Positions 1-64,000 of a DNA stretch of 64,000 bases are shown in pieces (within the stretch, counting starts at the first letter, position 1; each line of letters opens with the position of its first letter). The notes beneath the pieces are model-generated. The model worked only from the letters and a program-made list of their open reading frames with translations, did not search any database and had not been told where the DNA came from. A program made the translations under genes and the position numbers. This stretch comes from Candidatus Gottesmanbacteria bacterium (GTDB lineage Bacteria; Patescibacteriota; Microgenomatia; UBA10105; UBA927): positions 1,925 through 65,924 of the forward strand of contig JAUXTO010000017.1 in assembly GCA_030679255.1 (NCBI GenBank), read 5' to 3'.

Positions 1-1903
1 GGATTTGCTCGTGGCGTTCTCTCGTCGGAAACCGGGCATCGACGAGATTGACGAGAAACACAACCCCGAACTCAAGACCCTTGGCAGAATGAATCGTGAG
101 GATATTCACGGCATTATTTTCCGTCCAGTCCATATCTGTAGCCGTAGGAGACTCCCCAAGGTTCATGAGTAAATCTATCCAATCGACGACAGCAAAGACG
201 CTAGCGTCATCGTGTTCTCCTTCATACGTCTTGAGTTTCGCGAAAAACTTCGCGATATTTGCCGCGGCTCTCTCTTCTTTCACCGTTTTGTACGTCGTCA
301 TCTGAGTGAGGAGCCCGGTATCCTGCAAAAAATAGTAGAGAATCTGCCCCGCTGTTTCTTTTTTGATAAGCCCCAAATGCCGATGAATCATTGTCACTAT
401 TTTTTTTATATTTTCGTCCGTACTTCCTTCACATACTTCAAATACTGATGTTCCAAACTTTCTGGATTCAATCATGAGCGCGGCTACATCGCGGGGTGAT
501 ACCCCTGCCCATTCCATCGTCAGCACGCGATAGATTGCGACATTATCTTCAAAATTATAGAGAACTTTAAGATACGCAATGAGATCCTTCACTTCGGGCT
601 GCCGAAACAGTTGTCCCGGTCCTAAAAATTGAAACGGTATCCCTGCCCTGCCGAGCGCCCTGGCAAACGGCTCCGCGTGACTATTCGCCCGCACAAGTAT
701 CGCAAAATCCTTCCACTCGTATTCTGCTCCGTCACTTTTGACTTTCCCGTCTGCAACGCTTTGCGTAGCATTGCGGGCAGGTGACTTTTGACTTTTGACT
801 TCCCGCGCCACTTCCTCCGCCTCGTTTTCCACCCTGTCTGTATAAATGACTTCCACCTTCTCGCCCTTTATTCTCCGCATGCTCTCGAGTTTCTTATCGA
901 TGTTTTCCGCGACTTCCAAGCGATCCGGATTATTATGCTGAATAAGGTCATAAGACCGGTCAAGAATTTCTTTGGTCGACCGGTAATTTTTTGTGAGCAC
1001 AATGATCTTGGATTTCGGGAAGCGCTTACGAAACTGAATGATGTTGCTTATGGCCGCTCCCCGCCACCGGTATATGGCCTGATCATCATCCCCCACGACC
1101 GTGATGTTTTTCCGCGTTCCCGCGAGAAGGATAGCCATTTCATTCTGCGCGAAGTTCGTGTCCTGAAATTCATCTATGAGGATGTACTTGAACTGCTCTT
1201 GATACCGGGCCAGGATATTTTTGCGCGTCCGGAAGAGTTTGAGCGTGTTGGCGATGAGGTCAGAATAATCCGCGAGTCCCTCTTTCACCTTCAGCTCTTC
1301 GTAGGTTTTATATGCTTGGGCAAGTTCTTGAAATTTTTCCTTTTCTTCCGCATCTTCACTTTTGACTTTTGACTTTTGACTTTTGACTTTCTGAACATAC
1401 CGTAGGTATTGTTCAGGACTCACATCCTCATCTTTAAGTCTTGAAAAATGTTGCATCATACCGGCAATAAATTTATTCGGGTTGCCAAGCGGGCGAAAAT
1501 ACGTAAGAGTAAACTTGAATATGTTTTTCCGGAAAAAGAGGATGGTTTCTGCCTCTGTCATGAGCCGGAACCCGGGATCCAATCCTATATTGATGCCTTC
1601 ATTGCGGAGAATCCTGTCACAAAACGCGTGGAAGGTGCTGATCCACATCTGTGTAGTGCCAAAGGGAAGCGCCATATCCACGCGCTCTTCCATTTCCCGG
1701 CTGGCTTTCTCTGTGAATGTGAGGGCGAGAATTTCTTGAGGCTTGGCGAGGCCAGACGTGATAAGATGCTTGATCCGCTCGGTAACGACCGTGGTCTTCC
1801 CCGTCCCCGCACCGGCAATGATGAGAAGCGGCCCCTGCCCGAAAACCACGGCCTTTTTCTGCTCAGTATTCAATTGTCTCTCTTCTACAGGAGTCTTTGC
1901 CAT
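1..1903 (-). CDS. UvrD/PcrA-family ATP-dependent DNA helicase (partial; 3' end lies beyond window start)
   Basis: Manual minus-strand translation from ATG at 1901-1903: MAKTPVEERQLNTEQKKAVVFGQGPLLIIAGAGTGKTTVV (Walker A), DEFQDTNFAQ (motif II), VVGDDDQAIYRWRGA (motif III), TKNYRS (motif IV). Frame checked open from 1903 down to about 1080; the rest to position 1 was read less carefully, the far end still giving FPTRER. Absent from the ORF track because no stop occurs inside the window. Contains two in-frame GTCAAAA heptamer arrays. Confidence 0.85.
   Translation of the reverse strand, partial: MAKTPVEERQLNTEQKKAVVFGQGPLLIIAGAGTGKTTVVTERIKHLITSGLAKPQEILALTFTEKASREMEERVDMALPFGTTQMWISTFHAFCDRILRNEGINIGLDPGFRLMTEAETILFFRKNIFKFTLTYFRPLGNPNKFIAGMMQHFSRLKDEDVSPEQYLRYVQKVKSQKSKVKSEDAEEKEKFQELAQAYKTYEELKVKEGLADYSDLIANTLKLFRTRKNILARYQEQFKYILIDEFQDTNFAQNEMAILLAGTRKNITVVGDDDQAIYRWRGAAISNIIQFRKRFPKSKIIVLTKNYRSTKEILDRSYDLIQHNNPDRLEVAENIDKKLESMRRIKGEKVEVIYTDRVENEAEEVAREVKSQKSPARNATQSVADGKVKSDGAEYEWKDFAILVRANSHAEPFARALGRAGIPFQFLGPGQLFRQPEVKDLIAYLKVLYNFEDNVAIYRVLTMEWAGVSPRDVAALMIESRKFGTSVFEVCEGSTDENIKKIVTMIHRHLGLIKKETAGQILYYFLQDTGLLTQMTTYKTVKEERAAANIAKFFAKLKTYEGEHDDASVFAVVDWIDLLMNLGESPTATDMDWTENNAVNILTIHSAKGLEFGVVFLVNLVDARFPTRERHEQI
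783..802. repeat. TTTTGAC/GTCAAAA heptamer tandem repeat (about 2.5 units) inside helicase CDS
   Basis: gacttttgacttttgacttcc read directly; flanked by GCGGG/CCCGC inverted repeat. Confidence 0.8.
1360..1390. repeat. TTTTGAC/GTCAAAA heptamer tandem repeat (4 units) inside helicase CDS, encoding KVKSQKSKVKS
   Basis: ttttgac x4 read directly; the translation stays in frame through the array. Confidence 0.9.
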
Positions 1904-1973
1904 TACAAAGGCATTATAGACGAGTTGCGGGTTTTCTCAAGGCCACACCTTCACCGGACTGGATAGTGATAAA

Positions 1974-2612
1974 ATGAGAAAAATTAGGGAATTTGGGGGA
2001 TTTAGGGTATTTAGTATGAATACACCAATGGGACAGTCGAGGCCGGGTTACGAGTATTTAATCGTCTACATGCTGGGAAAAGTTATTCAGGATCTGACAT
2101 TCCAGTTCTGCCAACGGTTCTTAAAATCCCCCAAAGACCCTACATACCCTAATTTTAAACTCGTTGAACAGGTCAACGGAGCCGCACGCAGTAATCCACA
2201 AAATGTCGCCGAAGGATATACCGGTGAGTCACTTAGTAGTTATATTATGCTCGTGGGAGTCGCCAATGGTTCCAACGAAGAATTGGCCAAAGACCTAGAA
2301 GATTATTTGCGTCAACGCAATCTCCCGATCTGGGGGAAAGACCATCCGAAAGTTAGGGAATTTAGGGCATTTAGGGTTTTTTGGCTCCCAAATTCCCCAA
2401 ACTCCCAAAGCTCTCCAAGTTCCCCAAATTCCCTAAATACCCCAATATTGTCTTCCGACCCCGCAGAAGCCGCCAATATGGTTTTGACTTTTTGCAGGAT
2501 GGAGGGATATTTATTGTCACAACACATCAAAAGTCTGGAGGTAAAACACGCCAAAGAGGGTGGCTTCCGGGAAAACCTCCTCAAAAAACGCTTGGACTAT
2601 CGGAGAAAATAA
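1974..2612 (+). CDS. four-helix-bundle protein (23S rRNA intervening-sequence protein family), with an in-frame repeat-hairpin insertion; true start possibly about 2016
   Basis: EYLIVYMLGKVIQDLTFQFCQRF...SNPQNVAEGYTG...SSYIMLVGVANGSNEELAKDLEDYL matches the family pattern (YxLxVWQKAxxL...IxSNIAEGxGR...FLxIAxGSxxEL). Confidence 0.65.
   Translation: MRKIREFGGFRVFSMNTPMGQSRPGYEYLIVYMLGKVIQDLTFQFCQRFLKSPKDPTYPNFKLVEQVNGAARSNPQNVAEGYTGESLSSYIMLVGVANGSNEELAKDLEDYLRQRNLPIWGKDHPKVREFRAFRVFWLPNSPNSQSSPSSPNSLNTPILSSDPAEAANMVLTFCRMEGYLLSQHIKSLEVKHAKEGGFRENLLKKRLDYRRK
1981..2014. repeat. TTAGGGAAT-type 9-mer repeat block (left arm of inverted repeats flanking the four-helix-bundle core)
   Basis: aattagggaatttgggggatttagggtatttag. 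Confidence 0.7.
2351..2450. repeat. about 100 bp hairpin built of (TTAGGGNAT)n followed by (CCCAAANTC)n units, in-frame inside the four-helix-bundle ORF
   Basis: agttagggaatttagggcatttaggg...ctcccaaattccccaaactcccaaagctctccaagttccccaaattccctaaatacccc; the second half is the reverse complement of the first-half unit type. Confidence 0.75.
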
Positions 2613-2661
2613 AAAAACGTGCGTCGCATCCCTTCTCCTGCACTTTTTTTATCGAGAGAAA

Positions 2662-3228
2662 TCAAGAATGAGTTTTGATAAGAATCTTTTCGAGAAGCTC
2701 CGGGAATTGTTTATATTTATTCCCAGGGCATGTGGTCATACTGAAGTGTCCTTGACCCTTCACAACAACAAGCTCTGCTCCCAGAAGTTGTTGGAGTTTT
2801 CTCCCGTGCCATAATGGAACATAGGGATCATTATCCGAATGAAACAATACAAATTTCTTTGCCCTTCTCCGTATCGTATTCCATACAAATGGTTTAACAA
2901 ACATTTCTTTTACTGGAGGAAAATCCAAATCGTCGGTAAATCCGGCGATCAAAAAAGCTCTATCGATAACGACATCGTCTGGCAATGCTTCCAAAAGCCC
3001 CAAGATTGCAACTGCTCCGGATGAATGACCAACAATAATTGACTCGTGATCAAGCTTCCATTGGGAAAAAATGAATTGATTATAGCGTTCGATGTTAGGT
3101 GTTTCAGCCCCTGGTAAATTTGGCGCCCATACGCGATAATTCCGATTTTCTAATTCTTTTTTCAACCACGGTATCCAGTTTCTCGTAGCATCATTGGCGG
3201 TTCCGTGGAGAATAAGTGCATTTTTCAT
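2662..3228 (-). CDS. alpha/beta serine hydrolase, YdeN/RBBP9-like
   Basis: 188 aa, GHSSG nucleophile elbow, DxD and H near the C-terminus. Confidence 0.6.
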   Translation of the reverse strand: MKNALILHGTANDATRNWIPWLKKELENRNYRVWAPNLPGAETPNIERYNQFIFSQWKLDHESIIVGHSSGAVAILGLLEALPDDVVIDRAFLIAGFTDDLDFPPVKEMFVKPFVWNTIRRRAKKFVLFHSDNDPYVPLWHGRKLQQLLGAELVVVKGQGHFSMTTCPGNKYKQFPELLEKILIKTHS

Positions 3229-3435
3229 ATGCCTTTTTGTATCGACGCAATGTTTTGTCTTTGTTCCTGTCTCTTATACAAATATTGACGAATTGCCTCC
3301 CGAATAAATTCGCTCCTGGTTTTCGATTGCTCTTTAGCAAGGCGATCCATCTGACGTAAAAGGGTTGTAGGGATGGAGAAATTTATCATTTGTGTATCCA
3401 TATAGTGATATTATATAAACTTTATATAACTTTTG

Positions 3436-4479
3436 TCAAGATGCTTTTGGGAGTATCTCGGGACGGTCTTCTTCCGAACGATCCCCAATCACGCGCGTTT
3501 GCACGAGCTTTTGACCAAGAAGGTTAAATGATGACGACACGCTGCTCATGCTGTTATGGGCGTTGGTGATGTGACGGCCGAGGACTCCAAGGTTTTCCTC
3601 GACTTTCCCATAATCTTTTTGGATTGCGCGAAGGAGTTGGAATACCTGCTTGGATTTCTGTTCGAGATCCTTTCCCTGAAAACTTAGCAGCAATACCTGC
3701 AGATGCGCGTACAGCGTATTCGGAGATACGGGATAGACGCGGAGTTTCCGGGCGTATCCCATGAGTTCCTCCATATTGGCTATCTCGTAGTAGACGGATT
3801 CGGAAGGGATGTACATGAGCGCAAAATCCATGGTACCCTCCTCCGGCAAAATATATTTTTTAGATATATCCCCCACATGTTTTTTAACGTCCGCCATAAA
3901 CTCGCGCTTCGCACGGGATCGGATATCTTCCGTTTCCCCTTTATGCATGAGGGAAAAATTTTCCATGGGAAACTTGGAATCAATGCAGAGGAGCCCGGCG
4001 TCAGTCTTAAGCACCGCATCCACTTTCATACCGGATTTGAATGAGTACTGGAGGTGAAATGAATTTTTGGGGAAGGTCTGTCCAATCATATCGGTGAGCA
4101 CCTGTTCGCCGATATTGCCGCGGAGTTTCGGCGACTGGAGGAATTCCTGAAGGCTCCGAATACCACGGCCGACCTCACTCATTTCCCCTAAATTCTTCTT
4201 GAGGTCTCCAATGACTCGAGCGGCAGTATCAAGCCGTTCATTGAGCTGTTTTCCGTTTTCCTGAAGCAATCGAGAGACATCCCCGGTTTGTCCCCGCATC
4301 GCCTCGTTAAGCGTTTTGTTCGTATGCTCAACGGAGGCCTGCATGCTCTTGAGCCATTCCGTCATCGTCGTATCTTCTTTTTTGCTTCCTAGCTTGTCTA
4401 ACCCGCCTCTTACTAACCATCCAAGGACAATAAATCCCATCACAATCACAATAATGAGGATAAGAAAATCCGGTTGCAT
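3436..4479 (-). CDS. rmuC: DNA recombination protein RmuC
   Basis: N-terminal TM, coiled-coil region and conserved C-terminal RmuC-like block (MYIPSESVYYEI...YPVSPNTLYAHL). Confidence 0.75.
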   Translation of the reverse strand: MQPDFLILIIVIVMGFIVLGWLVRGGLDKLGSKKEDTTMTEWLKSMQASVEHTNKTLNEAMRGQTGDVSRLLQENGKQLNERLDTAARVIGDLKKNLGEMSEVGRGIRSLQEFLQSPKLRGNIGEQVLTDMIGQTFPKNSFHLQYSFKSGMKVDAVLKTDAGLLCIDSKFPMENFSLMHKGETEDIRSRAKREFMADVKKHVGDISKKYILPEEGTMDFALMYIPSESVYYEIANMEELMGYARKLRVYPVSPNTLYAHLQVLLLSFQGKDLEQKSKQVFQLLRAIQKDYGKVEENLGVLGRHITNAHNSMSSVSSSFNLLGQKLVQTRVIGDRSEEDRPEILPKAS

Positions 4480-4529
4480 AGTTCACGAGCATTGTATCAC
4501 CTACATAAAACATCCTACAATGAAACGGT

Positions 4530-4838
4530 ATGCTTCGATCTCACCATTCCGTCCGGTGGCTCTTTGTGTGTATTTCCGGCATCAGTGCGCTTGCCTGGTT
4601 TACTAACTCTTATACCCCTGATTCGTGGCAGGCGGTAATCACAATATTTATTATAATCACTATCATCATAACAAGCTTTCTCCTCTATTTTCTCAATACT
4701 GTGCGACATATTCTTCTCATAACCGCAGGTATTCTTATTCTTCTCATTCTCAGATATTGGGGACTCCGGGAGATCATTTACCCCATGCTTCTCATCGCTT
4801 CTCTCCTCTCCCTTGAGCTCATGCTCCGGAAGCGGTAA
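4530..4838 (+). CDS. hypothetical small membrane protein
   Basis: 102 aa, highly hydrophobic, immediately upstream of metG on the same strand; could be spurious. Confidence 0.25.
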   Translation: MLRSHHSVRWLFVCISGISALAWFTNSYTPDSWQAVITIFIIITIIITSFLLYFLNTVRHILLITAGILILLILRYWGLREIIYPMLLIASLLSLELMLRKR

Positions 4839-4847
4839 AATCGCATC

Positions 4848-6308
4848 ATGACAAAAAAATTCTATCTCCACAGCGCGATACCGTATGTAAACGCGGCTCC
4901 GCACATCGGACACGCACAGGAGTTTGTCTACTCAGACGTTATCAGACGATATCACACGCTTCTTGGTGAAGACGTCCTATATCTTTGCGGAGCTGATGAA
5001 AATGGGCTAAAGATTATTCAAGCCGCTCAAAAGGCTGGCGTTGAACCACATAAATTCTGCGATATTCATCAGCAAGAATTTCTTGACGTAGCCAAAAAAC
5101 TCAGTGTTCACTTTGATATCTGGCAGCGCGGGACAAATAAAAATCATTTTTTATCTTCACAAAAACTGTGGGAGCTCTGCGTAAAAAACGGAGATATTTA
5201 TAAAAAATCTTATGAGGGACTCTACTGCGTGGGTTGTGAGGCTTTTTATACATCCGATGAACTCAGTAAAAACGGAGAATGCTTTGAACATCCCGGCAAA
5301 AAACTTGATCGGGTTGCAGAAGAAAATTATTTTTTTCGGTTGTCAAAATATCAAAAATTTTTCGAGGAGTTAATCTTTACTGACACTCTCACGATTATTC
5401 CTCAAAGCAGAAAAAATGAGATGGTAGCCTTAATAAAAAAAGGCTTAGAAGATTTTTCTATTTCGCGCACTAAAGAACGGGCCAAAGGATGGGGAGTGCC
5501 TGTCCCGGGAGATACTGATCAAATTATGTATGTTTGGTTTGACGCAAACAACATCTATTACAGTGGAATTGGTTTAGGCTGGAATGATGAACTTTTTGCC
5601 AAGTGGGCACCGGCCGACCTTATGGTCATAGGCAAAGGAATCTTACGCTTTCATGCAATTTACTGGCCTGCGGTCCTCAAATCCGCAGGACTCCCTTTAC
5701 CTAAACAGCTCTTTGCCCATGGGTATCTCACGGTCGATGGACAAAAAATGAGTAAAACGGTTGGCAACGTAGTAGATCCCATAAAAGTTATTGAACAATA
5801 TGGAACGGACGCAGTCCGGTATTATCTCGCCCGCGAAATACCAAGCTATAGCGATGGGGATTATTCCGACCGGCGATTTAAGGAACTCTACAATGCCGAC
5901 TTGGCAAATGGGTTAGGCAATTTAGTAGCACGGGTGGGAAAAATGGCGGAAGGAAAAAGCTTTCAGCTTTCAGCTACTCGCCTCGCTCAAGCTCCGGCGA
6001 AGCGGGTCAGCTTTCAGCAAGTAAACAGTGGAGACTATAAAAAGGCGCTTGAGCAATATCGGTTTAATGATGCGTTGGCGTATGTATGGGAAAAAGTGAA
6101 AGCCGCGGATAAACATATCGATGAACATGAGCCATGGAAATTGAAGGGCGACGCGCTCCATGACGTTCTTGAAACATCCATCAACCAAATTATAGAAATC
6201 GCGACCCTCCTCCAACCGTTTCTCCCGGATACCGCAGAAAAAGTCTTGAACCAGTTTTCTACACAACCAATACAGCCGCAGCCATCCCTGTTCCCCCGCA
6301 TTACATAA
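4848..6308 (+). CDS. metG: methionyl-tRNA synthetase (short form)
   Basis: PHIGHA (HIGH) motif, KMSKT (KMSKS), CxxC zinc knuckle CVGCEAF. Confidence 0.9.
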   Translation: MTKKFYLHSAIPYVNAAPHIGHAQEFVYSDVIRRYHTLLGEDVLYLCGADENGLKIIQAAQKAGVEPHKFCDIHQQEFLDVAKKLSVHFDIWQRGTNKNHFLSSQKLWELCVKNGDIYKKSYEGLYCVGCEAFYTSDELSKNGECFEHPGKKLDRVAEENYFFRLSKYQKFFEELIFTDTLTIIPQSRKNEMVALIKKGLEDFSISRTKERAKGWGVPVPGDTDQIMYVWFDANNIYYSGIGLGWNDELFAKWAPADLMVIGKGILRFHAIYWPAVLKSAGLPLPKQLFAHGYLTVDGQKMSKTVGNVVDPIKVIEQYGTDAVRYYLAREIPSYSDGDYSDRRFKELYNADLANGLGNLVARVGKMAEGKSFQLSATRLAQAPAKRVSFQQVNSGDYKKALEQYRFNDALAYVWEKVKAADKHIDEHEPWKLKGDALHDVLETSINQIIEIATLLQPFLPDTAEKVLNQFSTQPIQPQPSLFPRIT

Positions 6309-6334
6309 TCGCTATTTGATTATTGGTAGTATTT

Positions 6335-7132
6335 ATGTTCATCGACACTCATTGCCACCTCAATTTTCCCCAATACGATACGGATCAGGCGATGGTCATC
6401 GGTAATGCCAAAAAAGCCGGAGTCAAACAATTTATTAATCCGGGCGTTGATCTCTTTTCTTCGCTGCAAGCCGTCAACCTTGCAAAAAAACACGTGGGCG
6501 TCATATTCGCCGCAGTGGGAATCCACCCGTATGAAGCCCAGCACGACCCCGATGTCCGCGAGTTAGAAAAAATAATTATCGAAACCATGAAAAAACGAGG
6601 TAACGAACCTTCGCCACTCGTCGCTATTGGCGAATGCGGACTGGATTATCATCAATACTCCGGAGAACAAGCTCTTGGTAAAAAAGACAAACAGAAGCGG
6701 CTATTTGCCGAACAACTGGAGCTTGCGCTCAAGTATGATCTCCCGGTCATCTTCCATTGCCGCGATGGGTATGATGATTTTTTTGACGTACTGGACAGCC
6801 TTCCATCGCAACCACGCGGGGTCATCCATTGCTTTTCCGGAGGGCTCCAGGAGGTGCGGCAGGCACAAAAACGGGAATTTTTTGTAGGATTTGACGGCAA
6901 CGTCACCTACTCGAAACACCTCCAATCCATCATCCCTTCCATTCCCCTATCGATGATCCTTCTCGAAACGGATTCCCCGTACTTGACTCCTGCCCCCCAC
7001 CGCGGCTCGCGCAATGAACCCAAGTATATTCCGCTAATAGCCACAGAAATCGCACGACTTCATGGGGTATCCGTCAAAAAAGTCGAGGAGGCAACGACAG
7101 CAAACGCCCGCACCCTCTTCCAAATATCCTAA
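6335..7132 (+). CDS. tatD: TatD family hydrolase/DNase
   Basis: MFIDTHCHL start, conserved His/Asp/Glu metal-ligand blocks (GECGLDY, VIFHCRD, ETDSPY). Confidence 0.9.
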   Translation: MFIDTHCHLNFPQYDTDQAMVIGNAKKAGVKQFINPGVDLFSSLQAVNLAKKHVGVIFAAVGIHPYEAQHDPDVRELEKIIIETMKKRGNEPSPLVAIGECGLDYHQYSGEQALGKKDKQKRLFAEQLELALKYDLPVIFHCRDGYDDFFDVLDSLPSQPRGVIHCFSGGLQEVRQAQKREFFVGFDGNVTYSKHLQSIIPSIPLSMILLETDSPYLTPAPHRGSRNEPKYIPLIATEIARLHGVSVKKVEEATTANARTLFQIS

Positions 7133-7160
7133 GCTCTTAGTAATATAATCAAGGACCTAT

Positions 7161-7225
7161 CATCCTCGGGCTTGACTCGAGGATCCAGCTCAAAAAACTT
7201 GGATTCCCGCTTTCGCGGGAATGAC
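7161..7225. repeat. about 64 bp two-hairpin repeat element (copy A), 5' of a GT2 gene
   Basis: catcctcgggcttgactcgaggatccagctcaaaaaacttggattcccgctttcgcgggaatgac; stems ATCCTCG/CGAGGAT and TTCCCGC/GCGGGAA. Confidence 0.75.
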
Positions 7226-7237
7226 AACAAGAAAAAT

Positions 7238-7936
7238 ATGACTATTTCCGTCATCATTCCGGCTTACAACGAAGAAAAATATCTTCCTCGCACCCTTGAC
7301 TCTATCCATCGTCTCGATAGAATACCTGATGACATCCTCGTCGTAGACGGCGGATCAACGGATAAAACAGCCGCCGTTGCCAAGGCACACGGAGCCCGCG
7401 TCATTACAATCCCTCATCGGGGCATAGGGTTTGCCCGTCAACAAGGATTAGAGGCGGCAAAAAGTGATATTGTTGCATTCACCGATGCTGATACGCTCGT
7501 TCCCACTAATTGGCTCACCATCATTGAGGCCACCCTTTCAAAACCGAATGTGGTAGGTGTATTTGGCAACTTTATCGTCCCCGACGGAAAACTTCCGTAC
7601 AGAATTTACGTCAATACAATACAACAAATTGGCAATTGGCTTTGGTGGCACGTAGTACGCATTCCCTGGGCACCAGGACAAAATACTGCTTTTATCCGTA
7701 CCGCCGGATTAAAGGTTGGCGGATATCCAATTGATTTCAAAATCGCCGAGGATATAGAGATGGCCAGACGTCTCATGAAAATAGGTAAACTCGTATATAG
7801 ACCTGACCTTATCGTCACGAGTTCCGGCCGCCGCGGCAATGAGGGAATTGGGCTGTTGACACGGGCATTAAAAGTATTTATTTATTATTTCCTATTCCGC
7901 CGAGCTGATATCATCGGATTTCCGGACATTCGATAA
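7238..7936 (+). CDS. glycosyltransferase family 2
   Basis: MTISVIIPAYNEE...VVDGGSTD...FTDADT (DxD) typical GT2-A fold motifs. Confidence 0.8.
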   Translation: MTISVIIPAYNEEKYLPRTLDSIHRLDRIPDDILVVDGGSTDKTAAVAKAHGARVITIPHRGIGFARQQGLEAAKSDIVAFTDADTLVPTNWLTIIEATLSKPNVVGVFGNFIVPDGKLPYRIYVNTIQQIGNWLWWHVVRIPWAPGQNTAFIRTAGLKVGGYPIDFKIAEDIEMARRLMKIGKLVYRPDLIVTSSGRRGNEGIGLLTRALKVFIYYFLFRRADIIGFPDIR

Positions 7937-7969
7937 TAATCTTAAGAGTGGTATAATAAGAGCGTATTT

Positions 7970-9451
7970 ATGCGCCAACTCTTTACACGGTATCCCAATA
8001 AAACACGCCGGTTCCTCGAGATTATCGTGCCGGGCACGAGCTGGCTTCTCATTACCATGCCCCTCTGGCTCTCGTTCTCCCATCCGGCGATGGTTGCCTA
8101 CCTCATCATCACATTCGACGTCTACTGGTTATATAAATCCTTTACGCTTGCCATCCACGCAATCAAGTCGTTTCTTACTCTCCAGGCCCATGTCAAAGTC
8201 GATTGGCGCGCGCAGGCCCAAATCACTCCGGGGTTCTCCGGCCTCCATCACGCCATCATCATACCGCAATACAGTGAGCCTATTCATATCCTCCGCCGGA
8301 CTCTTGAAAATTTATTGAAACAAGACTATCCACACGACCGGCTCGTTATTGTGCTTGCCACCGAAGATAAAGATCCTAACGCAAGGGAGACCGGCACCCT
8401 TCTGAAAGAAGAATTTGAGAATAAATTCGGCCATTTCCTCGTCACGCGTCATATCCTCCATCACGGTGAAGTCGCCGGAAAATCAAGTAATATGGCCTGG
8501 GCCGCCAAACGGTTAGTCCGCCAGCTGGCGGATTGGCATATACCCGTCGACCGGATCACCGTCACGTCCTGCGACGCGGACGCACTGCCGCACCCCAAAT
8601 ATTTCTCGGCTCTTACGTGCCAATTTCTTGACGATCCGGATCGGGAGTTCCATTTTTATCAAGGTGCAATTCTTTTTTATTCCAATATCTGGCGGATCCC
8701 GCTCCCTACCCGGGTCATTAACACGTTGGGAAGTATTTGGAATTTGGCGCTCCTGTCCCAACAAAGCAGATTTATCAATTTTTCTACCTACTCCCTATCT
8801 CTGGCGACGGCAGTCCGCGTCGGGTACTGGGATGTGGACGTCATCCCGGAAGATTATCATTTATTTTTTAAAGTGTACTTTGCCTTAGGAGAAAAAGTCG
8901 CCACCCGCGGGATATTTTTGCCTGTCCTGGTTGACGCAGCCGAGAGCCGGACATTTATCGGTACGCTCATCAATCAGTATGAACAATCCAAACGCTGGGC
9001 GTGGGGCGTCTCGGACATCCCCTATGTCATCCGGGGTGTATTTCTCAACAATCACATAGCCCTTCATGACCGGCTGCGACGGCTCCTCTTCCTCCTCGAG
9101 CATCACATTTTCTGGCCCTCCAATTGGTTTATCCTGACGTTGGGAAGCGCTATCCCTCCCATCCTCAATCCCGCGTTCGGCAGGACGGTGTTGGGCCACA
9201 ATCTCGCGCAGATTTCCTCCGGCATTCTCACGCTATCAGCGGTCTTTCTGCTGGTCGTTATTGTAATTGACCTGCGGGTAAAACCCCCGCGACCAAAGGA
9301 GTTTGCTGCCTGGAAACTACCGTTTCTCTATCTCCAATGGCTCACGCTTCCGATCGTTTCATTTTTTCTCGCAGCGCTCCCGGGCCTCGATGCGCACACA
9401 AGACTTATGCTTGGAAAACGTCTGGAATATCGGGTGACAGAAAAGGTATAA
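7970..9451 (+). CDS. membrane-embedded glycosyltransferase family 2 (cellulose-synthase-like architecture)
   Basis: 493 aa, N-terminal TMs, central GT2-like region (TSCDADALP, QxxRW-like QSKRWAWG), C-terminal TMs. Confidence 0.5.
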   Translation: MRQLFTRYPNKTRRFLEIIVPGTSWLLITMPLWLSFSHPAMVAYLIITFDVYWLYKSFTLAIHAIKSFLTLQAHVKVDWRAQAQITPGFSGLHHAIIIPQYSEPIHILRRTLENLLKQDYPHDRLVIVLATEDKDPNARETGTLLKEEFENKFGHFLVTRHILHHGEVAGKSSNMAWAAKRLVRQLADWHIPVDRITVTSCDADALPHPKYFSALTCQFLDDPDREFHFYQGAILFYSNIWRIPLPTRVINTLGSIWNLALLSQQSRFINFSTYSLSLATAVRVGYWDVDVIPEDYHLFFKVYFALGEKVATRGIFLPVLVDAAESRTFIGTLINQYEQSKRWAWGVSDIPYVIRGVFLNNHIALHDRLRRLLFLLEHHIFWPSNWFILTLGSAIPPILNPAFGRTVLGHNLAQISSGILTLSAVFLLVVIVIDLRVKPPRPKEFAAWKLPFLYLQWLTLPIVSFFLAALPGLDAHTRLMLGKRLEYRVTEKV

Positions 9452-9458
9452 TAAACAC

Positions 9459-10808
9459 ATGTTCACTTGGCTCCTTGCCCACTCACCCCTCTTCTACTTT
9501 ACCCAAAGCATTTGGCGGGATGAAGCATTTTCTATCTTTGTCGGAGAAAAATCCCTATCATTTATTCTCCAAAATCTTACCTTTGAGCCTCCCGTGTATT
9601 ATATCCTCCTTCACTTCTGGATCCGCCTTTTTGGGACGGGTGAAATCGCCGTCAGAAGCCTTTCACTGTTAGGATTTAGCCTGGCGACCGTCGTCGTCAT
9701 ATTCTGGAGTGAAAAGCTATTCCGCAAACACTGGCTCTCCTGGGTCACACCCATCCTCTTTTTTACCAATCCCATGCTCGTCTATTACGCATTTGAAATC
9801 CGTACGTATGGCTGGTATATGTTCTTTGCCGTGCTCTCGCTTTATGCGTATGGTGAGTCGCGGTGGCGCTTGTGGGTCATCGCCACTCTATTAGGGTTTT
9901 ATACCCATACATATTTCCTCTTTCTTTTTGCCGCCCAAGGCATTCATTGGATGACATTCCATCGGAATAAACTTATGAAGCCATTTTCCCTTCTCCGCGA
10001 GCCCATGATCGTAAGCTCAATCCTCGCATTCTCCGCGATGATTCCATGGCTGATCCGGGTCATACGTGAAGCGGCAACACTCAAGGATTCCTGGTACTTT
10101 CCGGTTAATTGGAATTTAGTGCGATCAGTGTTGGGCAATATGTATCTGGGATATGAAGGTACACCATGGCACCTCTGGGGATTTACCGCCAATCTATCGC
10201 TACTCCTGCTCGTGATGTTTTTCTTCGCGTTACGGGGTAAAGCAACACGCAGCCGCAATACCATCTTCCTTTTTAGCGCCATTATTCCCCTCGCGATTGT
10301 CATCGGCGTGTCATTCATCAAACCTTTATTCGTCAACCGCTATCTCATCAGTGTCACGATAGCCGAAATATTCCTGATCGCTCTTGCCATAGAAGCCATT
10401 AAAAATTCCTTTATCCAAAAATTTGTTGCTTGGTGCTTTGTGCTTGGTGCGTTAGCATTTAATATGTGGTACCCCTCCCAACACGCCAAACTCGACATCC
10501 GTACGACGATACAGGAAGTCAACGCGCTGAAAGGAAAAAACGATATCATTCTCGCAACAAGTCCTCTCATTTTTTTTGAAACTCAATATTACTCCGACGA
10601 CCGACGCCGGGTATTCCTCTATAACCCCCACAGTGTCCCGTTTCCATGGTATGTGGGAGGCGTATTAGTCACGAACGATCAGATGATCACTGATCTTCCT
10701 GTGTATCCTCCATCCCGCGCATTCTTAGTCGCCGAAGACGGATCATTCACCATCAGCTACCGTGCCCCGCCATACGCACTTGCACAAAAAACAAAAAAAG
10801 GGTTATGA
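9459..10808 (+). CDS. GT-C glycosyltransferase, family 39/83-like (ArnT/PMT-like)
   Basis: multi-TM with early RDEAF motif typical of GT-C PMT/ArnT enzymes. Confidence 0.55.
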   Translation: MFTWLLAHSPLFYFTQSIWRDEAFSIFVGEKSLSFILQNLTFEPPVYYILLHFWIRLFGTGEIAVRSLSLLGFSLATVVVIFWSEKLFRKHWLSWVTPILFFTNPMLVYYAFEIRTYGWYMFFAVLSLYAYGESRWRLWVIATLLGFYTHTYFLFLFAAQGIHWMTFHRNKLMKPFSLLREPMIVSSILAFSAMIPWLIRVIREAATLKDSWYFPVNWNLVRSVLGNMYLGYEGTPWHLWGFTANLSLLLLVMFFFALRGKATRSRNTIFLFSAIIPLAIVIGVSFIKPLFVNRYLISVTIAEIFLIALAIEAIKNSFIQKFVAWCFVLGALAFNMWYPSQHAKLDIRTTIQEVNALKGKNDIILATSPLIFFETQYYSDDRRRVFLYNPHSVPFPWYVGGVLVTNDQMITDLPVYPPSRAFLVAEDGSFTISYRAPPYALAQKTKKGL

Positions 10809-11143
10809 ATATCGAGCAAAATTGGGTTCTTTCATTGAGTCGTAAGCTTAGCTTCGCATGTATTGTCCTCTCTGTACTCCTCCTTTTTTGGCGTTATCCA
10901 CGGCTCCCTCCACTTCTTCCGCTTTGGTACTCAAAACCGTGGGGAGTTGAACGGCTTGCCCATCCATTGTGGCTTATCCTTCTCCCCGTGGGCTCATGGG
11001 TGATCATGATCATCAATGCGTTCGCCGCCCGATTTCTCACCCGGGATATGCTTATATTCACGCAACTATTTGCAGTCACGACACTGTTGGTCGCCATACT
11101 CTCCCTTGTGACGATGGCAAAAATAATATTTCTTGTACTATAA
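10805..11143 (+). CDS. hypothetical small membrane protein
   Basis: 112 aa hydrophobic, ATGA overlap with the upstream gene. Confidence 0.35.
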   Translation: MNIEQNWVLSLSRKLSFACIVLSVLLLFWRYPRLPPLLPLWYSKPWGVERLAHPLWLILLPVGSWVIMIINAFAARFLTRDMLIFTQLFAVTTLLVAILSLVTMAKIIFLVL

Positions 11144-11149
11144 CCATTC

Positions 11150-12235
11150 ATGTCCCAAGCAATTCCGGCTTTTCTTGTTTCCACACTCATCACCCTTCTC
11201 GCCACTCCCATGGTGCGGAGGATTGCTATACGATTTGGCTTGATTGATGACTCTGTCACACGCCCTCATCCTGCGCATACCCACACCGGTATCATCCCCA
11301 GGGCAGGAGGTTTAGCTATCTATCTGGGAACAATCATTACGATCCTTCTATTTTTGCCCGTGACAAAACTCGTCATTGGTATCATGATTGCCATCTCCAT
11401 TCTCACGGTTGTCGGCCTGGCAGACGATAAGGGAGACGTGAATCCCTATCTCCGGTTGGCCACAAATATCACTGCAGCATTGGTCGTCGTCGGAGCCGGC
11501 GCAGGCATACCATACATAACCAATCCTGTAACCGGCGGCGTTATTGCCCTTGATACGTGGCGATTATCATTTGATTTTTGGGGTTACCACTCTATCCTCG
11601 TCTGGGCTGATCTTTTTGCATTTATCTGGATCATCTGGACGATGAATATCGTAGGGTGGTCGGCAGGGGTAGACGGCCAAATGCCCGGATTTGTCGCGAT
11701 AAGCGCGTTCGTACTCGGACTTCTGTCTCTCCGCTATAGCAGCGCTGACCCGACACAAATCTTCGTCACCATCCTGGCTTTCCTGGTCGCAGGCAGTTTC
11801 CTGGGGTTTCTCCCATGGAATGTATACCCGCAAAAAATTATGCCCGGCTATGGGGGGAAAACATTAGCCGGGTTTTTTCTGGCAGTCTTGGGCATCCTTT
11901 CGTTTGGCAAACTCGGAACGGCGATCCTCGTCCTGGGTATCCCCACGATCGACGCAGTGTATACACTCCTCCGGCGTCTCGGTAAAGGCAAATCTCCGGT
12001 CTGGGGAGACCGCGGACACCTCCATCATCGTCTCTTGGATTTAGGATGGGGTAAGCGTCGGATTGCCTTGTTTTACTGGGGGGTGTCCGCTATACTGGGG
12101 TGGATCGCCCTCACGGTCAACAGTCAACAAAAATTATTCACATTATTGTTGGTTGCCGTTATCATTGGAGGATTCCTCACATGGATCAACTTCTTTTCGC
12201 GCTTTTCAAATCCGCCCGACCGCGACAATGGTTGA
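11150..12235 (+). CDS. polyprenyl-phosphate HexNAc-1-phosphate transferase (MraY/WecA family)
   Basis: LADDKGD (DDxxD), NIVGWSAGVDG, multi-TM. Confidence 0.7.
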   Translation: MSQAIPAFLVSTLITLLATPMVRRIAIRFGLIDDSVTRPHPAHTHTGIIPRAGGLAIYLGTIITILLFLPVTKLVIGIMIAISILTVVGLADDKGDVNPYLRLATNITAALVVVGAGAGIPYITNPVTGGVIALDTWRLSFDFWGYHSILVWADLFAFIWIIWTMNIVGWSAGVDGQMPGFVAISAFVLGLLSLRYSSADPTQIFVTILAFLVAGSFLGFLPWNVYPQKIMPGYGGKTLAGFFLAVLGILSFGKLGTAILVLGIPTIDAVYTLLRRLGKGKSPVWGDRGHLHHRLLDLGWGKRRIALFYWGVSAILGWIALTVNSQQKLFTLLLVAVIIGGFLTWINFFSRFSNPPDRDNG

Positions 12236-13119
12236 AAAACTTCGCCATCTTCACGACGATCCTTTTTACCGGACAACTATTCAATGGCGATCTCTTGTGG
12301 CGCACTTCCCTCGCGTTTATTGTTTTCTGTTTATTGTCCTCATCCAACTACATACTCAACGATATCCTTGACGCACCAAAAGATAGAAAACATCCATTTA
12401 AACGATTCCGCCCGATAGCAAGCGGCAAGGTGACGGTGGGACAAGCGATGTTCATGTCTTTTGCCCTCGCAGGAGCCGGACTGTGGATGAGCTACCGGAT
12501 CGGAAATCTCTTTTTTATTTTTGCCGTCGTATTTTTGGCTCTGCAATATGGATACTCGCTGTTTCTTAAACGGTTTACCGTCATAGATATTCTCACGATC
12601 ACGATGGCCTATATCTTGCGTGTGTATGCCGGAGTGGCGGCTACAGGCTATCACATTTCCATATGGCTTGCGCTCGCGGCACTTTCTCTCGCGTTATTTC
12701 TGGCTATCGGAAAGCGCCGGGCAGAACTTACCCTTATACAAAGTTATGAAGGGGTCGTACCAAAAGATACCAGAGTCTCCCTTTCCCATTATTCGGAAAA
12801 ACTCCTGGATACGTATACGGCAATGTTTGCTAATTCAACGTTTCTCACCTACACCTTTTTCACATTTCTTGCCCAACCCTACAATGAAGGATTTTTTCTG
12901 CGCAACTACGGCGAATTTTTTGTTGATATATCAGGCCGGAAATGGATGATGGTCACGATCCCCTTTGTCTTATACGGCATCATGCGCTATATGCAGCTTA
13001 TTTATGAAGGAAAAGGCGAATCACCGGAGAAAATCCTGACCAGCGACCTGCCGCTTCTCACCACCGTCATCCTCTGGGTGGGCATGGTCCTCGTGGTGGT
13101 ATATGGGATAGGAGGATAA
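12181..13119 (+). CDS. UbiA-family prenyltransferase, decaprenyl-phosphate phosphoribosyltransferase-like
   Basis: NDILDAPKDRKHPFKRFRPIASG (NDxxDxxxD) motif, multi-TM; start taken at MDQLLF. Confidence 0.65.
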   Translation: MDQLLFALFKSARPRQWLKNFAIFTTILFTGQLFNGDLLWRTSLAFIVFCLLSSSNYILNDILDAPKDRKHPFKRFRPIASGKVTVGQAMFMSFALAGAGLWMSYRIGNLFFIFAVVFLALQYGYSLFLKRFTVIDILTITMAYILRVYAGVAATGYHISIWLALAALSLALFLAIGKRRAELTLIQSYEGVVPKDTRVSLSHYSEKLLDTYTAMFANSTFLTYTFFTFLAQPYNEGFFLRNYGEFFVDISGRKWMMVTIPFVLYGIMRYMQLIYEGKGESPEKILTSDLPLLTTVILWVGMVLVVVYGIGG

Positions 13120-14040
13120 TTATTCCGTCTTCGTAGCGTACTGCCCCGAAATCCAGCCTTTATTCGTCCCGTCGTATTTGATTTGATACCACGTCGTTCC
13201 CTTTGCATCCGACTGACTGTCTAACAGAGAATACTTTTCTCCAGGCTTGATTTGAGCCGACTCTGTAGCAGACGTCTTCGGCTCCATCCGGACGCGTAAA
13301 AATCCTGTCGGGGTGTCTTTGATAGTCACAAAGGGCTTGACCGGATCGGCAGAAGTTACGGCCTTGGTCGGCGTCAATTTCCCGGTGGGCGTAGGCGTCG
13401 TCTTCCCAGTAGGCGTGGGCGAACCCGATGCCGGTGTTGGGGAAGGAGATGCCTCCTGAGGAGAGCCGGATAATGCCAGCTTGACGACCGCAGATAGTTT
13501 ATATCCGGCGGTCGTTTGTATTTTTATACTCTGACTGACAAATCCGGGGGACGCAAGCGCGAGAACGTGTGGTCCGGCAGCGACACTGGGAAGCGATAAC
13601 GGGGTGATACCCTTCGTCTGTCCGTCAAGGGAAATCGTCGCGCTATCCGGATTGGTGACCACGTCCAGTTCCGATACTTTACTCGAAATTTTTTCGAGCC
13701 ACATGGTCTCGACTGCTGTGGCAAACTCCGATTCTGCTGGGTTGATATTTACATGGGTTAATATATCCGAGGCTATTTTCACACTCCCCTGCCAGGACGC
13801 CAAAGACGCGACCGTGCTCTCCGGAACGATGCGGATCGTATAGTCGCCCGGTACCACCGCATATTTTTGTACCGGTGTCCGCCCAATGTGTTTATTGTCC
13901 AAAAATACGCTTGCCGGTTGGGTGCTTTGGATCGTCAGAGCGCCCTCTTTTGGCTTCATTCCCCCAAAATACTTTGCGACACCCAACAACAGAAGAATAA
14001 TAGCTAAAACCCCGGTGAAAAATCCTATTTTCCGCTTCAT
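13120..14040 (-). CDS. membrane-anchored PEGA-domain protein with Pro/Thr linker and C-terminal SH3b-like domain
   Basis: two PEGA-like blocks (DNKHIGRTP, SLDGQTKGITP), PT-rich linker, C-terminal GTTWYQIKYDGTNKGWISGQY. Confidence 0.55.
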   Translation of the reverse strand: MKRKIGFFTGVLAIILLLLGVAKYFGGMKPKEGALTIQSTQPASVFLDNKHIGRTPVQKYAVVPGDYTIRIVPESTVASLASWQGSVKIASDILTHVNINPAESEFATAVETMWLEKISSKVSELDVVTNPDSATISLDGQTKGITPLSLPSVAAGPHVLALASPGFVSQSIKIQTTAGYKLSAVVKLALSGSPQEASPSPTPASGSPTPTGKTTPTPTGKLTPTKAVTSADPVKPFVTIKDTPTGFLRVRMEPKTSATESAQIKPGEKYSLLDSQSDAKGTTWYQIKYDGTNKGWISGQYATKTE

Positions 14041-14293
14041 AGTAACGACCATCATAGCACAGACAGTAACCCGCTGACAACTTTCTTACCATTGTTTAAA
14101 ATTTGCTTTTAGCGCGTATTTGTGCTATTATTGTCTTCTTGTGCCACTCCAAAAGGAGTGGCTTTTTGATGGTTGGTTAATGAACGAATTCATATTCGCG
14201 AGTTTACCAACCATCAATCCGCCAGGAGCGCTCTTCGAGCCGCGCTACGAATAGTAGGTAAGGCTCGAAGGAAGCGACGGTGGATATACTCAT

Positions 14294-14905
14294 ATGAAAA
14301 ACCTTTTTACTCGAATCACCCGGCATTACCACGGAAGCAATATCGTGAGCTTTATCTTGCGCAAAAAACTGGAGCGGTTTCATGTGCGACAAATACTGGG
14401 TCTAAATCTGGCGAGCCTCGCGTTTGTCGCGGCAATTGTTGTGCCTCAGGTCGACGCCATCACCTCCCAGCTTGAAGTTATGCGGGAGACGGTTGAGACG
14501 ATCGTCGAGGTCGTGCCGACGATGGCCCGCTTTCAGTGGCCACTTACGCGATTCGGACTCACGAGCCGCTTTTCCCCGGGACACCCTGGCCTGGATATGA
14601 CAGATCCCAAAGGGACGCCAGTCAAACCCATCGCTGACGGCACAGTCCTGTCGGTTGAAGCATATCCCTTCGGCTACGGCAAGCACATGCTTATCGAACA
14701 TGATAAAGGCGCGAAGTCTCTGTATGCCCATTTATCGAAAGTGGAGGTCAAAGAGGGACAGATAGTAGACAAAAATACCATACTCGGCGAGGTGGGTTCA
14801 ACCGGATGGTCTACCGGCAACCATTTGCATCTGGAGATCTACCAAGACGGCTTCGCCATCAACCCTCTCGACGCCCTGCCAACCATAACTTCGGTAATTC
14901 CTTAA
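14294..14905 (+). CDS. M23 family metallopeptidase
   Basis: HPGLD, YAHL, GSTGxSTGxHLHLE motifs. Confidence 0.85.
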   Translation: MKNLFTRITRHYHGSNIVSFILRKKLERFHVRQILGLNLASLAFVAAIVVPQVDAITSQLEVMRETVETIVEVVPTMARFQWPLTRFGLTSRFSPGHPGLDMTDPKGTPVKPIADGTVLSVEAYPFGYGKHMLIEHDKGAKSLYAHLSKVEVKEGQIVDKNTILGEVGSTGWSTGNHLHLEIYQDGFAINPLDALPTITSVIP

Positions 14906-14918
14906 AAAGGAATTTGTC

Positions 14919-15287
14919 TTAGATCTTACTATTCCACCACATACGGAACTCCTTGCACAAACCTTTTCCATCTAAGGTCACAAAGAATATTCCATCTAGT
15001 GCTACCCTGTTTCCATTGGAAATCTTTGTGTAAGACGCAGACCAATGAGCTATACCTGTCTGACCTGCCACGGCGATAACATCGGATGAAAAATGAATAT
15101 CTTTTTGAGTTTTCGGAACTTCCTCCCAAATTTTTCGTACAGCCGCACGTCCTTTAAGCGGATCTTGAAATGGATCTTCATAATACAAAACGTTCTCAGC
15201 ACATAGACCCGCGGCCTTTTCAGGATCCCGCATCACCCATGCTTTTCCTAAATGATCGAGCCACTTGGTAAACACAGAATTATTCAT
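14919..15287 (-). CDS. NTF2-like (SnoaL/DUF4440-like) family protein
   Basis: 122 aa, pattern typical of NTF2-fold small proteins; weak. Confidence 0.45.
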   Translation of the reverse strand: MNNSVFTKWLDHLGKAWVMRDPEKAAGLCAENVLYYEDPFQDPLKGRAAVRKIWEEVPKTQKDIHFSSDVIAVAGQTGIAHWSASYTKISNGNRVALDGIFFVTLDGKGLCKEFRMWWNSKI

Positions 15288-15290
15288 GAA

Positions 15291-16046
15291 TTATTTCAGA
15301 CTATATCCCCCATCCACGACCAATGTGTGGCCGGTGATGTAACTTGAATCATCAGAAGCGAGGAATAAAATTGCTTTTGCAAGTTCTTCCGGCTTGGCGA
15401 TCCGCTTGAGTGGCGTTTCCTTACGAAAAAATTCGATAAGGTCGGGTCCGGCACTTTTGGTCATATCCGTCATGACATTGCTTGGCGCGACCGCGTTGAC
15501 CCGTATCTTTGGGGCAAGCTCTTTGGCAAATGCTTTGGTCATCGAGACGAGCCCCCCTTTGGCGCACGAATAAGCGAGAATCGGGGCGACCCCCAGCATG
15601 CCGACGGTCGATGCAAGATTGACAATTGATCCACCATCCTGTTTCTCCATCACGGGAGCAACCTCCTTCGTCATGAGCCACGCCGATGTAAGATTTACAT
15701 CTAAAGTTATTCTCCACGCTTCTATCCCTGTTTTCCATCCTCTCTCGCCGATTGCTCCCGCGTTATTGACGAGAATATCAATTCTACCAAACCGTTTTAT
15801 TGTCTCCTCCACTAATTTTTTGACCCCCTCTTCCGTCGAAACATCCGCCTGAACAAGAAGACAATTATTCTTACCAATAATTTTTTCCACCTCTTCCGCC
15901 TGTTTCTTTTCCTTGATATAGTTAATGACGACCTTCGCCCCTTCTTGAGCAAACAACAGTGCCGTCGCCCGCCCGATCCCCCGCGAGGAACCGGTGATGA
16001 TCGTTACTTTATCTTTAAGTTTCATATCCTTTCTATCCCAACGCAA
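15291..16046 (-). CDS. SDR family oxidoreductase (FabG-like)
   Basis: TGSSRGIGRA, NNAG, YSCAKGG (YxxxK). Confidence 0.85.
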   Translation of the reverse strand: MRWDRKDMKLKDKVTIITGSSRGIGRATALLFAQEGAKVVINYIKEKKQAEEVEKIIGKNNCLLVQADVSTEEGVKKLVEETIKRFGRIDILVNNAGAIGERGWKTGIEAWRITLDVNLTSAWLMTKEVAPVMEKQDGGSIVNLASTVGMLGVAPILAYSCAKGGLVSMTKAFAKELAPKIRVNAVAPSNVMTDMTKSAGPDLIEFFRKETPLKRIAKPEELAKAILFLASDDSSYITGHTLVVDGGYSLK

Positions 16047-17406
16047 TAACTTTTATCTGGCAAAGCTCCTGGAATCCAGGTTTACCGTGCTCTCTTCCCT
16101 TCCCTGATCCCTTGAACCCGCCAAATGGTGTACACGGCTGCCAATGATTTCCTTCGTTGACATCAACGCATCCGGCGTTAATTTTATTGGCCACCCTAAG
16201 GGCCCGATCAACGTCTTTAGAAAACACTTGTGCACCAAGTCCATACGGCGTATCGTTTGCAAGTTCAATCGCTTCTTCTTCCGTTTGAAACGGAATCACA
16301 GGAAGCACCGGGCCGAATACCTCCTCTTTCCAGACTCTCATCGGTCGTTTCACATTGGTGAGTAGCGTTGGTAGATAATAAGCACCGCGTAAACCAACCG
16401 GTCGGCTACCGCCAGAAACAATTCTGGCGCCACGGGTAACCGCATCTGAAACTTGCCCTTCCAATAGTTCCAACTGTCGCTTGGCAACTAAACTACCCAA
16501 CTGTGTGCCTTCACTTTCCGGATCGCCAATCTTGACATCTGCCAATCGTTCCTCAAGCTTTTTCACTAAGGCGCCATATATTGATTTGTGGACGATAAGC
16601 CGTTTTGTCGCGTCGCATACTTGCCCGCAATTCATAAATCTACCCGTATACAGTGTCCCAATAATTGTATCGATATTGACGTCCTCAAAGACAACGGCTG
16701 GATTGGATCCTCCCAATTCCATGACTCCTTTGATAAATTTCTTTCCTGCAATTTCATACAATTTTTTTCCTGTCCCAGTACTTCCGGTAAACCAAATGAG
16801 ATCAATATCACCATTAACCAGTTGCTCCCCAACTTTCCCACCTCCATATATTTGAGAAAAAACTCCCTCTGGCAAATGAAGAGTGTCCATCATCTCGTCA
16901 ATCAACTTCCCCATCAAGGGACATTCCTCGGAGTGTTTAAAAACTACAGTATTACCTGCTATAAGATTGGGGACGACGCCCCATAAAAAATTACCGAATG
17001 GGTAATTCCAGGGGACTATGACTGCGGCGATGCCTAGTGGCTCATAGACCAATCTATGTACTTTCTTATCCTTCTGATAAGAAATCTCATCTTCCAAGTA
17101 TGTTGGACCCTGCTCAAGAAAATCTTGAAAATATCCGTCATCCCAATCTAAATCACTTTTTGATTCCGTAATGGGCTTCCCGATTTCTCTCGTCACGAGC
17201 AATGCTATCTCTTTTTTACGTTTCAAAAATTGTTGATAAAGAGGTTGTAAAAATTCTATGCGCTTGACGACTCCCAATGCCTTCCATGCTGCCGTCGCCG
17301 AACGCGCTTTAGTTATTTTGCTGTTAATTTCTTTTGACGTAGATACATCAACAGAACCTAATACTTCATAATTCTTCGCTGGATTGGTCGAAATTAACTT
17401 TTTCAT
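16033..17406 (-). CDS. aldehyde dehydrogenase family protein
   Basis: 457 aa, ELGGSNP, catalytic Cys region CGQVCDA, GTGK nucleotide motif. Confidence 0.85.
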   Translation of the reverse strand: MKKLISTNPAKNYEVLGSVDVSTSKEINSKITKARSATAAWKALGVVKRIEFLQPLYQQFLKRKKEIALLVTREIGKPITESKSDLDWDDGYFQDFLEQGPTYLEDEISYQKDKKVHRLVYEPLGIAAVIVPWNYPFGNFLWGVVPNLIAGNTVVFKHSEECPLMGKLIDEMMDTLHLPEGVFSQIYGGGKVGEQLVNGDIDLIWFTGSTGTGKKLYEIAGKKFIKGVMELGGSNPAVVFEDVNIDTIIGTLYTGRFMNCGQVCDATKRLIVHKSIYGALVKKLEERLADVKIGDPESEGTQLGSLVAKRQLELLEGQVSDAVTRGARIVSGGSRPVGLRGAYYLPTLLTNVKRPMRVWKEEVFGPVLPVIPFQTEEEAIELANDTPYGLGAQVFSKDVDRALRVANKINAGCVDVNEGNHWQPCTPFGGFKGSGKGREHGKPGFQELCQIKVIALG

Positions 17407-17566
17407 TTAACCTCCTTTAAATAACACATATTTGATCTCTTCTACCACTGCCCCTTCAGACATTCGCGACTTCAATCGGTATCGCTGGAATATCCCGTCC
17501 GAGAAATTTTGTGTCTTTATGTTGTGTATCCATAAAATTTTTTATATATTACTACTCAATAGTTTA

Positions 17567-18001
17567 TCATAACGCCTTATCCATCCAGTGAAATGTAAAT
17601 CCCTGGACAAAGCCGAGTTTTTTGTAGAGGGAGAGGGCTTTGTTGTTTTCGACTTCCGGCTGGATGGAAAGGTTGCGAATTTTCCTTTTTTTTAGTGGCC
17701 CGACCATCTTATTCACGAGCATTGTCCCGATGCCCTGGCCGCGATAGTCCTTTATCACAAACAGCGACTCAAGATATGCCCATCCTTCAAATACCCGGGT
17801 AAGACACATGCCGACGGGCTTTTTGTCGTATCGCGCGATAAAAAAGAGGTCCTCTTTATTTATCCCGATAAGAGCTGCCAGCTCTTCTTTGTTGTACCAC
17901 TTCGATTCCTCTCCACCCCACAGCTCCCAATTCTCCTCCCCCCACCGAAAGAGCGTATCAACATCATTCAAGCTTGCTTCTGTTATCGTCACATCGTTCA
18001 T
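17567..18001 (-). CDS. GNAT family N-acetyltransferase
   Basis: RGQGIGTMLV acetyl-CoA-binding motif; start taken at MNDVTI. Confidence 0.8.
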   Translation of the reverse strand: MNDVTITEASLNDVDTLFRWGEENWELWGGEESKWYNKEELAALIGINKEDLFFIARYDKKPVGMCLTRVFEGWAYLESLFVIKDYRGQGIGTMLVNKMVGPLKKRKIRNLSIQPEVENNKALSLYKKLGFVQGFTFHWMDKAL

Positions 18002-18777
18002 AACGTAAACTTGAACCATTCTACCACTTCTTTTAATAGCTCCTCCCGCATGGAGCGGAGTACGTCAACAATTCCATGATCCCCACCCTTAAAAATTTTT
18101 ATCTTTTTCCGCTTACTTGGAATTGCATCAAATACGCGTTGCGCATCGCTTATTGGTATTTTTGAATCCTGATCTCCGTGGACCATAAAAACAGAAAAGC
18201 GAAGCCTTTTCGCGCGACCGATATCATCAAATGTCTTAATATCTTTCCAAAATTCTTTCCCTACGGTCGTATTTTCCCCACTGGACCTCGGAAGTGAAGT
18301 GTCGCCGTTGTAATTTATCTTTACTCCCTTTTCTGTATACACACGGGCGATACTTTTCAAAGGAAAATACGCACCGCCGACGAAAAGCAGAGTTTGTATT
18401 CGCCTCGTATCGATTCCCAGAACAGTCACTGCGCCATACGATTGGGCTAATACTCCAATTCGTTCTTTTTGCACATCGCTTCGCTTCCGAACCCAAGATA
18501 AAACATCCTCAACAATTTCACCACGTCTTTTTAGAGGTAGTTCTCGACATCTTCCCTCTGCATCAAAGATGGGAAATGTAAATTGCACCGTCATAATCCC
18601 TATATCTATCAACTTCTGTGCAATTTCGTCAAATGAATTTTTCCATTCATGCATCGTCATCCCCAACCCCGATACAAAAATGACCGCCGGAAACGGACCC
18701 TTTCCATCCGGCTTTCTTATTAAACCGTCAAGAGCAATCTTGTGCCTTACAGGAATCTGAACAGATTGTTTTTTCAT
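17998..18777 (-). CDS. alpha/beta hydrolase (dienelactone-hydrolase/peptidase S9-like)
   Basis: AQSYGA nucleophile elbow, HGDQD near the C-terminus. Confidence 0.65.
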   Translation of the reverse strand: MKKQSVQIPVRHKIALDGLIRKPDGKGPFPAVIFVSGLGMTMHEWKNSFDEIAQKLIDIGIMTVQFTFPIFDAEGRCRELPLKRRGEIVEDVLSWVRKRSDVQKERIGVLAQSYGAVTVLGIDTRRIQTLLFVGGAYFPLKSIARVYTEKGVKINYNGDTSLPRSSGENTTVGKEFWKDIKTFDDIGRAKRLRFSVFMVHGDQDSKIPISDAQRVFDAIPSKRKKIKIFKGGDHGIVDVLRSMREELLKEVVEWFKFTL

Positions 18778-19571
18778 AAAGATTTGAGTTTCAGTAATAA
18801 ACGTTGGACCGTTTCATGGCTCGATGCAATAAAACTGACATGATAAAAGTTGCCTGTTACTTTCTTTTTCTCATCAATCCAAACTTCAACTGTGCCGCCC
18901 GCTTCCTCAACTATCGCCCATCCGGCAGCGAGATCCCAAAGCGCATTATTAATGCAAACATACAAATCGTAATGACCGGCGGCAGTATGAGCCAACTGAA
19001 ATATAGCACTCCCTATGCGAAGCATAATGACGTTGTCTTGAGTAAATATATCATGGAGCTTCCGCTCCTGATTACCACTTAATCCGGTATAGCTTAAAAC
19101 GCCTACTGACTTGGCGGGGTATTCGCGCTTTGCAACGTAAATCTTCTTTCGCCCTGAGCATGCTCCACTCCCCTTCTGTGCATGATACAAATCATCAAAC
19201 TTCGGAAGATAAATAAATCCGGCAATGGGTTTCCCTTGCCTCATGAGTCCCACGGAAACGCCAAAAAACGGCAAGTTACGAGAAAACTGAAGCGTCCCAT
19301 CAAGAGGATCTACTATCCAAACCAATTCATTCTCTAATTCCTTTTCCGACTCTTTGGCGGTTTCCTCGCTATAAAATCCCATTGTTGGGAAACGCTTCGT
19401 CAATCGCTCACGAAGAAACGCTTCACTGTCCAAATCGGCTTGAGTGACGAGATCAAGAGCATGGCGCTTGGTGTGAAGAACTGCATTGCTCGTTTGCAGT
19501 AATTTTTTACCGGCTGCAACGACTGCCTCCTGGACATACGCATAATCAGCTGGGGAAAGAATTTGGGGCAT
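18774..19571 (-). CDS. inositol monophosphatase family protein
   Basis: WIVDPLDGT and following metal-binding motifs. Confidence 0.85.
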   Translation of the reverse strand: MPQILSPADYAYVQEAVVAAGKKLLQTSNAVLHTKRHALDLVTQADLDSEAFLRERLTKRFPTMGFYSEETAKESEKELENELVWIVDPLDGTLQFSRNLPFFGVSVGLMRQGKPIAGFIYLPKFDDLYHAQKGSGACSGRKKIYVAKREYPAKSVGVLSYTGLSGNQERKLHDIFTQDNVIMLRIGSAIFQLAHTAAGHYDLYVCINNALWDLAAGWAIVEEAGGTVEVWIDEKKKVTGNFYHVSFIASSHETVQRLLLKLKSL

Positions 19572-19586
19572 AGTGAGGCGATTGTA

Positions 19587-20507
19587 TCAGATTTCCCTCA
19601 CCCAACGGAAAATTGTATGGACGACTGCTTTTTCTTTTCCGCTATAACTATGCAGTGCGTCGCGAATGATGACGCTTTTATAGCGTAGCGACCGGGCGTG
19701 TCGAGCGAAAACATCAAGTACATTCTTTACCGGCCGGTCAAGATATTCATCGTTGGAACCAATAATGACAAGCAATGGCTGTTTGATCGCAGAAAAACAC
19801 GCAAGCTTCGGTGAGGCATCTCCATAATCAAAGACGTCCTCCGTTGAATGCGGCTCAAAGATACTGATAAACCGATTGGACGTCACCGGAAATACATGAA
19901 TGCTGCTCATCAACACATCCCCTTGCCCATCGATAACTTTTTTCTTCATCTCCTCTAATTGCTTTTCAATCACTTCCTTATCCAGAGAGGGCTCCAACCG
20001 GTCGCTCACCGGAGAAAGTAATAATACTCCCGCCACCCTCTTGTCCCTTTTCGTCCCGGCGTAGTAACACACTTTATTCGCGCCGGTGCTATGACCTACC
20101 AGAATAATCTCCGAATATCCTTGTTTAACGAGAAATGAAATACCGGCGTCGATATCATACACACAGTCCTCAAACCGCTCATATCCCGCGCCGCCATTCA
20201 CCCTCGTATATTCATTCGGTTCACGCGGATCAATTTTTTTGATGCCGGTCACAATGTCATGCCCGCGGTTATTAAACGCCGCAAACCCTATTCCTTCTTT
20301 CTCACACGCATCAGCAATCAATTCAAAAAGTTTTACATTGTTATAGAACGTACTCGTCAACCCATGGATCCAAAGGATGGCTTTGCCCGCCGTCTTGCCC
20401 GCCATAGCCTTGGCGAAGGCGGGAGCTTTACGAGAAGGAGAGTAATATATCCCCTGATGAACGAGTTTATCTTTCGTCACAATTTCCGCCAAATAAAACT
20501 GTTTCAT
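19587..20507 (-). CDS. alpha/beta fold hydrolase
   Basis: HGLTS...GHSTGAN nucleophile elbow. Confidence 0.6.
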   Translation of the reverse strand: MKQFYLAEIVTKDKLVHQGIYYSPSRKAPAFAKAMAGKTAGKAILWIHGLTSTFYNNVKLFELIADACEKEGIGFAAFNNRGHDIVTGIKKIDPREPNEYTRVNGGAGYERFEDCVYDIDAGISFLVKQGYSEIILVGHSTGANKVCYYAGTKRDKRVAGVLLLSPVSDRLEPSLDKEVIEKQLEEMKKKVIDGQGDVLMSSIHVFPVTSNRFISIFEPHSTEDVFDYGDASPKLACFSAIKQPLLVIIGSNDEYLDRPVKNVLDVFARHARSLRYKSVIIRDALHSYSGKEKAVVHTIFRWVREI

Positions 20508-20567
20508 CCCCGTAGTATAGCAAAAACGTTTATTGCAAAGCTAAGCTGAAACGGTATACTAAGCACT

Positions 20568-20918
20568 ATGATTGTCACATCTTCACTACCATTAACGACC
20601 GAGCAGGTAGACCAAGCAAAAGAACGATTCGGGATATATATCAAAACGGTTATCGATATACGCAAAAAAATTTGCTGCGCTGGTATGGACCGGCATTTTG
20701 AGGGAGAAAAAATACTCCTCGAATCCGGATCGCATCAATCAGACATTTGGGGAGGAGGCATCGATCTGGAAACGAAAGAGGTAGACTTCAATTCCTTCAT
20801 CAATATCCGCCCGCAAGACCATAATCTGAAAAATGAAATCCAAAGCGAACAGGTGAAAAAAATATATAGCGAATTGACTAAATTTTTCTTCAAGCTCATC
20901 CTATGGCCGCATCCATAA
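20568..20918 (+). CDS. hypothetical protein, possibly DUF5674-like
   Basis: CAGMDRHFEGEKILLESGSHQSDIWGGG resembles the DUF5674 signature from memory; unverified. Confidence 0.3.
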   Translation: MIVTSSLPLTTEQVDQAKERFGIYIKTVIDIRKKICCAGMDRHFEGEKILLESGSHQSDIWGGGIDLETKEVDFNSFINIRPQDHNLKNEIQSEQVKKIYSELTKFFFKLILWPHP

Positions 20919-20987
20919 TACTATGATCATTATCTTTATTGAAGGTGCGGCACAAGGGTTTGTAATCACAAATACCTATGAAGCTAT

Positions 20988-21278
20988 TTGCGAACGAACC
21001 CTATGACAGAAACGAAGATGCTCATCGGATCTCTTTCCAACGATCTCTCTCGCGTGGCGAATATGATGTATAGGAAATCATCTTCTGCCGAAATATTTTT
21101 CCACGAAATGTTCCGCTGGATCAACGCGCTCGATACTGCACCGATAAAACCGTATATTCAAACAATACTGAAAGATTTAAAATCGCATGAACACCATCCA
21201 CAGTTCACTGACGAACGCGCAGAAACCTATCTCATGTACAGCGTCATCCTCCAAAACTACACTCTTCGTATAAAATAA
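20988..21278 (+). CDS. hypothetical protein
   Basis: 96 aa ORF, no recognisable motif. Confidence 0.3.
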   Translation: MRTNPMTETKMLIGSLSNDLSRVANMMYRKSSSAEIFFHEMFRWINALDTAPIKPYIQTILKDLKSHEHHPQFTDERAETYLMYSVILQNYTLRIK

Positions 21279-21280
21279 AT

Positions 21281-21724
21281 TTATCGCTTTGGTTTGAGTT
21301 CGATGCGTCTAGATTGGTAATCAAATTCAATTTTGAATCGATCAAAGAATCCTGTTTGGCCGAGGATGCCATACGGTAGTGATTTCATATCAAAACTGAA
21401 ACCGCAGTAGAGCTTCATGGGCCATCCACTCACTTCTATGTGCACGTCGTGAAAATATGCGGTTTGCGGCGTACCACTGGTGCCATAAAACGTCATTTTC
21501 TTTCCCTGAGTAACAGGAATTCCTAAAATCCCTGCCATTTCCGTATGGAAGATGCAAAAATCAGCACCTGAATCAATCAACACCTGATATTCGATCGATT
21601 TATTGCCGAACACTAAAAGAATATCAATAACGGGTCGATGGACAAATTGCCTGTTGGGAAACGGCTCAAGCGGCGTAGCGGGAAACGATTTATACGCTAC
21701 TCGCAATGAGGATGTAGGTGCCAT
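21281..21724 (-). CDS. retropepsin-like aspartic protease (clan AA)
   Basis: LIDSGADFCIFH active-site DSGA motif, about 147 aa. Confidence 0.6.
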   Translation of the reverse strand: MAPTSSLRVAYKSFPATPLEPFPNRQFVHRPVIDILLVFGNKSIEYQVLIDSGADFCIFHTEMAGILGIPVTQGKKMTFYGTSGTPQTAYFHDVHIEVSGWPMKLYCGFSFDMKSLPYGILGQTGFFDRFKIEFDYQSRRIELKPKR

Positions 21725-21917
21725 ACTCTTTGGGAACTTTCATCATCAAAGGTACTTTGATTCCTTTTATTTGCGACTGTTCGTATGCAAGTTTTGCTGA
21801 TTTCGAGGCTCCAACTACCTTACCGCTTCGAGATTCGACAGCAACCCACTGATCAGGATATTTTTTCGATAAAAAATTATAGTTTGTATCTTTCATATCT
21901 CCTCTAGTATACCACAA
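21690..21917 (-). CDS. small protein, DUF5678-like
   Basis: 75 aa, KYPDQWVAVE...GKVVGASKS pattern; overlaps the protease start by about 35 nt. Confidence 0.4.
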   Translation of the reverse strand: MWYTRGDMKDTNYNFLSKKYPDQWVAVESRSGKVVGASKSAKLAYEQSQIKGIKVPLMMKVPKEYGTYILIASSV

Positions 21918-21991
21918 CTACCAAAAGCCCCCGCCGTGGCGGGAGCTCATTGGATTATTCGTTTATTTACTTATTCTATTATTCAATTATT

Positions 21992-24009
<2,018 letters not shown>

Positions 24010-24091
24010 ATATATCCTCCTTTGAAATAAACCAGTGAATAGTTCTGAAACGGTGCAAACTTCTTGGCAGTCTTATGAAGTGACTGCTATC

Positions 24092-25093
24092 TTACCGCGC
24101 ATAAAAAATCTTGTCAAGGGGTATATTAAAACGCGCCAACCGTTCTCCTAATTTTTTCTTTATCCATTCCCTGGCGTCCTGGGGATGGAAACGGATGACC
24201 GTATCCGTGACAACCTCCGAAGAGCGGCGTTTGCTCATATACCACAGCTGAAGTACACGAGCGGGTACTTCAGTAAATCTCAATAACCAAATCACAATGA
24301 CCAATGCAAACATTTTTTGCGTCTTACTTTTGACTTTTGACTTTTGTCCCGCGGAGCTGGATCCCGCTTCGCGGGAACTTTTGACTTTTTCCTCCCATGC
24401 ATTCGGCAAAAACTTCTTCACCCATCGATTAGCAAGTAAAAATTTTTGATGCATCTCTCCCTGTTGCCATAGTGGCGTCATCAAGAGCACTTCGTGCGCA
24501 GAAAACAGATCCCTCTCCCGAGCAGGTAACGCGAGACCTTCCTCACTCATAAACATATTAAGACAGATGAGATTGCTGACATTCTTATCGTTTGGACGAC
24601 GCCGGAGATGAAAAATATCAAGAAGAATAGTCGTTAATGCGCGGGTAATCCATACTGTTTTCGGACTACAGAGAATAAAAAAGTCTATATCATCTTGTTC
24701 GTTGGCGTTGGACCGCGCAAGTCCTCCGGTCACCCCGACGAGGGTTATCGATCGAATACACCGGAGTAATCCGGCAATCCATCGGGCACGCTTCCATTTT
24801 TTTGAGGATAACTTCAAACGTTTGCTTCGTAACGCAACGAACCGCTTGCCCGGACGTATTGAGTAGTACGTAATGTTATCGGCGATACTATGATAGCCTT
24901 GCAAGACATGCTCTTGCGAGGCTGCAAGAGAGTGTCTTGCAGGAATAAATGGCAACCACGTTTGGAGTTCATCAACCGTCAATGGATAATCAAAAATATC
25001 GGCATACGATAGACCCGTGATCAACGCATCACGTTTTGTTATGTTCATGAAATTATTGAGGAGTAGATGGGGCAGTACTACTCGTGAGTCCAT
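24092..25093 (-). CDS. Pol-beta-superfamily nucleotidyltransferase-like protein (uncharacterised) with in-frame repeat insertion
   Basis: GVTGGLARSNANEQDDIDFFIL fits the G[SG]x9-13DxD NTase motif; internal SSREAGSSSAGQKSKVKSK is encoded by hairpin and heptamer repeats. Confidence 0.4.
   Translation of the reverse strand: MDSRVVLPHLLLNNFMNITKRDALITGLSYADIFDYPLTVDELQTWLPFIPARHSLAASQEHVLQGYHSIADNITYYSIRPGKRFVALRSKRLKLSSKKWKRARWIAGLLRCIRSITLVGVTGGLARSNANEQDDIDFFILCSPKTVWITRALTTILLDIFHLRRRPNDKNVSNLICLNMFMSEEGLALPARERDLFSAHEVLLMTPLWQQGEMHQKFLLANRWVKKFLPNAWEEKVKSSREAGSSSAGQKSKVKSKTQKMFALVIVIWLLRFTEVPARVLQLWYMSKRRSSEVVTDTVIRFHPQDAREWIKKKLGERLARFNIPLDKIFYAR
24326..24392. repeat. heptamer TTTTGAC repeats flanking a GC hairpin (third partial copy of the two-hairpin element) inside a CDS
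   Basis: cttttgacttttgacttttgtcccgcggagctggatcccgcttcgcgggaacttttgactttttcc. Confidence 0.8.
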
Positions 25094-26360
25094 ACTGACT
25101 CAACACCTGCCGGAATCCTTGGGCAGCTGTAGCGAGCGCACCGTTTGGCGCCGATCCGGCAGCAACGCTGTTTACGGCATCTTCGAGATACTTTATCAGT
25201 TTATCATTCAAGCCATTATCAAATGTCCGTGACGCGAGAGGGAACGATTTCGCGCTCTTCCCTTGTTTGGCGTATGCTCCGGCAAAAGGATCTGCCTCAA
25301 TCGTACTGCCTAACGCAGTGCGCGCATACACTTCACCAAAAAGCCTCGTTTTGGCTGCCTCTGAGTAAAGTTTCGTTGCCGCTTCCGAACTCGTTATGTA
25401 TTGAAGAAACGTAAACGCCTGTCGTTGAAGTTTGCTTTTCCCGGATACGCCCTCTACCCAATACGAAGCCCAACTCACGGTGTTACCGGGAAGCTGCGGC
25501 ACCGGTACAATTTTAAACCGGAGATCCGGACTGATTTGCTTTATGTCAAACACTCGCCACGAAGGAGCAAGGATCATGGCCGTCTTACCGATGGCAAAGG
25601 CGTAGATACTGTTATCAAGCGTTTCATTCCAGGTATACATGGGGTCAACGGGATCAGCAAATTTTCGGTAAAAGAGTATAGTCTCTTCCGCTTCCTTTCC
25701 GGAAAGTCCCACGAGATTGGCCCCATTTTGAAGCATCATGAGGCCTAATATATCACTCCAATTTTCGACATTGCCGGTAGTACCCAAAGCAATTGCCGAT
25801 GTCGTGATATTTGTGCCGTTTTTGACGGTCAATCTGGGGACAATCGTCAAGACATCCTCCCATGTTACGGGTTCACTCACTCCAGCCTTCGCAAACAGCT
25901 CTTCATTTATATAAAGACCCAAGCCATCAATCATCAGGGGAATGCCGTAGATCGTAGTACCCGCGACTAAATCATTGGATGCTACCGGGTAAAATGAAGA
26001 GGCAAAATCCGCAGGGGTCATGATAGTTTTTGGGATAGGTGCCAAATCTTTTGCGATCATGGCAACCCACGTATTGTGGAAACGGAATACATCAGGACCC
26101 TCGCCACGGTCAATGGCGGCAGACAAGCGTTCGCGGTACTGACGGGGAGATTGCTTCGTATACGCCACTTTTATCTTAGGATTTTTTGCTTCAAATTCAG
26201 CAATTATCGATCGCACGGTGGCGTCATTTTCCCACAGCCCCCAATAGTTGATGGTGACTTCTTTGGATCCGGCTAACAACGTCATGACAAATCTTCCGCC
26301 GGCAATGAGGCCTCCGATAAGCAAAATAAATACGAGTACCATAAACATACGTTTTTTCAT
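25053..26360 (-). CDS. ABC transporter extracellular solute-binding protein (family 1, sugar-type)
   Basis: N-terminal signal anchor MKKRMFMVLVFILLIGG, about 430 aa SBP-like body; start chosen at the ATG preceded by GGGAGG. The ORF extends upstream to 26636 with a Pro-rich sequence that may be non-coding. Confidence 0.65.
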   Translation of the reverse strand: MKKRMFMVLVFILLIGGLIAGGRFVMTLLAGSKEVTINYWGLWENDATVRSIIAEFEAKNPKIKVAYTKQSPRQYRERLSAAIDRGEGPDVFRFHNTWVAMIAKDLAPIPKTIMTPADFASSFYPVASNDLVAGTTIYGIPLMIDGLGLYINEELFAKAGVSEPVTWEDVLTIVPRLTVKNGTNITTSAIALGTTGNVENWSDILGLMMLQNGANLVGLSGKEAEETILFYRKFADPVDPMYTWNETLDNSIYAFAIGKTAMILAPSWRVFDIKQISPDLRFKIVPVPQLPGNTVSWASYWVEGVSGKSKLQRQAFTFLQYITSSEAATKLYSEAAKTRLFGEVYARTALGSTIEADPFAGAYAKQGKSAKSFPLASRTFDNGLNDKLIKYLEDAVNSVAAGSAPNGALATAAQGFRQVLSQYGLTSSTAPSTPQ

Positions 26361-26659
26361 CGGACCTCCCCCAGCTGTCGCAATATGTTCCCCTGCTTGT
26401 GACACCACAACCTGTGGAACAAAGGGGTTATCGCTCGCCGCGTTTGGCGGCGGGGACGGAGGAACTGGTTCATCTTGCGGAGGATTATCACCTGACGGTA
26501 TTCCGGTATCCATTGCGATGGATACAGGATCAAACGTTATACCACCCTCCGGTATGACCGTTGGCACAACAAACGTTTCCTGAGGTGAAGCCTCTTCTGG
26601 ATTTTGCGATGTATTCGGTGTAGGTGGTTCGTCCATAAATCAAGTACAATTATCATACC

Positions 26660-28051
26660 ATGGGAGAGAGAAAGCACAAGGGAATTCGTGACAGCATCAT
26701 CGCACTCCTGCTGAGCGCAGTAATCTTAGGACTCGGAACCGTCGTCACAATCCGCGTATTTGATGCCGTGTATGCCGGACGGGTGTATCCGAATGTTACC
26801 ATCAATGGCACAAATTTCGGCGGTAAAACTCCTCATGAAGTAAAGAGCTTCTGGACGGCCAAAAATATCCCGTTTGAAAAAGCAACGTTCACGTTTGTCT
26901 TTGAAAATAATGTCGCGACGGTGTCCGGCACGGACCTGGGGCTTGGATATGATGCGACACTTTCAGCCACCCAAGCCTACCTCGTCGGCCGTTCCGGCAA
27001 TCTCCTCACCGATCTCATTACTAAATTTTCACCCAATCCCACAAACCTCACTCCGCTCTTCCGATTTCAGGAGGACGTGCTGTCCGACACGCTTAACAAT
27101 CTTTCCCTTGCCATCAATATACCGGTGACTGATGCATTATTTGAGTTTCGTAGCGGTAAAGTGACTGCATTCCGTTTATCGAAAGATGGCCGTGAGGTAG
27201 ATCTGGCGGAAACTAAAAAGCGGTTCAGCGATGCCGTTTCCGGTATCCCGACTGCTGATATCACTACGATCGTCATTTCCCTCCCGGTCAATCCCGTAAA
27301 ACCTTCAATGACGACGGACCGCGTCAACGCATTTGGTATCAAAGAACTCATCGGACGGGGATACTCGGAATTTGCCCACTCCATCCCGGGACGTGTCCAC
27401 AATGTGGCGCTGGCTAGTGCAAAACTCCATGGACTTCTTATCAAGCCCGGTGATACGTTTTCTTTTAATGATGCGCTCGGCGATGTATCTGCTGCGACAG
27501 GATTTCAGCCGGCCTACATCATAAAAGACGGACGGACGGTCCTGGGAGACGGAGGCGGCGTATGCCAGGTATCGACGACACTATTTCGTGCGGCACTCGC
27601 CGCTGGGCTTCCGATCATCGACCGGCGCGCGCACGCCTATCGCGTGGCCTACTACGAACAAGCAGGATACAAAGCGGGCCTCGATGCCACAGTTTTTGCG
27701 CCATCAGTCGACCTCAAGATCAAAAACGACACACCAGGATATATCCTCATACAAACAAAGACTGATACGAAAAATATGACCCTGACGTTTGAGCTCTACG
27801 GCACGAGCGACGGAAGAAAAGCGGAAATCTACAATCACGTCGTTAGCGGCATCACTCCTCCCCCGCCGGACCTCTATCAGGATGACCCGACCCTACCGGC
27901 TGGCGTCGTGAAGCAGGTAGACTTTGCCGCATGGGGAGCAAAGACAAATTTCCAATATAAAGTCACCCGGGGCAGCGAAGTGTTGCAGAACACGAGTTTT
28001 GCTTCAAACTTTCGCTCGTGGCAGGCTGTGTTCCTAAGAGGAACAAAATAA
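26660..28051 (+). CDS. VanW family protein
   Basis: N-terminal TM and conserved VanW core (GGGVCQVSTTLFRAALAAGLPIIDRRAHAY). Confidence 0.8.
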   Translation: MGERKHKGIRDSIIALLLSAVILGLGTVVTIRVFDAVYAGRVYPNVTINGTNFGGKTPHEVKSFWTAKNIPFEKATFTFVFENNVATVSGTDLGLGYDATLSATQAYLVGRSGNLLTDLITKFSPNPTNLTPLFRFQEDVLSDTLNNLSLAINIPVTDALFEFRSGKVTAFRLSKDGREVDLAETKKRFSDAVSGIPTADITTIVISLPVNPVKPSMTTDRVNAFGIKELIGRGYSEFAHSIPGRVHNVALASAKLHGLLIKPGDTFSFNDALGDVSAATGFQPAYIIKDGRTVLGDGGGVCQVSTTLFRAALAAGLPIIDRRAHAYRVAYYEQAGYKAGLDATVFAPSVDLKIKNDTPGYILIQTKTDTKNMTLTFELYGTSDGRKAEIYNHVVSGITPPPPDLYQDDPTLPAGVVKQVDFAAWGAKTNFQYKVTRGSEVLQNTSFASNFRSWQAVFLRGTK

Positions 28052-28093
28052 GTACCAATCCGACCAATAAATCATTGCTTCATTACGACATTC

Positions 28094-28129
28094 ATTGGTA
28101 GTATTGGATAATTGGATTATTGGATAATT
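28094..28129. promoter_or_regulatory. tandem (T/A)ATTGGAT(A/T) 8-mer repeats upstream of the cytidylyltransferase gene (TGGATAA is DnaA-box-like)
   Basis: attggtagtattggataattggattattggataattcc. Confidence 0.4.
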
Positions 28130-28151
28130 CCAGCGAGGATGACTATTTTAC

Positions 28152-28610
28152 ATGAAACATCTTCAGGACGAATCAGTCAACAAGGATGATGAGAAGCGGA
28201 CCGTGCTGGTAGGCGGCTGTTTTGATCTCCTCCACTACGGACATATCCGGTTTCTTGAGGAAGCAAAAAAGTTGGGTGACCATCTTGTGGTGGCCCTGGA
28301 ATCGGACGAAAACGTCCGAAAGAAAAAAGGGGAGAGTCGTCCCATCCACACGCAGGAACAACGAAAAACAATGCTCGAGTCTCTCTCTTGTGTTGACGAA
28401 GTGATCGCGCTTCCTGTGATGAATACCCACCAACAATACTTTGACCTTGTAGAGCGCGTCCATCCGCAAATTATCGCAATCACCCAAGGGGACCCGGTCG
28501 AAACTAACAAGCGGGAACAGGCCACCAAGATCGATGCCGAGCTCGTCGTCGTCTCCAAAGTCCCCACTCCTTCCACCTCGCAACTAGCGAAGCTCCTTGG
28601 ACTCGAGTAA
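28152..28610 (+). CDS. cytidylyltransferase-like nucleotidyltransferase (TagD/RfaE domain-II-like)
   Basis: GGCFDLLHYGH (HxGH) motif, about 150 aa. Confidence 0.8.
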   Translation: MKHLQDESVNKDDEKRTVLVGGCFDLLHYGHIRFLEEAKKLGDHLVVALESDENVRKKKGESRPIHTQEQRKTMLESLSCVDEVIALPVMNTHQQYFDLVERVHPQIIAITQGDPVETNKREQATKIDAELVVVSKVPTPSTSQLAKLLGLE

Positions 28611-28619
28611 AATTCGGTC

Positions 28620-29807
28620 ATGAATATCCTCGCAATCGAAACATCGTTCGATGAAACGGCTTGTGCGATTATTGAGGATGGAACGAAAATCATCAGTAAT
28701 GTTCTGGCAACGAGTCACGAAATGCATGATAAATACGGCGGGGTCGTGCCCGAAATCGCCGCACGCAGGCAACTCGAGTGCATCATCCCCGTGATCTCAG
28801 AATCTCTCCAACCCCTCGCCACTAGCAATTCTACACTTCTCCATAGAAGTGGAGAATTATTTCCTGATTGGATAAGAAAAACGATTAAAGAATCAATTGA
28901 TGCTATTGCCGTCACAGTCGGACCGGGACTCATTGGATCGCTTTTGGTCGGCGTGGAAACCGCCAAGACCATCGCATTCGTCACTGACAAGCCGATCATC
29001 CCCGTCAACCATGTACTTGCCCATATGTATGCGAATTTTCTCGATTCCAATCGTGAAAATTCGTCCCGAGCGCAGTCGAGGAAAACACTTATTGAATTCC
29101 CCTCCATCTCCCTCGTCGTATCCGGCGGACACACAGAACTTTATTTGATGAAGTCAGCCAAAGACCTGACGTGGATAGGAGGGACGCTGGATGATGCAGC
29201 AGGAGAATGTTTTGACAAAACTGCCCGTCTGTTGGGTTTCGGCCACGGCGGTGGAGTGGCAATAGAAGCTGCTGCTTCAAAATATCAAATAGCAAATAGC
29301 AAAAATCAAATAAAATTGCCTAGACCAATGATGGATGATAAAACGCTCAATTTTTCCTTCAGCGGACTGAAAACCGCGGTCATGAGGGAATGGAAAAAGT
29401 GTCATCCCGGACTTGATCCGGGATCCAGTTCAAAAAAAGATTCCGGCTCGGAGGCCGGAATGACAAGCGCCTTCGCCCACGAAATACAGGAAGCCATTAC
29501 CGATGTTCTTGTCAAAAAAACAATTCGCGCGGCAAAACAATATGAGGCAAAATCCATTCTCCTCTCCGGCGGTGTGGCAGCCAACACACGTCTCCGAGAA
29601 AAGTTTCTCTCTACACTTTCCACTTTACACTCTCCACTTTTTTTCGCGCCTCCCCCGTCTCTCTGCACCGATAACGCCGTCATGATCGCCGCGTGCGCCT
29701 ACTTCAATGGTGAATCCACAAATTGGCGCAACATTACTGCTGCGCCTGATTTGTCCGTTGAGCTTTTCAATTCTTCGCTCACAGATCAACTCCCAGATTC
29801 CTCTTGA
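28620..29807 (+). CDS. tsaD: tRNA N6-adenosine threonylcarbamoyltransferase TsaD (Kae1/Gcp family) with several in-frame insertions
   Basis: MNILAIETSFDETACAI, VSGGHTELY, DDAAGECFDKTARLLG, SGGVAANTRLR, CTDNAVMIA; extra segments relative to canonical TsaD are encoded by hairpin repeats. Confidence 0.85.
   Translation: MNILAIETSFDETACAIIEDGTKIISNVLATSHEMHDKYGGVVPEIAARRQLECIIPVISESLQPLATSNSTLLHRSGELFPDWIRKTIKESIDAIAVTVGPGLIGSLLVGVETAKTIAFVTDKPIIPVNHVLAHMYANFLDSNRENSSRAQSRKTLIEFPSISLVVSGGHTELYLMKSAKDLTWIGGTLDDAAGECFDKTARLLGFGHGGGVAIEAAASKYQIANSKNQIKLPRPMMDDKTLNFSFSGLKTAVMREWKKCHPGLDPGSSSKKDSGSEAGMTSAFAHEIQEAITDVLVKKTIRAAKQYEAKSILLSGGVAANTRLREKFLSTLSTLHSPLFFAPPPSLCTDNAVMIAACAYFNGESTNWRNITAAPDLSVELFNSSLTDQLPDSS
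29402..29465. repeat. about 64 bp two-hairpin repeat element (copy B), in-frame inside tsaD, encoding PGLDPGSSSKKDSGSEAGMT
   Basis: tcatcccggacttgatccgggatccagttcaaaaaaagattccggctcggaggccggaatgac; both stems keep pairing relative to copy A through compensatory changes. Confidence 0.8.
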
Positions 29808-30182
29808 TAAACAACAGACGCTCTCTTTGATCCGCTACTAGAATATATAAACAAAACCTCATCTTCACCAAAAAGATCAACAAAATCAAAAACTGCTTCA
29901 GCTTGCATGATACAGTCTAATGTTTTTGGTTCTGCGTCATAACGTCCATTTAATAGAGGCACCACCACAGAATCTCTACTACCGTCGTTCTCAACACCAC
30001 GCATAAAAATAGTAATCGATTCGGCCCCTACATTGACTGGAACGTTAACGCTATCGAATCCAACATCTTGTTTTCCCTTTTTTAGTACTGCTGAATCTTT
30101 AAATTTTAACCACTCTGGAACATCAGCCTTGTCATGAGCTTTTGGATTTCTCTGTTCATAGTCTACTCTAAAAACTGCCATC
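29786..30182 (-). CDS. hypothetical acidic protein
   Basis: start chosen at MAVFRVDYEQ with GGAGG RBS; no recognisable motif. Confidence 0.4.
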
Positions 30183-30221
30183 TCAAACACCTCCTCCGGG
30201 CAGATAGATAATCTGGAAGGT

Positions 30222-30231
30222 ACTCTCTCTC
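30222..30231. repeat. (CT)5 dinucleotide tract in bidirectional promoter region
   Basis: ctctctctct, read directly. Confidence 0.9.
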
Positions 30232-30258
30232 TGGGCAAAAGTCAAGAAAATGGGGTAT

Positions 30259-30330
30259 CCAGGTAGTAGAAACTCGACTGCATCCCAAAGTGATGCACGA
30301 TCTATCACTTGTCGAGTTTTCACTACCTGG
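30259..30330. mobile_element. 72 bp MITE-like element with 20 bp terminal inverted repeats, flanked by TAT
   Basis: ccaggtagtagaaactcgac...gtcgagttttcactacctgg; an identical copy sits at 33182-33253; absent from the otherwise homologous leader at 31290-31330. Confidence 0.65.
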
Positions 30331-30344
30331 TATACTTGGGATAT

Positions 30345-30668
30345 ATGGCTCACCCACCGAAGTCACTGCAAGGGACACTCTGGTCAAGCGATGTCAATCA
30401 ACTTGATCTCGACAAACACAGGGCCTACATCATCCACCAAATCCTCACGTTTGGCACCATGGATGAGCTCAAGTGGTTATTTGGGACCTACCCGAAACGG
30501 GAAATTGTCGATACATTTGTCCATCAACCAATGAAAATGTACCCAAATCATATCTATTGGTTCACAAAAAACCACCTCCTTTCTCTCCAACATACCCAGC
30601 TTGACGAACAAAACTATGTCACATCTCTTTTTGGACCAACTCGACCCCGAGCGGCAGCGGGTGTTTGA
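30345..30668 (+). CDS. small partner protein of AbiEii-like NTase (putative antitoxin/regulator), module 1
   Basis: MAHPPKSLQG...LDLDKHRAYIIHQIL...; paralogous to 31331 and 33268; 3' end overlaps the downstream NTase gene by about 53 nt. Confidence 0.6.
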   Translation: MAHPPKSLQGTLWSSDVNQLDLDKHRAYIIHQILTFGTMDELKWLFGTYPKREIVDTFVHQPMKMYPNHIYWFTKNHLLSLQHTQLDEQNYVTSLFGPTRPRAAAGV

Positions 30669-31263
30669 TAAACTCGCCGCGTTTGCCGATACCTTCGTCC
30701 TGGCCGGAGGCACTGCCATCATGCTTCAGATTGGTCATCGGAAGTCATTTGACTTCGATTGTTTTTCTCTCGACTCGCCTCCCAAAACAATTCTTCCCAA
30801 AGTGAAGCGCGTATTCGGCACGAACGTCTATCCAACGATCCAAACCCGAGACTTTCTCACCGTCTATACGCCGGAGCATGTTGAACTAACTTTTGCAAAA
30901 CACCCTTTTAAACCACTACGGCCTATCATGCAAACATCGTCCATCCCGCTCTTTCATATGGATGATCTCGTTGCAAACAAAGCCTATACCATCGGCAGGC
31001 GTCCGGCGTGGAGGGACTACGTCGATCTATTTTTTGTTCTGAAATGGAATCTCTATACGCTGGAAAATGTGATACAACTCGCAGAAAGAAAATTTTCAGG
31101 AGAATTCAACGCAAAGCTTCTCCTCCCTCAACTTACCTATTTTGAAGATATAAAACCCGCAGAAACTACATTTTTGAAAGAATCCTACAACGATGAGGAG
31201 ATCAAGGCGTTTCTCAACGATCAGGTGGACACCTACCTGGCAACCATCTTGCCACAAAAATAA
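30616..31263 (+). CDS. nucleotidyltransferase, AbiEii/AbiGii toxin-like (DUF1814-type), module 1
   Basis: FVLAGGTAIMLQIGHRKSFDFDCF matches the AbiEii N-terminal GGTAL...R.S.D.D motif; about 215 aa. Confidence 0.65.
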   Translation: MSHLFLDQLDPERQRVFDKLAAFADTFVLAGGTAIMLQIGHRKSFDFDCFSLDSPPKTILPKVKRVFGTNVYPTIQTRDFLTVYTPEHVELTFAKHPFKPLRPIMQTSSIPLFHMDDLVANKAYTIGRRPAWRDYVDLFFVLKWNLYTLENVIQLAERKFSGEFNAKLLLPQLTYFEDIKPAETTFLKESYNDEEIKAFLNDQVDTYLATILPQK

Positions 31264-31330
31264 CTTGTAGGATATTCAGGGACCGTCCCTAAATTACAAA
31301 AGTCAAGAAAATGGGGTATACTTCCTCTAT

Positions 31331-31630
31331 ATGGCTCATCCGCCGAAGTCGCTCCAAGCAGTACTGAAATCTGCAGCAATAGAAGACCTTGATTTGGAAA
31401 AAAATAAAGCCTATATCGTACACCAAATACTGGCATTCGGCTCGTGGGAACAAATGGTATGGTTACTCAATTATTACGGAGCCAATATGGTGCGGGAAGT
31501 CTTTCAAAAACAACCGATGAAACTCTATTCTCCGCAGGCCTTTCACTTTTCTCAACTTATTCTCAATACCCCTGATGCGCTAACACACAAAAATCATTAT
31601 GACCAAACTCTTTCTCGAGATCTTGGATGA
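31331..31630 (+). CDS. small partner protein, module 2
   Basis: MAHPPKSLQAVLKSAAIEDLDLEKNKAYIVHQILAFGS... Confidence 0.6.
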   Translation: MAHPPKSLQAVLKSAAIEDLDLEKNKAYIVHQILAFGSWEQMVWLLNYYGANMVREVFQKQPMKLYSPQAFHFSQLILNTPDALTHKNHYDQTLSRDLG

Positions 31631-32243
31631 CGCGCGGATATCTGTTCTAAAAAAATTAAGCGCATGCGCAAAAGACGCAGTACTTGCCGGTGGCACTTCT
31701 CTTGCTCTCCAGATAGGACACAGAAGATCCTTTGATTTTGATCTTTTTATCCCACGACCCATTCCGCGTACGCTCTACAAATCCATCCAAGAACTGTTCC
31801 ATGAATCACCCATGAAACATGTCGACACAGGAGACCAACTCACCGTAGAACTATCCTCCGGGATAGAAATCACATTTCTCTATTACTGGTACGCACCGCT
31901 TTATCCACCAATTCCCATGGCTGCACTTCCGCTTTGCGACAAGAGCGATATAGCCACAGACAAAGCAATGACCATCGGGAGACGCAATGCATGGCGCGAT
32001 TATGTAGATTTCTTTTTTCTTTTGAAAGACCGGCATGTCACACTCGCACAAATCATCACTGATGCCGAAAAACGCTTCGGAAATGAATTTTCGAAAAAAC
32101 TCTTTTTACAACAACTCTCCTACACTGGAGACATAAAAGATTTTTCTATTACCTATATCGGTGGCATTCATACACCACAGGAAATTACAGAATTTTTGGA
32201 ACGGCAAGCAAAAAATTACGCAACATCATCATTGCCGCTGTAG
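31599..32243 (+). CDS. nucleotidyltransferase, AbiEii-like, module 2
   Basis: AVLAGGTSLALQIGHRRSFDFDLF. Confidence 0.65.
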   Translation: MTKLFLEILDDARISVLKKLSACAKDAVLAGGTSLALQIGHRRSFDFDLFIPRPIPRTLYKSIQELFHESPMKHVDTGDQLTVELSSGIEITFLYYWYAPLYPPIPMAALPLCDKSDIATDKAMTIGRRNAWRDYVDFFFLLKDRHVTLAQIITDAEKRFGNEFSKKLFLQQLSYTGDIKDFSITYIGGIHTPQEITEFLERQAKNYATSSLPL

Positions 32244-32272
32244 CCGCCTCCTTCTTCATATCTGACTATCAC

Positions 32273-32734
32273 TTAAGAAGATTTTTTTATGACAAAGGCA
32301 TCGGTCAGAAGCCGCGACTGCCAATCGTACGCTTGGGCGACGTGTTCGGGGTTGCCTAATTTGACGAGCTCCTGGCTGATGAGTCGCGCCAAGTGATATC
32401 CTCCCAACGCTTCGCGATCAGCAGTTTGGACAAACAACGGGTGATCACGGTTGATAAAAATGATGCCTCCCTCCACAAAGCTCTAGCATGCCAAATTCAT
32501 GCCACCGATTTTGACGACACTCGCATCAGCGTCGTAGGCGTTGGCGACCAACTCCCGCACGAGATCCAGGCTCTCCGCACAGAGCCGGGTGCCGATAGTC
32601 GTCAGATGCGACTTATCAAGGGTAATGGGGATGGTAGACTGCTGCGCGGGGCTATTATATACCAAATATTCTGACAACGCCGTCATGATCGGAGCTGCTG
32701 CCTTTTTTAAAGGTATATCCACAGATTGGCCCAC
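32273..32734 (-). pseudogene. GHKL-ATPase N-terminal remnant with in-frame TAG (copy 1)
   Basis: LVRELVANAYDADASVVKIGGMNLAC-TAG-SFVEGGIIFINRDHP: Bergerat N-box (ELVxNAxDA) followed by a degenerate G1 box; truncated at both ends; its 5' part is antisense to the tsaD-3' duplicate. Confidence 0.5.
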
Positions 32735-32771
32735 AATTACTGCTACTCCTGATCTGGTTGTAGAAATATAG
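32665..32771 (+). repeat. duplicated tsaD 3'-end fragment (att-like scar)
   Basis: encodes DNAVMIGAAAFFKGISTDWPTITATPDLVVEI, close at both nt and aa level to the tsaD C-terminus DNAVMIAACAYFNGESTNWRNITAAPDLSVEL at 29680-29780. Confidence 0.7.
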
Positions 32772-32782
32772 ATATAAAATTT

Positions 32783-33091
32783 TTATTCTTTGGGAACGGA
32801 AGCCACGCTAACGCGAGGAAGAATACCTTTTTTATGATCTGCTATCTGCTCTACCGATGGGTTAAATACAACATATGATACCGGTCTTCCAGTTGTCAAA
32901 TCGATGACAGATCCACTAATCACGGGACTCCCGTCCGATAAATTTTCAGCGAAATTTGTTAGTGCGGCACCAAGACTTCCTGTGTCGAACAGCGTATTCA
33001 TCCCATCATGTTTTGCCTTTTCAACTCGCGCCTCTAAAACAATTTTCTCGAACGCATCTTCAACTCGTTCTAAGTCTCCTAGATTTGACAT
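32783..33091 (-). CDS. hypothetical protein
   Basis: 102 aa ORF divergent from module 3; no motif. Confidence 0.35.
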   Translation of the reverse strand: MSNLGDLERVEDAFEKIVLEARVEKAKHDGMNTLFDTGSLGAALTNFAENLSDGSPVISGSVIDLTTGRPVSYVVFNPSVEQIADHKKGILPRVSVASVPKE

Positions 33092-33143
33092 ATAAAACTC
33101 CTCCCTTTTTCTACTTGGTAATCTTAATTAATTTAAAATCCTA

Positions 33144-33155
33144 CTCTCTCTCTCT
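33144..33155. repeat. (CT)6 dinucleotide tract
   Basis: ctctctctctct. Confidence 0.9.
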
Positions 33156-33181
33156 GGAAAAATGTCAAGGAAGTGGGGTAT

Positions 33182-33253
33182 CCAGGTAGTAGAAACTCGA
33201 CTGCATCCCAAAGTGATGCACGATCTATCACTTGTCGAGTTTTCACTACCTGG
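33182..33253. mobile_element. 72 bp MITE-like element, second identical copy
   Basis: identical to 30259-30330; the surrounding roughly 113 nt is identical between copies although the downstream CDSs are only about 40-50% identical. Confidence 0.65.
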
Positions 33254-33267
33254 TATACTTGGGATAT

Positions 33268-33573
33268 ATGGCTCACCCACCGAAAGATCTCCAAGGGGCC
33301 CTCTGGTCAGCAGAGGTCAACACAATGGATTTGGAGAAAGATAAAAATTACATCATCCATCAGGTCTTTTCACACGGATCACTGGAGGATATGTTCTGGG
33401 TCTTGCGAACCTATCCCCGAGATAGCATCCGGCACGTCTTCGCCACAGTACCGTATAAAGACTACCGCGCACCACGGTTTTACTTCATAAAAAACTTCCT
33501 TCTTAATCTGCGAGATACTCCCATGAACGAACATCGTTATGTCAAAAATATTCCTCGAGATATTAGATCCTGA
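33268..33573 (+). CDS. small partner protein, module 3
   Basis: MAHPPKDLQGALWSAEVNTMDLEKDKNYIIHQVF... Confidence 0.6.
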   Translation: MAHPPKDLQGALWSAEVNTMDLEKDKNYIIHQVFSHGSLEDMFWVLRTYPRDSIRHVFATVPYKDYRAPRFYFIKNFLLNLRDTPMNEHRYVKNIPRDIRS

Positions 33574-34189
33574 ACGACAAAAAGTGTTTAGACAGCTCGC
33601 CGAGTTCCGTGGCGACGGGTATCTTGCCGGCGGCACCGCCCTTGCGCTACAACTTGGTCACCGCGTGTCGATTGATTTTGATGTATTCACCTATAAAGAG
33701 GTAAGTACGCGCCTCCGATCTGCCATTGCAAAACATTTTTCCATACAACAGGTTCATCTCAACACATCCGATCAATACACCTTCACGACCCATGGGAATA
33801 TCGAAGTGACCTTCGTATGGTTTGACTACCCGCTCATCCGTCCACTTATACCAACGCCATCTATCTCACTGGCTACAATAGTAGATATCGCAGCAAATAA
33901 AGCAAACACGCTCGGACTTCGCGCGGTGTGGCGGGACTATGTAGATCTTTTCTGGCTTTTGCGCGAAGAGGGCATGGTACTCCAAGATATTATTGCCTGG
34001 GCAAAACAAAAATACCCTACACAGTTCGTCGAAGCGCAATTTTTGGAACAGCTCTGCTACTTTGCTGATCTTACCGTAACGCCAATACAATTTTTCAAAA
34101 AACGCTATAGCACTAACGATATCCAATCATTCCTTCAAAAAGGAGTTGGTGCCTACCTGGACACAAGGAGAAAACAAGAGCTGCGATAA
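33539..34189 (+). CDS. nucleotidyltransferase, AbiEii-like, module 3
   Basis: YLAGGTALALQLGHRVSIDFDVF. Confidence 0.7.
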   Translation: MSKIFLEILDPERQKVFRQLAEFRGDGYLAGGTALALQLGHRVSIDFDVFTYKEVSTRLRSAIAKHFSIQQVHLNTSDQYTFTTHGNIEVTFVWFDYPLIRPLIPTPSISLATIVDIAANKANTLGLRAVWRDYVDLFWLLREEGMVLQDIIAWAKQKYPTQFVEAQFLEQLCYFADLTVTPIQFFKKRYSTNDIQSFLQKGVGAYLDTRRKQELR

Positions 34190-34279
34190 TCTCACCGGAC
34201 AACGCCGCCGCCTACTTCCTTGCATCTCGCATCTGGCCATCACAAAACTATGCACGTGCATAATATTGTGATCTTCTGA

Positions 34280-34675
34280 TTATGAAGAAGATTTCTTTAT
34301 GACAAAAGCATCGGTCAGAAGCCGCGACTGCCAATCGTACGCCTGAGCAATCTCTCCGGAACGGGCAAGTTTGACGAGCTCCTGGGTGATGAGTCGCGCC
34401 AAGTGATACCCTCCCAACCCTTCGCGGTCAGCAGTTTGGACAAACAACGGGTGATCACGGTTGATAAAAATGATGCCTCCCTCCACAAAGCTCTAGCATG
34501 CCAGATTCATGCCACCGGTTTTGACGACACTCGCATCAGCATCGTAGGCGTTGGCGACGAGCTCTCGCACGAGATCCAGGCTCTCCGCATAGAGCCGGGT
34601 GCCAATAGTAGTCAAGTGTGATTTATCAAACGTAATAGGGATCGTGGATTGCTGCACGGGACTATTATATACCAA
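34280..34675 (-). pseudogene. GHKL-ATPase N-terminal remnant with the same in-frame TAG (copy 2)
   Basis: about 90% nt identity to copy 1; LVRELVANAYDADASVVKTGGMNLAC-TAG-SFVEGGIIFINRDHP. Confidence 0.5.
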
Positions 34676-34808
34676 ACGCTCCTACAATTCCCCCAGCGAA
34701 AAAATCATGCCAATTTCCCTCCGGTCGGGAGTAAAATAGCATGATTTATTTTATGCCACCAATTCCGTCATGATCAGCGCCGCCGGACCGTCCCGAAATT
34801 CACTCTCA

Positions 34809-35141
34809 TTATTCCACCGAAACTACTGATATTGATCCATGTCCGTTCACATTACTCAATGTCACAGAAGGAACGCCATTATCAGGAAAAACCGTCACGC
34901 TTTTCAAGGATTCTGTATGTAATATACTCTCAAGGGTTTCCTGGGATACACGGTTCAAATCCAAACGAACTTTATCATCAGGAACATATTGAAAGGTAAC
35001 AACTAATACTTCATCATTTTCATTCGCCTCAATTATGCACTTCGCTTCACCATATGCTAGGTATTGTCTTTCTCCTGGCACCAATATTCCATGAAGAATT
35101 TCTTTGCCATCTTCTCCAATTTCAATCTTTTGAATTGCCAT
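34809..35141 (-). CDS. hypothetical acidic protein
   Basis: 110 aa ORF divergent from valS; shares an upstream region with 29786-30182 but not its sequence. Confidence 0.35.
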   Translation of the reverse strand: MAIQKIEIGEDGKEILHGILVPGERQYLAYGEAKCIIEANENDEVLVVTFQYVPDDKVRLDLNRVSQETLESILHTESLKSVTVFPDNGVPSVTLSNVNGHGSISVVSVE

Positions 35142-35183
35142 ATCATTTCACCTCCTCCAGGCAGATAGATAACTGGGAAGGTA

Positions 35184-35199
35184 CTCTCTCTCTCTCTCT
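35184..35199. repeat. (CT)8 dinucleotide tract
   Basis: ctctctctctctctct. Confidence 0.9.
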
Positions 35200-35233
35200 G
35201 CAAAAGTCAAGAAAAACAGTTACAATATGGAAC

Positions 35234-37507
35234 ATGGACAAAGCGTATAATCCGCAAGCAGTTGAGGAAGCCATATATAAGATGTGGGAAACCGGGGGAT
35301 ATTTTACCCCGAAATTAATTCCTAAAGAAGCCCTGCCTGCCGGCAGGCAGCCATTTTCCATCCTTCTCCCTCCACCCAACGCTAACGCTGACCTGCACGT
35401 CGGGCATGCGATGTATGTGGTCGAGGACATTATGATCCGCTATCACCGCATGAAGGGCGACCCCACGCTCTGGATGCCCGGGGCCGACCACGCAGGATTT
35501 GAGACGCAGTATGTGTATGAAAAACATTTGGCTAAACAGGGAAAGAGCCGGTTTGATTTTGACCGGGAGACACTGTATAAAGATATCTGGAACTTTGTCC
35601 ACACAAACCGCGGCTCGATGGAAAACCAACTCCGAAGGTTAGGGTTTTCGCTCGATTGGAGTCGAAACGTTTTTACCCTGGATCCTAGCATAGTTGAAAC
35701 GGTATACAAATCTTTTAAGCAGCTTTTTGACGAAGGACTTGTGTACCGCGATAAACGTCTGGTCAATTACTGCACCAAAGACGGTACCGGATTTTCGGAC
35801 CTCGAAGTCCTTTACGTCGAGCGCAATGACCCTCTCTACTATATTAAGTACGGCCCCTTCACTATCGCCACCGCCCGGCCGGAAACGAAATTCCGCGACA
35901 CGGCTCTCGCTGTCAACCCCAAAGACAAGCGCTATAAAAAGTACATCGGACAAACATTAGAAATTATGGGGCTCCTGGGTCCCATCACGATGACGGTCAT
36001 CCCTGATCCGCACGTCGATCCCAAATTTGGTACCGGCATCATGAAAGTGACACCGGCCCATGACCCGCATGATTTTGAGCTTGGACGGCAATTTAATCTG
36101 CCCGTCACTCCCATCATCGATTTCCGCGGAAAGATGGACTTTTCGTGGTTTCTCTCCCAAAAAGACATTGATCCTAAATATAGGGCACGGGCAGAAAATT
36201 ACCATGGTAAAAAAGTGGCCATCGTCCGGCCGCTCATGGTTGAAGATCTCAAAGCTGATGGACTGATGATAAAAATCGATGAAGCCTACACCCATCGGAT
36301 CGGTACCTGCTGGAAATGCGGAACCGTCATCGAGCCGCTTCCCCTGGAACAGTGGTATGTGAAAGTTGCCCCGATGACAAAAAAGGCAATCGAGGCGATC
36401 AATAAAAAACAAGTGACGTTTGTTCCGAAGCGGTTTGAAAAAACAGCCAAACAGTGGCTCACGAACTTCCATGACTGGAACATCAGCCGTCAAAATGTAT
36501 GGGGAATCCGGATCCCGGCATGGCACTGCGCACTTTGTGCGCAGAATCCGACCCGCTTCGCCAAAGCGATAGCGAGGCGAGCAAATACTACCAATAAGTC
36601 AAACGCTCAATCAATAAGACTCTCCGGATGGGTTGTGACGGATGGGGAAAAGCCAGAAACGTGTCCGACGTGCGGGGGCCGCGATCTCACCCAGGACACG
36701 GATACATTTGATACATGGTTTAGCTCGGGACAATGGCCCTTCGCAACGCTTCGCGCAACAAGAGACTTTGACTATTTCTATCCGACGACGGTCATGGAAA
36801 CGGGATATGACATCCTCCCCTGGTGGGTATGCCGGATGCTTATGCTCGGCATTCATTTAACCGGCAGCGTGCCGTTCACCACCGTCTATCTTCATGGACT
36901 CGTCCGGGATGCACAAGGTCAAAAAATGAGTAAGAGCAAAGGCAATGTCATCAATCCTCTCAAAATGGTTGATCAATACGGTGCCGATGCGCTCCGGATG
37001 GCGCTCGTGTTTGGCACGGGAGCGGGAAACGATCAGGCGCTCTCGGAAGACAAAATCCGTGGGATGCGGAATTTTGCCAATAAATTGTGGAACATTGGAC
37101 GGTTCATTGAAATGAACCTTCAAATCTCAAATCCCTATGACCAAATCACAATATACGATGAAAACATGCATAAAATGCTCAAAAATCCCAATGATAAACG
37201 GATCATTTCCCAAACGAATATGCTTGTTGCCGGAGTCACGAAGGATCTTGATCGATACCGATTCTCCGATGCTGCTCAGAAAATCTATAACTTTACCTGG
37301 CATACGCTCGCCGATGTGCATTTGGAAAAAAATAAAGAACGGTTTAAAGAAGGTGATGGTCAGGCAATAGCGGTTCTTCGACACGTCTTCCTCACGATCA
37401 TGAAACTTCTCCACCCGTTCATGCCTTTTGTGACGGAAGAAATCTGGAGCAAACTACCGAGAAAAACGACTGATCCTCTCATCATCTCCCCTTGGCCCGG
37501 GAATTGA
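35234..37507 (+). CDS. valS: valyl-tRNA synthetase (compact, no C-terminal coiled coil)
   Basis: PPPNANADLHVGHA (HIGH), KMSKSKGN (KMSKS), editing (CP1) and anticodon-binding regions. Confidence 0.9.
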   Translation: MDKAYNPQAVEEAIYKMWETGGYFTPKLIPKEALPAGRQPFSILLPPPNANADLHVGHAMYVVEDIMIRYHRMKGDPTLWMPGADHAGFETQYVYEKHLAKQGKSRFDFDRETLYKDIWNFVHTNRGSMENQLRRLGFSLDWSRNVFTLDPSIVETVYKSFKQLFDEGLVYRDKRLVNYCTKDGTGFSDLEVLYVERNDPLYYIKYGPFTIATARPETKFRDTALAVNPKDKRYKKYIGQTLEIMGLLGPITMTVIPDPHVDPKFGTGIMKVTPAHDPHDFELGRQFNLPVTPIIDFRGKMDFSWFLSQKDIDPKYRARAENYHGKKVAIVRPLMVEDLKADGLMIKIDEAYTHRIGTCWKCGTVIEPLPLEQWYVKVAPMTKKAIEAINKKQVTFVPKRFEKTAKQWLTNFHDWNISRQNVWGIRIPAWHCALCAQNPTRFAKAIARRANTTNKSNAQSIRLSGWVVTDGEKPETCPTCGGRDLTQDTDTFDTWFSSGQWPFATLRATRDFDYFYPTTVMETGYDILPWWVCRMLMLGIHLTGSVPFTTVYLHGLVRDAQGQKMSKSKGNVINPLKMVDQYGADALRMALVFGTGAGNDQALSEDKIRGMRNFANKLWNIGRFIEMNLQISNPYDQITIYDENMHKMLKNPNDKRIISQTNMLVAGVTKDLDRYRFSDAAQKIYNFTWHTLADVHLEKNKERFKEGDGQAIAVLRHVFLTIMKLLHPFMPFVTEEIWSKLPRKTTDPLIISPWPGN

Positions 37508-37516
37508 AAATTTCTC

Positions 37517-38443
37517 TCAAGGAGTAGGTTGTAGCGTCCCCGTCGGAGTGACTACCCGCGTCGGTGTTGGTGTAAGGGTCGTGAGAGACTGCAGATTTTT
37601 TTCGACCGTTGCGACGATTTTTGTAAATACCGCCTCATCGCCCACAAAGTCTACCGTTAATCCCGCTGGGGCGAAATTATTCATCTCAAGAGTCATTCCG
37701 TCATCAATTTCGATCATAAACCCATGCATACTGCTAAATGTATATCCACCGACGGTAGACCCTCCAAAATTTCCGGTATATTCGAGCGCTTTCTTTCCAT
37801 TCGTCAGCACCACCTGCTTTATGACAAATGATTTGCCGGATGCGTCGGTGAGCCCTACATTGCCCCGCGCATCAACGAGGAGCTGTCCCCGCCCACGGGG
37901 AGCGACGGTGAAACGCGATCCACCCGGAAGATATGTCCCCTGCGACGCGCAGTTTCCACCATCACAGATTGGCGGCAGGACGTCAGGAGGAAGTTGAAAG
38001 GTGACCCCTACAATCGGTTGTTTGGTTGTACCACTGACGACCGGATAGGATATCCACGCGTCCGATCGCGGTGCTATCGTGGCTGTGGGAGTCGCTGTGG
38101 GAGACAAGAGATTAATAACATAGGGCGTTGGGGACGAAGTCGGCGTGGGCTGAATCGTTTCCGCGACTGTTGAACGTTCAGACCGCGAACCCAAATATTG
38201 ACGTAAAAACACACTTATCCCCATCCCGACGGCAAAAAGTAACAAAAAAAGGATCATCATGCCGATCGTACTTCCAAACGAATGATGTATGGGTTTTGGC
38301 AGCTCGGACGGAAATGGTATTTCCTGTGGAGGTTCCTGGGGGACGGACTCAATGACCGGCGTTTCTTCGTAGGTTAAGGATGATGGTTGTGCTACGTTCG
38401 AGTTTTGCGGTTGAGACGAGACTCCGGCAGGTTGATCGTCCAT
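37517..38443 (-). CDS. hypothetical membrane-anchored protein with Pro/Thr-rich segments
   Basis: 308 aa, one TM, PT-rich linkers; no motif. Confidence 0.35.
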   Translation of the reverse strand: MDDQPAGVSSQPQNSNVAQPSSLTYEETPVIESVPQEPPQEIPFPSELPKPIHHSFGSTIGMMILFLLLFAVGMGISVFLRQYLGSRSERSTVAETIQPTPTSSPTPYVINLLSPTATPTATIAPRSDAWISYPVVSGTTKQPIVGVTFQLPPDVLPPICDGGNCASQGTYLPGGSRFTVAPRGRGQLLVDARGNVGLTDASGKSFVIKQVVLTNGKKALEYTGNFGGSTVGGYTFSSMHGFMIEIDDGMTLEMNNFAPAGLTVDFVGDEAVFTKIVATVEKNLQSLTTLTPTPTRVVTPTGTLQPTP

Positions 38444-38494
38444 ATTCTATGATTGTGACATCGGTACCCCTCCCATGTCAACGAAGTGAACTAT

Positions 38495-39283
38495 TTAGAT
38501 CCGCTTCATGAGGCACACCGTCATATTATCGGTGACGCCAGAGTCCTGCGCGCAGTGGAGTATAGTCGCCGCCACATTGGAAAGTTCTGTCGCGCTTATT
38601 TCGCTTTGCTTCAAGAGTTCCGAACATTTTATTGTATTCATAACCTGCCCAACTCCGTCCGTCACCATGATCAGGCTATCACCTGCAATAAAATCTCCGG
38701 TAACGACCGATGGGATAAGTCCATAACGGGTTGTCCCAATAGCCTTTGTCAAAGATCCTGATGCATCAACATCTTCTGTAGTCAATTTTGTCATCACGCC
38801 CCCCCGCACGAGATATGCACTACTGTCGCCTACGCTCCCGATATAAAAATGCCGGTCGATAATAATGCAGACAAGCATCGTAGTCCCCATGCCTCCTCCA
38901 AATCCTTCTTCCCGTTGTTTCTGCCAAACGCTCATGTTGGTTGTGCGGAATATTCTTTGCAGTAATAATTTCCGGTCTTTCCAGTACGTATGCTTTTGCC
39001 GGACAAGACGATAGGCCCACACGGCCGTATCTCCGGCAAGCTGGGACGCTACCTCCCCTTGAGGGAGTCCTCCAACCCCGTCACACACGACAAAACACTC
39101 ATCGTTAAAATTGATGAAATAATCTTCCTGTGTCTCTCGCCCGCCCTGGAGTTGACTGGCAGCAAAAATGATGGGAGCGGCGGGGGGACGCTCATGAAGA
39201 AATGATGAATCGGAGATGGCCACTGTATCAGGATTGTACTGCTTCTTTATAGCGCCTTTCAACTTCTGCCCAATGAACGACAT
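38495..39283 (-). CDS. PP2C-family Ser/Thr protein phosphatase
   Basis: CDGVGG, MVTDGV metal-binding motifs; the N-terminus overlaps the sodA 3' end by about 56 nt, so the true start may be downstream. Confidence 0.75.
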
Positions 39284-39848
39284 TCCACCACGCTTTCACA
39301 TAATCAGCACGGACATTTTGGTACTTGAGATAATACGCATGTTCCCACACGTCTAACCCTAAAATAGGGGTCTTTACTGCCATCAATGGGTTATCCTGGT
39401 TAGGCGTATCCATGATGACGAGTTTCCTCGCGTCCACCACAAGCCATACCCAACCGCTACCAAACCGCGCCATGGCAGCCGCACTAAATTGCTCTTGAAA
39501 TTTTTCCAGACTTCCAAACGCGGCGTCCATAACGGTGGCAAACCGTTCGCTCGGCACCCTGAGTTCTCCGCTGATGTTGGGAGCCATCACGGTCCAAAAA
39601 AGGGTGTGGTTGTAGTGTCCTCCCCCATTATTTCTCACTTTCATCCGCACATCTTCCGGCACTTGAGCTAGTTGGGTCATCAATTGTTGTATTGTGGTAT
39701 TGTTAAATTGTGACAAGCTCGCAAGTGCGTCATTCACGTTTTTCACGTATGCCGCGTGGTGTTTGTCATGATGAATCTGCATCGTCGCCGCATCAATATA
39801 CGGCTCCAGTGCATTATAGGCGTAGGGTAGTTCGGGAAGTGTATACAT
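39228..39848 (-). CDS. sodA: superoxide dismutase [Fe/Mn]
   Basis: [14 protein letters not shown] metal ligands. Confidence 0.95.
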
Positions 39849-39971
39849 AATTATTTATCGCCTTCTGTTTGTAGTTTAACATACATTAGATAATTCTGCA
39901 GTTACTTTTTTTAAACTCTCGAGTGACGACACACAACGGGTATTTATCTGTTTCGTTATATAATAGGAAGC

Positions 39972-42179
39972 ATGAAACCCACACAAACAAATTCCAAGCT
40001 TCTTACGCCCAAAAAAAAACTGCCCCGGTGGACGAAATATTTTTTTTGGCTTTTGCCCATTGGACTTGTCCTTGTCTCGTACCTCCTTATCCTCAAAGAC
40101 CTCCCTTCTCCCACCAAGCTTGGGAATTATGACGTCCCGGTCGCAACAAAAGTTTATGACCGCAACGGACATTTGCTCTACGACATCTTCGCCGACCAAA
40201 ACAGATCTCCGATACCACTCGCCCACATCCCTAAATATCTCCAACAGGCAACCATTGCCATCGAAGATAAAGATTTTTACCGGCACGGAGGGATCAGTCC
40301 GGTGGGCGGCATGATCCGAGCAATAGTCGCCTCCGTCACGCGAAACAAACTCCAGGGCGGTTCAACGATCACCCAACAGCTTGTTAAATCAGCACTCTTA
40401 ACTTCTGAGCGCACCGTCACGCGTAAAATTAAAGAAATCATCCTCGCCTTTTGGGTCGAAATCCTCTACCCCAAAGATAAAATCCTTGAGATGTATCTCA
40501 ACCAAGTCCCCTATGGGGGTACGGCATGGGGCATAGAAACCGCATCAGAAAAATATTTCGGAAAATCCGCAAGTGAATTGACGCTTGCCGAAGCCTCACT
40601 TCTTGCCGGTCTTCCCCAGGCACCAACGCTCTATTCGCCCTACGGTGCCCATCCGGAATATGCCAAGACCCGCCAAAAAGAAGTGCTCCGCAGAATGGTC
40701 GAAGACCGCTATATCACGCAAGAAGAGTCCGACGCTGTCGACGCACAAACGCTCATCTATAAAAACGCACCGAACATCAAAGCTCCCCACTTTGTCATGT
40801 ATGTCAAACAAGAACTTGTTGACCGATTCGGAGAAGCACTCGTGGAACGCGGGGGGCTCAAAGTCACAACGACCTTAGATCTCCCGCTCCAGGAATATGC
40901 CCAGGCGACCGTAGCCGGAGAGGTCAAAGACTTAGCGAGGCTTGCGGTGACCAACGGCGCCGCTCTCGTCACGAAGCCCGCCACCGGCGAAATTCTTGCC
41001 ATGGTGGGGTCTACGGATTATTTTGCCTCCCCTTCCGGAACGTTTAATGTGACGACCGCCCTCCGGCAACCCGGATCTTCCATCAAACCCATTAATTATG
41101 CCATCGGCCTGGAAAAACGCATCGTCACCCCGGCGACGATGTTTTTGGATATTCCGACGTGTTTTAAAAACTTTGACCAGCCCAATTACTGCCCCAAAAA
41201 TTATGACGGGAAATTCCGCGGTCCTGTTCAGCTCCGGCTGGCGCTCGGAAACTCTTACAATATCCCGTCCGTCAAAATGCTGTACCTCAACTCAGTCCGC
41301 GATATGGTGGCTTCGGCGAGCGCCTTCGGCTTGGATACCCTCACTGATGCTGACCGCTATGGACTCTCATTGGCCCTTGGCGGTGGCGAGGTTCGCATGA
41401 CGGATATGGCCGAAGCATTTGGAGTGTTTGCAAATGGCGGAATACGCAAAAATTTAGTATCAATCCTGAAGGTCGTAGATAAACAAGGCTCCGTGCTCTT
41501 TGAATATAAAGATCCAAATCTCCAAAAAGAAATCCCTTCCCAACTCTTGCTCCAGGGACCACGGGCGGTAAGCGCGGAAACCGCATTTCTCATCTCGCAC
41601 ATACTTCTCGACAACAATGCGCGCCAGGATTCATTCGGTCCCCGTTCTAATCTCTATATTCCCAATCATGCCGTATCCGTCAAAACCGGCACCACGGATG
41701 ACCTCCGGGATAACTGGACCATCGGATTTACCCCTCAGGTGTTGGTAGCGGCTTGGGTCGGCAACAACGATAATTCAAAAATGAATCAAGCGCTTGTCTC
41801 CGGCGTGACCGGAGCCGCTCCCATCTGGAACAAGATTATGACACAAACACTAAACGGAAAGCCCGATGTGTGGCCCAAGCAGCCCGACGGCATCGTCGGA
41901 TCCCAAATCTGTGCGGTTTCCGGACTTCAGGCGCCCAACCCTGATGGCGAGGACAAAGGATGTCCAATGCGATTTGAATATTTTATCAATGGAACCGTAC
42001 CCAAGGAACGTGAAAATCTGAAGCGTTCGGTACTCATAGATAAAGAAACCGGCGATCTAGCACCCGCCGGTAAAACAGACAATGTGGAAATGCAGGAACA
42101 CACCGTGCTCTCCGATGGTATATCCACCTATTGCTTGGACTGCCCGCACGCGGAGGGCAGGGCTATATTAATCAAATGA
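39972..42179 (+). CDS. class A penicillin-binding protein (PBP1A family: transglycosylase + transpeptidase)
   Basis: EDKDFYRHGG, GGSTITQQL (GT51), SSIKP (SxxK), KTGTT. Confidence 0.85.
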   Translation: MKPTQTNSKLLTPKKKLPRWTKYFFWLLPIGLVLVSYLLILKDLPSPTKLGNYDVPVATKVYDRNGHLLYDIFADQNRSPIPLAHIPKYLQQATIAIEDKDFYRHGGISPVGGMIRAIVASVTRNKLQGGSTITQQLVKSALLTSERTVTRKIKEIILAFWVEILYPKDKILEMYLNQVPYGGTAWGIETASEKYFGKSASELTLAEASLLAGLPQAPTLYSPYGAHPEYAKTRQKEVLRRMVEDRYITQEESDAVDAQTLIYKNAPNIKAPHFVMYVKQELVDRFGEALVERGGLKVTTTLDLPLQEYAQATVAGEVKDLARLAVTNGAALVTKPATGEILAMVGSTDYFASPSGTFNVTTALRQPGSSIKPINYAIGLEKRIVTPATMFLDIPTCFKNFDQPNYCPKNYDGKFRGPVQLRLALGNSYNIPSVKMLYLNSVRDMVASASAFGLDTLTDADRYGLSLALGGGEVRMTDMAEAFGVFANGGIRKNLVSILKVVDKQGSVLFEYKDPNLQKEIPSQLLLQGPRAVSAETAFLISHILLDNNARQDSFGPRSNLYIPNHAVSVKTGTTDDLRDNWTIGFTPQVLVAAWVGNNDNSKMNQALVSGVTGAAPIWNKIMTQTLNGKPDVWPKQPDGIVGSQICAVSGLQAPNPDGEDKGCPMRFEYFINGTVPKERENLKRSVLIDKETGDLAPAGKTDNVEMQEHTVLSDGISTYCLDCPHAEGRAILIK

Positions 42180-42182
42180 ATT

Positions 42183-42297
42183 AATCCGACCAATTTACCA
42201 ATCCGACAAATGAATAATCCAATGACGTAATGATTCAATCATTTTTCCTCATCGTTCCAATAATTGGGTTATTGGTCTGGATTGGTCGGATTCCAAC
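42183..42297. repeat. long imperfect inverted repeat (about 45 nt arms) rich in CCAAT/ATTGG between the two PBP genes
   Basis: aatccgaccaatttaccaatccgac...gtctggattggtcggatt; candidate terminator/attenuator or regulator binding site. Confidence 0.6.
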
Positions 42298-42347
42298 TAT
42301 TTTTCTGCTTGTATCCGACCCATAGTCTGTGGTATAACGCGTCCATC

Positions 42348-44678
42348 ATGCTTCCTAAACCAAAAAACATAAAAAGGACTACATCTGCACCGTCCCGACC
42401 GGTCGTTTTTTTTCTTGCGCTTGCCTATATTCTTATGGCTCTCGGAGATGGAGTACGGATGGGTTTTTGGTGGGTCATACGATTGATAATCGTATCCTAT
42501 AAAAAAATTTCCTTACAATCCCGTCCGGTCAAAATATTGGTAACAACGATACGGATGCGTATGCGCGTGGCAATAAGCGTCCGGAAGTTATTCCTCCGTC
42601 AATGGATACAACGGGTAATACCATCAACCAAACCGAAGAAATACGCACGCAAGAACAGACGATGGAACGACATACTTCCCAAATTTTCCCTACCGCAATT
42701 TATTGGGCTCCATCCACTCATGGTTTTCATCTTAGGATCTCTCTCAACGATATTTTTTATCGCGATTCCGCTCATTGCCTATCTCTGGCTCCGCTCTCTC
42801 CCGAACCCTACTCTCCTTACAGTCCGCGATCTTGATGTGACGACAAAGGTCTTTGACCGAAATGGGGCGCTCTTGTATGAAATTTACGCCGATCAAAACC
42901 GCACGCCACTTGCTTTGAGCGACATTCCAAAATACGTCATCCAGGCAACGATAGCCATTGAAGATAAAAATTTTTATTCCCACCAGGGATTTTCCCTCTC
43001 CGGCATGGCCCGCGCCGCACGGGAAACCATGCTCAAGGGCCGCGTTCAAGGAGGATCGACTATTACACAACAGCTCATAAAGTCAGCGCTCCTCACCCCG
43101 GAAATAAACGTTTCCAGAAAGATTAAAGAGATCATTCTCGCTTTTTGGGCAGAACGTCTGTACACAAAAAATCAATTATTAGAAATGTACCTCAATCAAG
43201 TGCCGTATGGGGGCACTGCGTGGGGTATAGAATCCGCGGCACAAACGTATTTTAGTAAATCGGCAAAAAACCTAACCCTCGCTGAAGCTTCACTTTTAGC
43301 AGGACTTCCTGCTGCTCCGAGCGAATATTCACCATTTGGCACGCATGTCGACCGGGCGTTTTCCCGCCAGGGAGAAGTGCTCCGGAGAATGGTCGAAGAC
43401 CGGTATATTACTGAATCTCAAGCCCGGGAAGCCCTCGCGCAGGAAATCCGCTTTGCAAAACCCCGGATCGGTATCCGCGCTCCGCACTTTGTCATGTATA
43501 TTAAAGAAATTCTTGAACGCCGCTACGGCCCGAGGCTCGTCGAACGCGGGGGCCTGCGAATAAAAACGTCGCTTGATCTGGGCCTCCAGGAACGTGTCGA
43601 AGAAATAGTCAATACCAATATTACAAAGCTTGCCTCCCTTCGCGTCGGCAACGGAGCGGCGATCGTCACGAATCCAAAAACCGGAGAAATACTTGCGATG
43701 GTCGGAAGCCGGGACTATTTTGATACCACGCGTGAAGGCAACGTCAATGTCACGGTTGCACACCGGCAACCAGGATCATCCATCAAGGTGGTGACCTATG
43801 CCGCCGCTATGGAAAAAGGGTTTACTGCCGGCTCAATTCTTGATGATAGTCCGGTTTCCTATCCGCAAATCGGTGCACCTGCTTATACCCCGGTCAATTA
43901 TGACAGTAAATTCCATGGCTTTGTGCCTCTCCGGTACGCGCTGGGAAATTCTTATAATATCCCGGCAATACGCACGATAGCCGCAATCGGCGTCCCGGCT
44001 GTCATCCAAAAGGGTCGGGCTATGGGCATCACTTCTTGGATCGACGAAAGTAGGTATGGACTCGCGCTTACGTTAGGCGGCGGAGAAGTCACTATGCTTG
44101 ATATGGCTTCAGTCTTTGGTACATTAGCAAATTTGGGAACGAGAGTAGAATTATTACCCATCACAGAGGTGAGCGATTATACGGGCAGAATTCTCGAAAA
44201 AAATAAATCAAACGAACGCCCACAGGCAGTCAAACCGGAAGTTGCCTGGATCATTGGAAATATCTTAAGTGATAATAATGCGCGGACTGCTGCCTTCGGC
44301 CCCAACTCGATGCTCGTCATCCCCGGTAAAACGGTGTCAGTCAAAACCGGCACGACCGATAACCTGCGGGACAACTGGACCATCGGCTACACGCCAAGCG
44401 TTGTTGCTTCCGTCTGGGTGGGAAACAACAACAACAGCCCGATGAATCCCTACCTTGTCTCCGGAGTTACCGGCGCCGCGCCGATCTGGAATGCCATCAT
44501 GACGGATATCCTCAAAGACCGACCTGATGAAACACTCCCGCGTCCTGACGGCGTCATCAGTGTCCCCTGCTACTATGGCCGCCCTGAATATTTTCTCATC
44601 GGTACCCAACCCACGAGCGGCCAGTGCGCTCCACTCCCTACACCACGACCAACCGAAAGTCCTACGCCTACTCCGTAA
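42348..44678 (+). CDS. class A penicillin-binding protein, second paralog
   Basis: EDKNFYSHQG, GGSTITQQL, SSIKV, KTGTT; start chosen at MLPKPKN. Confidence 0.85.
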   Translation: MLPKPKNIKRTTSAPSRPVVFFLALAYILMALGDGVRMGFWWVIRLIIVSYKKISLQSRPVKILVTTIRMRMRVAISVRKLFLRQWIQRVIPSTKPKKYARKNRRWNDILPKFSLPQFIGLHPLMVFILGSLSTIFFIAIPLIAYLWLRSLPNPTLLTVRDLDVTTKVFDRNGALLYEIYADQNRTPLALSDIPKYVIQATIAIEDKNFYSHQGFSLSGMARAARETMLKGRVQGGSTITQQLIKSALLTPEINVSRKIKEIILAFWAERLYTKNQLLEMYLNQVPYGGTAWGIESAAQTYFSKSAKNLTLAEASLLAGLPAAPSEYSPFGTHVDRAFSRQGEVLRRMVEDRYITESQAREALAQEIRFAKPRIGIRAPHFVMYIKEILERRYGPRLVERGGLRIKTSLDLGLQERVEEIVNTNITKLASLRVGNGAAIVTNPKTGEILAMVGSRDYFDTTREGNVNVTVAHRQPGSSIKVVTYAAAMEKGFTAGSILDDSPVSYPQIGAPAYTPVNYDSKFHGFVPLRYALGNSYNIPAIRTIAAIGVPAVIQKGRAMGITSWIDESRYGLALTLGGGEVTMLDMASVFGTLANLGTRVELLPITEVSDYTGRILEKNKSNERPQAVKPEVAWIIGNILSDNNARTAAFGPNSMLVIPGKTVSVKTGTTDNLRDNWTIGYTPSVVASVWVGNNNNSPMNPYLVSGVTGAAPIWNAIMTDILKDRPDETLPRPDGVISVPCYYGRPEYFLIGTQPTSGQCAPLPTPRPTESPTPTP

Positions 44679-45165
44679 CCACGACTGTTCCGAAATCTGA
44701 TGCCAATACGTGATTGTGGTACTTCCATGTACCGACCTTCACAAACGTGTACTCATACGTACCGCCGTTTGTGACGCTTTTCAACTGATCAAAACCAGGA
44801 AGCAATTGATGCGTCGGATGCATGGCGGAGGCAACCCACATACCTTGCGTTCCTTTATTGGCCCATCGCACAGTGCTTCCCACTTTAACGGTGACACTTT
44901 TTGGGGTAAATCCCTGCGCATCATAGGTAACCGTGGCACTTGCTTTTGTCGCTCCACCTTTCTCCATCGCGCCACCAGAGGCTCCCGTCGCTGAATCATC
45001 TGATCCTAACGAAACGGTTGGTTCAACCGCCGGAGTTTCCTTTGTCACGACGCTTGTATCTTTTTTTGTCATGTCCGGATACGTAGAATTCCCTTTCAGG
45101 AAATACCACCCCGCGCCGACCCCGACAAGAAGAACGAGCAATCCTACTACTAATTTATTGTTCAT
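44668..45165 (-). CDS. hypothetical secreted protein, possibly cupredoxin-like
   Basis: signal anchor, beta-rich C-terminal domain with His residues (MHPTH, YHNH); weak. Confidence 0.3.
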   Translation of the reverse strand: MNNKLVVGLLVLLVGVGAGWYFLKGNSTYPDMTKKDTSVVTKETPAVEPTVSLGSDDSATGASGGAMEKGGATKASATVTYDAQGFTPKSVTVKVGSTVRWANKGTQGMWVASAMHPTHQLLPGFDQLKSVTNGGTYEYTFVKVGTWKYHNHVLASDFGTVVVTE

Positions 45166-45414
45166 TATGTATTCACCACCTTTTAGAAACACTTAACGAA
45201 TAAAATGAGTTTAGTGTTTCTTAAACCCGCCGCCCCGCTTCGCTATGGCTTCAGCGAGGCGAGTCACGCGCCCTTTACGACGTGTACGAATAGTACTGAA
45301 AAGTCGTAAAGCAAGCGTAGGCGGGCTATGAAAAATCGTCAACTTTGTATTTTATCTCACCCATCATAGTACATCCAAACAGCAAAAAACAATCACTCAA
45401 AAACATGACAAGTT

Positions 45415-45442
45415 TTGACACTGGGAAAATATATGGTATACT
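45415..45442 (+). promoter_or_regulatory. sigma70-like promoter (TTGACA-16-TATACT)
   Basis: ttgacactgggaaaatatatggtatact, read directly. Confidence 0.6.
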
Positions 45443-45772
45443 ACCCTTTACAATTCAATATGGCGATGAAGGAGAAAGCCCTGAGCTAGTCGAAGGGCCT
45501 CGAGCTCCCGAGCCAGTTTCCGAAAAAATCCGAAAGGAAATTAGGAAACATATAAGGTAATCTTTATCTCTGTCAAGGCAAAGTCCCGAGCGAAGTCGAG
45601 GGGCTGACACAGAGGTTTTTATGTAGCCATTTTGGTCTACTCGGATTACGAAGAAGCGTGGCACCGCGTATATTGCTAAGCTAGTCCGTCTTTGGCGGAC
45701 GAAGCTTTAGCGAAGTCCGCCGCTTCAGGGTTTCACACACGGTTGTGAGATTCTGAACCGGCGGATTTTTTG
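45443..45772 (+). promoter_or_regulatory. about 330 nt structured leader of the arg operon with alternative hairpins; contains a T-box-core-like GCGUGGCACCGCG (45656-45668)
   Basis: hairpin ggcggac...gtccgcc (45695-45720) shares its 3' arm with the terminator 5' arm, so the two structures exclude each other; riboswitch/T-box class not established. Confidence 0.4.
45714..45772 (+). terminator. intrinsic terminator immediately upstream of the argG RBS (attenuator)
   Basis: tccgccg...cggcgga stem followed by TTTTTTGTT, then GGAG-N7-ATG. Confidence 0.55.
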
Positions 45773-45784
45773 TTGGAGAAAAAT

Positions 45785-46990
45785 ATGAAAAAAATCGTTT
45801 TAGCATTTTCGGGTGGACTCGATACATCATTTTGCGTGCCATATCTTAAAGAAAAAGGGTACGAGGTTTATGCTGCTACGGTCGATACCGGTGGATTTAC
45901 ACAAAAAGATATTCTAAAAATTAAAGATAGGGCAAAAGAGTTGGATGTCAAAAAACACTACGTTATCGACGGAAAAATATCTCTGTATGACAAGATAGTC
46001 TCCTACGTCATCAAAGGAAATATTCTCAGAGGCGGCGTCTACCCGCTCTGTGCCGGTCCGGAAAGAATTATCCAGGCGATAGAAGTTATAAAAATTGCAA
46101 AAAAAATTGGCGCACAAGCAGTCGCCCACGGGTCAACAGGAGCCGGAAACGATCAGGTGAGATTTGATGTGGCCATCCAAACGCTCGCGCCGGAACTGGA
46201 AATCATTACACCGATCAGAGAGCTGGGAATTACTAGAGGAGGAGAAGTCGCGTTTTTAGAAAAACACGGGATAGCCGTTGAAAAATCCTCGAAAGATTAC
46301 TCAATCAACAAGGGAATGCTTGGTACGACAATCGGCGGCAAGGAGACAAAAAACTCCTGGGAATTACCGCCGGACGAAGTGTACCCGACAGTCGTAAGCA
46401 TTGATACTGCTCCCAAAAACGGTGAGGAAATTATTATTTCTTTTGAAAAAGGATTACCGATGGCTCTAAATGGCAAACCGATGAGTGGAATAGAAATAAT
46501 GAATTATTTAGACAACCTCGGCGCCAAACATGGTGTAGGAAAAGGAATGCATTTGGGAAATACGATTTTAGGAATCAAAGGAAGGGTTGTCTTTGAAGCT
46601 CCAGCAGCCCTGATCCTCATCAAGGCCCATAAGGAACTGGAAAAACTCGTGCTCACAAAGTGGCAGTCATATTGGAAAGATAGTGTATCGGAAGCATACG
46701 GAAATTTTATCCATGAAGGATTGTATTTCGATCCGGTCGTGAATGATATTGAGGCAATGATTGATAGTAGCCAAACGGTAGTCACTGGTGACGTAAAAAT
46801 GAAACTTCATAAAGGAAACATCGTCGTCGTTGGCGTCAAGAGCCCGTATTCGCTTATGGATAAAAGCATCGCGACGTACGGCGAACAAAATCTTCTTTGG
46901 ACCGCGGCTGATGCGGCAGGTTTCAGCAAAATTTATGGGTTGCAAGGAGTTCTGGCGGGAAAGGCAAAAACGTTAGGAGGATCGATATGA
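45785..46990 (+). CDS. argG: argininosuccinate synthase
   Basis: AFSGGLDTS, GSTGAGNDQVRFD. Confidence 0.9.
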   Translation: MKKIVLAFSGGLDTSFCVPYLKEKGYEVYAATVDTGGFTQKDILKIKDRAKELDVKKHYVIDGKISLYDKIVSYVIKGNILRGGVYPLCAGPERIIQAIEVIKIAKKIGAQAVAHGSTGAGNDQVRFDVAIQTLAPELEIITPIRELGITRGGEVAFLEKHGIAVEKSSKDYSINKGMLGTTIGGKETKNSWELPPDEVYPTVVSIDTAPKNGEEIIISFEKGLPMALNGKPMSGIEIMNYLDNLGAKHGVGKGMHLGNTILGIKGRVVFEAPAALILIKAHKELEKLVLTKWQSYWKDSVSEAYGNFIHEGLYFDPVVNDIEAMIDSSQTVVTGDVKMKLHKGNIVVVGVKSPYSLMDKSIATYGEQNLLWTAADAAGFSKIYGLQGVLAGKAKTLGGSI

Positions 46991-47229
46991 AAGAATTATA
47001 TTTCTTTCTCCAAACAGGAACTATTCTCAAAACTCTATCACCAGCAGGAATGTTTATATCAATCGAAGAAGATGAAGTTGATGCTACGCGTGATTATGAA
47101 GTTGATGGCCTTTGGTGGTATGGAACCAAACAAAATCGTGAACGGACAATTTTATTTAGGCATCAAGTACCATTTGTAACAATCGTTTCAGAAAAAGAAG
47201 CATGGGAAAAAGCATTTAAAGTCGGATAA
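46987..47229 (+). CDS. hypothetical small protein
   Basis: 80 aa, ATGA overlap with argG stop; no motif. Confidence 0.3.
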   Translation: MKELYFFLQTGTILKTLSPAGMFISIEEDEVDATRDYEVDGLWWYGTKQNRERTILFRHQVPFVTIVSEKEAWEKAFKVG

Positions 47230-47233
47230 ATAT

Positions 47234-48259
47234 ATGAAACTTAAAAAAATACCATCAATAGTCAAAAATGTTCCGTTGTCCGACGAGGTACAGGTCGGAA
47301 GGTCTATCGTGCCAGAAGAAGGACTCATTATTCTTGTGGAAGCGCTTGACGATGAAGGGAAAAATAATGTGCTGGAATTTACCACTGGCAGATTGGGAAA
47401 ACTGATAAAGGGCGACGTGGTGCCGGCCGTACTCGGAAAAAGAAGGGCCCTCAAAGAATTTGCCGGTGACATACCGCAGGCACTCAAGCCCGGCGATGAG
47501 TTGTATTGGCTTTGTGAAAGCGGACTCGTGGGAGAAATAGTCGGCGTCAACGAGCGCTGGGGAACGCCCATGAAAGTAAAAGTATTGGGAGCCTTGCTTC
47601 ATCACGGAAAAACGCTCAATATTAAACATTCCGCTATTCCCTGGCAAAATGATGTTGTCAAAAGCGCTCCGATTGTGGCGGTTCTCGCCACCTGTATGGA
47701 TTCGGGCAAGACGACGCTCGTTTGTAAACTGGCAGAACACTTTAGAAATAATGGGTTAACCGTTATGGGTGCCAAGCTCACGGGAGTCGCGTTTATGCAG
47801 GATCCTTTTAAGATGAAAGATAACGGACTGGATACCGTTATGGATTTCGTCGATGCCGGGCTGCCTTCGACTTGCGGGAATGCTGAGGATGCGATCAAGG
47901 CCGCCTGTGGAATCATCACGGAATTGAACAACGGAGAGCCCGACCTCATCCTTGCAGAATTTGGAGACGGCATCATCGGAGAATATAACGTGGCGTCAAT
48001 TATCACCCATCCCTCTATCAAAAAACATGTTGTGATGACCGTGGTCGCCGCCAATGATTTGATGGCCGCCTGGGGAGCAAAAAAGAAAATGACGGAATTA
48101 GGATTCACGATCGACATGCTTACCGGACCGGTCGCCAACAGTCACGTCGGCGTTGAGTATATCGAACATAATTTCGGGATACCGGCCGAAAGCAATCAAC
48201 ACGCCATCCCCAAAACAATCGCCATTTTGGAAAAGAAAATGAAGGAGGCAAGTGTATGA
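47234..48259 (+). CDS. uncharacterised P-loop protein (DUF1611-like?)
   Basis: Walker-A-like VAVLATCMDSGKTTL in the C-terminal half; DUF1611 assignment is from memory only. Confidence 0.3.
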   Translation: MKLKKIPSIVKNVPLSDEVQVGRSIVPEEGLIILVEALDDEGKNNVLEFTTGRLGKLIKGDVVPAVLGKRRALKEFAGDIPQALKPGDELYWLCESGLVGEIVGVNERWGTPMKVKVLGALLHHGKTLNIKHSAIPWQNDVVKSAPIVAVLATCMDSGKTTLVCKLAEHFRNNGLTVMGAKLTGVAFMQDPFKMKDNGLDTVMDFVDAGLPSTCGNAEDAIKAACGIITELNNGEPDLILAEFGDGIIGEYNVASIITHPSIKKHVVMTVVAANDLMAAWGAKKKMTELGFTIDMLTGPVANSHVGVEYIEHNFGIPAESNQHAIPKTIAILEKKMKEASV

Positions 48260-49296
48260 ACAAGCATATAAAACATTTCTATTCGGCACTTGATTATTCG
48301 TCGTCCGAAATACAATATCTCGTCAATCTTGCGCTCAAAATGAAATCCGGATCGGTAAAGAAATCGCTCGCCGGAAAAACACTTGGCATGCTTTTCTTTA
48401 ACCCATCGCTCAGAACCAGGGTTTCTTTTGCCGTCGCGATGCTAAAACTTGGCGGATGTGCCATAGATTTGCCAATCAAGGAAAGTTATACGTTTGAATA
48501 CGGCAATGGAATAGTTATGGACAAGAGCACCATTGAACACGTCAAGGACGCGGCTGGGGTGCTCTCCCGCTATTGTGATGCATTGGCAATCAGATCAAGC
48601 GACCTTATCACGACATCATCGGACAGTGTTGAGGTATCCAGTTGGGAAATGTTGAAAAAAGATACCGTTATCAAAAAATTCATGGAGTATGCCACCGTAC
48701 CGGTCATCAATATGGAATCCAACGTCTACCACCCATGCCAGGGTCTGGGAGACGCTTTGACGATCAAAGAAAAATTGGGAAATCCTAAGGGGAAAAAATA
48801 TGTACTCACGTGGGCCTATCATCCCAAAGCGCTCCCCATGGCAACCCCCAATTCTCAAATACTCGCCGCCTGCGACCTGGGCATGGACGTTGTCATCGCC
48901 AATCCTCCGGGCTGGGAGCTGGAACCATCGATAATAAACGCCATGGCGCTCAGAGCCAAACAAAGTGGCGGCTCGCTTGCCTTCAGTGATTCTATGAATG
49001 AAGCAATTAAGGGAAGCGACGTGGTTTGCGCCAAAAGCTGGGGAGCATTAAAATGCTATGGTAATTGGTCAGAAGAAAAAAAATTAAGAGATCAGCTAAA
49101 ACATTGGATCGTGACCAAAGAAAAAATGTCACTCACTCATCACGCCCTCTTTATGCACTGCTTGCCCGTCAGAAGAAACGTGGAGGCAACCGAAGAAGTA
49201 CTCGATAGTAAAAATTCAGTCATCCTGGATGAAGCGGAAAATAGAATGTGGGCCCAAATGGCGATACTCGAAACAGTATTAGGAGAAACAGTATGA
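48256..49296 (+). CDS. carbamoyltransferase, OTC/ATC superfamily, atypical (acyl-ornithine transcarbamylase-like)
   Basis: SLRTR (STRTR-like), HPCQ, HCLP; canonical ornithine SMG motif replaced by KSWG. Confidence 0.75.
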   Translation: MNKHIKHFYSALDYSSSEIQYLVNLALKMKSGSVKKSLAGKTLGMLFFNPSLRTRVSFAVAMLKLGGCAIDLPIKESYTFEYGNGIVMDKSTIEHVKDAAGVLSRYCDALAIRSSDLITTSSDSVEVSSWEMLKKDTVIKKFMEYATVPVINMESNVYHPCQGLGDALTIKEKLGNPKGKKYVLTWAYHPKALPMATPNSQILAACDLGMDVVIANPPGWELEPSIINAMALRAKQSGGSLAFSDSMNEAIKGSDVVCAKSWGALKCYGNWSEEKKLRDQLKHWIVTKEKMSLTHHALFMHCLPVRRNVEATEEVLDSKNSVILDEAENRMWAQMAILETVLGETV

Positions 49297-50789
49297 AAAA
49301 ACCTAACCTTGTGACCGCGGGATTTATCGTTTCAGAAAAACAATTAGCGCTGGACCACCAGATGGTGTCGTATGATATCTGGGGGACACTGGCGCATGTC
49401 CTTATGCTCTATAAAGAAAACATTCTTAAGAAAGAGTTCGTCAAGCCCATCCTTCAAGCGCTCACTGATATACAAAAAGAAGTGGATGCGGATCAGTTCA
49501 CGATCGACCCAAAAAAAGGAGCGCAACTTTCTCTGGAAGCAAAAATTGTGGAAAAAGCGGGAGATGCCGGATATAGCGTGCACACCGGAAGGAGTAGAAA
49601 CGATCAAGTGATGGTGACCGAACAGCTTTATCTTCGCGACACAATGATCGGGCTCATTGAAAACACGCAGCCAGTTCTTGCGGCACTTCTATCACTCGCA
49701 AAAAAACATCAAGGAACGGTTATGCCGGGCTACACACATATGCAACCGGCCAAGGCAACAAGTTTTGGCCAGTGGGCACTTGCGTATCTTCATGGATTTA
49801 CGAGAGCAATAAAAACCATTACGGACCAATACGAAACGTATAATCTCTGTCCATTGGGTGCATGTGAATCCTATGGAACGAGCTGGCCGCTCGACCGCAC
49901 CTATACCGCGGACCTTCTTGGTTTTCCCAAGGTTTGGGAAATACCGCAGGATGTCGTATCGTCCAGAGGATTTGTGCAACTTGGATATCTGACGGGCATG
50001 CGGGACATCTGCCTGGTAGCGAGTAAACTTGCCCAGGATCTCCTGCTGTTTACGACATTTGAATACGGCATGATAAATCTTGGAGACGACGTCGCTCAGC
50101 GTATGCATCCAATTACCGGTTCGTCCGTCATGGCACAAAAGAAAAACCCTGACGCGTTGGAACTCGTGCGCGCAACAGCACCCCAACTCATAGGATTCAC
50201 GTCGATAGTTGGTAATATTCTGTCCGGGTTACCCATGGGATATAACCGGGATAGCCGCGAGGTGAAAGAATATATTGACCTGGGATTATCAAAAACATTA
50301 TCTATGGTGGGGACGCTTGCATCCGTACTCGCGAGCCTGACGGTCAACAAAAAAAGAATGATGGAATTGGTCACCGCAAACTATTCGATGACGACGGACG
50401 TAGCCGATGCTATCTCGCAGTCATCCGGCGTGGGATACAGGCTTGTCTATAAAGTAGTAGGCCAGGTCGTGGACGAATCCATGAAACGCGGAAAACTTCT
50501 GTCTCTTATATCTGCTCAGGATATTATGAAAAAAGCGTCTACGCTAGGCATTACGCTTCGTGTGACGAACACACAACTCAAAGACGCCATGGACCCACAG
50601 AGGGCGCTTGAAAAGCGGACACACATCGGAGGAAGTACCAAAAAAACCATGGCGATATCTCTTGCACACGGACAAACGTTTATCCACGACGCACGCAAAT
50701 GGGTATCGACCAAAAAACAGATGGTGAGCAATGCAAAATCAAAAACATGGGCTATTGCAAAAAAAATTATTGAGGAAGGAACTCTATGA
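49293..50789 (+). CDS. argH: argininosuccinate lyase
   Basis: GSSVMAQKKNPD signature (GSSxMPQKKNPD); start chosen at MKKPNL overlapping the upstream stop (ATGA). Confidence 0.9.
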   Translation: MKKPNLVTAGFIVSEKQLALDHQMVSYDIWGTLAHVLMLYKENILKKEFVKPILQALTDIQKEVDADQFTIDPKKGAQLSLEAKIVEKAGDAGYSVHTGRSRNDQVMVTEQLYLRDTMIGLIENTQPVLAALLSLAKKHQGTVMPGYTHMQPAKATSFGQWALAYLHGFTRAIKTITDQYETYNLCPLGACESYGTSWPLDRTYTADLLGFPKVWEIPQDVVSSRGFVQLGYLTGMRDICLVASKLAQDLLLFTTFEYGMINLGDDVAQRMHPITGSSVMAQKKNPDALELVRATAPQLIGFTSIVGNILSGLPMGYNRDSREVKEYIDLGLSKTLSMVGTLASVLASLTVNKKRMMELVTANYSMTTDVADAISQSSGVGYRLVYKVVGQVVDESMKRGKLLSLISAQDIMKKASTLGITLRVTNTQLKDAMDPQRALEKRTHIGGSTKKTMAISLAHGQTFIHDARKWVSTKKQMVSNAKSKTWAIAKKIIEEGTL

Positions 50790-51889
50790 GCACACAAACA
50801 TTACTTACTCGTCTCGTAAAGATTCCGTCATATTCCGGCCAGGAACGCGCATTGGCCGCTTTTATCATGGACTGGGCCAGTGCCCACGGTATGCAAACTA
50901 TATTGCAACAGGGCAATGTCATAATTCCATTTGCGGCGCATGCAAACAAGGCGTTAATCTTTAACGCGCACATGGACACGGTGAAACCCGGACAGGAAAA
51001 CCTCTGGACCTATCCTCCATCAGGACAAAACGCCGGTGTCGTAAAGAACGGAAAATTATATGGATTAGGCGCAAGCGATGACAAAGCTGCGATCGCGTCA
51101 TTCCTACTGTTGGCGTTACAACTCCAAGCGTCTCCCCCGCCCATAGATGTGTTTATTGTTTTTGTGACAGGCGAAGAAACGGACGGATCGGGAAGTCAAT
51201 CGTTTGTACAGTATTTTCAAAAAAAATATGCTACGAAGTACCAAAAAGTGGCAGCCATTATCGGCGAACCCACAGACCTTCAAACGATAGAAATTGGTCA
51301 CAGGGGTAATATGTTCTTACAAATTACGACACAGGGCGATGCTGGCCATGGATCTCAACCAAAAAATATCAAGACCCATGCCGTTATAGAAAACATAAAA
51401 GCGATTGAAAAAATTGTTTCGTTGGAAAAATCGTTCATCAATAAATTTTCCGATCCAATACTCGGTAGTCCATCATGTTGTTTAACGGGCATACAAAGCG
51501 ACACTTCATCACCAAACTCAGTGTCTTCCACCTGCTCATCACTGTGGGATGTCAGAACGACCCCAAAAATACATTCCGAAGTTATTCCTCTCATGCAGAA
51601 AGCGCTGGGAAAAACCGTTGAAATAACCCTCGTTGGGAAACCCGCGTCCTTTGGGTTTACCAAGCCGGATTCTAAAATCGTAACAAAACTCAAGGAGCTT
51701 ATTCCGAGTGTGAAGGTTGCCATCTCCCCCGGCTCCAATGACATTTGTGCCTTTACTGCCGCAGGAATCAGCGCTGTTACATTTGGACCCGGCCAAAAAG
51801 ATACTATACATAAACCCGATGAGTACGTACAATTACAAAAAATTGACGATGCAGTTGATGTATATAAACAGCTCATCTACTCGTGGTAA
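50786..51889 (+). CDS. M20 family deacylase (ArgE/DapE-like)
   Basis: HMDTV, GEETDG metal-binding motifs. Confidence 0.75.
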   Translation: MSTQTLLTRLVKIPSYSGQERALAAFIMDWASAHGMQTILQQGNVIIPFAAHANKALIFNAHMDTVKPGQENLWTYPPSGQNAGVVKNGKLYGLGASDDKAAIASFLLLALQLQASPPPIDVFIVFVTGEETDGSGSQSFVQYFQKKYATKYQKVAAIIGEPTDLQTIEIGHRGNMFLQITTQGDAGHGSQPKNIKTHAVIENIKAIEKIVSLEKSFINKFSDPILGSPSCCLTGIQSDTSSPNSVSSTCSSLWDVRTTPKIHSEVIPLMQKALGKTVEITLVGKPASFGFTKPDSKIVTKLKELIPSVKVAISPGSNDICAFTAAGISAVTFGPGQKDTIHKPDEYVQLQKIDDAVDVYKQLIYSW

Positions 51890-51893
51890 TGCT

Positions 51894-53066
51894 ATGAACA
51901 ATCTAAACAAGCTTCATCTATCCGGTTACGGTCGTGACTTTCTGCGGACGTGGGACAAATCCGCGGATCATCTTAAAGCCACGCTTGCTGTCGCCCAGAC
52001 CTTGCGCGACTGGCACCGCAAAGGAATATCACCAAAAGTTTTTTCCTCCAGCATGGCCGTCTCCATATTCCGCGATAAATCTACGCGCACAAAATACAGC
52101 TACTCTGCAGCGGCAAATTTACTGGGTCTGGAAATTGAAGACCTCGATGAAAAAAAGTCCCAAATCGCTCATGGGGAAACGATTATGGAAACAGTGAACA
52201 TGCTCTCGTTTCTTACGCGTACGATAGGCATCCGCGACGACATCTTTTTAGGGTTGGGCCACAGCTATATGACAGAAGTGGCCCTAGCTGCCGATTGGGG
52301 ATACGCCAATGGCGTACTCGACCAGCGCCCGAGTGTCATCAATCTCCAATGCGACGAGGACCACCCGACGCAATCATTGTCCGATCTTCTCCACCTCTCC
52401 AATTATTTTGGCGGGTTAGATAAGCTCCGTGGGAAAAACCTCACCATGAGTTGGGCCTACTCCCCTTCCTACGGAAAACCCCTGTCCGTGCCGCAGGGAA
52501 TTATTGCCCTCCTCCCCCGCTTTGGCATTAACGTAACCCTTTCCTATCCCAAGGGCTACAACCTCATTCCGGAGATTGAAAGCCTTGCTACGCGGGAAGC
52601 CAAAAAGGACGGCAGCACATTTCGGATCACCCATGACATGAGAGAGGCATTTATAGATGCAGACATCGTCTATCCCAAGTCATGGGCATCGTATGCCGTG
52701 ATGAGTCGCCGCACCGAGCTCTTGAAAAAAAACTATGTGAAGGGGCTTGAACATCTCGAGGGCGAAGCGCTCGCCCAAAATGCGAAACACAAAGACTGGA
52801 CGTGTACCGAAAAACTCATGAAACAAACGCGTAACGGTAATGCGCTCTATATGCACTGTCTCCCTGCCGATATCAGTGGCGTGAGCTGCAAAGAAGGAGA
52901 GGTTGATGCAAAAGTATTTGAAAAATATAAAAAACAAACGTATACCCAGGCCGGCTACAAACCGTATATTATTGCTGCCATGATCCTCCTCACCCAATTT
53001 GGAGAAAAGACACCGAAAATTCTCCGTTCAATCGGACAAAGAAACCAATCGGTCTTCAATTTTTGA
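51894..53066 (+). CDS. carbamoyltransferase superfamily protein, YgeW-like (about 390 aa)
   Basis: STRTK, HPTQ, HCLP; SMG replaced by KSWA; longer than OTC/ATC, consistent with YgeW-type. Confidence 0.6.
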   Translation: MNNLNKLHLSGYGRDFLRTWDKSADHLKATLAVAQTLRDWHRKGISPKVFSSSMAVSIFRDKSTRTKYSYSAAANLLGLEIEDLDEKKSQIAHGETIMETVNMLSFLTRTIGIRDDIFLGLGHSYMTEVALAADWGYANGVLDQRPSVINLQCDEDHPTQSLSDLLHLSNYFGGLDKLRGKNLTMSWAYSPSYGKPLSVPQGIIALLPRFGINVTLSYPKGYNLIPEIESLATREAKKDGSTFRITHDMREAFIDADIVYPKSWASYAVMSRRTELLKKNYVKGLEHLEGEALAQNAKHKDWTCTEKLMKQTRNGNALYMHCLPADISGVSCKEGEVDAKVFEKYKKQTYTQAGYKPYIIAAMILLTQFGEKTPKILRSIGQRNQSVFNF

Positions 53067-53097
53067 CTTTTAACTTTTGACTTTAGACTTTTGACTT
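53061..53097. repeat. degenerate TTTTGAC heptamer array between convergent genes
   Basis: ttttgacttttaacttttgactttagacttttgac. Confidence 0.8.
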
Positions 53098-53566
53098 ATG
53101 TATACCTATCCGCCACCTTGCTCGCCGCATAACTTTCCGGCTTAATCTTCACCGCGTACCCTGACCCCCGAATCATACCGACGATCTCCGTGATCATCTC
53201 ACGGGTCTTGCCAAATTGTCCGATATCCACATGAATTTCCACGTCATATTTGGTCACCCCATCTTTATGAAGGAGGGCCACGACCGTCTCTGCCATCTCG
53301 AGAGACATCGTCGCTTCTTCATACATCCGTTGCCGCAGGACGTACTTTTTTTTGATGACGATCCGTTTCCAAAAATAAATACCACCACGTCCCACGCGAT
53401 GCACGACAATCGTCGTGACAAAATCCACACCCGCCGCATTGTGTGGCTGAGAATCGGTCCCAACCACCAACTGATACTTACTTTCGGGGTCCGCAGCAAG
53501 AAACGCGAGGATATGTTCGCGAATTTGAGGTAATTCTAAATTTCCGTAGGTAGGACTTTGGAACAT
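53096..53566 (-). CDS. RNase-H-like YkuK family protein (DUF458)
   Basis: YQLVVGTDSQ...TTIVVHRVGRGGIYFWKR matches B. subtilis YkuK pattern (VVGTDS...IVIHRIGKGGTYF). Confidence 0.6.
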   Translation of the reverse strand: MFQSPTYGNLELPQIREHILAFLAADPESKYQLVVGTDSQPHNAAGVDFVTTIVVHRVGRGGIYFWKRIVIKKKYVLRQRMYEEATMSLEMAETVVALLHKDGVTKYDVEIHVDIGQFGKTREMITEIVGMIRGSGYAVKIKPESYAASKVADRYT

Positions 53567-53655
53567 GATGAGCCGTATCGTACCAAAAAAAGCCACCCCC
53601 ACGCAAACAACCCCGCCTCATCGGCGGGGTTGTTTTTTACGAATTTCTTTTTATC

Positions 53656-53922
53656 TTATCTTCGTGGTCGCTCTTCCCGTGGTCGTGCTTCATTGACAAC
53701 GAGTGCACGTCCTTCGACATCCTTGCCATTGAGCATTTCAATAGCTTTTTTTGTCTCTTCATCGGTTGCCATTTCGACAAATCCGAAGCCTCGTGATTTA
53801 CCGGAATACTTATCCGAGATCACTTTGGCAGACGTGACAGTTCCTGCTTGAGCAAACAACTGCCCCAAGCCGTCGCTGTCCATGGTGTAGGGAAGATTCC
53901 CAACAAATAAATTGGTAGCCAT
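53656..53922 (-). CDS. RRM-domain RNA-binding protein
   Basis: LFVGNL (RNP-2) and KGFGFVEM (RNP-1). Confidence 0.85.
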   Translation of the reverse strand: MATNLFVGNLPYTMDSDGLGQLFAQAGTVTSAKVISDKYSGKSRGFGFVEMATDEETKKAIEMLNGKDVEGRALVVNEARPREERPRR

Positions 53923-54068
53923 ATTTGGATTTCCTTTCTCCTTAGGTCTTGAAGTGGACACGTAAACGCCTAAGGAGCGTTATCGAGAAGTTTCCCGTTA
54001 ATTCTCCCACAGGGATTGGTCACTTGCCTTTGTTCCCAGGACCGCCTGAGTATAGCAGATTACTCAGG

Positions 54069-54170
54069 AATCTACAAATTTCAAATGGCAAATCTACAAG
54101 ATTGAACCATTAAATTATTTGATATTTCGACATTCATTTGTTTATTTGCAGATTTGTAGATTGGTAGATT
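54069..54170. promoter_or_regulatory. operator-like repeats AATCTACAA (x2 direct) and TTGTAGATT/TGGTAGATT (inverted) upstream of the RRM gene
   Basis: read directly; AT-rich intergenic. Confidence 0.4.
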
Positions 54171-54172
54171 TA

Positions 54173-54823
54173 TCATTCTATAACCACTTCCTCATCTACC
54201 GCCACATCTTCTGACGTAGACGCTGGTTCCGCAGAGGATTCTGATACCGACGTTTTTGGCGCGGCGAATACAAATGTATTGACCATGGTGCCCTGCGTAC
54301 TCGTCCAAAATTCCGCATCTTCAAGCTTCGCTTCGACCGTCCAGACGATCGAATCAAAAACCGTCCCCGTCACCAACATGCGGGTCACTCCTTCAAGTAT
54401 CGCTTTCTTCCCTGGTTTCCCTCCCAACACCGTATCGAGTATGGCCGCCCCGATAAAACGCTTTTCATTTTTTATCCAACTTGCTGCATCGGAGACGCCC
54501 TTTGCAGCATCTTTACCCCATACGACGACATTCCCGGGGTGAGCCGGGTGAGTAAACTCGAGATGTGCATAGTTTTCGCGGTCTTCGTCATGTTTATTAA
54601 CCACCAATCCTTCAGGATACTGAAATGAAAAACCATTGGGATCATTCCAAGTCAGAAGCTTGACGGGAGCTGATGTTGGAGATACTAGCGATACTGGAGA
54701 TACTGCCTGCTGCGTCGAAATCGGAGCATTCACCACGCGGCTTTTTACCCAAACAAGATATCCGGCGCTCAATATTCCTCCGATAAGCAAACCAACGAAT
54801 ATCGGAAGTCCAAATTTCTTCAT
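54173..54823 (-). CDS. hypothetical membrane-anchored protein
   Basis: N-terminal TM; no motif. Confidence 0.35.
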   Translation of the reverse strand: MKKFGLPIFVGLLIGGILSAGYLVWVKSRVVNAPISTQQAVSPVSLVSPTSAPVKLLTWNDPNGFSFQYPEGLVVNKHDEDRENYAHLEFTHPAHPGNVVVWGKDAAKGVSDAASWIKNEKRFIGAAILDTVLGGKPGKKAILEGVTRMLVTGTVFDSIVWTVEAKLEDAEFWTSTQGTMVNTFVFAAPKTSVSESSAEPASTSEDVAVDEEVVIE

Positions 54824-54861
54824 TACCTCCTATTATCGGTGTGCTATACTCATAATGCAAT

Positions 54862-55299
54862 ATGAAAACAATCCGTCTCATGTTTATGGTGATCATCGTC
54901 CTCACGTTTTTTCTTCTCTCCGTGCCGGTTCATGCCGCTAAATCCCGGGTGATCAAAAGTGTTCCTGTCGCCCGGGCAAAAGTTGTCGCCGGTGTTTCCT
55001 ATTCCAGTGCCAAGCTATCATCTTCTTCGAGGAGTGTGATCATAACATTCGCCAATCTCGATAAAATCGCCAAGATTTCCTATATGTTAAGTTACTCCGG
55101 GTCCGGCCAGACACAGGGAGTAGGAGGAGCGATCACTCCAAGTGGGACAACCGATAGCCGGGATCTCTACTTTGGTACCTGCAGCAAAGGAGTCTGCACG
55201 CCGCATTCCTCCATAAAAAATGCCGCGCTCACCGTCACCGCAACACTTAAATCCGGCGGCACGAGAACAAAACGCTACACCCTCCGCCCAAAATGGTAA
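54862..55299 (+). CDS. hypothetical secreted protein
   Basis: signal peptide, Ser/Gly-rich. Confidence 0.35.
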   Translation: MKTIRLMFMVIIVLTFFLLSVPVHAAKSRVIKSVPVARAKVVAGVSYSSAKLSSSSRSVIITFANLDKIAKISYMLSYSGSGQTQGVGGAITPSGTTDSRDLYFGTCSKGVCTPHSSIKNAALTVTATLKSGGTRTKRYTLRPKW

Positions 55300-55356
55300 A
55301 TTTGATGCCGGGGCTTGACTTTATTCTGCGTTTGAGGCCACACTACTAGTAGGTAT

Positions 55357-55656
55357 ATGAAACTTGCTATTGCCATTCTTTCGTTTGCCGTCATCGGAGT
55401 ATTGGGGTATTTTGGTTATAATTATTACCTCTCAGTCCGCCAACCTTCGAGCGAAACATCAGCGAGTACCCCGATCCCCGCGTTTCAAAATCCCTTTGAC
55501 GAATCAAAACCCGCGACATCATTTGGTAAAACGACAACTCCTTCCCCCACCCCCATTAATCCGTTTGCCGAACCAACGACCAGCTATCAAAATCCTTTTT
55601 CCTCCAGTCCATCAGGATCAACCAAATATACAAACCCGTTTGATGCACTGAGATAA
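55357..55656 (+). CDS. hypothetical small membrane/secreted protein with repeated NPF motifs
   Basis: N-terminal TM then QNPFDE, INPFAE, QNPFSS, TNPFDA repeats. Confidence 0.4.
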   Translation: MKLAIAILSFAVIGVLGYFGYNYYLSVRQPSSETSASTPIPAFQNPFDESKPATSFGKTTTPSPTPINPFAEPTTSYQNPFSSSPSGSTKYTNPFDALR

Positions 55657-55658
55657 CT

Positions 55659-56954
55659 ATGAAAAAAAACCTGCTCATTTTTCTTTTGCCTTTTGCCGTT
55701 TTCCTTTTTCCGTCTCTGGTCTCCGCTCAGTCCCGCCTTACGTACCCTATCCCCGAACTCGGATATTGCCGTGACGCGAAGGAATGCTCCCTTTATTGCG
55801 AAATTCCCCAAAACAAAGCCACGTGCTGGAGTTATGGGAAGTACAAACTGGAAAGTAATGTTTTGGGAGTCACCACCATAAGTGTGGAAGAGAAGCAGAT
55901 GATGGAAACGAAAGCAAAAGAATACAATATCACTTTCCCCATCGTTGATTTAGGCAATTGTGCCGGACCGCAGGAATGCCGAGACTTCTGCGAAGAGTCG
56001 AGTAATCAAACAACCTGCATGGACTTTGCTAAAAAGAAAGGGTTCCAAAAAGAAGTCGGGCGTCCCGACGGAATGGATCCTAAAAAACGTACCGAACTCA
56101 TGGAAAAGGCTAAAACGGAATTGGGCTGCACGTCCATGGATTCATGTAAAAACATATGTGAAACCGATCAAACCCGTTGTGAAGCGTTTGCCAAAAAAAA
56201 CGGCATATACCAGGGGCCTCCTTCTCAAGAGAAAGAACGGTATAATCCTCAGGAAAAAATGAAACTTATTGACAACGCAAAAGTCGAACTTGGATGCACA
56301 TCCATGGAATCGTGTAAATCTGTCTGTGAGCAAAACCCCGAGCGCTGCATGAACTTTGCCAAAAAACATGGATTTGACCGTCCGGAGCTGCCTGAACGGC
56401 GAGAAAAACAAGAGGAAAATGATGAAATGAATGGCCCGGAAGAAATGGAGATAGAGAGCCGTAAAAAGGAATTCATGGCAGGAAAATGCGACAGTGATGA
56501 CTCATGTAAAAAGTACTGCCAAGAAAATCCCGATGAGTGTCCCGGATTCCGGGGTAACGATCGCAACAGCATCCAACAGCCGTCATCCGGCGTTCAATCA
56601 ATCGGCGGCATGAAAAATTATGTTGGTCCTTCCGGCTGCCGGACTGAAGCTGAATGCAAAAACTGGTGCACCGATCACCCGGAAAAATGTCCGGGGTTTA
56701 CCGAAGGCAAAATACGTGAAGAATCTTCCAAACGCGAGTATGAACTCAAGAAAAAACAAATAGAACAGAATCAAGAAACTCAAAAGCGGCAGTTTGAAAC
56801 GAATCGCGAGATGATGCAACAAAACTACGAGTATCGGCCCCCGAGCGGCGGATCACCAAGCTACCCCTCTACTTCGACACAGCCTGCATATACCGGCACC
56901 TCGCCATCCCAGGGAACTTACACACCGCCTTCCACACAGCCTGCTGCTCCATAA
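55659..56954 (+). CDS. secreted protein with six tandem 4-Cys repeat modules (C-x5-C-x3-C-x6-8-C-x2-FAKK-like)
   Basis: signal peptide; repeats e.g. LGCTSMDSCKNICETDQTRCEAFAKKNG / LGCTSMESCKSVCEQNPERCMNFAKKHG. Confidence 0.55.
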   Translation: MKKNLLIFLLPFAVFLFPSLVSAQSRLTYPIPELGYCRDAKECSLYCEIPQNKATCWSYGKYKLESNVLGVTTISVEEKQMMETKAKEYNITFPIVDLGNCAGPQECRDFCEESSNQTTCMDFAKKKGFQKEVGRPDGMDPKKRTELMEKAKTELGCTSMDSCKNICETDQTRCEAFAKKNGIYQGPPSQEKERYNPQEKMKLIDNAKVELGCTSMESCKSVCEQNPERCMNFAKKHGFDRPELPERREKQEENDEMNGPEEMEIESRKKEFMAGKCDSDDSCKKYCQENPDECPGFRGNDRNSIQQPSSGVQSIGGMKNYVGPSGCRTEAECKNWCTDHPEKCPGFTEGKIREESSKREYELKKKQIEQNQETQKRQFETNREMMQQNYEYRPPSGGSPSYPSTSTQPAYTGTSPSQGTYTPPSTQPAAP

Positions 56955-57016
56955 AGAAACACAGTTGTGGATCGAAACGTGCAAAAACTAGCTTCGCAAG
57001 GCCAGGCCTTGCGAAG

Positions 57017-57638
57017 CTAATATTTCGAATATATCAGCGATACTACTTCAAGCATTGCAACTGCGCTAATCATCACGCTCCATACGCTTACCCGCTGGAG
57101 AATAGTGTGAAAAAGAATAAGCCAGACGATGACATAGACAAACCGGTGGAGCCGTTTCCACCAGAGGCCAAGACGTCCGACACTCCAGTCGTTTGAGGTG
57201 ATAAACAGAAAAAATAACAAGGATAACGCGAGAGATCCGAACAATTCAAATAACGGCGCGCGACTGATAGGATACCATCCAAGCGCAATGCGGGCCACGA
57301 TTCGCACGAGCATCCCGTGGGTAAATGACAGGAGAAACGTGGTGATTCCCAATTGCCTCCGGTAAAACGTGAACACCCGAGTCACTTTTATCTGTATCCC
57401 GAAGCGACCCAATATGCCGGGAATAAGAACAACCGCAAGCATGGTGACCGCCGCTCTCCCCGACCAGACCCCCAGATTATACGCAAATGATGCATTGGGC
57501 GTCTGACGGATAATCTCTAAGCTCCCCCACACAAAAACCCAGAAAATGATGATATATGCCAAATAAAATAACCGATAGATAATGCGTTTTTCTTTTGCTG
57601 CTATCTGAAAAAATTTTTCCTGAAGATCTCTAACCATA
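57017..57638 (-). CDS. ferric-reductase-like transmembrane heme-binding protein (MsrQ/YedZ-like)
   Basis: 6 TM with conserved His pairs (SFTHGM, LFHTIL). Confidence 0.5.
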
Positions 57639-58907
57639 TCACCCTTCATGATACACCTTCCGGCGGAGTGGATTATGAAACACAAAAATAAACAACAACC
57701 ATGAGAGAAACACTATGGTAGCTCCGACCACGATTGGCATCTCCGGATTAAATTGGGCGGCAACCATCCCTGAAAGTATGGGTGGTATGGACTGCCCCAA
57801 CGCTTGGAGACTTGAATTAATTCCCATAATCTCTCCCTGTATGGATGCGTCAGCAGAACGGCTGATGAGACTTAACAGATTTGCGTACGTCAACCCGTTG
57901 TTGATAGCCAATACCGGCGCGACGAGTAGGAGTTGCCAGGATACGCGGGGCACAAAAAATAACATAAATGCAATCGCCGTCCCCAGCATGGTAAAACGGA
58001 GAATGTTCGACTCGCTCACCCGTGCACTTAATTTTCGTGTGATCACCGCTTGGGTGAACGCAATCCAAATCCCGAGATATGCAAAAAAATCCCCGATATT
58101 GCCCTGACTAAATCCGAACCGGCGGATAAGATACACGCTAAAAAATGCCGTCATAAATGAAAACCCGCTGGTATAGAGAAATGACACAGTAAAAAGTCCC
58201 CGCATACCCCGGGCGGTGAATGCCTGGAAAATATTATGAAATGATTGTGCCCACCGAATATGCAAGATCTTCTCAATAGACTCCCGTGTTTCTGGAAAAA
58301 AGAAGACAACGGAGAGAACATTCAAACCGCTTAGCATTGCTGCAAACCAAAACGGGGTCGCAGCACTAAACCAGGAAACCAGGGTGTGATCGGATAACTT
58401 GCCGCCCAGATACGGACCGATGATAAATCCCAGCCCAAACATGCTTCCGATGAGACCAAATGTTTTTGCGCGGTTTTGAGGGGTGGTCACGTCAGCGGCA
58501 GCAGCTTGTGCCACAGCAATATTTCCTCCCGTAATCCCATCGACCATCCGGGAGAAAAAAAGGAGGGGGATATTGCGCATAATGATACCTATGGCAAAAA
58601 TGCCATACGAAAGAAATGTCCCAAACAGCGAAAAGGCGAGAATTCTGCGTCTTCCGAAGACATCGGATAATTGACCCAATATGGGAGCTGCCAAAAACAT
58701 CATGAACGGATAGGAAGCCGTAAGAAATCCGAGAAGTACAAATCCCTGCTGCATGCTATAGCCGCCAGGAAGTAAATAATACGGCGACCGGGGATCCGCC
58801 AAAAGGAGTGGTATAACCGGAATAAGGATGCCAATCCCCAACATATCAACAAATATCGTGAAGAGAATAGCAAGAAGCGCGCGATTGGCACGTATTTTTT
58901 GAAACAT
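57639..58907 (-). CDS. MFS transporter
   Basis: 12 TM, GxLSDxxGRR motif (GQLSDVFGRRR). Confidence 0.85.
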   Translation of the reverse strand: MFQKIRANRALLAILFTIFVDMLGIGILIPVIPLLLADPRSPYYLLPGGYSMQQGFVLLGFLTASYPFMMFLAAPILGQLSDVFGRRRILAFSLFGTFLSYGIFAIGIIMRNIPLLFFSRMVDGITGGNIAVAQAAAADVTTPQNRAKTFGLIGSMFGLGFIIGPYLGGKLSDHTLVSWFSAATPFWFAAMLSGLNVLSVVFFFPETRESIEKILHIRWAQSFHNIFQAFTARGMRGLFTVSFLYTSGFSFMTAFFSVYLIRRFGFSQGNIGDFFAYLGIWIAFTQAVITRKLSARVSESNILRFTMLGTAIAFMLFFVPRVSWQLLLVAPVLAINNGLTYANLLSLISRSADASIQGEIMGINSSLQALGQSIPPILSGMVAAQFNPEMPIVVGATIVFLSWLLFIFVFHNPLRRKVYHEG

Positions 58908-58963
58908 AAAGAATATGGATGTTTATTATATCTCCCTCTTCTCTATTGTGATACAACGAACGT

Positions 58964-59752
58964 TTAATAAGGCTTGGTCAGAAGTCCATTAGATTTGGCA
59001 TACCGGAAGGTCCGGTAAAAAAAGATAACAGAGAGTATAAGATACACAGCATTGAGTGCCATCGATATCATGATATCGCCCGACCGGACCGGGGTACCTG
59101 ATATAATCGCACGCATCTGTTCAAAGAGATACATCGACGGAAAAGCCCGCGCCACCCACTGCGCCCAAACCGGCAGGGCGCTGAGCGGATAAAAGACACA
59201 GGAAAACGGCTGGAGGAGTACGGTCACTGCCCAGATAAAAACTTCCACCGTATGCCCATACCGGAGCACAAACGATTGAATAAAAAAGCTCACACTCCAT
59301 CCAAATATCATAAGTCCGGCCATGATACCGATGACCGGCCACCCTAGGAGGCTGATCTCAAATCCATAAAATATTTTTGACAAGACCAGCAGAAATATAC
59401 TTCCGATCACGAGTTTCACAAATGCAACCGTTAATACACCTGCAAGGTACTCGGTCAAGGTCAGCGGAGTAGAAAATAAATTTGGCAAATTCCGGCTCCA
59501 GAGTTCCTCGACCATAGACCGGGAAATGTCACGGCTTGCGCGGTCAAAAAAAGACCAAAAGATCGTACCGGCAAGAAACAAGAGGACAAAATTGACGGAT
59601 CCTTTGGACAATTGTGTGAGATAGGTGCTCAATAGTCCCCAGACAAATAAATTAAATGCGGGCCACCAAAACACGTCAAAGAGACGGAACATGTCCCGCT
59701 TGGTATCAAACCAAAACTTCACAATGATAGCCCACACACGCATGATGTTCAT
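58964..59752 (-). CDS. ABC-2 type transporter permease
   Basis: 6 TM, 262 aa, translationally coupled to the upstream ATPase. Confidence 0.75.
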   Translation of the reverse strand: MNIMRVWAIIVKFWFDTKRDMFRLFDVFWWPAFNLFVWGLLSTYLTQLSKGSVNFVLLFLAGTIFWSFFDRASRDISRSMVEELWSRNLPNLFSTPLTLTEYLAGVLTVAFVKLVIGSIFLLVLSKIFYGFEISLLGWPVIGIMAGLMIFGWSVSFFIQSFVLRYGHTVEVFIWAVTVLLQPFSCVFYPLSALPVWAQWVARAFPSMYLFEQMRAIISGTPVRSGDIMISMALNAVYLILSVIFFYRTFRYAKSNGLLTKPY

Positions 59753-60663
59753 ATGTTCCTCCGGGACTCGGCAATGAAATAATCTTCAAGCGTGGGTTTA
59801 TCAATCGTTATCTGACCGTACTGCACTCCTTTGTCTGCAAGCCCCGCAAGCAAATACGCAATGTCATCCTCGTCTACATCAATCGTCACGAACCTGCCAT
59901 TTGCCGTAACGGGAAATCCGGCGCGCTTGGCGTAGGCAATGGTGCGCTTTTGGCCGTCCGTCATCATGAGCTGAACCCGGGCCTTCCTGACTTTCTGCGC
60001 CAGACCCTCCGGCGTATCTTCCGCGACAATTTTTCCGTGGTTAATAAATAACACCCGGTCACATATTTCTTCAACTTCGGCCATGTTATGCGACGTGATG
60101 ATGACGCTTACCCCACGGTTTTTTGCGTCGAGAATATGCTTTCGCACCGTCACGGATATATCCGGATCCAAACTTGCCGTGGGCTCATCAAGGAGCAAAA
60201 TCTCGGGAGAGCTCAAAAATGCTTTACACATTTGTGCACGGGTTTTTTGGCCTGCAGAGAGCTTTTGGTATTCCTGCCCAAGTATCGATTCTATTCCCAT
60301 GGATTGAGCCCAAACGATGATGACCTGCCGGGGATTTTTTACCTGATAGAGCATCGCCATGATGAGCAAATTTTCCATGATGGTCATCCGGGGAACCATA
60401 TCCATATACGCGGAGGCAAAATTTACCCGTTGTAAAATCTTCTCCCGGTCTTGGGCATACCGCATGCCAAACATCGTCAAATCACCTGACGTCGGGGTTA
60501 TCAGATCAAGAAGCATAAAAAGTGTGGTCGTTTTTCCGGCACCGTTTGGGCCTAAAATACCCAATACTTCGCCTTCCTTCAGGGAAAAGGAAATGTGGTC
60601 AACAGCAGTAAATCCGCCGAAGGTCTTCGTTAACCCCCGCGTGGAGAGCACGATTTTGTCCAT
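59749..60663 (-). CDS. ABC transporter ATP-binding protein
   Basis: GPNGAGKTT, LSAGQ, LLLDEP, SHNM. Confidence 0.9.
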   Translation of the reverse strand: MDKIVLSTRGLTKTFGGFTAVDHISFSLKEGEVLGILGPNGAGKTTTLFMLLDLITPTSGDLTMFGMRYAQDREKILQRVNFASAYMDMVPRMTIMENLLIMAMLYQVKNPRQVIIVWAQSMGIESILGQEYQKLSAGQKTRAQMCKAFLSSPEILLLDEPTASLDPDISVTVRKHILDAKNRGVSVIITSHNMAEVEEICDRVLFINHGKIVAEDTPEGLAQKVRKARVQLMMTDGQKRTIAYAKRAGFPVTANGRFVTIDVDEDDIAYLLAGLADKGVQYGQITIDKPTLEDYFIAESRRNI

Positions 60664-60760
60664 AATAAAAACTCCTTACAAGTGTACCTTAACGGAAAAT
60701 CTCGAGTCGCAGCAGACGCAGAAGATGTTTCTGAGGTAATAATGATTATAGCATAAACCC

Positions 60761-61660
60761 TTACCAACTGCCACTGGCGCCACCTCCGCCGGAGCTTCCA
60801 CCCCCAAAGCCGCCGAACCCGCTACTCTTGCCACTCGTGCCTCCTCCCCAGAATCCACCTCCAGTCGACCACCAATCTGTGGGCTTTCCGGTCTCTTTAA
60901 GTGTTGTGTATCGTTTTGATAAAAAACTATCTAAAATGAATCCGAGGCCGCCCAATGCCCCTCCCGCAATTATTCCTGTTGTGAACGAAGGAAGAATGAG
61001 CCCGATCACCATGCCCAATCCCCCTCCCACCAGACCTCCCAACCAGATGCTTTTGCTGCGCGCCAGATATGAACAAAAATAGACAAATATCCCATGCAGG
61101 CAAAACAATGCGATAAGCACGATGACGACCATCAGATTGCTATAGGTATCATCCTGTTTGGTCGAAGCTGAACCCCCTCCCGTTACCGATCCCGAAAGTT
61201 GCCCTTCAATTGCACTGATGCCCGCTGAGATTCCGCCGGCATAATGAGTTTTTTTAAACTCCGGAGCGATCGTATTTCGTATGATCTCCCCTGCCTCTCC
61301 GTCGGTGAGAAGTGGCTCCAAGCCGTACCCCACTTCGATACGCATTTTGCGGTCGTCTATGGCAGCTAACAATAACACACCATTATCTTTTCCTTTTTTT
61401 CCTATCTTCCATGCCTCAAAAAGACGTACTGCTTTTTCTTCAATCGTGTCTCCATCAAGCGAACGGATAAGAGCAACGGCAATTTCGTTTCCGGATGATT
61501 CCTGGTAGGATAGAAGTGTATCTTCAATCGATTGTTTTTCGGTAGGGCTCAACACTCCGGTAACATCAGTAACATGACCCGTGGGGGCGGAAATCGTGGT
61601 GGCGGCAACTATGCGTACGGCAAAAATCGCAGAGGCGAACACCACAAAAAGTCGTGACAT
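60761..61660 (-). CDS. TPM-domain protein (YgcG-like) with TM and Gly-rich C-terminal tail
   Basis: signal peptide, TPM core (GHVTDVTGVLS...NGVLLLAAIDDRKMRIEVGYGLE), TM, GGxGG tail. Confidence 0.75.
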   Translation of the reverse strand: MSRLFVVFASAIFAVRIVAATTISAPTGHVTDVTGVLSPTEKQSIEDTLLSYQESSGNEIAVALIRSLDGDTIEEKAVRLFEAWKIGKKGKDNGVLLLAAIDDRKMRIEVGYGLEPLLTDGEAGEIIRNTIAPEFKKTHYAGGISAGISAIEGQLSGSVTGGGSASTKQDDTYSNLMVVIVLIALFCLHGIFVYFCSYLARSKSIWLGGLVGGGLGMVIGLILPSFTTGIIAGGALGGLGFILDSFLSKRYTTLKETGKPTDWWSTGGGFWGGGTSGKSSGFGGFGGGSSGGGGASGSW

Positions 61661-61669
61661 AGTGTGGGA

Positions 61670-62224
61670 TTAAAATTGGACTTTCGGAGATTCTTGACTT
61701 CCTTCGGTTGATTCAAAATATGCCCGACGGGAAAATCCGAAGATGCCAGCCAAGATATTGCCGGGGACCACCGAGAGCGACGTGTTGTAGCTTTGAACGA
61801 TTTCATTATATCTCCTGCGCTCGACAGCCACCCTATTTTCCGTACCGGCAAGTTCGTCCATGAGTCGGGCAACCGCTGTATCGCTTTTGAGCTCCGGATA
61901 ATTTTCCATGATGACGAGCAACCGTCCCAATGCGGACTCAAGTTGAGTAGCAGCTCCGGCTTTTTCATTGACTGTTGAGGCCCCGCTATAGCGCGTGCGC
62001 GCCTCGGCAATATCGCCGAAAACTTTCTGTTCCTGCTTCTGGAGACCCTTCACCGACTCGACGAGATTGGGGACGAGATCAAACCTGCGTTGGTACTGGA
62101 CCTCGACCTGTTTCCATTGGCCGTCTATCGCATTGCCCTGCGTCACAAATCCGTTATAACTGCCCACCAGCCATACACCGAGAAGGAGGACAACGCCGAC
62201 AATTGCAAGTGCTATTTTATTCAT
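61670..62224 (-). CDS. lemA: LemA family protein
   Basis: N-terminal TM, GSYNGFVTQGNAIDGQWKQVEVQYQRRFDLVPNLV. Confidence 0.85.
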   Translation of the reverse strand: MNKIALAIVGVVLLLGVWLVGSYNGFVTQGNAIDGQWKQVEVQYQRRFDLVPNLVESVKGLQKQEQKVFGDIAEARTRYSGASTVNEKAGAATQLESALGRLLVIMENYPELKSDTAVARLMDELAGTENRVAVERRRYNEIVQSYNTSLSVVPGNILAGIFGFSRRAYFESTEGSQESPKVQF

Positions 62225-62278
62225 ATCCAGTAGTCTACTATACCACATATTGTTTCGTCTGTACGCTCCAACACAATG

Positions 62279-63373
62279 TTAGACGTCAAAATATGTGAAC
62301 ACTTCTTGCAGGGCCTCAAGCCCTCGGGTAAGATTACCCCGAAGAAACTCGGAATCTTCGACACGTGAACGCTTTTTTCGAAGGTGAAGCTTGGATACGA
62401 GATATCGAAGCTTATATAATTCAAGTTTTTCTTTCCAGTCACCGAGTTTCTTCACTTCTTCGTACCCACGGACGAACCAACGCATCCGACGTTCACCATA
62501 AAAAAGATTATATGCAGCAAGTTCCATGATCGGATCGCCTCCCACACATTCGTCCCAATCCATCATCCCGGTGATTTGCTTCCCATCGGTCAATTGGTTC
62601 CAATCAGCAATGTCATTATGTATAAGAACCGGTGTTGCTCCAGTAAAAAGTGACGCATGACGATGAAATAATAATTCGATCGTTTTGCTTTGTGCAAACA
62701 AAATCGTTTGTGTATCGACAAGGAAAGCAAGATCTTCGGCAAGTGCCGCATGAATATGCTCCTCAAGTGCATCGTACTGCCCTACCAATTTTCCTTCCTT
62801 TTTTGCGATATCGTTACGGAAAAATCCAAAACCCTCCGGCTTGACCGAATGAATGAGAGCTGCGTACCGGCCGGTTTGTATCACTAACGTTTCTTCAAGA
62901 TTCATGGGCATCGGCAGCAATTCTTGTATGGATTTTCCCTTCTCCCTCGTCATTATCATATAGTCAAAAGGAACGTCCCCGCGCGTATCATCAACGACTA
63001 TGGTGGCATACGTCGGGACGCCTGAAGCTTTAGCGAGTTTGGTGGCAAGTGCTTCTACCCAAAAGTAACCATTTTTGACTTCAGGCGGATGCATACGAAT
63101 GACGATAGTACGACCGCTCTTGAGCCTAATCGGTACGGCGGTATTGACGGATCCCAAAGCGAGGATGGGGTCGCTCGCGGCAACGATTGTATCGTCTCCG
63201 GAAAATCCTGCCTTCTTCATGCCCGCTGAAACCGCCAGCAGGAGCAACGCGTCATTCAGTCGCGCGTGTCGTGTGAGAAAAATATCCTTTTGCTGCTCGG
63301 CCGTAATCCTCCGGTTCGTCTGCCAATAGAACATGTTCGTGCGATCAGTTAGATCAAGAATAGGTACAGTCAT
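62279..63373 (-). CDS. phosphotransferase (APH/CotS-like kinase) family protein
   Basis: LIHNDIADWN (HxDxxxxN) and MMDWDE (DxD). Confidence 0.6.
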   Translation of the reverse strand: MTVPILDLTDRTNMFYWQTNRRITAEQQKDIFLTRHARLNDALLLLAVSAGMKKAGFSGDDTIVAASDPILALGSVNTAVPIRLKSGRTIVIRMHPPEVKNGYFWVEALATKLAKASGVPTYATIVVDDTRGDVPFDYMIMTREKGKSIQELLPMPMNLEETLVIQTGRYAALIHSVKPEGFGFFRNDIAKKEGKLVGQYDALEEHIHAALAEDLAFLVDTQTILFAQSKTIELLFHRHASLFTGATPVLIHNDIADWNQLTDGKQITGMMDWDECVGGDPIMELAAYNLFYGERRMRWFVRGYEEVKKLGDWKEKLELYKLRYLVSKLHLRKKRSRVEDSEFLRGNLTRGLEALQEVFTYFDV

Positions 63374-63377
63374 GGGG

Positions 63378-63944
63378 TTATGTTGGGAATAGACGTCTCC
63401 AAGCGTGCCAAATATTCATACGAAGCCGCATCACCGGAGAGATGCGACCTCCTTCAAGAGGAATGCGAATCTCGAGATAAAGCTTCTGGAGATGACGCAA
63501 AAGACACAAAAAAAGTTCATCTTTTCCTTCTGTTTTACTCCGGCAAATGTGATGATGCGCCCCGATGGCAACCGTCTGAATCGGCACCGTAAGTGTAATG
63601 CCTGCCATATCGTTTCGATCCAGAGTGCCGTCTTCGTTATGCGCCGCTTCCACCTGCATGGCCGCATACCGGGCTTCTAGTTTATCCTCACTATATTGCC
63701 GATAACGCATAGCAATTAGCTTGTCCCAAAGATCCAAATACTGTTTTTCGATCCCGTATCCGGCAAGGGTCTCCCTATGCAGCTTCGGAATTTCATCGCG
63801 GACTAATGAAAAAAATTTTCCCATCTCCTCGACGGTTCGAAGGTCTTTTGCATCAAGCGTGAGCATAATAAGCGTAATGGTCGCCACCACGAGCTCATTG
63901 AATACCCGATCTTGTTCGATTTTCTCCAAATTTTCAAACCCCAC
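63378..63944 (-). CDS. hypothetical protein
   Basis: 188 aa ORF, no motif; an upstream in-frame ATG exists at 63985. Confidence 0.3.
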   Translation of the reverse strand: MGFENLEKIEQDRVFNELVVATITLIMLTLDAKDLRTVEEMGKFFSLVRDEIPKLHRETLAGYGIEKQYLDLWDKLIAMRYRQYSEDKLEARYAAMQVEAAHNEDGTLDRNDMAGITLTVPIQTVAIGAHHHICRSKTEGKDELFLCLLRHLQKLYLEIRIPLEGGRISPVMRLRMNIWHAWRRLFPT

Positions 63945-64000
63945 AAGCTTTCGAAATGTTTTATCTTCATATATCCGAAATGCAAAATTGCTTGCAGCCT

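Follow-up and report, generated by a model that had tools for sequence, protein, structure and literature searches.

The repeats considered here have two closely related precedents. REPs tagged with CGTC, which fall into the families CGTC-1 to -4 and form 'HH' dimers, were described in a survey of five phyla, mostly Alphaproteobacteria, which predates the CPR genomes (Di Nocera, De Gregorio and Rocco, 2013, BMC Genomics 14:522; PMC3733652). From the same work it is already known that such dimers can lie in frame within genes, where they encode 20-30 residues, and that the Rickettsia elements RPE-4 and RPE-6 are CGTC REPs. The second precedent is given by the NTS/SRM hairpins, which are bound and cut by the Ssn GIY-YIG single-strand DNases (Chenal et al., 2025, Nat Commun 16:2388; PMC11893778). 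For the SsnA-family nuclease, cleavage of ssDNA but no interaction with RNA is reported, and a function of the NTS-SsnA pair, the modulation of natural transformation, has been shown in Neisseria; Patescibacteria, intragenic copies or dimer modules are not mentioned in that paper (PMC11893778).

In the 64-kb window (the whole stretch of Candidatus Gottesmanbacteria DNA that was analysed), two copies of a two-hairpin element, A and B, each combine two CGTC-tagged REPs into an HH heterodimer equivalent to NTS/SRM hairpins, i.e. they belong to a family that has already been described. What appears to be new is the CPR host, the reuse of tsaD loops by different REP subfamilies, the high third-codon identity of the element compared to its host gene, the double occurrence of a 99-nt composite in the tsaD gene of a relative and an in-frame dimer in topA on a related contig.

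Repeat copies in the window

The 64 kb of the window contain only two dimers and one derivative, so that the copy number in this genome may be low. They are listed with their units and neighbouring genes as follows.

6335 to 7132, plus strand: gene of a tatD-family hydrolase, adjacent to copy A on its upstream side
7158 to 7226: copy A, two-hairpin element, intergenic
7158 to 7188, plus strand: unit 1 of copy A (A1), placed from sequence, fold and covariance model
7189 to 7198: A-rich spacer of copy A, CTCAAAAAAC, separating both tails
7199 to 7226, minus strand: unit 2 of copy A (A2), minus-strand reading TGTCATTCCCGCGAAAGCGGGAATCCAA
7238 to 7936, plus strand: GT2 glycosyltransferase gene, start codon 11 nt past copy A
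24092 to 25093, minus strand: gene of unknown family (open reading frame), host of copy C
24347 to 24376, minus strand: copy C, 30-nt REP-derived in-frame insert, reads TCCCGCGAAGCGGGATCCAGCTCCGCGGGA and encodes SREAGSSSAG
28620 to 29807, plus strand: tsaD, host gene of copy B
29400 to 29465: copy B, two-hairpin element within tsaD
29400 to 29428, plus strand: unit 1 of copy B (B1), TGTCATCCCGGACTTGATCCGGGATCCAG
29429 to 29439: spacer and degenerate tail of copy B, TTCAAAAAAAG
29440 to 29465, minus strand: unit 2 of copy B (B2), minus-strand reading TGTCATTCCGGCCTCCGAGCCGGAAT

Each unit is built from a (T/C)GTC tag, a stem of 8-9 bp that opens with A-T and T-A, a loop of 4-6 nt and a CCA(G) tail, and two different inverted units, arranged tail to tail with the tags outermost, make up a module of 64-70 nt. 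In A1, the tag TATC (7158-7161) precedes the stem arm ATCCTCGGG (7162-7170), which pairs across the loop CTTGA with CTCGAGGAT (7176-7184), including one G-T pair, and the tail CCAG (7185-7188) follows. The other stems pair 7203-7210 with 7215-7222 (A2), 29404-29411 with 29417-29424 (B1) and 29440-29447 with 29454-29461 (B2). The loops measure 5, 4, 5 and 6 nt in A1, A2, B1 and B2; the tails of the first three are CCAG, CCAA and CCAG, with a degenerate CTT in B2, and the tag is TGTC in A2, B1 and B2. The distance from stem to stem amounts to about 18 nt in copy A and 15 nt in copy B.

The initial annotation had presented A and B as colinear two-hairpin elements. Both quoted sequences are present in the window, copy A exactly at 7161-7225 and copy B at 29403-29464, so that the coordinates annotated for B were one base off at each end, and the stems ATCCTCG/CGAGGAT, ATCCCGGA/TCCGGGAT, TTCCCGC/GCGGGAA and TTCCGGC/GCCGGAA all show the perfect Watson-Crick pairing ascribed to them. 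Copy A was correctly placed upstream of the GT2 gene, between position 7132, where the tatD-like gene stops, and position 7238, where the GT2 gene starts, and it is reproduced base for base in an independent Logan assembly (L130) as far as that assembly extends (window position 7225). The upstream gene is represented by the 100% identical protein P0241, which carries PF01026, and in L131 and L132 the GT2 orthologues, which contain PF00535, have the corresponding ATG as their start codon. For tsaD, the Pfam TsaD family was found on homologues. The proposed third partial copy is real and does sit in a GTCAAAA heptamer array; however, it is a collapsed derivative of the dimer module, 30 nt long (TCCCGCGGAGCTGGATCCCGCTTCGCGGGA), rather than a full copy, and it is not matched by the covariance model that was built for one hairpin unit. 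Its host gene is conserved and syntenic in the related loci L001, L002 and L007, and the label 'NTase-like' could not be confirmed, as a Pfam scan of this gene returned no match. The in-frame translations quoted for tsaD and the 24092 gene were right.

Hairpin structure and compensatory changes

An exact hairpin scan detected 8-bp stems at 7203-7222, 29404-29424 and 29440-29461, and the pattern TTCCSGC-N(2-12)-GCSGGAA occurs twice in the window versus 0.02 times expected from shuffles. The covariance-model search that had been suggested was performed with a model of the single hairpin unit, and in the 64 kb it gave exactly four strong matches with E values from 1e-10 to 1e-13, namely A1 (7157-7191, plus strand, 37.0 bits, E 4e-10), A2 (7195-7227, minus strand, 38.6 bits), B1 (47.3 bits, E 9e-14) and B2 (29434-29466, minus strand, 41 bits); these scores are partly circular, since the model was built from nine sequences which include the four units themselves. 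The informative part of the search is that no other sequence of the window scores: the next matches, with E values of at least 0.08, are the same hairpins on the opposite strand. Further units were found in relatives.

Among nine units from the window and its relatives, the stems comprise 8-9 bp and the loops 3-6 nt (counted in gap-free alignment columns), and the tags point outward. The first two stem pairs are A-T (columns 6/28) and T-A (columns 7/27) in all nine units and are followed by eight more paired columns. Four of nine stem pairs are altered on both sides, and 90% of the cells are paired versus 12-58% when the partner columns are slid against each other. G-U pairs are restricted to a single one among 81 stem cells, located in A1. 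The fold z-scores range from -3.3 to -4.2, copy A folds into two separate stems, and a scan of the whole window against Rfam 15 returned no family at or above the gathering threshold.

The compensatory changes had been taken as a sign of selection on either RNA or DNA structure. They are genuine, and the constrained structure is most likely a single-stranded DNA hairpin and not an RNA, because both strands fold equally well, G-U pairs are so rare, Rfam contains no match and the published nuclease cuts ssDNA without interacting with RNA. A structured RNA with a cis-regulatory, processing or stabilizing role, which could protect the 3' end of the tatD transcript, control GT2 translation or pause ribosomes in tsaD, is an unlikely alternative, even if copy A is situated between co-directional genes, 26 nt past a stop codon and 11 nt ahead of a start, REPs elsewhere are often transcribed and stabilize upstream mRNA (PMC3733652), A1 holds its one G-U pair and the fold z-scores reach about -4. 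In addition to the arguments for DNA, the units of a dimer are oppositely oriented, which means that no grammar of a single RNA strand is conserved, and the element has been found between genes, in genes unrelated to each other and in more than one phylum; moreover, the protein reported to bind it takes ssDNA, not RNA (PMC11893778). The idea that copy A acts as a terminator was rejected, since the sole terminator-like match lies on the non-coding minus strand, where no gene ends.

Relation to described repeat families

The SRM pattern HGTCWYN(0-2)YYVSBRHN(0-5)WNVSBRGN(0-2)RNCYNB (PMC11893778) is matched exactly by B1, with one mismatch by A2 and with two mismatches each by A1 and B2, and shuffled windows contain on average 0.28 exact matches. 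Furthermore, A2 has 26 of its 28 positions in common with the Neisseria NTS consensus CGTCATTCCCGCGMAVGCGGGAATCYRG, and it contains an exact dRS3 (ATTCCC-N8-GGGAAT). Two other genomes, one of them CPR, show the order that was published as NTS-ssnA-NTS, with units of this type on either side of an ssn gene; in the window the hairpins occur without an ssn gene. From the Neisseria dRS3/NIME arrays, which share the exact dRS3 within A2, the present copies differ in that they are isolated dimers, some of them in coding sequence, and do not form RS-type mosaic arrays.

With the CGTC REPs (PMC3733652), our units share the terminal unpaired tag, for which CGTC with the variants TGTC and CCTC has been published, the stem of 8-9 bp opening with A-T and T-A, the short loop and the CCA-type tail; one loop and one tail are outside the published range of 4-5 nt and CCA. 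Among the quoted sequences of units from relatives, CGTC itself was found in one (L132 10769), and most carry TGTC. All 13 dimers from the window, L001, L002, L007, L128 and L132 consist of a plus unit followed by a minus unit, i.e. they are HH dimers. The correspondence extends to the tags-outside arrangement, to heterodimers of different stems, to compensatory stem variants among subfamilies, to dimers within open reading frames that code for 20-30 residues, at times twice per gene, and to stop codons that can come from unit ends. Differences are the CPR host, the 6-nt loop of B2, the TATC tag of A1 and spacers that are shorter than most of those described.

The REP, BIME and REPIN elements of E. 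coli and Pseudomonas are likewise short tagged palindromes, mostly in inverted pairs and dispersed genome-wide, whose ssDNA hairpins are recognized by a small dedicated enzyme. However, they combine a GTAG tag with a Y1 HUH transposase, whereas a CGTC tag and an associated GIY-YIG nuclease characterize the present family, and the arms of a REPIN are mutually complementary, unlike the two units of our dimers. A REPIN/BIME doublet mobilized by RAYT (an IS200/IS605-like Y1 transposase) or a classical IS-derived MITE is a very improbable reading of copies A and B, although they are inverted-unit doublets as in REPINs and BIMEs, small and non-coding by themselves. The tag is (C/T)GTC instead of GTAG, the differing units do not form the long hairpin of a REPIN, and CGTC REPs are reported as not flanking RAYT genes. 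Moreover, no Y1 or other transposase was found by Pfam scans of 50 open reading frames of the window, no IS was found in the window, and long terminal inverted repeats and target-site duplications are lacking. From the initial classification as REP/MITE-like, the REP part was borne out; the MITE part was not, as target-site duplications are missing and 21-39 nt of host sequence are replaced. With the Rickettsia RPEs, the copies have in common that palindromic repeats are placed in frame in protein-coding genes, including housekeeping genes, and are tolerated as an added peptide. The lineages differ, with a groundwater CPR host that is free-living or episymbiotic compared to the obligate intracellular Rickettsia, and RPE-1, with more than 100 bp, exceeds the present copies in length and has no sequence relationship to them.

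Copies within genes

Copy B encodes residues 261-282 of TsaD (CHPGLDPGSSSKKDSGSEAGMT). The AlphaFold model of TsaD contains a helix at 250-261, coil at 262-275 with pLDDT below 50 at 269-275, and a second helix at 276-307. The segment encoded by copy B hence maps to a predicted low-confidence surface loop between two helices, as had been anticipated for such an insert. The PDB matches of TsaD, 6nak and 6n9a (8e-64), are gapped at the insert, and so is T. maritima TsaD.

Tolerance of in-frame insertion, likewise proposed before, is supported by a comparison of orthologues with and without the element, both for tsaD and for the 24092 gene, in which the net change in length is always a multiple of three. 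In the closest TsaD pair, with 84.5% identity, L002 is filled and L005 is empty; 48 nt of upstream flank are identical, followed by 72 nt in L002 in place of 27 nt in L005. Copy C is present in the window and L002 (28 of 30 positions identical) and absent from L007 and L001, where the heptamer array is uninterrupted, and it represents a clean 30-nt difference to L007. In the tatD gene of L132, a segment of 78 nt takes the place of 39 nt. The topA gene of L202 contains a B-type dimer in the same frame, and across different genes the left end of the element uses three different reading frames. The prior note had specified that its view would fail if these were the only copies and relatives had the same residues without hairpin potential; instead, other copies and insert-free orthologues were found.

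In the filled/empty comparisons, 21-39 nt of host sequence are replaced, and target-site duplications were not found. Furthermore, the 'empty' tsaD allele AATCCGGAACTTGAT, which encodes NPELD, resembles a REP arm, being similar to hairpin 1 in its 5' arm and loop (ATCCCGGACTTGAT). This resemblance, together with replacement rather than clean insertion, makes a renewal of decaying resident copies by gene conversion equally probable as fresh transposition. A single ancestral insertion in tsaD followed by vertical descent was rejected, because occupancy differs between L002 and L005 and a different REP subfamily occupies the site of copy B in L007. These differences require turnover, be it by gain, by loss or by conversion. 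Another tsaD segment, SNRENSSRAQSRKT, was discarded as a decayed REP, since it forms only a weak 5-bp stem in DNA.

The same NPELD allele and the replacements without target-site duplications could be read in favour of lineage-specific loops in which a palindrome developed in situ, e.g. by template-switch mutations, with no repeat family or mobility involved and with the similarity between A and B being convergent. We regard this as hardly conceivable. The grammar of tag, stem, loop and tail, and even identical stretches of 26 nt, recur at non-homologous places and in other phyla, one gene contains an identical 99-nt composite twice, copy A is outside genes, and synonymous positions are conserved to a much higher degree in the element than in its host gene. 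In situ origin is already largely refuted by the composite and by the cross-phylum, L128 and topA matches.

The conservation at synonymous positions is considerable. Third-codon identity within the element amounts to 20/22 between the window and L001 and to 18/22 between the window and L002, versus 189/360 and 191/356 in the rest of tsaD, i.e. 82-91% compared to about 53% (binomial P 1.5e-4 for L001 and 6e-3 for L002). Copy C behaves similarly, as its 28/30 identical positions between the window and L002 compare to 563/855 in the remaining 24092 gene. Instead of selection, this pattern may be due to copies that arrived recently and independently of each other.

An intragenic location as a peculiarity of CPR was not supported, since frames that are open for at least 60 codons on either side also surround 16 of the 116 non-CPR dimers of the genome scan; the corresponding CPR figure of 5/15 comes from a set biased by locus fetching.

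Distribution among relatives and other phyla

The dimer pattern was detected in at least 120 stretches of species-representative genomes from many phyla, including about 10 CPR genomes, and the B-type pattern in at least 120 metagenome stretches. Further units in relatives always occur as a plus unit followed by a minus unit. L002 and L132, which were counted as one genome because proteins of both are recorded on the same 290,726-nt contig, contain five dimers in about 34 kb, and the spacer between tatD and GT2 in L132 carries a near-identical version of the 26-nt core of copy C. In the tsaD gene of L001, the 99-nt composite is present in identical form at two sites 198 nt apart; it consists of a dimer whose hairpin 1 harbours a nested insert in its loop.

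Genes of the ssn type, encoding a GIY-YIG protein and flanked by such dimers, were found in L037 (Omnitrophota) and in L128 (Candidatus Wildermuthbacteria, CPR), and a stretch of 26 nt in A2, GGATTCCCGCTTTCGCGGGAATGACA, is identical to units that flank the ssn gene in L128. The authentic Ssn of L037 was recovered by a regular-expression scan and has no counterpart in the window or the Gottesmanbacteria-related loci. Within the 64-kb window, a motif scan, tblastn with authentic Ssn and Pfam scans of 50 open reading frames revealed no ssn gene or GIY-YIG domain; approximate YhbQ- and YazA-like queries, which represent the wrong GIY-YIG subfamily, gave no useful match.

Proposed mechanism and significance

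The family identity, the dimer architecture, the in-frame occupancy relative to empty orthologous sites, the dispersal to non-homologous genes and the excess conservation over the host gene follow from the sequences themselves, whereas the dependence on Ssn in this organism and the way of copying are inferred. Taken as a whole, it is likely that copies A and B, as CGTC-REP heterodimers related to the NTS/Ssn motifs, are non-autonomous elements which are recognized by Ssn and, where they lie within genes, tolerated in frame. In this model, each unit is a short palindrome with the (T/C)GTCAT tag on one side and the CCA(G) tail on the other, which would form a hairpin once the DNA becomes single-stranded. 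Such ssDNA hairpins would be recognized by a small nuclease of the GIY-YIG type, which would belong to the Ssn family (cd10448) and is presumably encoded elsewhere in the genome, and new or refreshed copies may arise by nuclease-initiated copying or by gene conversion at replication or recombination intermediates. At their ATGAC end, the unit sequences are open in two of the three frames, whereas the remaining frame reads the TGA contained in ATGAC as a stop, at which the protein ends. Copies in surface loops with a net change divisible by three would therefore be translated as short loops rich in Gly, Ser, Pro and Asp and persist.

A more far-reaching proposal is that the CGTC-REP/SRM dimers in Gottesmanbacteria and neighbouring CPR are active at present and are kept or renewed in surface loops of essential genes (tsaD, tatD, topA, aminoacyl-tRNA synthetases), with hairpins remaining intact while the host gene diverges, so that they would be functional chromosomal sites and not neutral passengers. 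We consider this doubtful. If it holds true, the dimers may be marks which depend on Ssn and control how core-gene DNA is taken up or recombined in tiny, gene-dense genomes, and they would provide the first natural evidence of Ssn-associated hairpin modules copying themselves to new sites. Generally, if the conservation reflects selection, a DNA-level function would be embedded in essential genes.

The findings place the pair of Ssn nuclease and hairpin in the Candidate Phyla Radiation, and the hairpins considered here in a tiny groundwater bacterium. For annotation, they imply that translated REP units account for the 'linkers' of CPR proteins that are rich in Gly, Ser and Pro and for peptides like LDSRFRGND, IPAFAGMT, VIPAQAGIQ and CHPGLDPGS, which should be taken neither for lineage-specific functional motifs nor for spurious small open reading frames. 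The practical value is modest; the filled and empty allele pairs and the double composite of L001 can be used as a test of repeat mobility.

Two-hairpin elements in the window

The window belongs to a MAG of Candidatus Gottesmanbacteria (CPR/Patescibacteria) and holds the following elements:

7161-7225, copy A, in the 105-nt spacer from a tatD-family gene to a GT2 gene
29403-29464, copy B, coding for TsaD residues 261-282 (tsaD, 28620-29807, + strand)
24347-24376, copy C, a 30-nt derivative in the 24092 gene (24092-25093, - strand)

All sequences quoted in the initial annotation could be located in the window, copy A exactly at its reported position and copy B as the quoted string, for which the reported coordinates were one base off at each end. 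The four quoted stems are perfect pairs, and the in-frame translations had been read correctly (PGSSSKKDSGSEAG in tsaD, SSREAGSSSAGQ in the 24092 gene). The arm pattern occurs twice in the window vs 0.02 expected occurrences. A covariance-model search of the 64 kb with one hairpin unit gave four matches (E 1e-10 to 1e-13), and in the rest nothing scored below E ~0.08 except those hairpins on the opposite strand; the model had been trained on nine sequences, these four units included, and the weight of this search rests on the absence of other scoring sites. Moreover, copy A is reproduced in an independent assembly from a different read set (L130) up to the end of that contig at window position 7225. 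The similarity between the copies is not due to chance.

Copies A and B each consist of two units in opposite orientation (A1/A2 and B1/B2), built as follows, 5' to 3' on their own strand:

Tag: TGTC (TATC in A1), unpaired, then AT
Stem: 8-9 bp, pairs 1 and 2 being A-T and T-A
Loop: 4-6 nt
Tail: CCAG or CCAA, degenerate in B2

Across an A-rich spacer, the two tails point toward each other, and the module runs GTCAT-hairpin1-ATCCAG-spacer-hairpin2-ATGAC, the tags lying outermost. In nine units, taken from the window and from three relatives, 90% of the stem cells are paired and four of the nine pairs are altered on both sides, vs pairing of only 12-58% in slid controls; hence, the compensatory stem changes noticed initially are real. 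Folding is about equal for both strands, and only one G-U pair was found among the stem cells. This strand symmetry and the missing G-U bias speak against a structured mRNA element, as do the lack of an Rfam match and the occurrence of the same repeats in unrelated contexts, which make that explanation unlikely.

Membership in a described repeat family

CGTC-tagged REPs were defined by a CGTC or TGTC tag, stems of 8-9 bp starting with A-T and T-A, loops of 4-5 nt and a CCA tail (Di Nocera et al., 2013; PMC3733652). They mostly form 'HH' dimers with the tags outside, frequently heterodimers, fall into subfamilies with complementary stem variants, and code for 20-30 residues when intragenic, at times twice per gene; the superfamily includes Neisseria dRS3 as well as Rickettsia RPE-4 and RPE-6 (PMC3733652). 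Small GIY-YIG nucleases, the Ssn proteins (cd10448), bind and cut, in single-stranded form, NTS (CGTCATTCCCGCGMAVGCGGGAATCYRG), a longer form of dRS3, together with related sequences termed Ssn-related motifs (SRM); the genes of these nucleases often have such motifs on their flanks (Chenal et al., 2025; PMC11893778). Both definitions apply to the window units: A2 matches NTS at 26/28 positions and is also an exact dRS3, and the SRM pattern is matched perfectly by B1 and with 1-2 mismatches by the remaining units. Hence, the element is a member of this already described family. The initial reading of a REP/MITE-like structured element that tolerates in-frame insertion holds in this form, with family identity and in-frame behaviour demonstrated.

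The account that we regard as quite probable treats the elements as non-autonomous HH dimers of the CGTC-REP/SRM type. Their hairpins would act as single-stranded DNA, an Ssn-type nuclease with its gene elsewhere would probably recognise them, and copies are tolerated when they fall in frame into protein loops. Both the dependence on an Ssn enzyme and the copying route are what we infer here.

In-frame residence in host genes

An alignment of 33 TsaD orthologues places REP-type peptides in three or more distinct loops, and the reading frames differ:

CHPGLDPGS...EAGMT
SFVIPGLTRNP...GGRDD
SCHSREDGNL...QVWDD
SVIPAQAGIQ...RSGMT

The host frame is free of stop codons in every copy; read in the third frame, ATGAC supplies a stop (TGA). 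The insert maps to a predicted loop in the AlphaFold model of TsaD (mean pLDDT 64), i.e. to coil 262-275 with pLDDT <50 at 269-275, and the REP-encoded residues also make the first turns of helix 276-307. Thermotoga maritima TsaD (6nak, 6n9a) has a gap where the copy B residues sit.

Filled and empty orthologues, i.e. with and without the insert, were drawn from the DNA of syntenic contigs, and their net length change is always a multiple of three. In the closest TsaD pair (84.5% identity, identical 48-nt upstream flank), the site comprises 72 nt in the filled L002 vs 27 nt in the empty L005. Copy C, which the window shares with L002 and which L007 and L001 lack, is a clean 30-nt addition within the GTCAAAA heptamer array of the 24092 gene, and tatD of L132 carries 78 nt with a dimer in place of 39 nt. 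No target-site duplication was found in any filled/empty pair, host sequence is replaced at filled sites, and the 'empty' tsaD allele (AATCCGGAACTTGAT) is similar to a REP arm; hence, fresh insertion and long residence of copies that decay and are renewed are equally plausible. A RAYT-type REPIN or IS-derived MITE is very unlikely, given the missing duplication, the wrong tag and the lack of a transposase among 50 window ORFs.

The elements are better conserved than their host genes. Third-codon identity of copy B is 20/22 (window vs L001) and 18/22 (vs L002), compared with 189/360 and 191/356 for the rest of tsaD (binomial probabilities 1.5e-4 and 6e-3, respectively), and copy C is identical to L002 at 28/30 positions vs 563/855 in the remainder of the gene. 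Between orthologous copies, one stem pair changed from A-T to G-C on both sides, and the loops vary freely. This excess would fit a DNA-level constraint on the hairpins and equally copies younger than the host divergence, due to re-insertion or conversion.

Spread, copying and the nuclease link

Further units detected in relatives with the covariance model are always paired, + then -. L002 carries three dimers, two of them in tsaD and the third at the 3' end of the gene for a class I aminoacyl-tRNA synthetase; in L132, one dimer lies within tatD and one is intergenic, and a different subfamily, including a canonical GTCATTCCCGCGCAGGCGGGAATCCAG, occupies the copy B site in L007. L001 (GCA_016218205.1) has three dimers in tsaD, two of which are copies of one 99-nt composite (8367-8465 and 8565-8663), 198 nt apart and base-for-base identical, in which the loop of hairpin 1 harbours a second, different hairpin element. 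These twins are the clearest sign of recent copying in this analysis. On a Hainich groundwater contig (47% G+C), topA is interrupted by a B-type dimer that is read in the same frame (CHPGLDPGSRDKKMDSGSKAGMT). Copies identical in sequence sit at non-homologous sites, which contradicts palindromic loops arisen in situ, the least likely alternative, behind the REPIN or MITE and the somewhat less improbable mRNA element.

The generic dimer pattern was found in at least 120 stretches of species-representative genomes from many phyla, with about ten CPR genomes among the matches listed, and the B-type pattern in at least 120 metagenomic stretches (median G+C 60% among the matches listed). Of 116 non-CPR dimers among the genomic matches listed, 16 are likewise found in long open frames, and intragenic location is thus no CPR peculiarity.

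Pfam scans of 50 window ORFs revealed no GIY-YIG domain, Y1 transposase or other transposase, and tblastn of the window with an authentic Ssn sequence gave no match. Among the 120 genomic stretches listed, a single one (L037, Omnitrophota) encodes a GIY-YIG protein, of 97 residues, with dimers on its flanks; its very many homologues are 70-80% identical, one of them annotated as Candidatus Wildermuthbacteria. On a contig of that lineage (L128, GCA_016186005.1, 9862-10474), an ssn-type GIY-YIG gene lies directly downstream of an NAD-dependent DNA ligase gene in the order dimer and single unit, ssn gene, unit overlapping its stop codon, another dimer; the gene terminates in the TGA of ATGAC. One unit there has 26 identical nucleotides in common with A2. 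This shows that the published NTS-ssn-NTS order occurs in CPR with the same unit type. The encoded protein (99 residues) is ~78% identical to an Omnitrophota homologue, unusually high across phyla for its length.

The CPR host of the dimers, the way in which different subfamilies repeatedly occupy the same TsaD loops, the excess synonymous conservation and the L001 twin composite appear not to be described in PMC3733652 or PMC11893778. They represent leads on mobility, not a new system.

Other repeats nearby

Heptamer tandem arrays inside coding sequence stay in frame since three units equal 21 nt, with peptides such as KSKVKSK and KYQIANSKNQIK:

24323-24346 and 24377-24390, - strand, GTCAAAA array
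1341-1403 and 53049-53111, further 7-nt arrays
29294-29325, ATAGCAA array in tsaD
29605-29639, CACTTTC array in tsaD

Orthologous positions carry other heptamers (CTCAAAA in L001, AGTTCAA in L006, AGTTTAA in L002 and L005, CTACAAC in L007), and other lineages have REP dimers in these very loops. The arrays look like slippage-prone sequences in protein loops that evolve in concert.

A second GC-rich repeat class (ACTCGCCTCGCT...GGCGAAGCGGG), unrelated to the REP dimers, occurs three times, twice in frame in genes, and its arms pair only if G-U is allowed:

5973-6013, in metG, coding for ATRLAQAPAKRVSFQ
36545-36581, in a class I aminoacyl-tRNA synthetase gene (817 aa)
45229-45264, intergenic

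The L001 REP dimer has a similar sequence within its hairpin loop, and TsaD P0036 contains a similar peptide (ARLAEAPTKRVS).

Three DUF6922/AbiEii toxin-antitoxin modules succeed one another downstream of tsaD, and behind each lies a diverged copy of the 3' end of tsaD (75-79% identity). Cassettes seem to have integrated at this end several times, regenerating it on each occasion. The duplicated segments are:

29670-29753 vs 32673-32756 and 34760-34783
30223-30493 vs 33146-33416
32275-32574 vs 34285-34584

ORF 1974-2612 has a sub-threshold match to PF05635 (23S rRNA intervening-sequence protein; 30.5 bits vs cutoff 33.8) and is bracketed by 9-nt repeat arrays (TTAGGGNAT) and their reverse complements (1971-2445). 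The alpha/beta-hydrolase gene at 19587-20507 (- strand) contains near its N-terminus the segment SPSRKAPAFAKAMAGKTAGK (20388-20474), whose opposite strand reads RRLARHSLGEGGSF; this is a further insert of low complexity and high G+C, of a type that yields spurious ORFs.

Follow-up and report, generated by a model that had tools for sequence, protein, structure and literature searches.

The stretch of DNA analysed here, the window, is 64,000 nucleotides long and comes from a groundwater Gottesmanbacteria (CPR) genome. Its tsaD–valS interval holds three diverged two-gene modules with a housekeeping gene on each side (Table 1). An earlier note, made from the sequence alone, had placed overlapping gene pairs at 30345–31263, 31331–32243 and 33268–34189 between housekeeping genes; all three are present on the plus strand, and Pfam identifies the flanking genes as tsaD and valS. 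The final ~14 codons of tsaD extend beyond the typical ...PDLSVE terminus into inserted DNA, as seen by alignment with the tsaD 3' ends of related genomes. Within each module the gene for a small protein (S1–S3) runs into that for a larger one (N1–N3). The overlaps of 53, 32 and 35 nt in modules 1, 2 and 3 give a layout as in coupled operons and are consistent with the translational coupling suggested in the note. N1 also has an alternative open start, a TTG at 30601. The small proteins all begin MAHPPK(S/D)LQ and the large ones all share LAGGT(A/S)..LQ.GHR.S.DFD.F.

Table 1 Features of the tsaD–valS interval (positions in the window)
Feature	Position	Strand	Evidence
tsaD, left flank	28620..29807	+	Pfam TsaD, E 6e-76
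m1, 131-aa ORF, divergent from module 1	29786..30181	-	ORF list and sequence
Shared divergent 5' region	30183..30258	.	Sequence self-comparison
MITE copy 1, 72 nt	30259..30330	.	Sequence repeats, RNA fold
S1, DUF6922 partner, module 1, 107 aa	30345..30668	+	PF21956, E 5e-11
N1, AbiEii/MenT-like nucleotidyltransferase, module 1, 215 aa from ATG	30616..31263	+	PF08843, E 1.7e-11
S2, DUF6922 partner, module 2, 99 aa	31331..31630	+	PF21956, E 8e-10
N2, AbiEii/MenT-like nucleotidyltransferase, module 2, 214 aa	31599..32243	+	PF08843, E 2e-9
GHKL (HATPase_c_3) remnant 1	32273..32668	-	Mapping to full-length relative; Pfam alone weak, E 0.13
Displaced tsaD 3' end, fragment 1 (residues ~350–382 through stop codon)	32670..32771	+	HMM mapping, alignment
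m2, 102-aa ORF	32783..33091	-	ORF list
MITE copy 2, 72 nt, same element as copy 1	33182..33253	.	Sequence repeats, upstream alignment
S3, DUF6922 partner, module 3, 101 aa	33268..33573	+	PF21956, E 1.8e-11; AlphaFold2 pLDDT 92
N3, AbiEii/MenT-like nucleotidyltransferase, module 3, 216 aa	33539..34189	+	PF08843, E 7e-11; model pLDDT 95
GHKL remnant 2, internal deletion as in remnant 1	34280..34676	-	Mapping; 89.5% identical to 32275–32666
Possible third tsaD 3' trace, weak	34760..34783	+	24 nt, 79%
m3, 110-aa ORF	34809..35141	-	ORF list
valS, right flank	35240..37507	+	Pfam tRNA-synt_1, E 1e-119

Three further ORFs, m1–m3, are mutually unrelated. m1 is preceded by a GGAGGAGGTG ribosome-binding site; it has no match in Pfam, NCBIfam, PADLOC or PHROGs, and no homologue was found in about 190 fetched loci. 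m2 is not present in the orthologous locus L104. The 5' regions of m1 and m3 are 82% identical, and the divergent 5' region next to m1 is repeated before m3 and valS (35133–35215, 82%) and also before S3 and S2. No island ORF in the full set (S, N, GHKL remnants and m1–m3) has a recombinase-family match.

The large proteins were claimed in the earlier note to be AbiEii/DUF1814 nucleotidyltransferases (NTases), and this holds for all three. Their PF08843 scores (N1 45.0, N2 38.2, N3 42.9 bits) lie above the gathering cut-off of 22.5, PADLOC AbiEii models match them more weakly than Pfam (best E 1e-7), and a fold search agrees. Foldseek with the predicted N3 structure gave JHP933 (7.6e-8), MenT4 (2.1e-5) and MenT1 (8.5e-5) as best matches, each at probability 1.00, followed by CCA-adding enzymes. 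The invariant residues are, in N1 numbering, G31, G32, T33, R42, S44, D46, D48, K122, R129, D134, Y135 and D137; for G31, G32, D46 and D48 this holds in family sets of 18 and 46 members. The Pol-beta-type motif hG[GS]x9-13Dh[DE]h is found in N1–N3 as LAGGT-x10-S-x-D-F-D-x-F, and the Ser-x-Asp-x-Asp, Lys, Asp active-site pattern is retained (S44-x-D46-x-D48, K122, D137). The 15-residue spacing from K122 to D137 matches that of MenT1 K137/D152 and MenT4 K171/D186, an equivalence taken from spacing and not from superposition, and S44-x-D46 parallels MenT1 T39/D41 and MenT4 S67/D69 (PMC11375011, PMC7450476). The invariant S44, two residues before the first catalytic Asp, is the positional counterpart of MenT1 T39, MenT3 S78 and MenT4 S67; in AbiEii the reported phospho-acceptor is T65. 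MenT and AbiEii toxins auto-phosphorylate that Ser/Thr upon neutralisation, and the 'type IV' label of AbiE used in the note is being superseded by type VII on the grounds of antitoxin-induced toxin auto-phosphorylation (PMC11375011; bioRxiv 10.64898/2026.01.19.700257).

The small partner, which the note did not place in any named family, is Pfam DUF6922 (PF21956): S1, S2 and S3 score 42.3, 38.5 and 43.8 bits against a gathering cut-off of 27, and their homologues are also flagged by Pfam. We found no description of a DUF6922 function, nor any mention of the family, in the searchable literature. S3 is modelled by AlphaFold2 as a compact, well-folded four-helix domain, and DUF6922 proteins are basic, with a median pI of 9.7. 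Neither in sequence nor in fold was the small partner found to resemble AbiEi, MenA or any solved structure, and no similarity was detectable to known antitoxins and DNA-binding folds. An AbiE system (AbiEi plus AbiEii) was considered and rejected, there being no COG5340/AbiEi antitoxin upstream of the NTases. A MenAT1-type antitoxin, short, MazE-related and binding by a single long helix, was likewise rejected on the lack of a MazE-type Pfam match and on the compact S3 model. Helicobacter did not appear among the matches in the DUF6922 homologue searches.

The pairing of the two genes extends well beyond this genome. Of 77 testable GTDB loci, mostly Patescibacteria, 69 have an NTase immediately downstream of the DUF6922 gene; distant DUF6922 members (20–30% identity) are paired in 4/4, and look-ups starting from the NTase found DUF6922 upstream in 2/2. 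Three partner look-ups returned seven contigs in three different genomic contexts, all seven with the pair. The pairing is thus nearly obligate, and as a conserved operon the two genes move together among genomic contexts, a general mark of toxin–antitoxin systems. The unpaired exceptions are DUF6922 genes without an NTase, one with an NTase N-terminal remnant, a decay pattern that would be expected of a pair in which the NTase does the harm.

The three copies are strongly diverged, as the earlier note had said, although the measured protein identities (41–43% among S1–S3, 37–43% among N1–N3) are slightly lower than its 40–50%; between modules the nucleotide identity is 58–62%. The best relatives outside the genome are closer (N1 58%, N2 49%, N3 93%) than the array neighbours, which agrees with the view that the copies are old lineages, and the three lineages are probably insulated from each other. 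From the dN/dS of S3 and N3 against their orthologues (0.10–0.21), both genes are judged to be under purifying selection. This and the Pfam matches, all above the gathering scores, show that the pairs did not arise by chance.

Remnants of other genes lie between the modules. The duplicated tsaD 3' fragment and the two GHKL remnants described earlier are both present: 32670–32768 is 79% identical to 29670–29753, and the remnants share 89.5% identity across 392 nt. The remnants correspond to residues ~4–58 and ~440–504 of a 516-aa HATPase_c_3 protein at the equivalent position in a related contig; with residues ~4–58 joined to ~440–503, the middle has been deleted. The GHKL 5' end adjoins the tsaD 3' fragment. 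Five further related loci (L001, L014, L104/L139, L189 with two copies, and L193) likewise have displaced tsaD 3' ends of ~105 nt adjacent to their cassettes. The accretion at the tsaD 3' end proposed in the note is supported in this respect, but no integrase or clear att site accompanies it. Related genomes carry one to three modules at the junction, in the company of VapBC, AAA_14/DUF4143 and GHKL (HATPase_c_3) genes. The empty tsaD–valS junction for which the note proposed comparing relatives was not found among the related loci recovered; every one has at least one module, so that the module is a lasting occupant of a variable hotspot. On these sequence comparisons, the island is a recurrent hotspot.

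With both family memberships, intact catalytic motifs, the near-obligate pairing, the purifying selection and the recurrent displaced tsaD fragments in hand, we propose, with moderate confidence and by analogy, that each module is a toxin–antitoxin-like two-gene operon, a DUF1814 NTase toxin with a DUF6922 neutraliser, accreted at tsaD. The ~215-aa NTase would stop translation by adding nucleotides to the 3' ends of tRNAs, as do MenT1, MenT3 and AbiEii, and the ~100-aa DUF6922 protein, encoded upstream on the same message, would be its cognate neutraliser. The DUF6922 protein is probably the antidote of the NTase, and most likely would bind it directly. It may also induce auto-phosphorylation of the NTase serine, as MenA1, MenA3 and AbiEi do, because an invariant serine lies two residues before the DxD motif. 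Old, diverged lineages would have gathered here as small cassettes inserted, one after another, into the final ~105 nt of tsaD, with every insertion displacing the prior tsaD 3' end downstream; we infer this mechanism, as we do the toxicity, tRNA target, neutralisation and phosphorylation. If the toxin–antitoxin reading is true, what is new is an antitoxin class (DUF6922) for an already known toxin family. A bolder form of the proposal, offered tentatively and somewhat more apt to fail than to stand, is that DUF6922 is a structurally new, unrecognised antitoxin class, mostly of Patescibacteria, that controls MenT/AbiEii-type tRNA-modifying toxins by causing them to auto-phosphorylate their invariant active-site serine, and that the modules spread as integrase-less mini-cassettes recombining into the conserved final ~105 nt of tsaD.

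Among the closest parallels is MenA1–MenT1 (Rv0078B–Rv0078A) of Mycobacterium tuberculosis, in which the gene for a short, unrelated antitoxin precedes that for a DUF1814 NTase toxin. MenT1 has the same Thr/Ser-x-Asp, Lys, Asp active site with its 15-residue Lys-to-Asp spacing and ranks with the top fold matches to N3, and MenA1 binds MenT1 directly and induces its auto-phosphorylation (PMC10435456, PMC11375011). However, the NTase identity is only about 18%, and MenA1 is a 68-aa MazE-related peptide, largely disordered or helical, whereas DUF6922 is a ~100-aa folded four-helix protein without similarity to it. AbiEi–AbiEii (Streptococcus agalactiae, Lactococcus) and MenA3/4–MenT3/4 share the toxin family (PF08843/DUF1814), the order of antitoxin before toxin and the phospho-acceptor Ser/Thr two residues upstream of the catalytic Asp. 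Their antitoxins differ, being 200–300-aa COG5340 proteins with an N-terminal winged-helix DNA-binding domain and a C-terminal domain; neither such a domain nor such a fold is detectable in DUF6922. At ~215 aa, N1–N3 are also shorter than the NTases of those systems. In structure N3 most resembles JHP933 (jhp0933; E 8e-8) from the Helicobacter pylori plasticity zone/ICE, a ~230-aa NTase encoded on mobile DNA behind a small overlapping ORF, jhp0932, an arrangement described as a 'classic TA configuration' (PMC7450476, PMC12443045).

Several points count against the toxin–antitoxin reading: the partner is basic and has no detectable likeness to a known antitoxin or DNA-binding fold, no empty junction was found (which also fits a useful, non-selfish function), no integrase or recombination site is present, and MenT2 shows that DUF1814 proteins are not uniformly toxic (PMC7450476). 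The pair could instead be a beneficial RNA nucleotidyltransferase, two-subunit or regulated, with DUF6922 as activator, specificity subunit or transcription factor and no antidote, a reading that we consider improbable. Such an enzyme would suit the presence of the module at the junction of every related genome found, the purifying selection on both genes, the keeping of up to three copies in reduced CPR genomes, a basic partner resembling a nucleic-acid binder, the rank of CCA-adding enzymes next among the fold matches, and the frequency of tRNA-related genes (tsaD, valS, gatCAB, tRNA methylases) near the modules. It fits poorly with the wide variation in copy number (1–3) and context, with modules that move as cassettes with displaced tsaD ends among VapBC, AAA_14/DUF4143 and GHKL genes typical of accessory/defence islands, and with the existence of NTase remnants and of partner genes lacking an NTase. 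Moreover, the nearest solved relatives are toxins or toxin-like proteins, and a small upstream overlapping gene is the classic toxin–antitoxin layout. The biochemistry of the toxin–antitoxin reading may, on the other hand, have been selected for abortive-infection phage defence, as in lactococcal and streptococcal AbiE, rather than for plain addiction or island stabilisation; this we regard as unlikely, though with some chance of being right. PADLOC AbiEii models do match the NTase, AbiE is already known as an Abi system (bioRxiv 10.64898/2026.01.19.700257), GHKL, AAA_14/DUF4143 and VapBC genes share the hotspot in related genomes, and three diverged copies could broaden the range of phage triggers. 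PHROGs, however, match none of this, the PADLOC matches are weak, and AbiEi, the component that defines an AbiE system, is absent.

Conserved genes, for example those for tRNA or tmRNA, may be targeted at their 3' ends by integrative elements that bring a replacement 3' end with them. As in such elements, displaced target 3' ends here mark the far border of successive insertions, but the island lacks an integrase, its cassettes measure only 1–3 kb and the target, tsaD, is protein-coding. An origin in which one unit (tsaD 3' end, small ORF, module and GHKL remnant) was duplicated locally in tandem and then diverged in place, as opposed to separate acquisition of cassettes, would account for the internal deletion shared by the 89.5% identical GHKL remnants, for the abutment of the GHKL 5' end on a tsaD 3' fragment, which is like an unequal-crossover junction, and for the 100% identity of a 112-nt block before S1 and S3. 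We give this little credence, since divergence is very uneven (block 100%, GHKL 90%, tsaD fragment 79%, modules about 60%, m1/m2/m3 unrelated), every module finds its nearer relatives outside the array, in other genomes, and other genomes have tsaD fragments at cassette borders with different cargo. The best fit is a mixture of insertion, duplication and gene conversion.

The identical block (30251–30362 in its first copy) contains the MITE, which has 20-nt terminal inverted repeats (CCAGGTAGTAGAAACTCGAC), a 32-nt core and, in copy 1, TAT/TAT flanks, and which is predicted to fold as RNA at −45 kcal/mol (z −6.1). The upstream alignment shows no MITE before S2. The hairpin before modules 1 and 3 belongs to a family of MITEs that target start codons and are linked to a tiny GIY-YIG gene.

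The island between tsaD and valS holds three overlapping gene pairs, each consisting of a small gene (S1–S3) followed by a nucleotidyltransferase (NTase) gene (N1–N3), and the ORF list places them exactly where the earlier note had put them. The overlaps are 53, 32 and 35 nt in modules 1, 2 and 3, respectively. The modules are well diverged, with a DNA identity of 58–62% and pairwise protein identities of 41–43% for S1–S3 and 37–43% for N1–N3, and there is no fourth copy within the 64-kb window. Compared with orthologues in other contigs, dN/dS is 0.10–0.21 for S3 and 0.16–0.18 for N3, and both are therefore real genes under constraint. S3 matches, at 100% identity, a protein from a metagenome-assembled genome of Candidatus Gottesmanbacteria, which belongs to the CPR/Patescibacteria.

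Positions of the features of the island and of related features in loci fetched from other genomes
Feature	Position	Strand	Second copy	Detail
S1	30345-30668	+		module 1
N1	30616-31263	+		module 1
S2	31331-31630	+		module 2
N2	31599-32243	+		module 2
S3	33268-33573	+		module 3
N3	33539-34189	+		module 3
m1	29786-30181	-		131 aa
m2	32783-33091	-		102 aa
m3	34809-35141	-		110 aa
Inverted-repeat element (MITE)	30259-30330		33182-33253	72-nt hairpins before S1 and S3
tsaD 3' end repeat	29670-29753		32673-32756	79%, self-comparison
m1 and m3 5' regions	30173-30250		35133-35215	82%, self-comparison
S1 and S3 5' regions	30223-30439		33146-33362	85%, self-comparison
GHKL remnants	32275-32666		34285-34676	89.5%, self-comparison
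Identical block, modules 1 and 3	30251-30362		33174-33285	112 nt, 100%
tsaD C-terminal extension	29754-29807			about 14 codons
TATACT box regions	30331-30344, 31317-31330, 33254-33267			before S1, S2 and S3
Imperfect palindrome	34699-34750			25 nt
MITE, other loci (examples)	L093 1297-1618; L154 12411-12871			from L088-L188
Hotspot accessory genes in relatives	L011 4947-6505; L189 4972-6522; L001 2431-3579; L193 6744-7441

The larger proteins had been assigned to the AbiEii family from the sequence alone, and this holds for all three, which exceed the Pfam gathering threshold for AbiEii (PF08843). They are also matched weakly by the AbiEii models of PADLOC, which has no other match for the island proteins, and their homologues are named 'nucleotidyl transferase AbiEii/AbiGii toxin family protein' in public sources; NCBIfam and PHROGs gave no match for any island protein. 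The NTase sequence profile has no meaningful match among PDB sequences. The best solved structural matches of the AlphaFold2 model of N3 (pLDDT 95) are JHP933, MenT4 and MenT1, with CCA-adding enzymes next in rank. Residues invariant in alignments of 18 and 46 family members include G31, G32, T33, R42, S44, D46 and D48 and, further along, K122, R129, D134, Y135 and D137. The published catalytic sets are T39/D41/K137/D152 in MenT1, S78/D80/K189/D211 in MenT3 and S67/D69/K171/D186 in MenT4 (PMC11375011, PMC7450476). The order S44-x-D46 ... K122 ... D137 resembles that of MenT1 and MenT4, with an identical spacing of 15 residues from K to D. Since the S44/D46/K122/D137 pattern is kept in all three window NTases, N1, N2 and N3 all look catalytically competent, the equivalence to the MenT residues being judged from this spacing.

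The small partner was thought not to belong to any named family. It does have a name, as S1, S2 and S3 all score above the threshold for Pfam DUF6922 (PF21956); what stands is that DUF6922 carries no assigned function. We found no mention of DUF6922 or PF21956 in the literature searched and no named or characterised member among 165 listed homologues of the partner. Public databases record the partners as hypothetical proteins only and the NTases as AbiEii-family proteins. Searched exhaustively with the partner profile, 1.84 billion cluster representatives yielded 1,115 matches at E ≤ 1e-3, with 172 at E ≤ 1e-10. The family is basic (median pI 9.7), and the predicted structure of the small partner (pLDDT 92) has four short helices (residues 26–36, 39–48, 51–60 and 68–78) with extended tails. 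The partner profile has no meaningful match among PDB sequences, and a tblastn search of plasmids with S3 gave none. One stretch of DNA encodes both the conserved tail at the C-terminus of the partner, YVKNIPRDIR, and the NTase N-terminus, MSKI.LEILD, so that dual coding may account in part for the conservation of the tail. The DUF6922 profile also finds 8–10 short repeated segments in each of two proteins of great length, one of them encoded by a mollusc (P0144, 1227 aa; P0177/P0199, 983/1149 aa, Patella caerulea, 'CARD domain-containing protein'), which may reflect either a spurious match to helical repeats or remote kinship.

The association of the two genes extends well beyond the window. 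In the seven contigs recovered by three partner look-ups, from three different genomic contexts, DUF6922 is always followed by an overlapping AbiEii gene (7/7). A scan of GTDB with one genome per species gave 80 DUF6922 loci, mostly in Patescibacteria, 77 of them with downstream DNA present, and in 69 of these 77 the end of the partner gene overlaps the start of an NTase homologue on the same strand. In the exceptions the partner gene stands without an NTase; at one of them an N-terminal NTase remnant persists, fused to another ORF. Distant DUF6922 members, at 20–30% identity, are paired in the same way (4/4), and look-ups starting from the NTase found DUF6922 upstream in both cases (2/2). Such near-obligate, overlapping and context-independent pairing looks like that of a toxin–antitoxin module, as does decay in which the small gene outlasts the NTase gene. 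On this comparative evidence, we consider it rather probable that the S/N modules are toxin–antitoxin systems.

MenT/AbiEii NTase toxins, which modify tRNA ends, are an active topic, and the system here resembles MenAT and AbiE in that the toxin belongs to a known family and the predicted working is similar. It falls outside AbiE because AbiEi is absent. Antitoxin swapping is common among toxin families and both proteins are already in Pfam and public databases, so the result is useful rather than startling. Although they share no structural relationship, MenA1, MenA3 and AbiEi all neutralise their NTases in one way, by inducing auto-phosphorylation of the active-site Ser/Thr (PMC11375011; bioRxiv 10.64898/2026.01.19.700257), the phospho-acceptor of AbiEii being T65 (bioRxiv 10.64898/2026.01.19.700257). 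DUF6922 would then be a fourth, unrelated partner, inducing auto-phosphorylation of the NTase at S44. As S44 is invariant the same phospho-control is plausible for this partner; by analogy with these systems, we put it forward tentatively, as a somewhat unlikely means of controlling these NTases. If true, DUF6922 would add a third or fourth class of unrelated partner, its fold confidently predicted and its sequences forming about a thousand clusters, on which the generality of induced auto-phosphorylation could be tested, and a Pfam domain of unknown function would gain a function. Cai et al. noted that JHP933 is likewise preceded by a small ORF, jhp0932, which overlaps it in a 'classic TA configuration' (PMC7450476), a layout similar to that of the S/N pairs. 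There are no Helicobacter sequences among the DUF6922 homologue listings and profile-search matches.

The island itself follows VanW, a cytidylyltransferase-like gene and tsaD, and runs in the order m1(−), MITE, S1N1, S2N2, GHKL remnant, tsaD fragment, m2(−), MITE, S3N3, GHKL remnant, a weak tsaD trace and m3(−), ending at valS. The duplicated tsaD 3' end and the two GHKL remnants of the earlier note were both recovered, the latter mapping onto residues 4–58 and 440–504 of a HATPase_c_3 protein of 516 aa, whose intact gene occupies this position in related contigs. The tsaD–valS neighbourhood recurs in related genomes with differing cargo: tsaD, a 71-aa ORF (−), S/N, GHKL and valS in L011; tsaD, a VapBC-like pair, S/N, a tsaD fragment and valS in L193; AAA_14/DUF4143 genes, S/N, two tsaD fragments, full-length GHKL, two more S/N pairs and valS in L189–L192; tsaD, a tsaD fragment, MITE, S/N and valS in L104 and L139; and S/N, a tsaD fragment and S/N in L001 and L014. 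All of the tsaD fragments start near the conserved GACAACGCCGTCATGATCGC and end at the tsaD stop codon, several of them only 10–20 nt from an NTase stop codon. Lying at module borders beside different cargo, they agree with the accretion at the tsaD 3' end proposed earlier and are, as read from these comparisons, the signature of repeated insertion there. The window tsaD extends past the conserved ...PDLSVE C-terminus of related genomes into inserted sequence, as if the newest insertion had removed the original stop codon; it ends within sequence antisense to the m1 3' end. An origin of the array by simple tandem duplication alone does not fit the uneven divergence of its units, nor the fact that each module has closer relatives in other genomes than within the array. 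Duplication or gene conversion at a later stage is also pointed to, because divergence is uneven across the units and one block is 100% identical. This block takes in the MITE with its flanking sequence and reaches 18 nt into the small gene, beyond which the identity of the coding DNA is only about 60%; the contrast suggests that the S1 and S3 5' regions have recently undergone gene conversion or recombination with each other. No integrase gene was found in the island, and no empty tsaD–valS junction among the related loci recovered. A scan of the window found no tRNA, and the island is therefore not tRNA-associated. The cargo in relatives (full-length GHKL, AAA_14/DUF4143 ATPase genes, a PIN (VapC)-type pair) gives the hotspot the character of a small island of accessory or defence genes. 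Ultra-small CPR genomes retain multiple toxin–antitoxin-like modules at a defined hotspot beside essential tRNA-related genes.

The repeat before S1 and S3 could be read as an operator or a 5'-UTR RNA element. Its 20-nt arm, CCAGGTAGTAGAAACTCGAC, is dispersed over about 100 stretches of metagenome DNA whose contexts are unrelated, the element is flanked by target-site duplications, and it is absent from module 2 and from seven related loci (L001–L007), all of which contradict that reading; an Rfam scan of 29500-35500 at E ≤ 1 gave no match. The 101 exact matches of the arm in metagenome contigs are always terminal inverted repeats flanking variable cores, in 69 unique MITE copies of 57–155 nt plus a few of 233–324 nt. 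The 4-bp target duplications are perfect for 52 of the 69, being mostly NATG or CATN, and in 37 of the 39 copies whose duplication contains an ATG, that ATG is precisely where a long host ORF begins. The MITE therefore inserts at start codons. Versions of 319–324 nt encode a 100-aa GIY-YIG nuclease (Pfam E 1e-18), whose ORF begins at the other ATG of the duplication and whose N-terminus, MPGSENST, is encoded by the inverted repeat itself. We found no description of such a start-codon MITE in the literature and no Rfam family.

A TATACT box ends 8 nt before the ATG of S1, S2 and S3, without a Shine–Dalgarno sequence, and in modules 1 and 3 the right arm of the MITE provides a TTGTCG −35-like hexamer and a TG extension. 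Transcripts of the small genes may be leaderless or nearly so. A promoter scan showed no enrichment (11 found against 9.7 expected from shuffles), and the boxes are only suggestive as promoter signals. The palindrome between the second GHKL remnant and the third tsaD trace is 76% complementary with a 2-nt spacer. The small ORFs m1–m3, divergent to the modules, are mutually unrelated and have no homologue in Pfam, NCBIfam, PADLOC, PHROGs or the ~190 fetched loci. Both m1 and m3 follow a strong ribosome-binding site of the GGAGG type, and other unrelated small minus-strand ORFs occupy the same relative positions in related genomes.

What the first reader, a model, noticed from the sequence alone, without database searches (positions are those of the whole stretch)
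30183..30250. Conserved bidirectional promoter cassette carrying a (CT)n tract of 5, 6 and 8 units in three copies
Seen: a shared motif set sits between a minus-strand small gene and a plus-strand gene in three places.
- The shared motif is ...CACCTCCTCC(R)GGCAGATAGATAA(Y)TGGGAAGGTA(CT)nG/GGCAAAAGTCAAGAAAA...
- At 30183-30250 it separates the 29786-30182 ORF from module 1.
- At 33100-33170 (partially conserved) it separates the 32783-33091 ORF from module 3.
- At 35145-35233 it separates the 34809-35141 ORF from valS.

The CT tract is 5, 6 and 8 units respectively. AAAGTCAAGAAAA lies 10-25 nt upstream of the ATG (leaderless-like) and also precedes module 2 at 31299.

A dinucleotide microsatellite placed between divergent promoters is the classical architecture for slipped-strand phase variation of both flanking genes. 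Here it would gate putative toxin modules, and one copy sits in front of valS.
Basis: partly seen in the sequence, partly recalled or inferred. Interest (0 to 1): 0.6.

Follow-up and report, generated by a model that had tools for sequence, protein, structure and literature searches.

The report
Repeat-tuned promoter of orphan small genes
Three copies of a conserved two-way promoter in a Gottesmanbacteria (Patescibacteria) genome carry a CT repeat that sets the -35/-10 spacing of the promoter for a small orphan gene, and the repeat length changes in related natural populations, so this is a candidate on/off switch in a group where none is described.

Summary
(CT)5, (CT)6 and (CT)8 sit at 30223-30232, 33144-33155 and 35184-35199. 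They are the only dinucleotide repeats of 5 or more units in the 64 kb, and each lies in a homologous divergent intergenic region.

Fifteen copies from seven related Patescibacteria populations define the conserved core. On the minus strand it reads TTGAC(T/A), then 5 or 7 fixed nt, then (AG)n, then TAnnnT, a ~25-40 nt leader, GGAGG and ATG. That is the promoter, leader and ribosome site of the minus-strand small gene, whatever gene lies on the plus side.

The repeat fills the -35/-10 spacer. Spacer lengths are 17, 19 and 21 bp in the window, and 15 (1 copy), 17 (6), 19 (6), 21 (1) and 25/27 (1) overall.

Independent assemblies of the same populations differ almost only at the tract: n=10 vs 11, and n=4 vs 6. 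The tract is therefore hypermutable.

The plus-strand genes (three DUF6922/AbiEii modules and valS) have their own -10 boxes and leaderless starts. Repeat length does not change their spacing, so gating of toxins or valS is not supported.

All of this lies in a tsaD-valS island built of units that each begin with a tsaD 3' remnant. Switching itself is inferred, not shown.

The parts
30183..30250 (.). Copy 1 of the divergent promoter region, between small ORF-A and the module 1 side
   Evidence: Homologous to copy 3 and to copies in L012, L021, L023, L025 and L043.
30240..30245 (-). Predicted -35 box TTGACT of the ORF-A promoter
   Evidence: TTGAC is invariant in 15/15 copies whatever the plus-strand gene is. 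Coordinates checked.
30223..30239 (-). 17-bp spacer: TTTGCCC plus (AG)5. The (CT)5 tract is 30223-30232. Predicted optimal (ON) spacing.
30217..30222 (-). Predicted -10 box TACCTT (TAnnnT), directly after the tract
   Evidence: TAnnnT follows the tract directly in 14/15 copies.
29786..30197 (-). Shine-Dalgarno GGAGGAGGTG (30188-30197) and small ORF-A (ATG at 30181, 131 aa). An orphan protein whose 3' end overlaps the tsaD stop by 22 nt.
   Evidence: no Pfam; only itself among 5.8 billion proteins; annotated frame scores best but low; AF2 pLDDT 35.
33092..33172 (.). Copy 2 of the promoter region. Minus strand: -35 TTGACA 33163-33168; 19-bp spacer 33144-33162 including (CT)6 33144-33155; -10 TAGGAT 33138-33143; SD GGGAGGAG 33098-33105. 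The leader has diverged and is AT-rich.
32783..33091 (-). Small ORF-B (102 aa), an orphan
35142..35233 (.). Copy 3 of the promoter region. Minus strand: -35 TTGACT 35205-35210; 21-bp spacer 35184-35204 including (CT)8 35184-35199; -10 TACCTT 35178-35183; SD 35149-35158. Plus strand: weak -35 CTGCAA 35198-35203, 17-nt spacer, -10 TACAAT 35221-35226, then 7 nt to the valS ATG at 35234 (leaderless).
   Evidence: The same sequence with n=8 is in Logan contig L001.
34809..35141 (-). Small ORF-C (110 aa), an orphan
   Evidence: (only spurious hits to beta-repeat proteins)
35234..37507 (+). valS (valyl-tRNA synthetase). The ancestral right flank of the island.
   Evidence: frame check; tsaD directly followed by valS in L027/L029
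30345..31263 (+). Module 1: DUF6922 (30345-30668) plus AbiEii nucleotidyltransferase (30616-31263). Its own predicted promoter is TTGTCG 30309-30314, 16 nt, TATACT 30331-30336, with a leaderless start.
31294..32243 (+). Module 2: promoter TTACAA-17-TATACT (31294-31322) containing AAAGTCAAGAAAA but no CT tract and no minus-strand ORF; DUF6922 31331-31630; AbiEii 31599-32243.
   Evidence: (family D6)
33268..34189 (+). Module 3: DUF6922 (33268-33573) plus AbiEii (33539-34189). Promoter TTGTCG 33232-33237, 16 nt, TATACT 33254-33259.
30252..30338 (.). ~85-nt palindromic insertion between the old promoter remnant and the DUF6922 -10 box. A second identical copy lies at 33175-33261.
   Evidence: -40.8 kcal/mol, z -5.4; arms at 30260-30278/30311-30329 and 33183-33201/33234-33252; absent from the other loci
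32670..32771 (+). Remnant of the tsaD 3' end that opens island unit 2. A shorter remnant at 34755-34783 opens unit 3.
   Evidence: families D5, D9; tblastn 64% over 33 aa. The same pattern is seen in L012 and L021.
32276..32644 (-). HATPase_c_3 pseudogene (residues 1-46 fused to 409-498). A second copy with the same internal deletion lies at 34286-34657.
   Evidence: family D1; full-length 498-aa gene in L023

Best explanation
**What it is.** The three sites are paralogous copies of a compact divergent promoter region.

**Conserved core.** The core is a complete minus-strand expression signal for a small, unrelated orphan gene. Reading the minus strand: a sigma-70-type -35 box TTGAC(T/A), a spacer of 5 or 7 fixed bases plus (AG)n, a -10 box TAnnnT, a ~25-40-nt leader, a strong Shine-Dalgarno (GGAGGAGGTG in copies 1 and 3) and ATG.

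**How it should work.**
- The dinucleotide tract is the variable part of the spacer, so each gain or loss of a unit by slipped-strand mispairing changes the -35/-10 distance by 2 bp.
- The window's copies give 17 bp (copy 1, predicted ON), 19 bp (copy 2, predicted weak) and 21 bp (copy 3, predicted OFF).
- The tract would therefore act as a heritable, reversible tuner or switch (a contingency locus) for the small minus-strand gene.

**Plus-strand genes.** The three DUF6922/AbiEii modules and valS are read from their own -10 boxes (TATACT, TACAAT) as leaderless mRNAs. The tract does not alter their -35/-10 spacing. At most, overlap of the two -35 regions lets a strong minus promoter compete with the plus promoter.

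**Why there are three copies.** The tsaD-valS gap is an island built of serial units: tsaD 3' remnant, minus-strand orphan ORF, this promoter, then plus-strand cargo.

**Shown:** the anatomy, its conservation, and the hypermutability of the tract in natural populations. **Inferred:** the promoter assignment, the ON/OFF effect, reversibility and any adaptive value.
For: 1. Fifteen copies with an intact small ORF, from seven populations, keep TTGAC in 15/15. TAnnnT follows (AG)n directly in 14/15. In the 15th, an interrupted tract (AG)4GGAG still gives exactly 17 bp.
2. Conservation to the right of the tract ends at AAAAGTCAA (the -35 box) when the plus-strand gene is RHH/PIN or AbrB/PIN. Those genes have their own separate TTGACA-17-TAnnnT promoters further on. 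The shared core therefore serves the minus-strand gene.
3. Spacer lengths fall in 2-bp steps around the optimum: 15 (1 copy), 17 (6), 19 (6), 21 (1) and 25/27 (1).
4. A related lineage without the repeat has TTGACT-17-TACGAT in front of its small ORF after tsaD.
5. Hypermutability, case 1: four separately assembled Hainich H41 replicates read n=10, 11, 10, 11. Only one SNP and one 1-nt indel differ elsewhere in 7.1 kb.
6. Hypermutability, case 2: three GCA_0409603xx/0409601xx assemblies read n=6 vs 4, 4 at one copy, with one other SNP in 4.3 kb.
7. The tracts are the only dinucleotide repeats of 5 or more units in 64 kb.
8. The architecture matches the H. influenzae hifA/hifB (TA)9-11 promoter-spacer switch described in PMC2651432.
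Against: - No transcript, TSS or read-level data were available. The promoter assignment rests on sequence alone, and the -10 box matches only 3 of 6 consensus positions. The generic promoter scan did not report it.
- Only 6 of 15 copies have the optimal 17 bp.
- The two polymorphisms seen are in a copy predicted OFF at either length (25 vs 27 bp) and in a decayed copy without a small ORF. ON/OFF toggling of a working copy was not observed.
- Five tracts of n=5-7 were invariant across three assemblies each.
- Tracts of 5-8 units are at the short end for contingency loci.
- The H41 assemblies have only 4-7x coverage, so a consensus error at (CT)10 cannot be fully excluded.
- The gated genes are orphans with low coding scores and no detectable homologues or fold. 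Their functionality is unproven.
Confidence: 0.55

Rival explanations
1. Neutral microsatellite. The region is a real promoter inherited with each island unit. The CT tract is a mutable but functionally unimportant stretch whose length drifts because the orphan small genes are dispensable or decaying. There is no adaptive switching.
For: - The polymorphisms observed lie in a copy already far from optimal spacing (25/27 bp) and in a decayed copy with no ORF.
- 9 of 15 copies are off the optimum.
- The small ORFs are singletons with low coding scores.
- An empty tsaD-valS site still carries (CT)3 with no minus-strand gene.
Against: - Spacer lengths cluster tightly at 17 and 19 (12 of 15). Values run from 15 to 27 rather than wandering freely.
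- The perfect repeat is retained in 14 of 15 copies across genomes whose tsaD proteins are only 63-71% identical to the window's.
- The strong SD, ATG and intact ORFs are kept in all 15 copies.
Confidence: 0.28
2. Recombination joint. The (CT)n tract mainly marks, or helps form, the junction at which island modules are shuffled: the left part is the orphan ORF plus leader, the right part is the -35 box plus cargo. Its length variation is a by-product of recombination, not a switch.
For: - Homology between copy 1 and copy 2 begins exactly at the tract (family D2, 30223-30493 vs 33146-33416), while their leaders differ.
- Copy 1 combines a left side like copy 3 with a right side like copy 2.
- The L023 copy at 10691 has the left side of window copy 1 and the right side of window copy 2.
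- The whole locus is a mosaic of duplicated units with tsaD remnants of variable extent.
Against: - The n=10/11 and n=4/6 differences occur between otherwise near-identical sequences, with no sign of exchange of flanking DNA. That is the signature of slippage.
- No recombinase gene is present in the island.
Confidence: 0.1
3. One microsatellite between two divergent promoters phase-varies both flanking genes, including the AbiEii toxin modules and valS.
For: - The divergent arrangement and the overlapping -35 regions (minus -35 at 35205-35210 inside the plus spacer 35204-35220) would allow mutual interference.
- The hifA/hifB precedent controls both genes (PMC2651432).
Against: - The tract is upstream of the plus-strand -35, and adding CT units regenerates the same CTGCAA hexamer.
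- In copies 1 and 2 the DUF6922 -10 box is about 100 nt from the tract, behind a hairpin insertion that supplies its own -35.
- Module 2 has the same promoter without any tract.
- valS is essential, yet it sits behind n=4 (interrupted), 8, 10 and 11 in different populations.
Confidence: 0.07
4. Structural or protein-binding element. The homopurine-homopyrimidine tract acts through H-DNA or triplex formation, or as a binding site for an unknown factor, rather than through spacer length.
For: (CT)n.(AG)n mirror repeats can form triplexes (general knowledge). The tract is always the same CT motif.
Against: Tracts of 10-16 bp are short for H-DNA. Nothing in the data calls for this beyond the spacer model. 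Rfam gave no match, so an RNA role is also unsupported.
Confidence: 0.04

Closest known systems
Haemophilus influenzae hifA/hifB fimbrial promoter with a (TA)9-11 tract (van Ham et al. 1993, as summarised in PMC2651432)
   Same: - A dinucleotide repeat lies in a short region between divergently transcribed genes.
- Unit changes alter the -35/-10 spacing in 2-bp steps.
- Interrupted, stabilised variants exist: (TA)4ATTA there, (AG)4GGAG here.
   Different: - Here the repeat is CT/AG.
- It is predicted to lie in the spacer of only one of the two promoters.
- It occurs in up to three copies per genome.
- It controls unrelated cytoplasmic-looking orphan ORFs, not fimbriae.
- The host is an uncultured groundwater Patescibacterium.
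- No expression data exist.
Mycoplasma gallisepticum vlhA promoters with (GAA)n (PMC6258824)
   Same: Many copies per genome of a promoter with highly conserved flanks around a variable simple repeat. Repeat number differs between orthologues and strains. The genome is reduced.
   Different: - The GAA repeat lies about 40 nt upstream of the TSS, outside the spacer, and only n=12 is active.
- The controlled genes form one lipoprotein family.
- Here the genes are mutually unrelated and the repeat is inside the spacer.
   Same: A simple repeat between -35 and -10 sets promoter strength according to its length.
   Different: Those are mononucleotide tracts with 1-bp steps, controlling surface antigens of pathogens.
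Genomic islands integrated at the 3' end of a conserved gene, leaving direct repeats of the gene end
   Same: Each island unit begins with a remnant of the tsaD 3' end. The units carry TA modules. An empty tsaD-valS site exists in a relative.
   Different: No integrase or recombinase lies in or beside the island. The remnant boundaries vary between units, arguing against a fixed att core.

Membership tests
SSR-mediated transcriptional phase variation, promoter-spacer class | A perfect simple-sequence repeat lies between the -35 and -10 boxes of a promoter | tested here: met
   Sequence-level prediction only. TTGAC(T/A), 5 or 7 nt, (AG)n, TAnnnT in 15 copies from 7 populations. No TSS data.
SSR-mediated transcriptional phase variation, promoter-spacer class | Repeat number differs between closely related strains or populations while the flanks stay identical | tested here: met
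   n=10/11/10/11 in four H41 assemblies. n=6/4/4 in L024/L025/L026. Invariant at five shorter tracts. Not testable for the window's own tracts; L001 also has n=8.
SSR-mediated transcriptional phase variation, promoter-spacer class | Repeat number determines transcription (ON/OFF or graded) | not testable with these tools
   Needs reporter fusions, in vitro transcription or metatranscriptomes.
SSR-mediated transcriptional phase variation, promoter-spacer class | High-frequency, reversible switching within a clonal lineage | not testable with these tools
   Needs read pileups or cultures. Only assembly consensus sequences could be compared.
hifA/hifB-type bidirectional switch | The same repeat lies in the overlapping promoters of both divergent genes and controls both | tested here: not met
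   The tract is upstream of the plus-strand -35, so plus-strand spacing does not depend on n. In copies 1 and 2 the plus promoter is about 80 nt away.
Type IV toxin-antitoxin AbiE-like modules (the plus-strand cargo) | An AbiEii nucleotidyltransferase toxin gene preceded by a small partner gene | tested here: met
   PF08843 AbiEii (E 2e-9 to 1.5e-11) preceded by PF21956 DUF6922, three times. The partner is DUF6922, not the canonical AbiEi. Toxicity was not tested.
Integron gene-cassette array | An IntI integrase with attI, and attC inverted-repeat sites flanking each cassette | tested here: not met
   All ORFs between tsaD and valS are accounted for and none is an integrase. The repeat search found no attC-like inverted repeats between units.
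Site-specific integrative island at a gene 3' end | Direct repeats of the target gene's 3' end at the unit borders, with a fixed crossover core and a recombinase | tested here: inconclusive
   tsaD 3' remnants are present at each unit border in the window, L012 and L021. Their starting points differ, and no recombinase was found.

The most novel reading that the evidence does not exclude
The conserved promoter-leader-SD block, together with the tsaD 3' end, forms a recombinational 'expression slot'. Unrelated orphan genes are swapped into it precisely at the ATG, and each slot carries its own slippage-driven switch. The result would be an integrase-free cassette-capture and bet-hedging system at the tsaD-valS hotspot of Gottesmanbacteria-like Patescibacteria. 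An empty slot survives in L023 (start codon fused to the GGACCTTCCCTAAATTT element) and in front of window module 2.
Probability: 0.12. Interest if true: 0.8.

Novelty: new member of a known kind. Interest (0 to 1): 0.55.

Why it matters
- Simple-repeat contingency loci are known almost only from host-adapted pathogens. Full-text searches found no report of promoter-repeat phase variation in Patescibacteria/CPR. The nearest report is a hypervariable coding repeat in a Gracilibacterium (PMC6851277).
- If the switch is real, these ultra-small, probably episymbiotic bacteria use stochastic on/off expression of rapidly exchanged orphan genes next to toxin-antitoxin modules. That gives a handle on cell-to-cell heterogeneity in organisms that cannot be cultured.
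- It is directly testable with existing metagenomic reads and simple reporters.
- It also explains why assemblies break in this island, and it corrects the idea that valS or the toxin genes are phase-variable.

Tried and rejected
1. **Translational frameshift switch.**
 - The tract is in frame with an upstream TTG extension of ORF-A (29786-30238) and with an upstream extension of the valS frame (35054-37507).
 - Rejected because the strong SD plus ATG lie downstream of the tract, because valS homologues start at MDKAYN/MEKTY, and because n=10 and n=11 coexist in H41.
2. **Structured RNA.** Rfam found nothing at E<=1 in 29500-35700.
3. **Integron or attC array.** No integrase and no attC-like repeats.
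4. **Function of the small ORFs.**
 - No Pfam hit for 13 of them at relaxed thresholds.
 - They are mutually unrelated except for one pair at 39% identity.
 - ORF-A is a singleton.
 - ORF-C gives only spurious matches to beta-propeller/FG-GAP repeat proteins.
 - The single-sequence AlphaFold model of ORF-A was unusable (pLDDT 35), so no fold search was run.
5. **More polymorphism data for the window's own population.**
 - Exact-protein look-ups of ORF-A and ORF-B found nothing.
 - AbiEii-1 gave a contig that breaks at the hairpin.
 - ORF-C gave one contig with the same n=8.
6. **Wider distribution.**
 - Lineages with tsaD P0059 and P0010 have different neighbours and no CT motif.
 - A viral-contig scan gave one chance hit.
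 - Seven of nine genome hits and one of four metagenome hits to the pattern were chance matches in unrelated organisms.
7. **Alternative -10 box.** The conserved TATCTA in the leader would place the -35 inside (AG)n, which has no -35-like sequence, so it was rejected.

Full report
**1.

(CT)5, (CT)6 and (CT)8 lie at 30223-30232, 33144-33155 and 35184-35199. CT 10-mers occur nowhere else in the window, against 0.11 expected from shuffles. No other dinucleotide repeat in the 64 kb reaches five units.

AAAGTCAAGAAAA occurs exactly three times, all inside this region. Copies 1 and 3 share the left flank (45 nt, 91%) and the right flank (28 nt, 93%). Copy 2 shares only the tract and the right flank.

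**2. Gene content**

| Feature | Coordinates | Strand | Evidence |
|---|---|---|---|
| tsaD | 28620-29807 | + | |
| ORF-A, orphan, 131 aa | 29786-30181 | - | |
| Module 1, DUF6922 + AbiEii | 30345-31263 | + | |
| Module 2, DUF6922 + AbiEii | 31331-32243 | + | |
| HATPase_c_3 pseudogene | 32276-32644 | - | |
| tsaD 3' remnant | 32670-32771 | + | |
| ORF-B, orphan, 102 aa | 32783-33091 | - | |
| Module 3, DUF6922 + AbiEii | 33268-34189 | + | |
| HATPase_c_3 pseudogene, same internal deletion | 34286-34657 | - | |
| Short tsaD remnant | about 34755-34783 | + | |
| ORF-C, orphan, 110 aa | 34809-35141 | - | |
| valS | 35234-37507 | + | |

The organism is annotated as Candidatus Gottesmanbacteria bacterium.

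**3. Relatives**

A pattern scan and exact-protein look-ups retrieved related loci from six other Patescibacteria populations:

| Loci | Source | Layout |
|---|---|---|
| L004/L013/L015-18 | Hainich H41 | tsaD, one minus-strand orphan ORF, CT tract, valS |
| L010/L011/L019-21 | Hainich H43 | Three units with DUF6922/AbiEii, RHH+PIN and AbrB+PIN cargo |
| L012 | JGI metagenome | Two units |
| L023 | GCA_016218205.1 | Full-length HATPase_c_3, MNT/HEPN cargo, two units plus an empty slot |
| L024-26 | Three metagenome assemblies | Two units plus one decayed copy |
| L043 | GCA_040960375.1 | Two units |

A further relative, L027/L029, has tsaD followed directly by valS, which is the empty site.

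In every filled locus each unit consists of a tsaD 3' remnant, a minus-strand small ORF, the CT-containing intergenic region, and a plus-strand cargo. The cargo is usually a toxin-antitoxin pair. The small ORFs are unrelated to one another, apart from one pair at 39% identity, and have no Pfam family.

**4. What the motif is**

I anchored 15 copies on the tract. On the minus strand they read TTGAC(T/A), then 5 or 7 fixed nt, then (AG)n, then TAnnnT, then a ~25-40 nt leader, then GGAGG-type SD, then ATG.

- TTGAC is invariant in 15/15.
- TAnnnT directly follows the tract in 14/15.
- The exception, in front of valS in L023, has (AG)4GGAG before TAGTCT, which again gives 17 bp.

To the right of the tract, conservation stops at AAAAGTCAA when the plus-strand gene is not DUF6922 or valS. 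Those genes carry their own separate TTGACA-17-TAnnnT promoters. The shared core is therefore the promoter, leader and ribosome-binding site of the minus-strand orphan gene, with the repeat forming the variable part of the -35/-10 spacer.

A related lineage that lacks the repeat has TTGACT-17-TACGAT in the equivalent place. This supports both the box assignment and the 17-bp optimum in this group.

**5. Spacer lengths**

The window has 17 bp (copy 1), 19 bp (copy 2) and 21 bp (copy 3). Across all 15 copies:

| Spacer (bp) | Copies |
|---|---|
| 15 | 1 |
| 17 | 6 |
| 19 | 6 |
| 21 | 1 |
| 25/27 | 1 |

The values move in 2-bp steps and centre on the optimum and its neighbour.

**6. The plus strand**

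- Module 2 has TTACAA-17-TATACT followed 8 nt later by ATG.
- valS has CTGCAA-17-TACAAT followed 7 nt later by ATG. Both are leaderless.
- The last CT unit forms part of the weak plus-strand -35, so adding units does not change plus-strand spacing.
- In copies 1 and 2 an ~85-nt palindrome (-40.8 kcal/mol, z -5.4) has been inserted between the old promoter and the DUF6922 -10 box. It supplies a new -35: TTGTCG-16-TATACT with an upstream TG.

The tract therefore cannot directly gate the AbiEii modules or valS. Only promoter competition through the overlapping -35 regions remains possible, and that is inference.

**7. Mutability**

- Four separately assembled Hainich H41 replicates read n=10, 11, 10, 11. 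They are otherwise identical over 7.1 kb except for one SNP and one single-base indel.
- Three assemblies of another population read n=6, 4, 4 at one copy, with a single SNP elsewhere in 4.3 kb.
- By rough reckoning, a variable event falling in such a short tract by chance has a probability of about 0.01 or less in each case.
- Five shorter tracts (n=5-7) did not vary across three assemblies each.

The tract is therefore a mutational hot spot, as slipped-strand mispairing predicts. However, the variants seen are in a copy predicted OFF at both lengths and in a decayed copy. ON/OFF toggling of a working promoter has not been observed. The window's own tracts could only be compared with one other contig, which has the same n=8.

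**8. Interpretation**

The best reading is a promoter-spacer simple-repeat switch or tuner for the orphan small genes (confidence about 0.55). It is closest to the H. influenzae hifA/hifB (TA)n switch (PMC2651432). In its multi-copy conserved-flank organisation it resembles the Mycoplasma gallisepticum vlhA (GAA)n promoters (PMC6258824).

Rivals:
- A neutral microsatellite in a conserved promoter (about 0.28).
- A recombination joint for module shuffling (about 0.1). Homology between copies 1 and 2 begins exactly at the tract, and flank types are mosaic.
- A structural or protein-binding role (about 0.04).

**9. Known or new**

Repeat-driven promoter phase variation is a well-known kind of system. 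I found no report of it for Patescibacteria/CPR in the searchable library. The nearest is a hypervariable coding repeat in a Gracilibacterium (PMC6851277).

I therefore rate this as a new member of a known kind. There is a less likely but more novel possibility: the conserved promoter-leader block plus the tsaD end forms an exchangeable 'expression slot' for orphan genes.

**10. Limits**

- There are no transcript or read-level data.
- The -10 box is a weak consensus match.
- The gated genes are orphans with low coding scores, no homologues and no predictable fold.

Noticed in passing
window 32670-32771 and 34755-34783; also L012 and L021: Each island unit begins with a diverged remnant of the tsaD 3' end (76% DNA identity, or 64% over 33 aa, to the resident gene). 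The tsaD-valS gap therefore looks like a serially filled insertion hotspot. Remnant start points differ between units, and no recombinase is present.
   Followed up: partly
window 30252-30338 and 33175-33261: Two identical ~85-nt near-perfect palindromes (-40.8 kcal/mol, z -5.4). They are inserted between the old promoter remnant (GGTATCC) and the DUF6922 -10 box (GGTATAC) of modules 1 and 3. They are absent from module 2, the rest of the window and all related loci. The right arm supplies a new -35. Possibly a MITE-like insertion or an inverted duplication of the -10 region.
   Followed up: partly
window 31267-31297 and 34785-34800; L015 about 4142-4170, L021 about 5941-5970, L023 about 8357-8386: A conserved ~30-nt element, GTAGGATATTCA(A/G)GGACC(G/T)TCCCTAAAT, containing the palindrome GGACNGTCC. 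It lies between the tsaD stop and the 3' end of the small ORF. In window module 2 it is fused directly to the promoter with no ORF and no CT tract. Its function is unknown; a recombination or protein-binding site is possible.
   Followed up: partly
L023 8370-8460: An 'empty slot'. The promoter, (CT)3, leader, SD and start codon (CAT on the plus strand) are joined directly to the GGACCTTCCCTAAATTT element with no small ORF in between. This suggests that ORFs are gained or lost precisely at the ATG.
   Followed up: no
window 32276-32644 and 34286-34657: Two copies (91% identical) of a HATPase_c_3 pseudogene. Both have the same internal deletion: residues 1-46 fused to 409-498 of the 498-aa intact gene seen in L023. 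The units were therefore duplicated after the deletion.
   Followed up: yes
window 29786-29807: The tsaD reading frame runs 22 nt into the 3' end of the convergent ORF-A, giving tsaD a non-conserved C-terminal tail (…ELFNSSLTDQLPDSS). Relatives end at …SVEI. tsaD lengths vary from 351 to 443 aa among close homologues, probably for the same reason.
   Followed up: partly
L027 4596-4676 (also L028, L029): At the empty tsaD-valS site the 60-nt gap still reads …CTCTCTTCGGGCAAAAATCAAAAAAAACAGGTACAAT-7 nt-ATG. It has a (CT)3 and a degenerate -35 (TTGATT on the minus strand) with no minus-strand gene. This is either the ancestral valS promoter or a scar left by loss of a cassette.
   Followed up: no
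L019 13564-13669 versus L020/L021: Within otherwise identical H43 assemblies, a 105-nt patch of valS carries 17 substitutions and a 9-nt indel. It looks like a short recombination tract from another allele.
   Followed up: no
window 29786-30181, 32783-33091, 34809-35141: The three small ORFs have lower G+C (0.38-0.43) than the window average of 0.47. Their codon-usage scores are below every long gene of the window, although the annotated frame is always the best of six. This fits foreign or very young genes.
   Followed up: partly

Follow-up and report, generated by a model that had tools for sequence, protein, structure and literature searches.

A 72-nt repeat in a toxin-antitoxin-type leader as a probable member of a mobile-element family of Patescibacteria with a GIY-YIG nuclease partner

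The window analysed here, that is, the whole 64-kb stretch of DNA, carries a variable island between tsaD (28620-29807) and valS (about 35240-37507). In this island, a unit composed of a tsaD 3' fragment, a small minus-strand ORF and a leader is repeated three times, and three DUF6922/AbiEii modules of toxin-antitoxin type are also present. The small minus-strand ORFs of the three units are not homologous to one another (15-19% identity). An initial annotation had pointed to an identical 72-nt segment standing before modules 1 and 3 and had taken it for a MITE-like element. The locus therefore raises the questions of what this segment is, how it came to stand in two of three related leaders, and what it does to the promoters into which it was placed.

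The 72-nt segment and its two copies in the island

The two copies are identical at all 72 positions, as had been stated in the initial annotation, and each ends in 20-nt terminal inverted repeats (Table 1). The two arms are complementary at 18 of 20 positions, and the arm pattern matched four times in the real window versus zero times in each of 100 shuffles of it. The difference at positions 10-11 is found in nearly all members of the family described below. Even with up to six mismatches allowed, no arms were detected in the 64-kb window beyond those of the two paralogous copies, which are the only representatives of the 72-nt subtype in it. Relative to the nuclease-bearing units described below, copy 1 is in the reverse orientation, with the AG-type arm at the left. 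The inner hairpin and the TAT flanks were also found where they had been described, the right-hand TAT of copy 1 occupying 30331-30333. A small GC-rich hairpin lies at the same place in many family members, and its sequence is not conserved among them.

The element had been regarded as highly structured, and folding bore this out: it reached -34.2 kcal/mol as RNA (z = -7.5 against shuffles), and -22.1 kcal/mol as single-stranded DNA with its flanks (z = -8.7 against shuffles). No match to Rfam 15 was obtained for the whole window at the gathering score, or for 30150-30450 at E-values up to 10, and a search of the window for tRNA and tmRNA genes found none.

Table 1. Positions in the window of the 72-nt element, its parts and the neighbouring modules
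Feature	Position	Strand	Remarks
Putative MITE copy 1, 72 nt	30259..30330	.	Arms match those of 56 elements in L001-L048
Putative MITE copy 2, 72 nt	33182..33253	.	TAT on both flanks (33179-33181, 33254-33256)
Left 20-nt terminal inverted repeat, CCAGGTAGTAGAAACTCGAC	30259..30278	+	Exact 20-mer common to many CPR genomes
Right 20-nt terminal inverted repeat, GTCGAGTTTTCACTACCTGG	30311..30330	+	Differs from left arm at positions 10-11
Inner small hairpin, TGCATC-CCAAAGT-GATGCA	30279..30297	+	Adjoins one arm
Left copy of target duplication, TAT	30256..30258	.	
111-nt block	30251..30361	+	100% identical to 33174-33284; element plus 8 nt left flank and 31 nt right flank
Module 1, downstream of copy 1	30345..31263	+	DUF6922 gene 30345-30668; AbiEii-type nucleotidyltransferase gene 30616-31263
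Module 3, downstream of copy 2	33268..34189	+	DUF6922 gene 33268-33573; AbiEii gene 33539-34189
Paralogous empty site, intact TATACT in module-2 leader	31317..31322	+	Part of predicted ATTACA-18-TATACT
Rebuilt TATACT -10-like box	30331..30336	+	Right TAT duplication plus ACT; preceding TG from element end
TTGTCG -35-like hexamer, element-supplied	30309..30314	+	16 nt upstream of TATACT; consensus match only
Copy-2 hybrid promoter-like site, TTGTCG-16-TATACT	33232..33259	+	Consensus match only

The leader of module 2 (GGGGTAT/ACTTCC, 31313-31325) is colinear with the filled leaders (GGGGTAT, the 72 nt, then TATACTTGG) and lacks exactly the 72 nt and one TAT, in agreement with the initial annotation. 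This empty leader has a predicted ATTACA-18-TATACT promoter, based on consensus match, 8 nt before the ATG. Because the TATACT box is intact at the empty module-2 site, the insertion can be placed precisely: it split a TATACT -10-like box between TAT and ACT, 16 nt upstream of the DUF6922/AbiEii module. As for an orthologous empty site, none was found, the relative with contig L086 introduced below being likewise filled.

Owing to the duplication, TATACT is restored directly 3' of the element, and the element itself is therefore probably upstream of the point at which transcription begins. The initial annotation had instead seated it between the -10 box and the start codon as a structured 5' UTR. 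This arrangement has to be given up, as the box follows the element directly and the ATG of module 1 comes after it at 30345; the other option offered at that time, an N-terminal extension MSSFHYLVYLGY, was found to be without support. The end of the element would contribute both the TG before the box and the TTGTCG -35-like hexamer, and the operon would thereby retain a promoter. From these hexamers we infer that a hybrid TTGTCG-16-TATACT promoter may keep the module-1 operon transcribed, with the element outside the transcript. Among the candidates in arms and at junctions, only the window junction with TATACT scored as promoter-like. An outward sigma-70-type promoter within the arm itself was considered and set aside, its hexamers TCTACT and TTCACT being poor by eye.

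Both copies are embedded in a longer block of complete identity. The initial annotation was right about this block and about its inclusion of the MAHPPK codons, which lie in the 31-nt right flank, but gave its length as about 113 nt instead of 111. Farther downstream the coding sequences diverge, as it had also reported, and the proteins of modules 1 and 3 are 44% (DUF6922) and 39% (AbiEii) identical. The window copies have a 3-bp duplication, against a family norm of 4 bp, and a position off the start codon. Since the two copies share this atypical duplication together with 8 and 31 nt of identical flank, it is quite likely that a single insertion occurred and was later copied into the second paralogous leader by gene conversion, with a tract of at least 111 nt. 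Gene conversion had already been named as an alternative and fits the data, whereas the idea of two identical insertion events does not agree with the shared duplication and flanks.

A metagenome scan with the specific core of the element led us to two contigs of one relative (L086 and L087), in which the island site is occupied by an MNT/HEPN pair together with one DUF6922/AbiEii module sharing 91% identity with module 3. This module is preceded by an element identical at 72 of 72 positions, at the same site and with the same TAT flanks; the tsaD genes of the window organism and the relative are only 78% identical. If the element evolved neutrally at the 9% divergence of the module, such perfect conservation would be expected with P of about 0.001, a hint that the element is constrained or homogenised instead of being carried along passively. 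Host constraint, homogenisation, or a transfer of module and leader together are all possible causes. The N-terminal region in the relative is a mosaic of module-1-like and module-3-like sequence, a sign of recombination in this region.

A family of similar elements across Patescibacteria

To find relatives of the element, the arm 20-mer was scanned against one genome per species, with AG or GA allowed at positions 10-11. The scan yielded 48 genome stretches versus about 4 expected by chance, the latter being an estimate from the size of the collection. Essentially all of them, many from the same genome, belong to MAGs of Patescibacteria/CPR, including Saccharibacteria, Parcubacteria, Harrison-, Gottesman-, Lipton-, Jorgensen-, Portnoy- and Paceibacteria, and two oddly labelled MAGs among the matches are probably mis-binned. 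The arm pattern gave 0 matches in viral contigs. When degenerate arms were allowed, the 48 stretches and the window together contained 56 paired-arm elements, 55 of which are 65-155 nt long and one 323 nt (L008). The members have near-invariant inverted ends of 20 nt, CCAGGTAGT(AG/GA)AAACTCGAC, and a variable core. The two arms change in concert (e.g., C-G to T-A at positions 15 and 20), and positions 10-11 keep their fixed asymmetry. Searching the literature on MITEs and GIY-YIG elements in CPR, we found no description of this hairpin-element family.

Several copies per genome occur at unrelated loci, as exemplified by seven stretches in the MAG CAZHYH01 and five copies within 8 kb in L046. 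In one Saccharibacteria MAG, four copies on four contigs are invariant at nearly every element column and have unrelated flanks, which indicates recent spread within the genome; the repeats at their borders read CATT, CATT, CATG and CATA, and the contig end truncates the last of these copies. Two kinds of candidate were discarded along the way: a supposed full-length insertion sequence in L036, with arms about 1 kb apart, resolved into two distinct MITEs with an ordinary gene between them, and the solo degenerate arm matches in L014, L018, L021 and L028 are chance matches or remnants inside unrelated genes.

Exact direct repeats of 4 bp flank 38 of the 53 tabulated elements, and a few others have 3 or 5 bp. 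These repeats vary by copy (CATA, TATG, CATT, AATG, GATG, CATG, TATA, TATT, CAAA, TTTA, TACG, TCATA and TATGA) around a core of AT, most often as N-ATG/CAT-N. As they are direct rather than inverted and vary together on both sides, they are target duplications and not a part of the element. The initial annotation had held that a lack of further copies, and of duplicated flanks at such copies, would speak against a MITE-like element; dozens of copies with the same ends and with copy-specific flanking duplications were found in other Patescibacteria genomes. We conclude, with a probability of roughly 0.8, that the 72-nt segment belongs, as a non-autonomous mobile element (MITE), to a family spread across Patescibacteria/CPR.

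The elements are far from evenly placed. In 38 of the 56 (about 70%), the duplicated ATG serves as start codon of the adjacent gene and opens an ORF of at least 60 codons, 1 nt after the arm, against an expectation of about 16% for insertions distributed uniformly among start codons and non-coding ATG/CAT sites (p about 4e-19); the baseline rests on crude gene calls, and a threefold error in it would still leave a strong excess. Among the start-codon copies of up to 200 nt, the distal flank ends in ATG in 31 of 36, and all 31 of these distal ATGs open ORFs of 8-38 codons (MPGSENST..) that stop inside the element. Read-through from the duplicated upstream ATG into the host gene was accordingly rejected, as none of the 31 cases produces a fusion. 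A strict rule for the orientation of the MITEs relative to the abutted gene was also rejected, the counts (25 to 11) amounting to a bias only. For several short copies, in L004, L022 and the window, the site is instead a TATA(CT) box that precedes a start codon by 12-16 nt, and the junction CCTGG/TATACT recurs in five independent short copies (L004, L020, L022, L023 and the window). Neither the start-codon habit nor the coding partner presented in the next section had appeared in the initial annotation.

Three other accounts of the repeat in the window need to be weighed against these data. It is highly improbable that no mobile element is involved and that the repeat was left over when the leader underwent a recent segmental duplication. 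Repeated units do indeed make up the whole tsaD-valS island, and the 111-nt block of identity is longer than the element; nevertheless, the same ends recur at dozens of unrelated loci and lineages with flanking duplications of their own, and the empty site in module 2 is precise. That the element inserted twice independently, at one hot-spot sequence present in both paralogous leaders, would be in keeping with the strong target preference of the family for an AT core, with the recurrence of TATA/TATACT junctions in short copies, and with the presence of GGGGTATACTT in both leaders. Such a double event appears improbable, though, because the atypical 3-bp duplication is present in both copies, the identity reaches 31 nt past the element, into sequence with 6 differences from module 2 over 28 positions, and the mosaic N-terminal region in the relative indicates recombination here.

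According to the third account, the host has co-opted the hairpin or palindrome, which would be under selection as a cis-regulatory component in the leader of DUF6922/AbiEii, whether as a promoter module, as an operator to which the antitoxin-like protein binds or as structure in the 5' UTR, and its identity was kept for this reason. We regard co-option as rather unlikely, albeit less so than the preceding two. In its favour, three copies (two in the window and one in L086/L087) are identical at 72 of 72 positions beside modules with identities of 91% between the relatives and, at the protein level, of about 40% between the paralogues; the element supplies TG and TTGTCG to the predicted promoter; the CCTGG/TATACT junction occurs in five independent short copies; and the fold is very stable. 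Nevertheless, the same leader serves module 2 with no element in it, other members of the family stand at unrelated genes with no family tie to toxin-antitoxin modules, no Rfam match was obtained even at E-values up to 10, and the identity is explained equally well by gene conversion or by transfer of the module as a cassette. A single insertion of a mobile element, later copied by gene conversion, is thus the reading that we carry forward. For the window, it explains the repeat and corrects the position of the element relative to the promoter of the toxin-antitoxin-type operon.

A GIY-YIG nuclease gene between the same arms

The interior of the 323-nt copy in L008 is exactly one ORF, which encodes a single-domain protein of 90 aa with a GIY-YIG domain (Pfam PF01541, E = 1e-16, residues 3-72). 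Its close homologues number more than 530 and come mostly from Patescibacteria. We fetched the DNA around eight further homologues, chosen regardless of context. At all nine independent loci (L008 and these eight), the same arms bracket the nuclease gene and are placed precisely at the ends of the ORF, forming units of about 310-330 bp, of which those around the eight fetched homologues measure 310-328 bp. Seven of the nine show a perfect duplication, TATG or AATG, whose right copy is the start codon of a co-directional host gene; the host genes at these seven loci include those for AMMECR1-like and sigma-70-like proteins, GrpE, an NYN protein, ribosomal protein S6 and an HTH protein. The nuclease gene runs in the same direction as the host gene and in many cases shares the reading frame of the duplicated host ATG; its stop codon lies 17-22 nt before the host ATG. 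The N-terminus MPGSENS.., called in at least 38 of 120 homologues, is encoded by the duplicated ATG of the host gene and by the left arm after it, in frame with the nuclease. In the 64-kb window, neither tblastn nor a profile search detected a GIY-YIG or Ssn-type ORF. The possibility that the MITE cores are deletion remnants of the nuclease gene was dismissed, since the matches between the cores and the unit interiors were short, AT-rich and attributable to chance.

We suppose that the nuclease may act in trans on a hairpin or cruciform formed by the element ends, and that it may mobilise the short elements. This proposal is made by analogy with the Ssn enzymes, which cut single-stranded DNA beside their own flanking hairpin repeats. 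We lean towards the GIY-YIG nuclease as the enzyme that would mobilise the family. GIY-YIG enzymes are hydrolytic nucleases, and we know of no mechanism by which such an enzyme would yield a 4-bp duplication.

It is attractive to speculate further that the 0.3-kb arm-nuclease-arm units are self-sufficient transposons with the 90-aa GIY-YIG nuclease as their sole protein. They would recognise the hairpin or cruciform of their own ends, insert at start codons with a 4-bp duplication, and borrow the initiation signals of the host gene through the in-frame MPGSENST.. leader, and the host gene would start anew 1 nt past the right arm. We put this extended proposal forward tentatively, as one that falls somewhat short of an even chance. 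If it is true, these units would be, to our knowledge, the smallest autonomous DNA transposons, and start codons would be a dedicated target of a mobile element.

The family could instead consist of ordinary MITEs moved by a conventional DDE transposase that was not captured in our data (e.g., an IS5-, IS701- or IS1380-like enzyme with 4-bp duplications), the GIY-YIG gene being a frequent passenger or a homing-type invader. Terminal inverted repeats combined with a target duplication of fixed length are the textbook signature of DDE transposition, and the family displays both; moreover, the cores of the MITEs bear no relation to what lies inside the nuclease units. On the other hand, no DDE transposase was found between such arms in the 48 genome stretches, where no arm pair more than 330 nt apart encloses one, the widely spaced arms in L036 belong to two MITEs, and the solo degenerate arm matches lie inside unrelated genes. 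The arm pattern has zero matches in viral contigs, and at the nuclease loci the arms coincide with the ORF ends in nine of nine cases. A hidden DDE transposase therefore seems improbable to us, and mobilisation by the nuclease is the reading that we retain.

Whichever enzyme moves these elements, their insertions at start codons hit genes with core functions, such as rpsF, grpE and the gene for the hibernation factor HPF. This habit poses the question of how translation starts 1 nt after a 20-bp stem on reduced ribosomes. There are practical effects as well, namely broken assemblies, false N-terminal extensions (MPGSENST..) in gene calls, and reshaped promoters in streamlined genomes; in the source sample (Logan run SRR13727518), contigs do end at the element.

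Comparison with known systems

The Correia/NEMIS elements of Neisseria are classical MITEs with a TA duplication and are attributed to DDE-type transposition. The CPR family resembles them in being short, in having terminal inverted repeats and a target duplication, in occurring in many intergenic copies, and in a predicted ability to donate promoter hexamers to neighbouring genes. It differs from them in its 4-bp duplication with an AT/ATG core, in that a GIY-YIG nuclease is the sole coding partner found, and in that most copies abut a start codon. A second point of comparison is the REP/REPIN-RAYT system. RAYTs are Y1 transposases of the IS200/IS605 type (HUH/Y1 enzymes), and REPINs have no target duplications. 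Common to both systems are dispersed hairpin repeats, a small nuclease gene flanked by the same repeats and, probably, an action on single-stranded hairpins, whereas the CPR family has a GIY-YIG protein and clear duplications. The MPMEs of mycobacteriophages are ultra-small elements of about 440 bp with short inverted repeats and one small ORF. They are similar to the nuclease units in their very small size, inverted ends and single small ORF, but differ in host range and ORF family, and MPMEs have no known start-codon targeting or swarm of MITEs.

The closest known system is that of the Ssn nucleases with their flanking hairpin repeats. Ssn proteins (cd10448) are single-domain GIY-YIG proteins of about 94 aa that cut single-stranded DNA beside hairpin repeats, and these repeats, NTS/dRS3 in Neisseria and 'SRM' elsewhere, flank the ssn gene and are present in hundreds of copies, according to the sections on Ssn repeats in Chenal et al. 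(Nat Commun 2025; PMC11893778). The same sections liken the repeat-gene-repeat unit to an insertion sequence, and report neither target duplications nor start-codon targeting; CPR are absent from the main text, and REP/REPIN elements with RAYT come up in the paper too (PMC11893778). In both systems, then, a single-domain GIY-YIG protein of about 90-94 aa is encoded by a gene bracketed by hairpin-forming repeats, which, as far as those sections describe the Ssn side, are also multicopy around other genes. The CPR protein and the 94-aa protein of N. meningitidis are 32% identical, and hhalign gave a probability of 96.8% (E = 2e-10).

There are differences from the Ssn system as well. The CPR proteins score better against the UPF0213 and SLX1 structures than the Neisseria-type profile does (1.8e-8 versus 0.13 for the UPF0213 structure 1zg2). 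In the CPR units the two arms pair with each other and the gene lies in the loop, whereas in the Ssn units each repeat is itself a hairpin. The published SRM motif (HGTCWY..RNCYNB), searched as a regular expression, matched neither the window element nor the eight nuclease units with their flanks. Because homology holds, yet the UPF0213 and SLX1 scores are closer and the SRM motif is absent, we treat the CPR element as one that may work like an Ssn/repeat unit, and make no claim of membership.

Small GIY-YIG nucleases with hairpin repeats were characterised only in 2025, when the mobility of such units was still a hypothesis in the sections concerned (PMC11893778). The CPR family fills this gap: its target duplications are clear, its copies have recently spread inside a genome, and short derivatives of it form a swarm. 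If the arm-nuclease-arm units are genuinely self-sufficient transposons, they would provide the first evidence that Ssn-like units of nuclease and hairpin really transpose.

Elements beside one another and beside host genes

Copies of the MITE, the short inverted-repeat mobile element of Patescibacteria/CPR, were found close to one another and close to the nuclease unit, the ~0.3-kb family member that shares its 20-nt ends and carries a 90-aa GIY-YIG gene. Within 8 kb of one stretch (L046, 1080-7883) the MITE occurs five times, including one back-to-back pair. In L008 (4143-4603) nothing but CATA separates a nuclease unit from a MITE, and in L081 (1079-1486) the distance between the two is 29 nt. 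The elements may insert beside one another, or may use the flanks of other elements as targets.

An element also lies at the 5' end of a ribosome hibernation factor gene, assigned by eye from its HPF-like N-terminus, in two distant lineages (L008, 4612-4986; L014, 4609-5019). The MITE occupies the start codon of this gene in L014, and the closest element stops ~5 nt upstream of the ATG in L008. Elements further abut the genes of ribosomal protein S6, GrpE and an S1-domain protein, suggesting that highly expressed genes are preferred.

The element in bins and assemblies

The element was also detected in metagenome-assembled genomes (MAGs) with non-CPR labels, namely CAYHFH01 ('Gammaproteobacteria'; L003) and QYPD01 ('Spirochaetia'; L018, L030, L032 and L038). 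The element-bearing contigs of these MAGs are probably mis-binned, because L003 shares the same 149-nt element and the same 20-nt left flank with a Patescibacteria MAG (L017).

Short-read assemblies are broken by the element. The sole other assembly encoding exactly the same proteins as the window, Logan SRR13727518, has two contigs (L084 and L085) that begin 13 nt 5' of the DUF6922 ATG, that is, within the 111-nt repeat composed of the element and its flanks.

Other repeats and the tsaD-valS island

Repeats, ORFs and island units in the window
Feature	Position	Remark
G-rich imperfect inverted repeats, TTAGGG/TTTGGGG-like	1970-2440	inside ORF 1974-2612
Variable island	29670-35223	tsaD-valS intergenic region
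Island repeat unit, three copies	29670-30258; 32673-33181; 34760-35223	
Fragment pair, 300 nt each	32275-32574; 34285-34584	minus strand; 91% mutual identity
Two long neighbouring ORFs	39972-42179; 42264-44678	

The ORF enclosing the G-rich repeats matched the family of 23S rRNA intervening-sequence proteins, with a score below threshold. The two long ORFs have several conserved blocks in common (70-88% identity over 45-125 nt), and are probably tandem paralogues. The ORF remnants in the paired fragments bear, by eye, a GHKL-ATPase-like motif (ELVANAYDADA); no Pfam match was found for them.

Each island unit combines a tsaD 3' fragment with a CTCTCTCT..GTCAAGAAAA leader and a small ORF on the minus strand, and the three small ORFs are unrelated to each other. 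The three-fold unit resembles the outcome of repeated cassette additions at a single attachment point. The same site in a relative (L086) is occupied by an MNT/HEPN pair and one DUF6922/AbiEii module.
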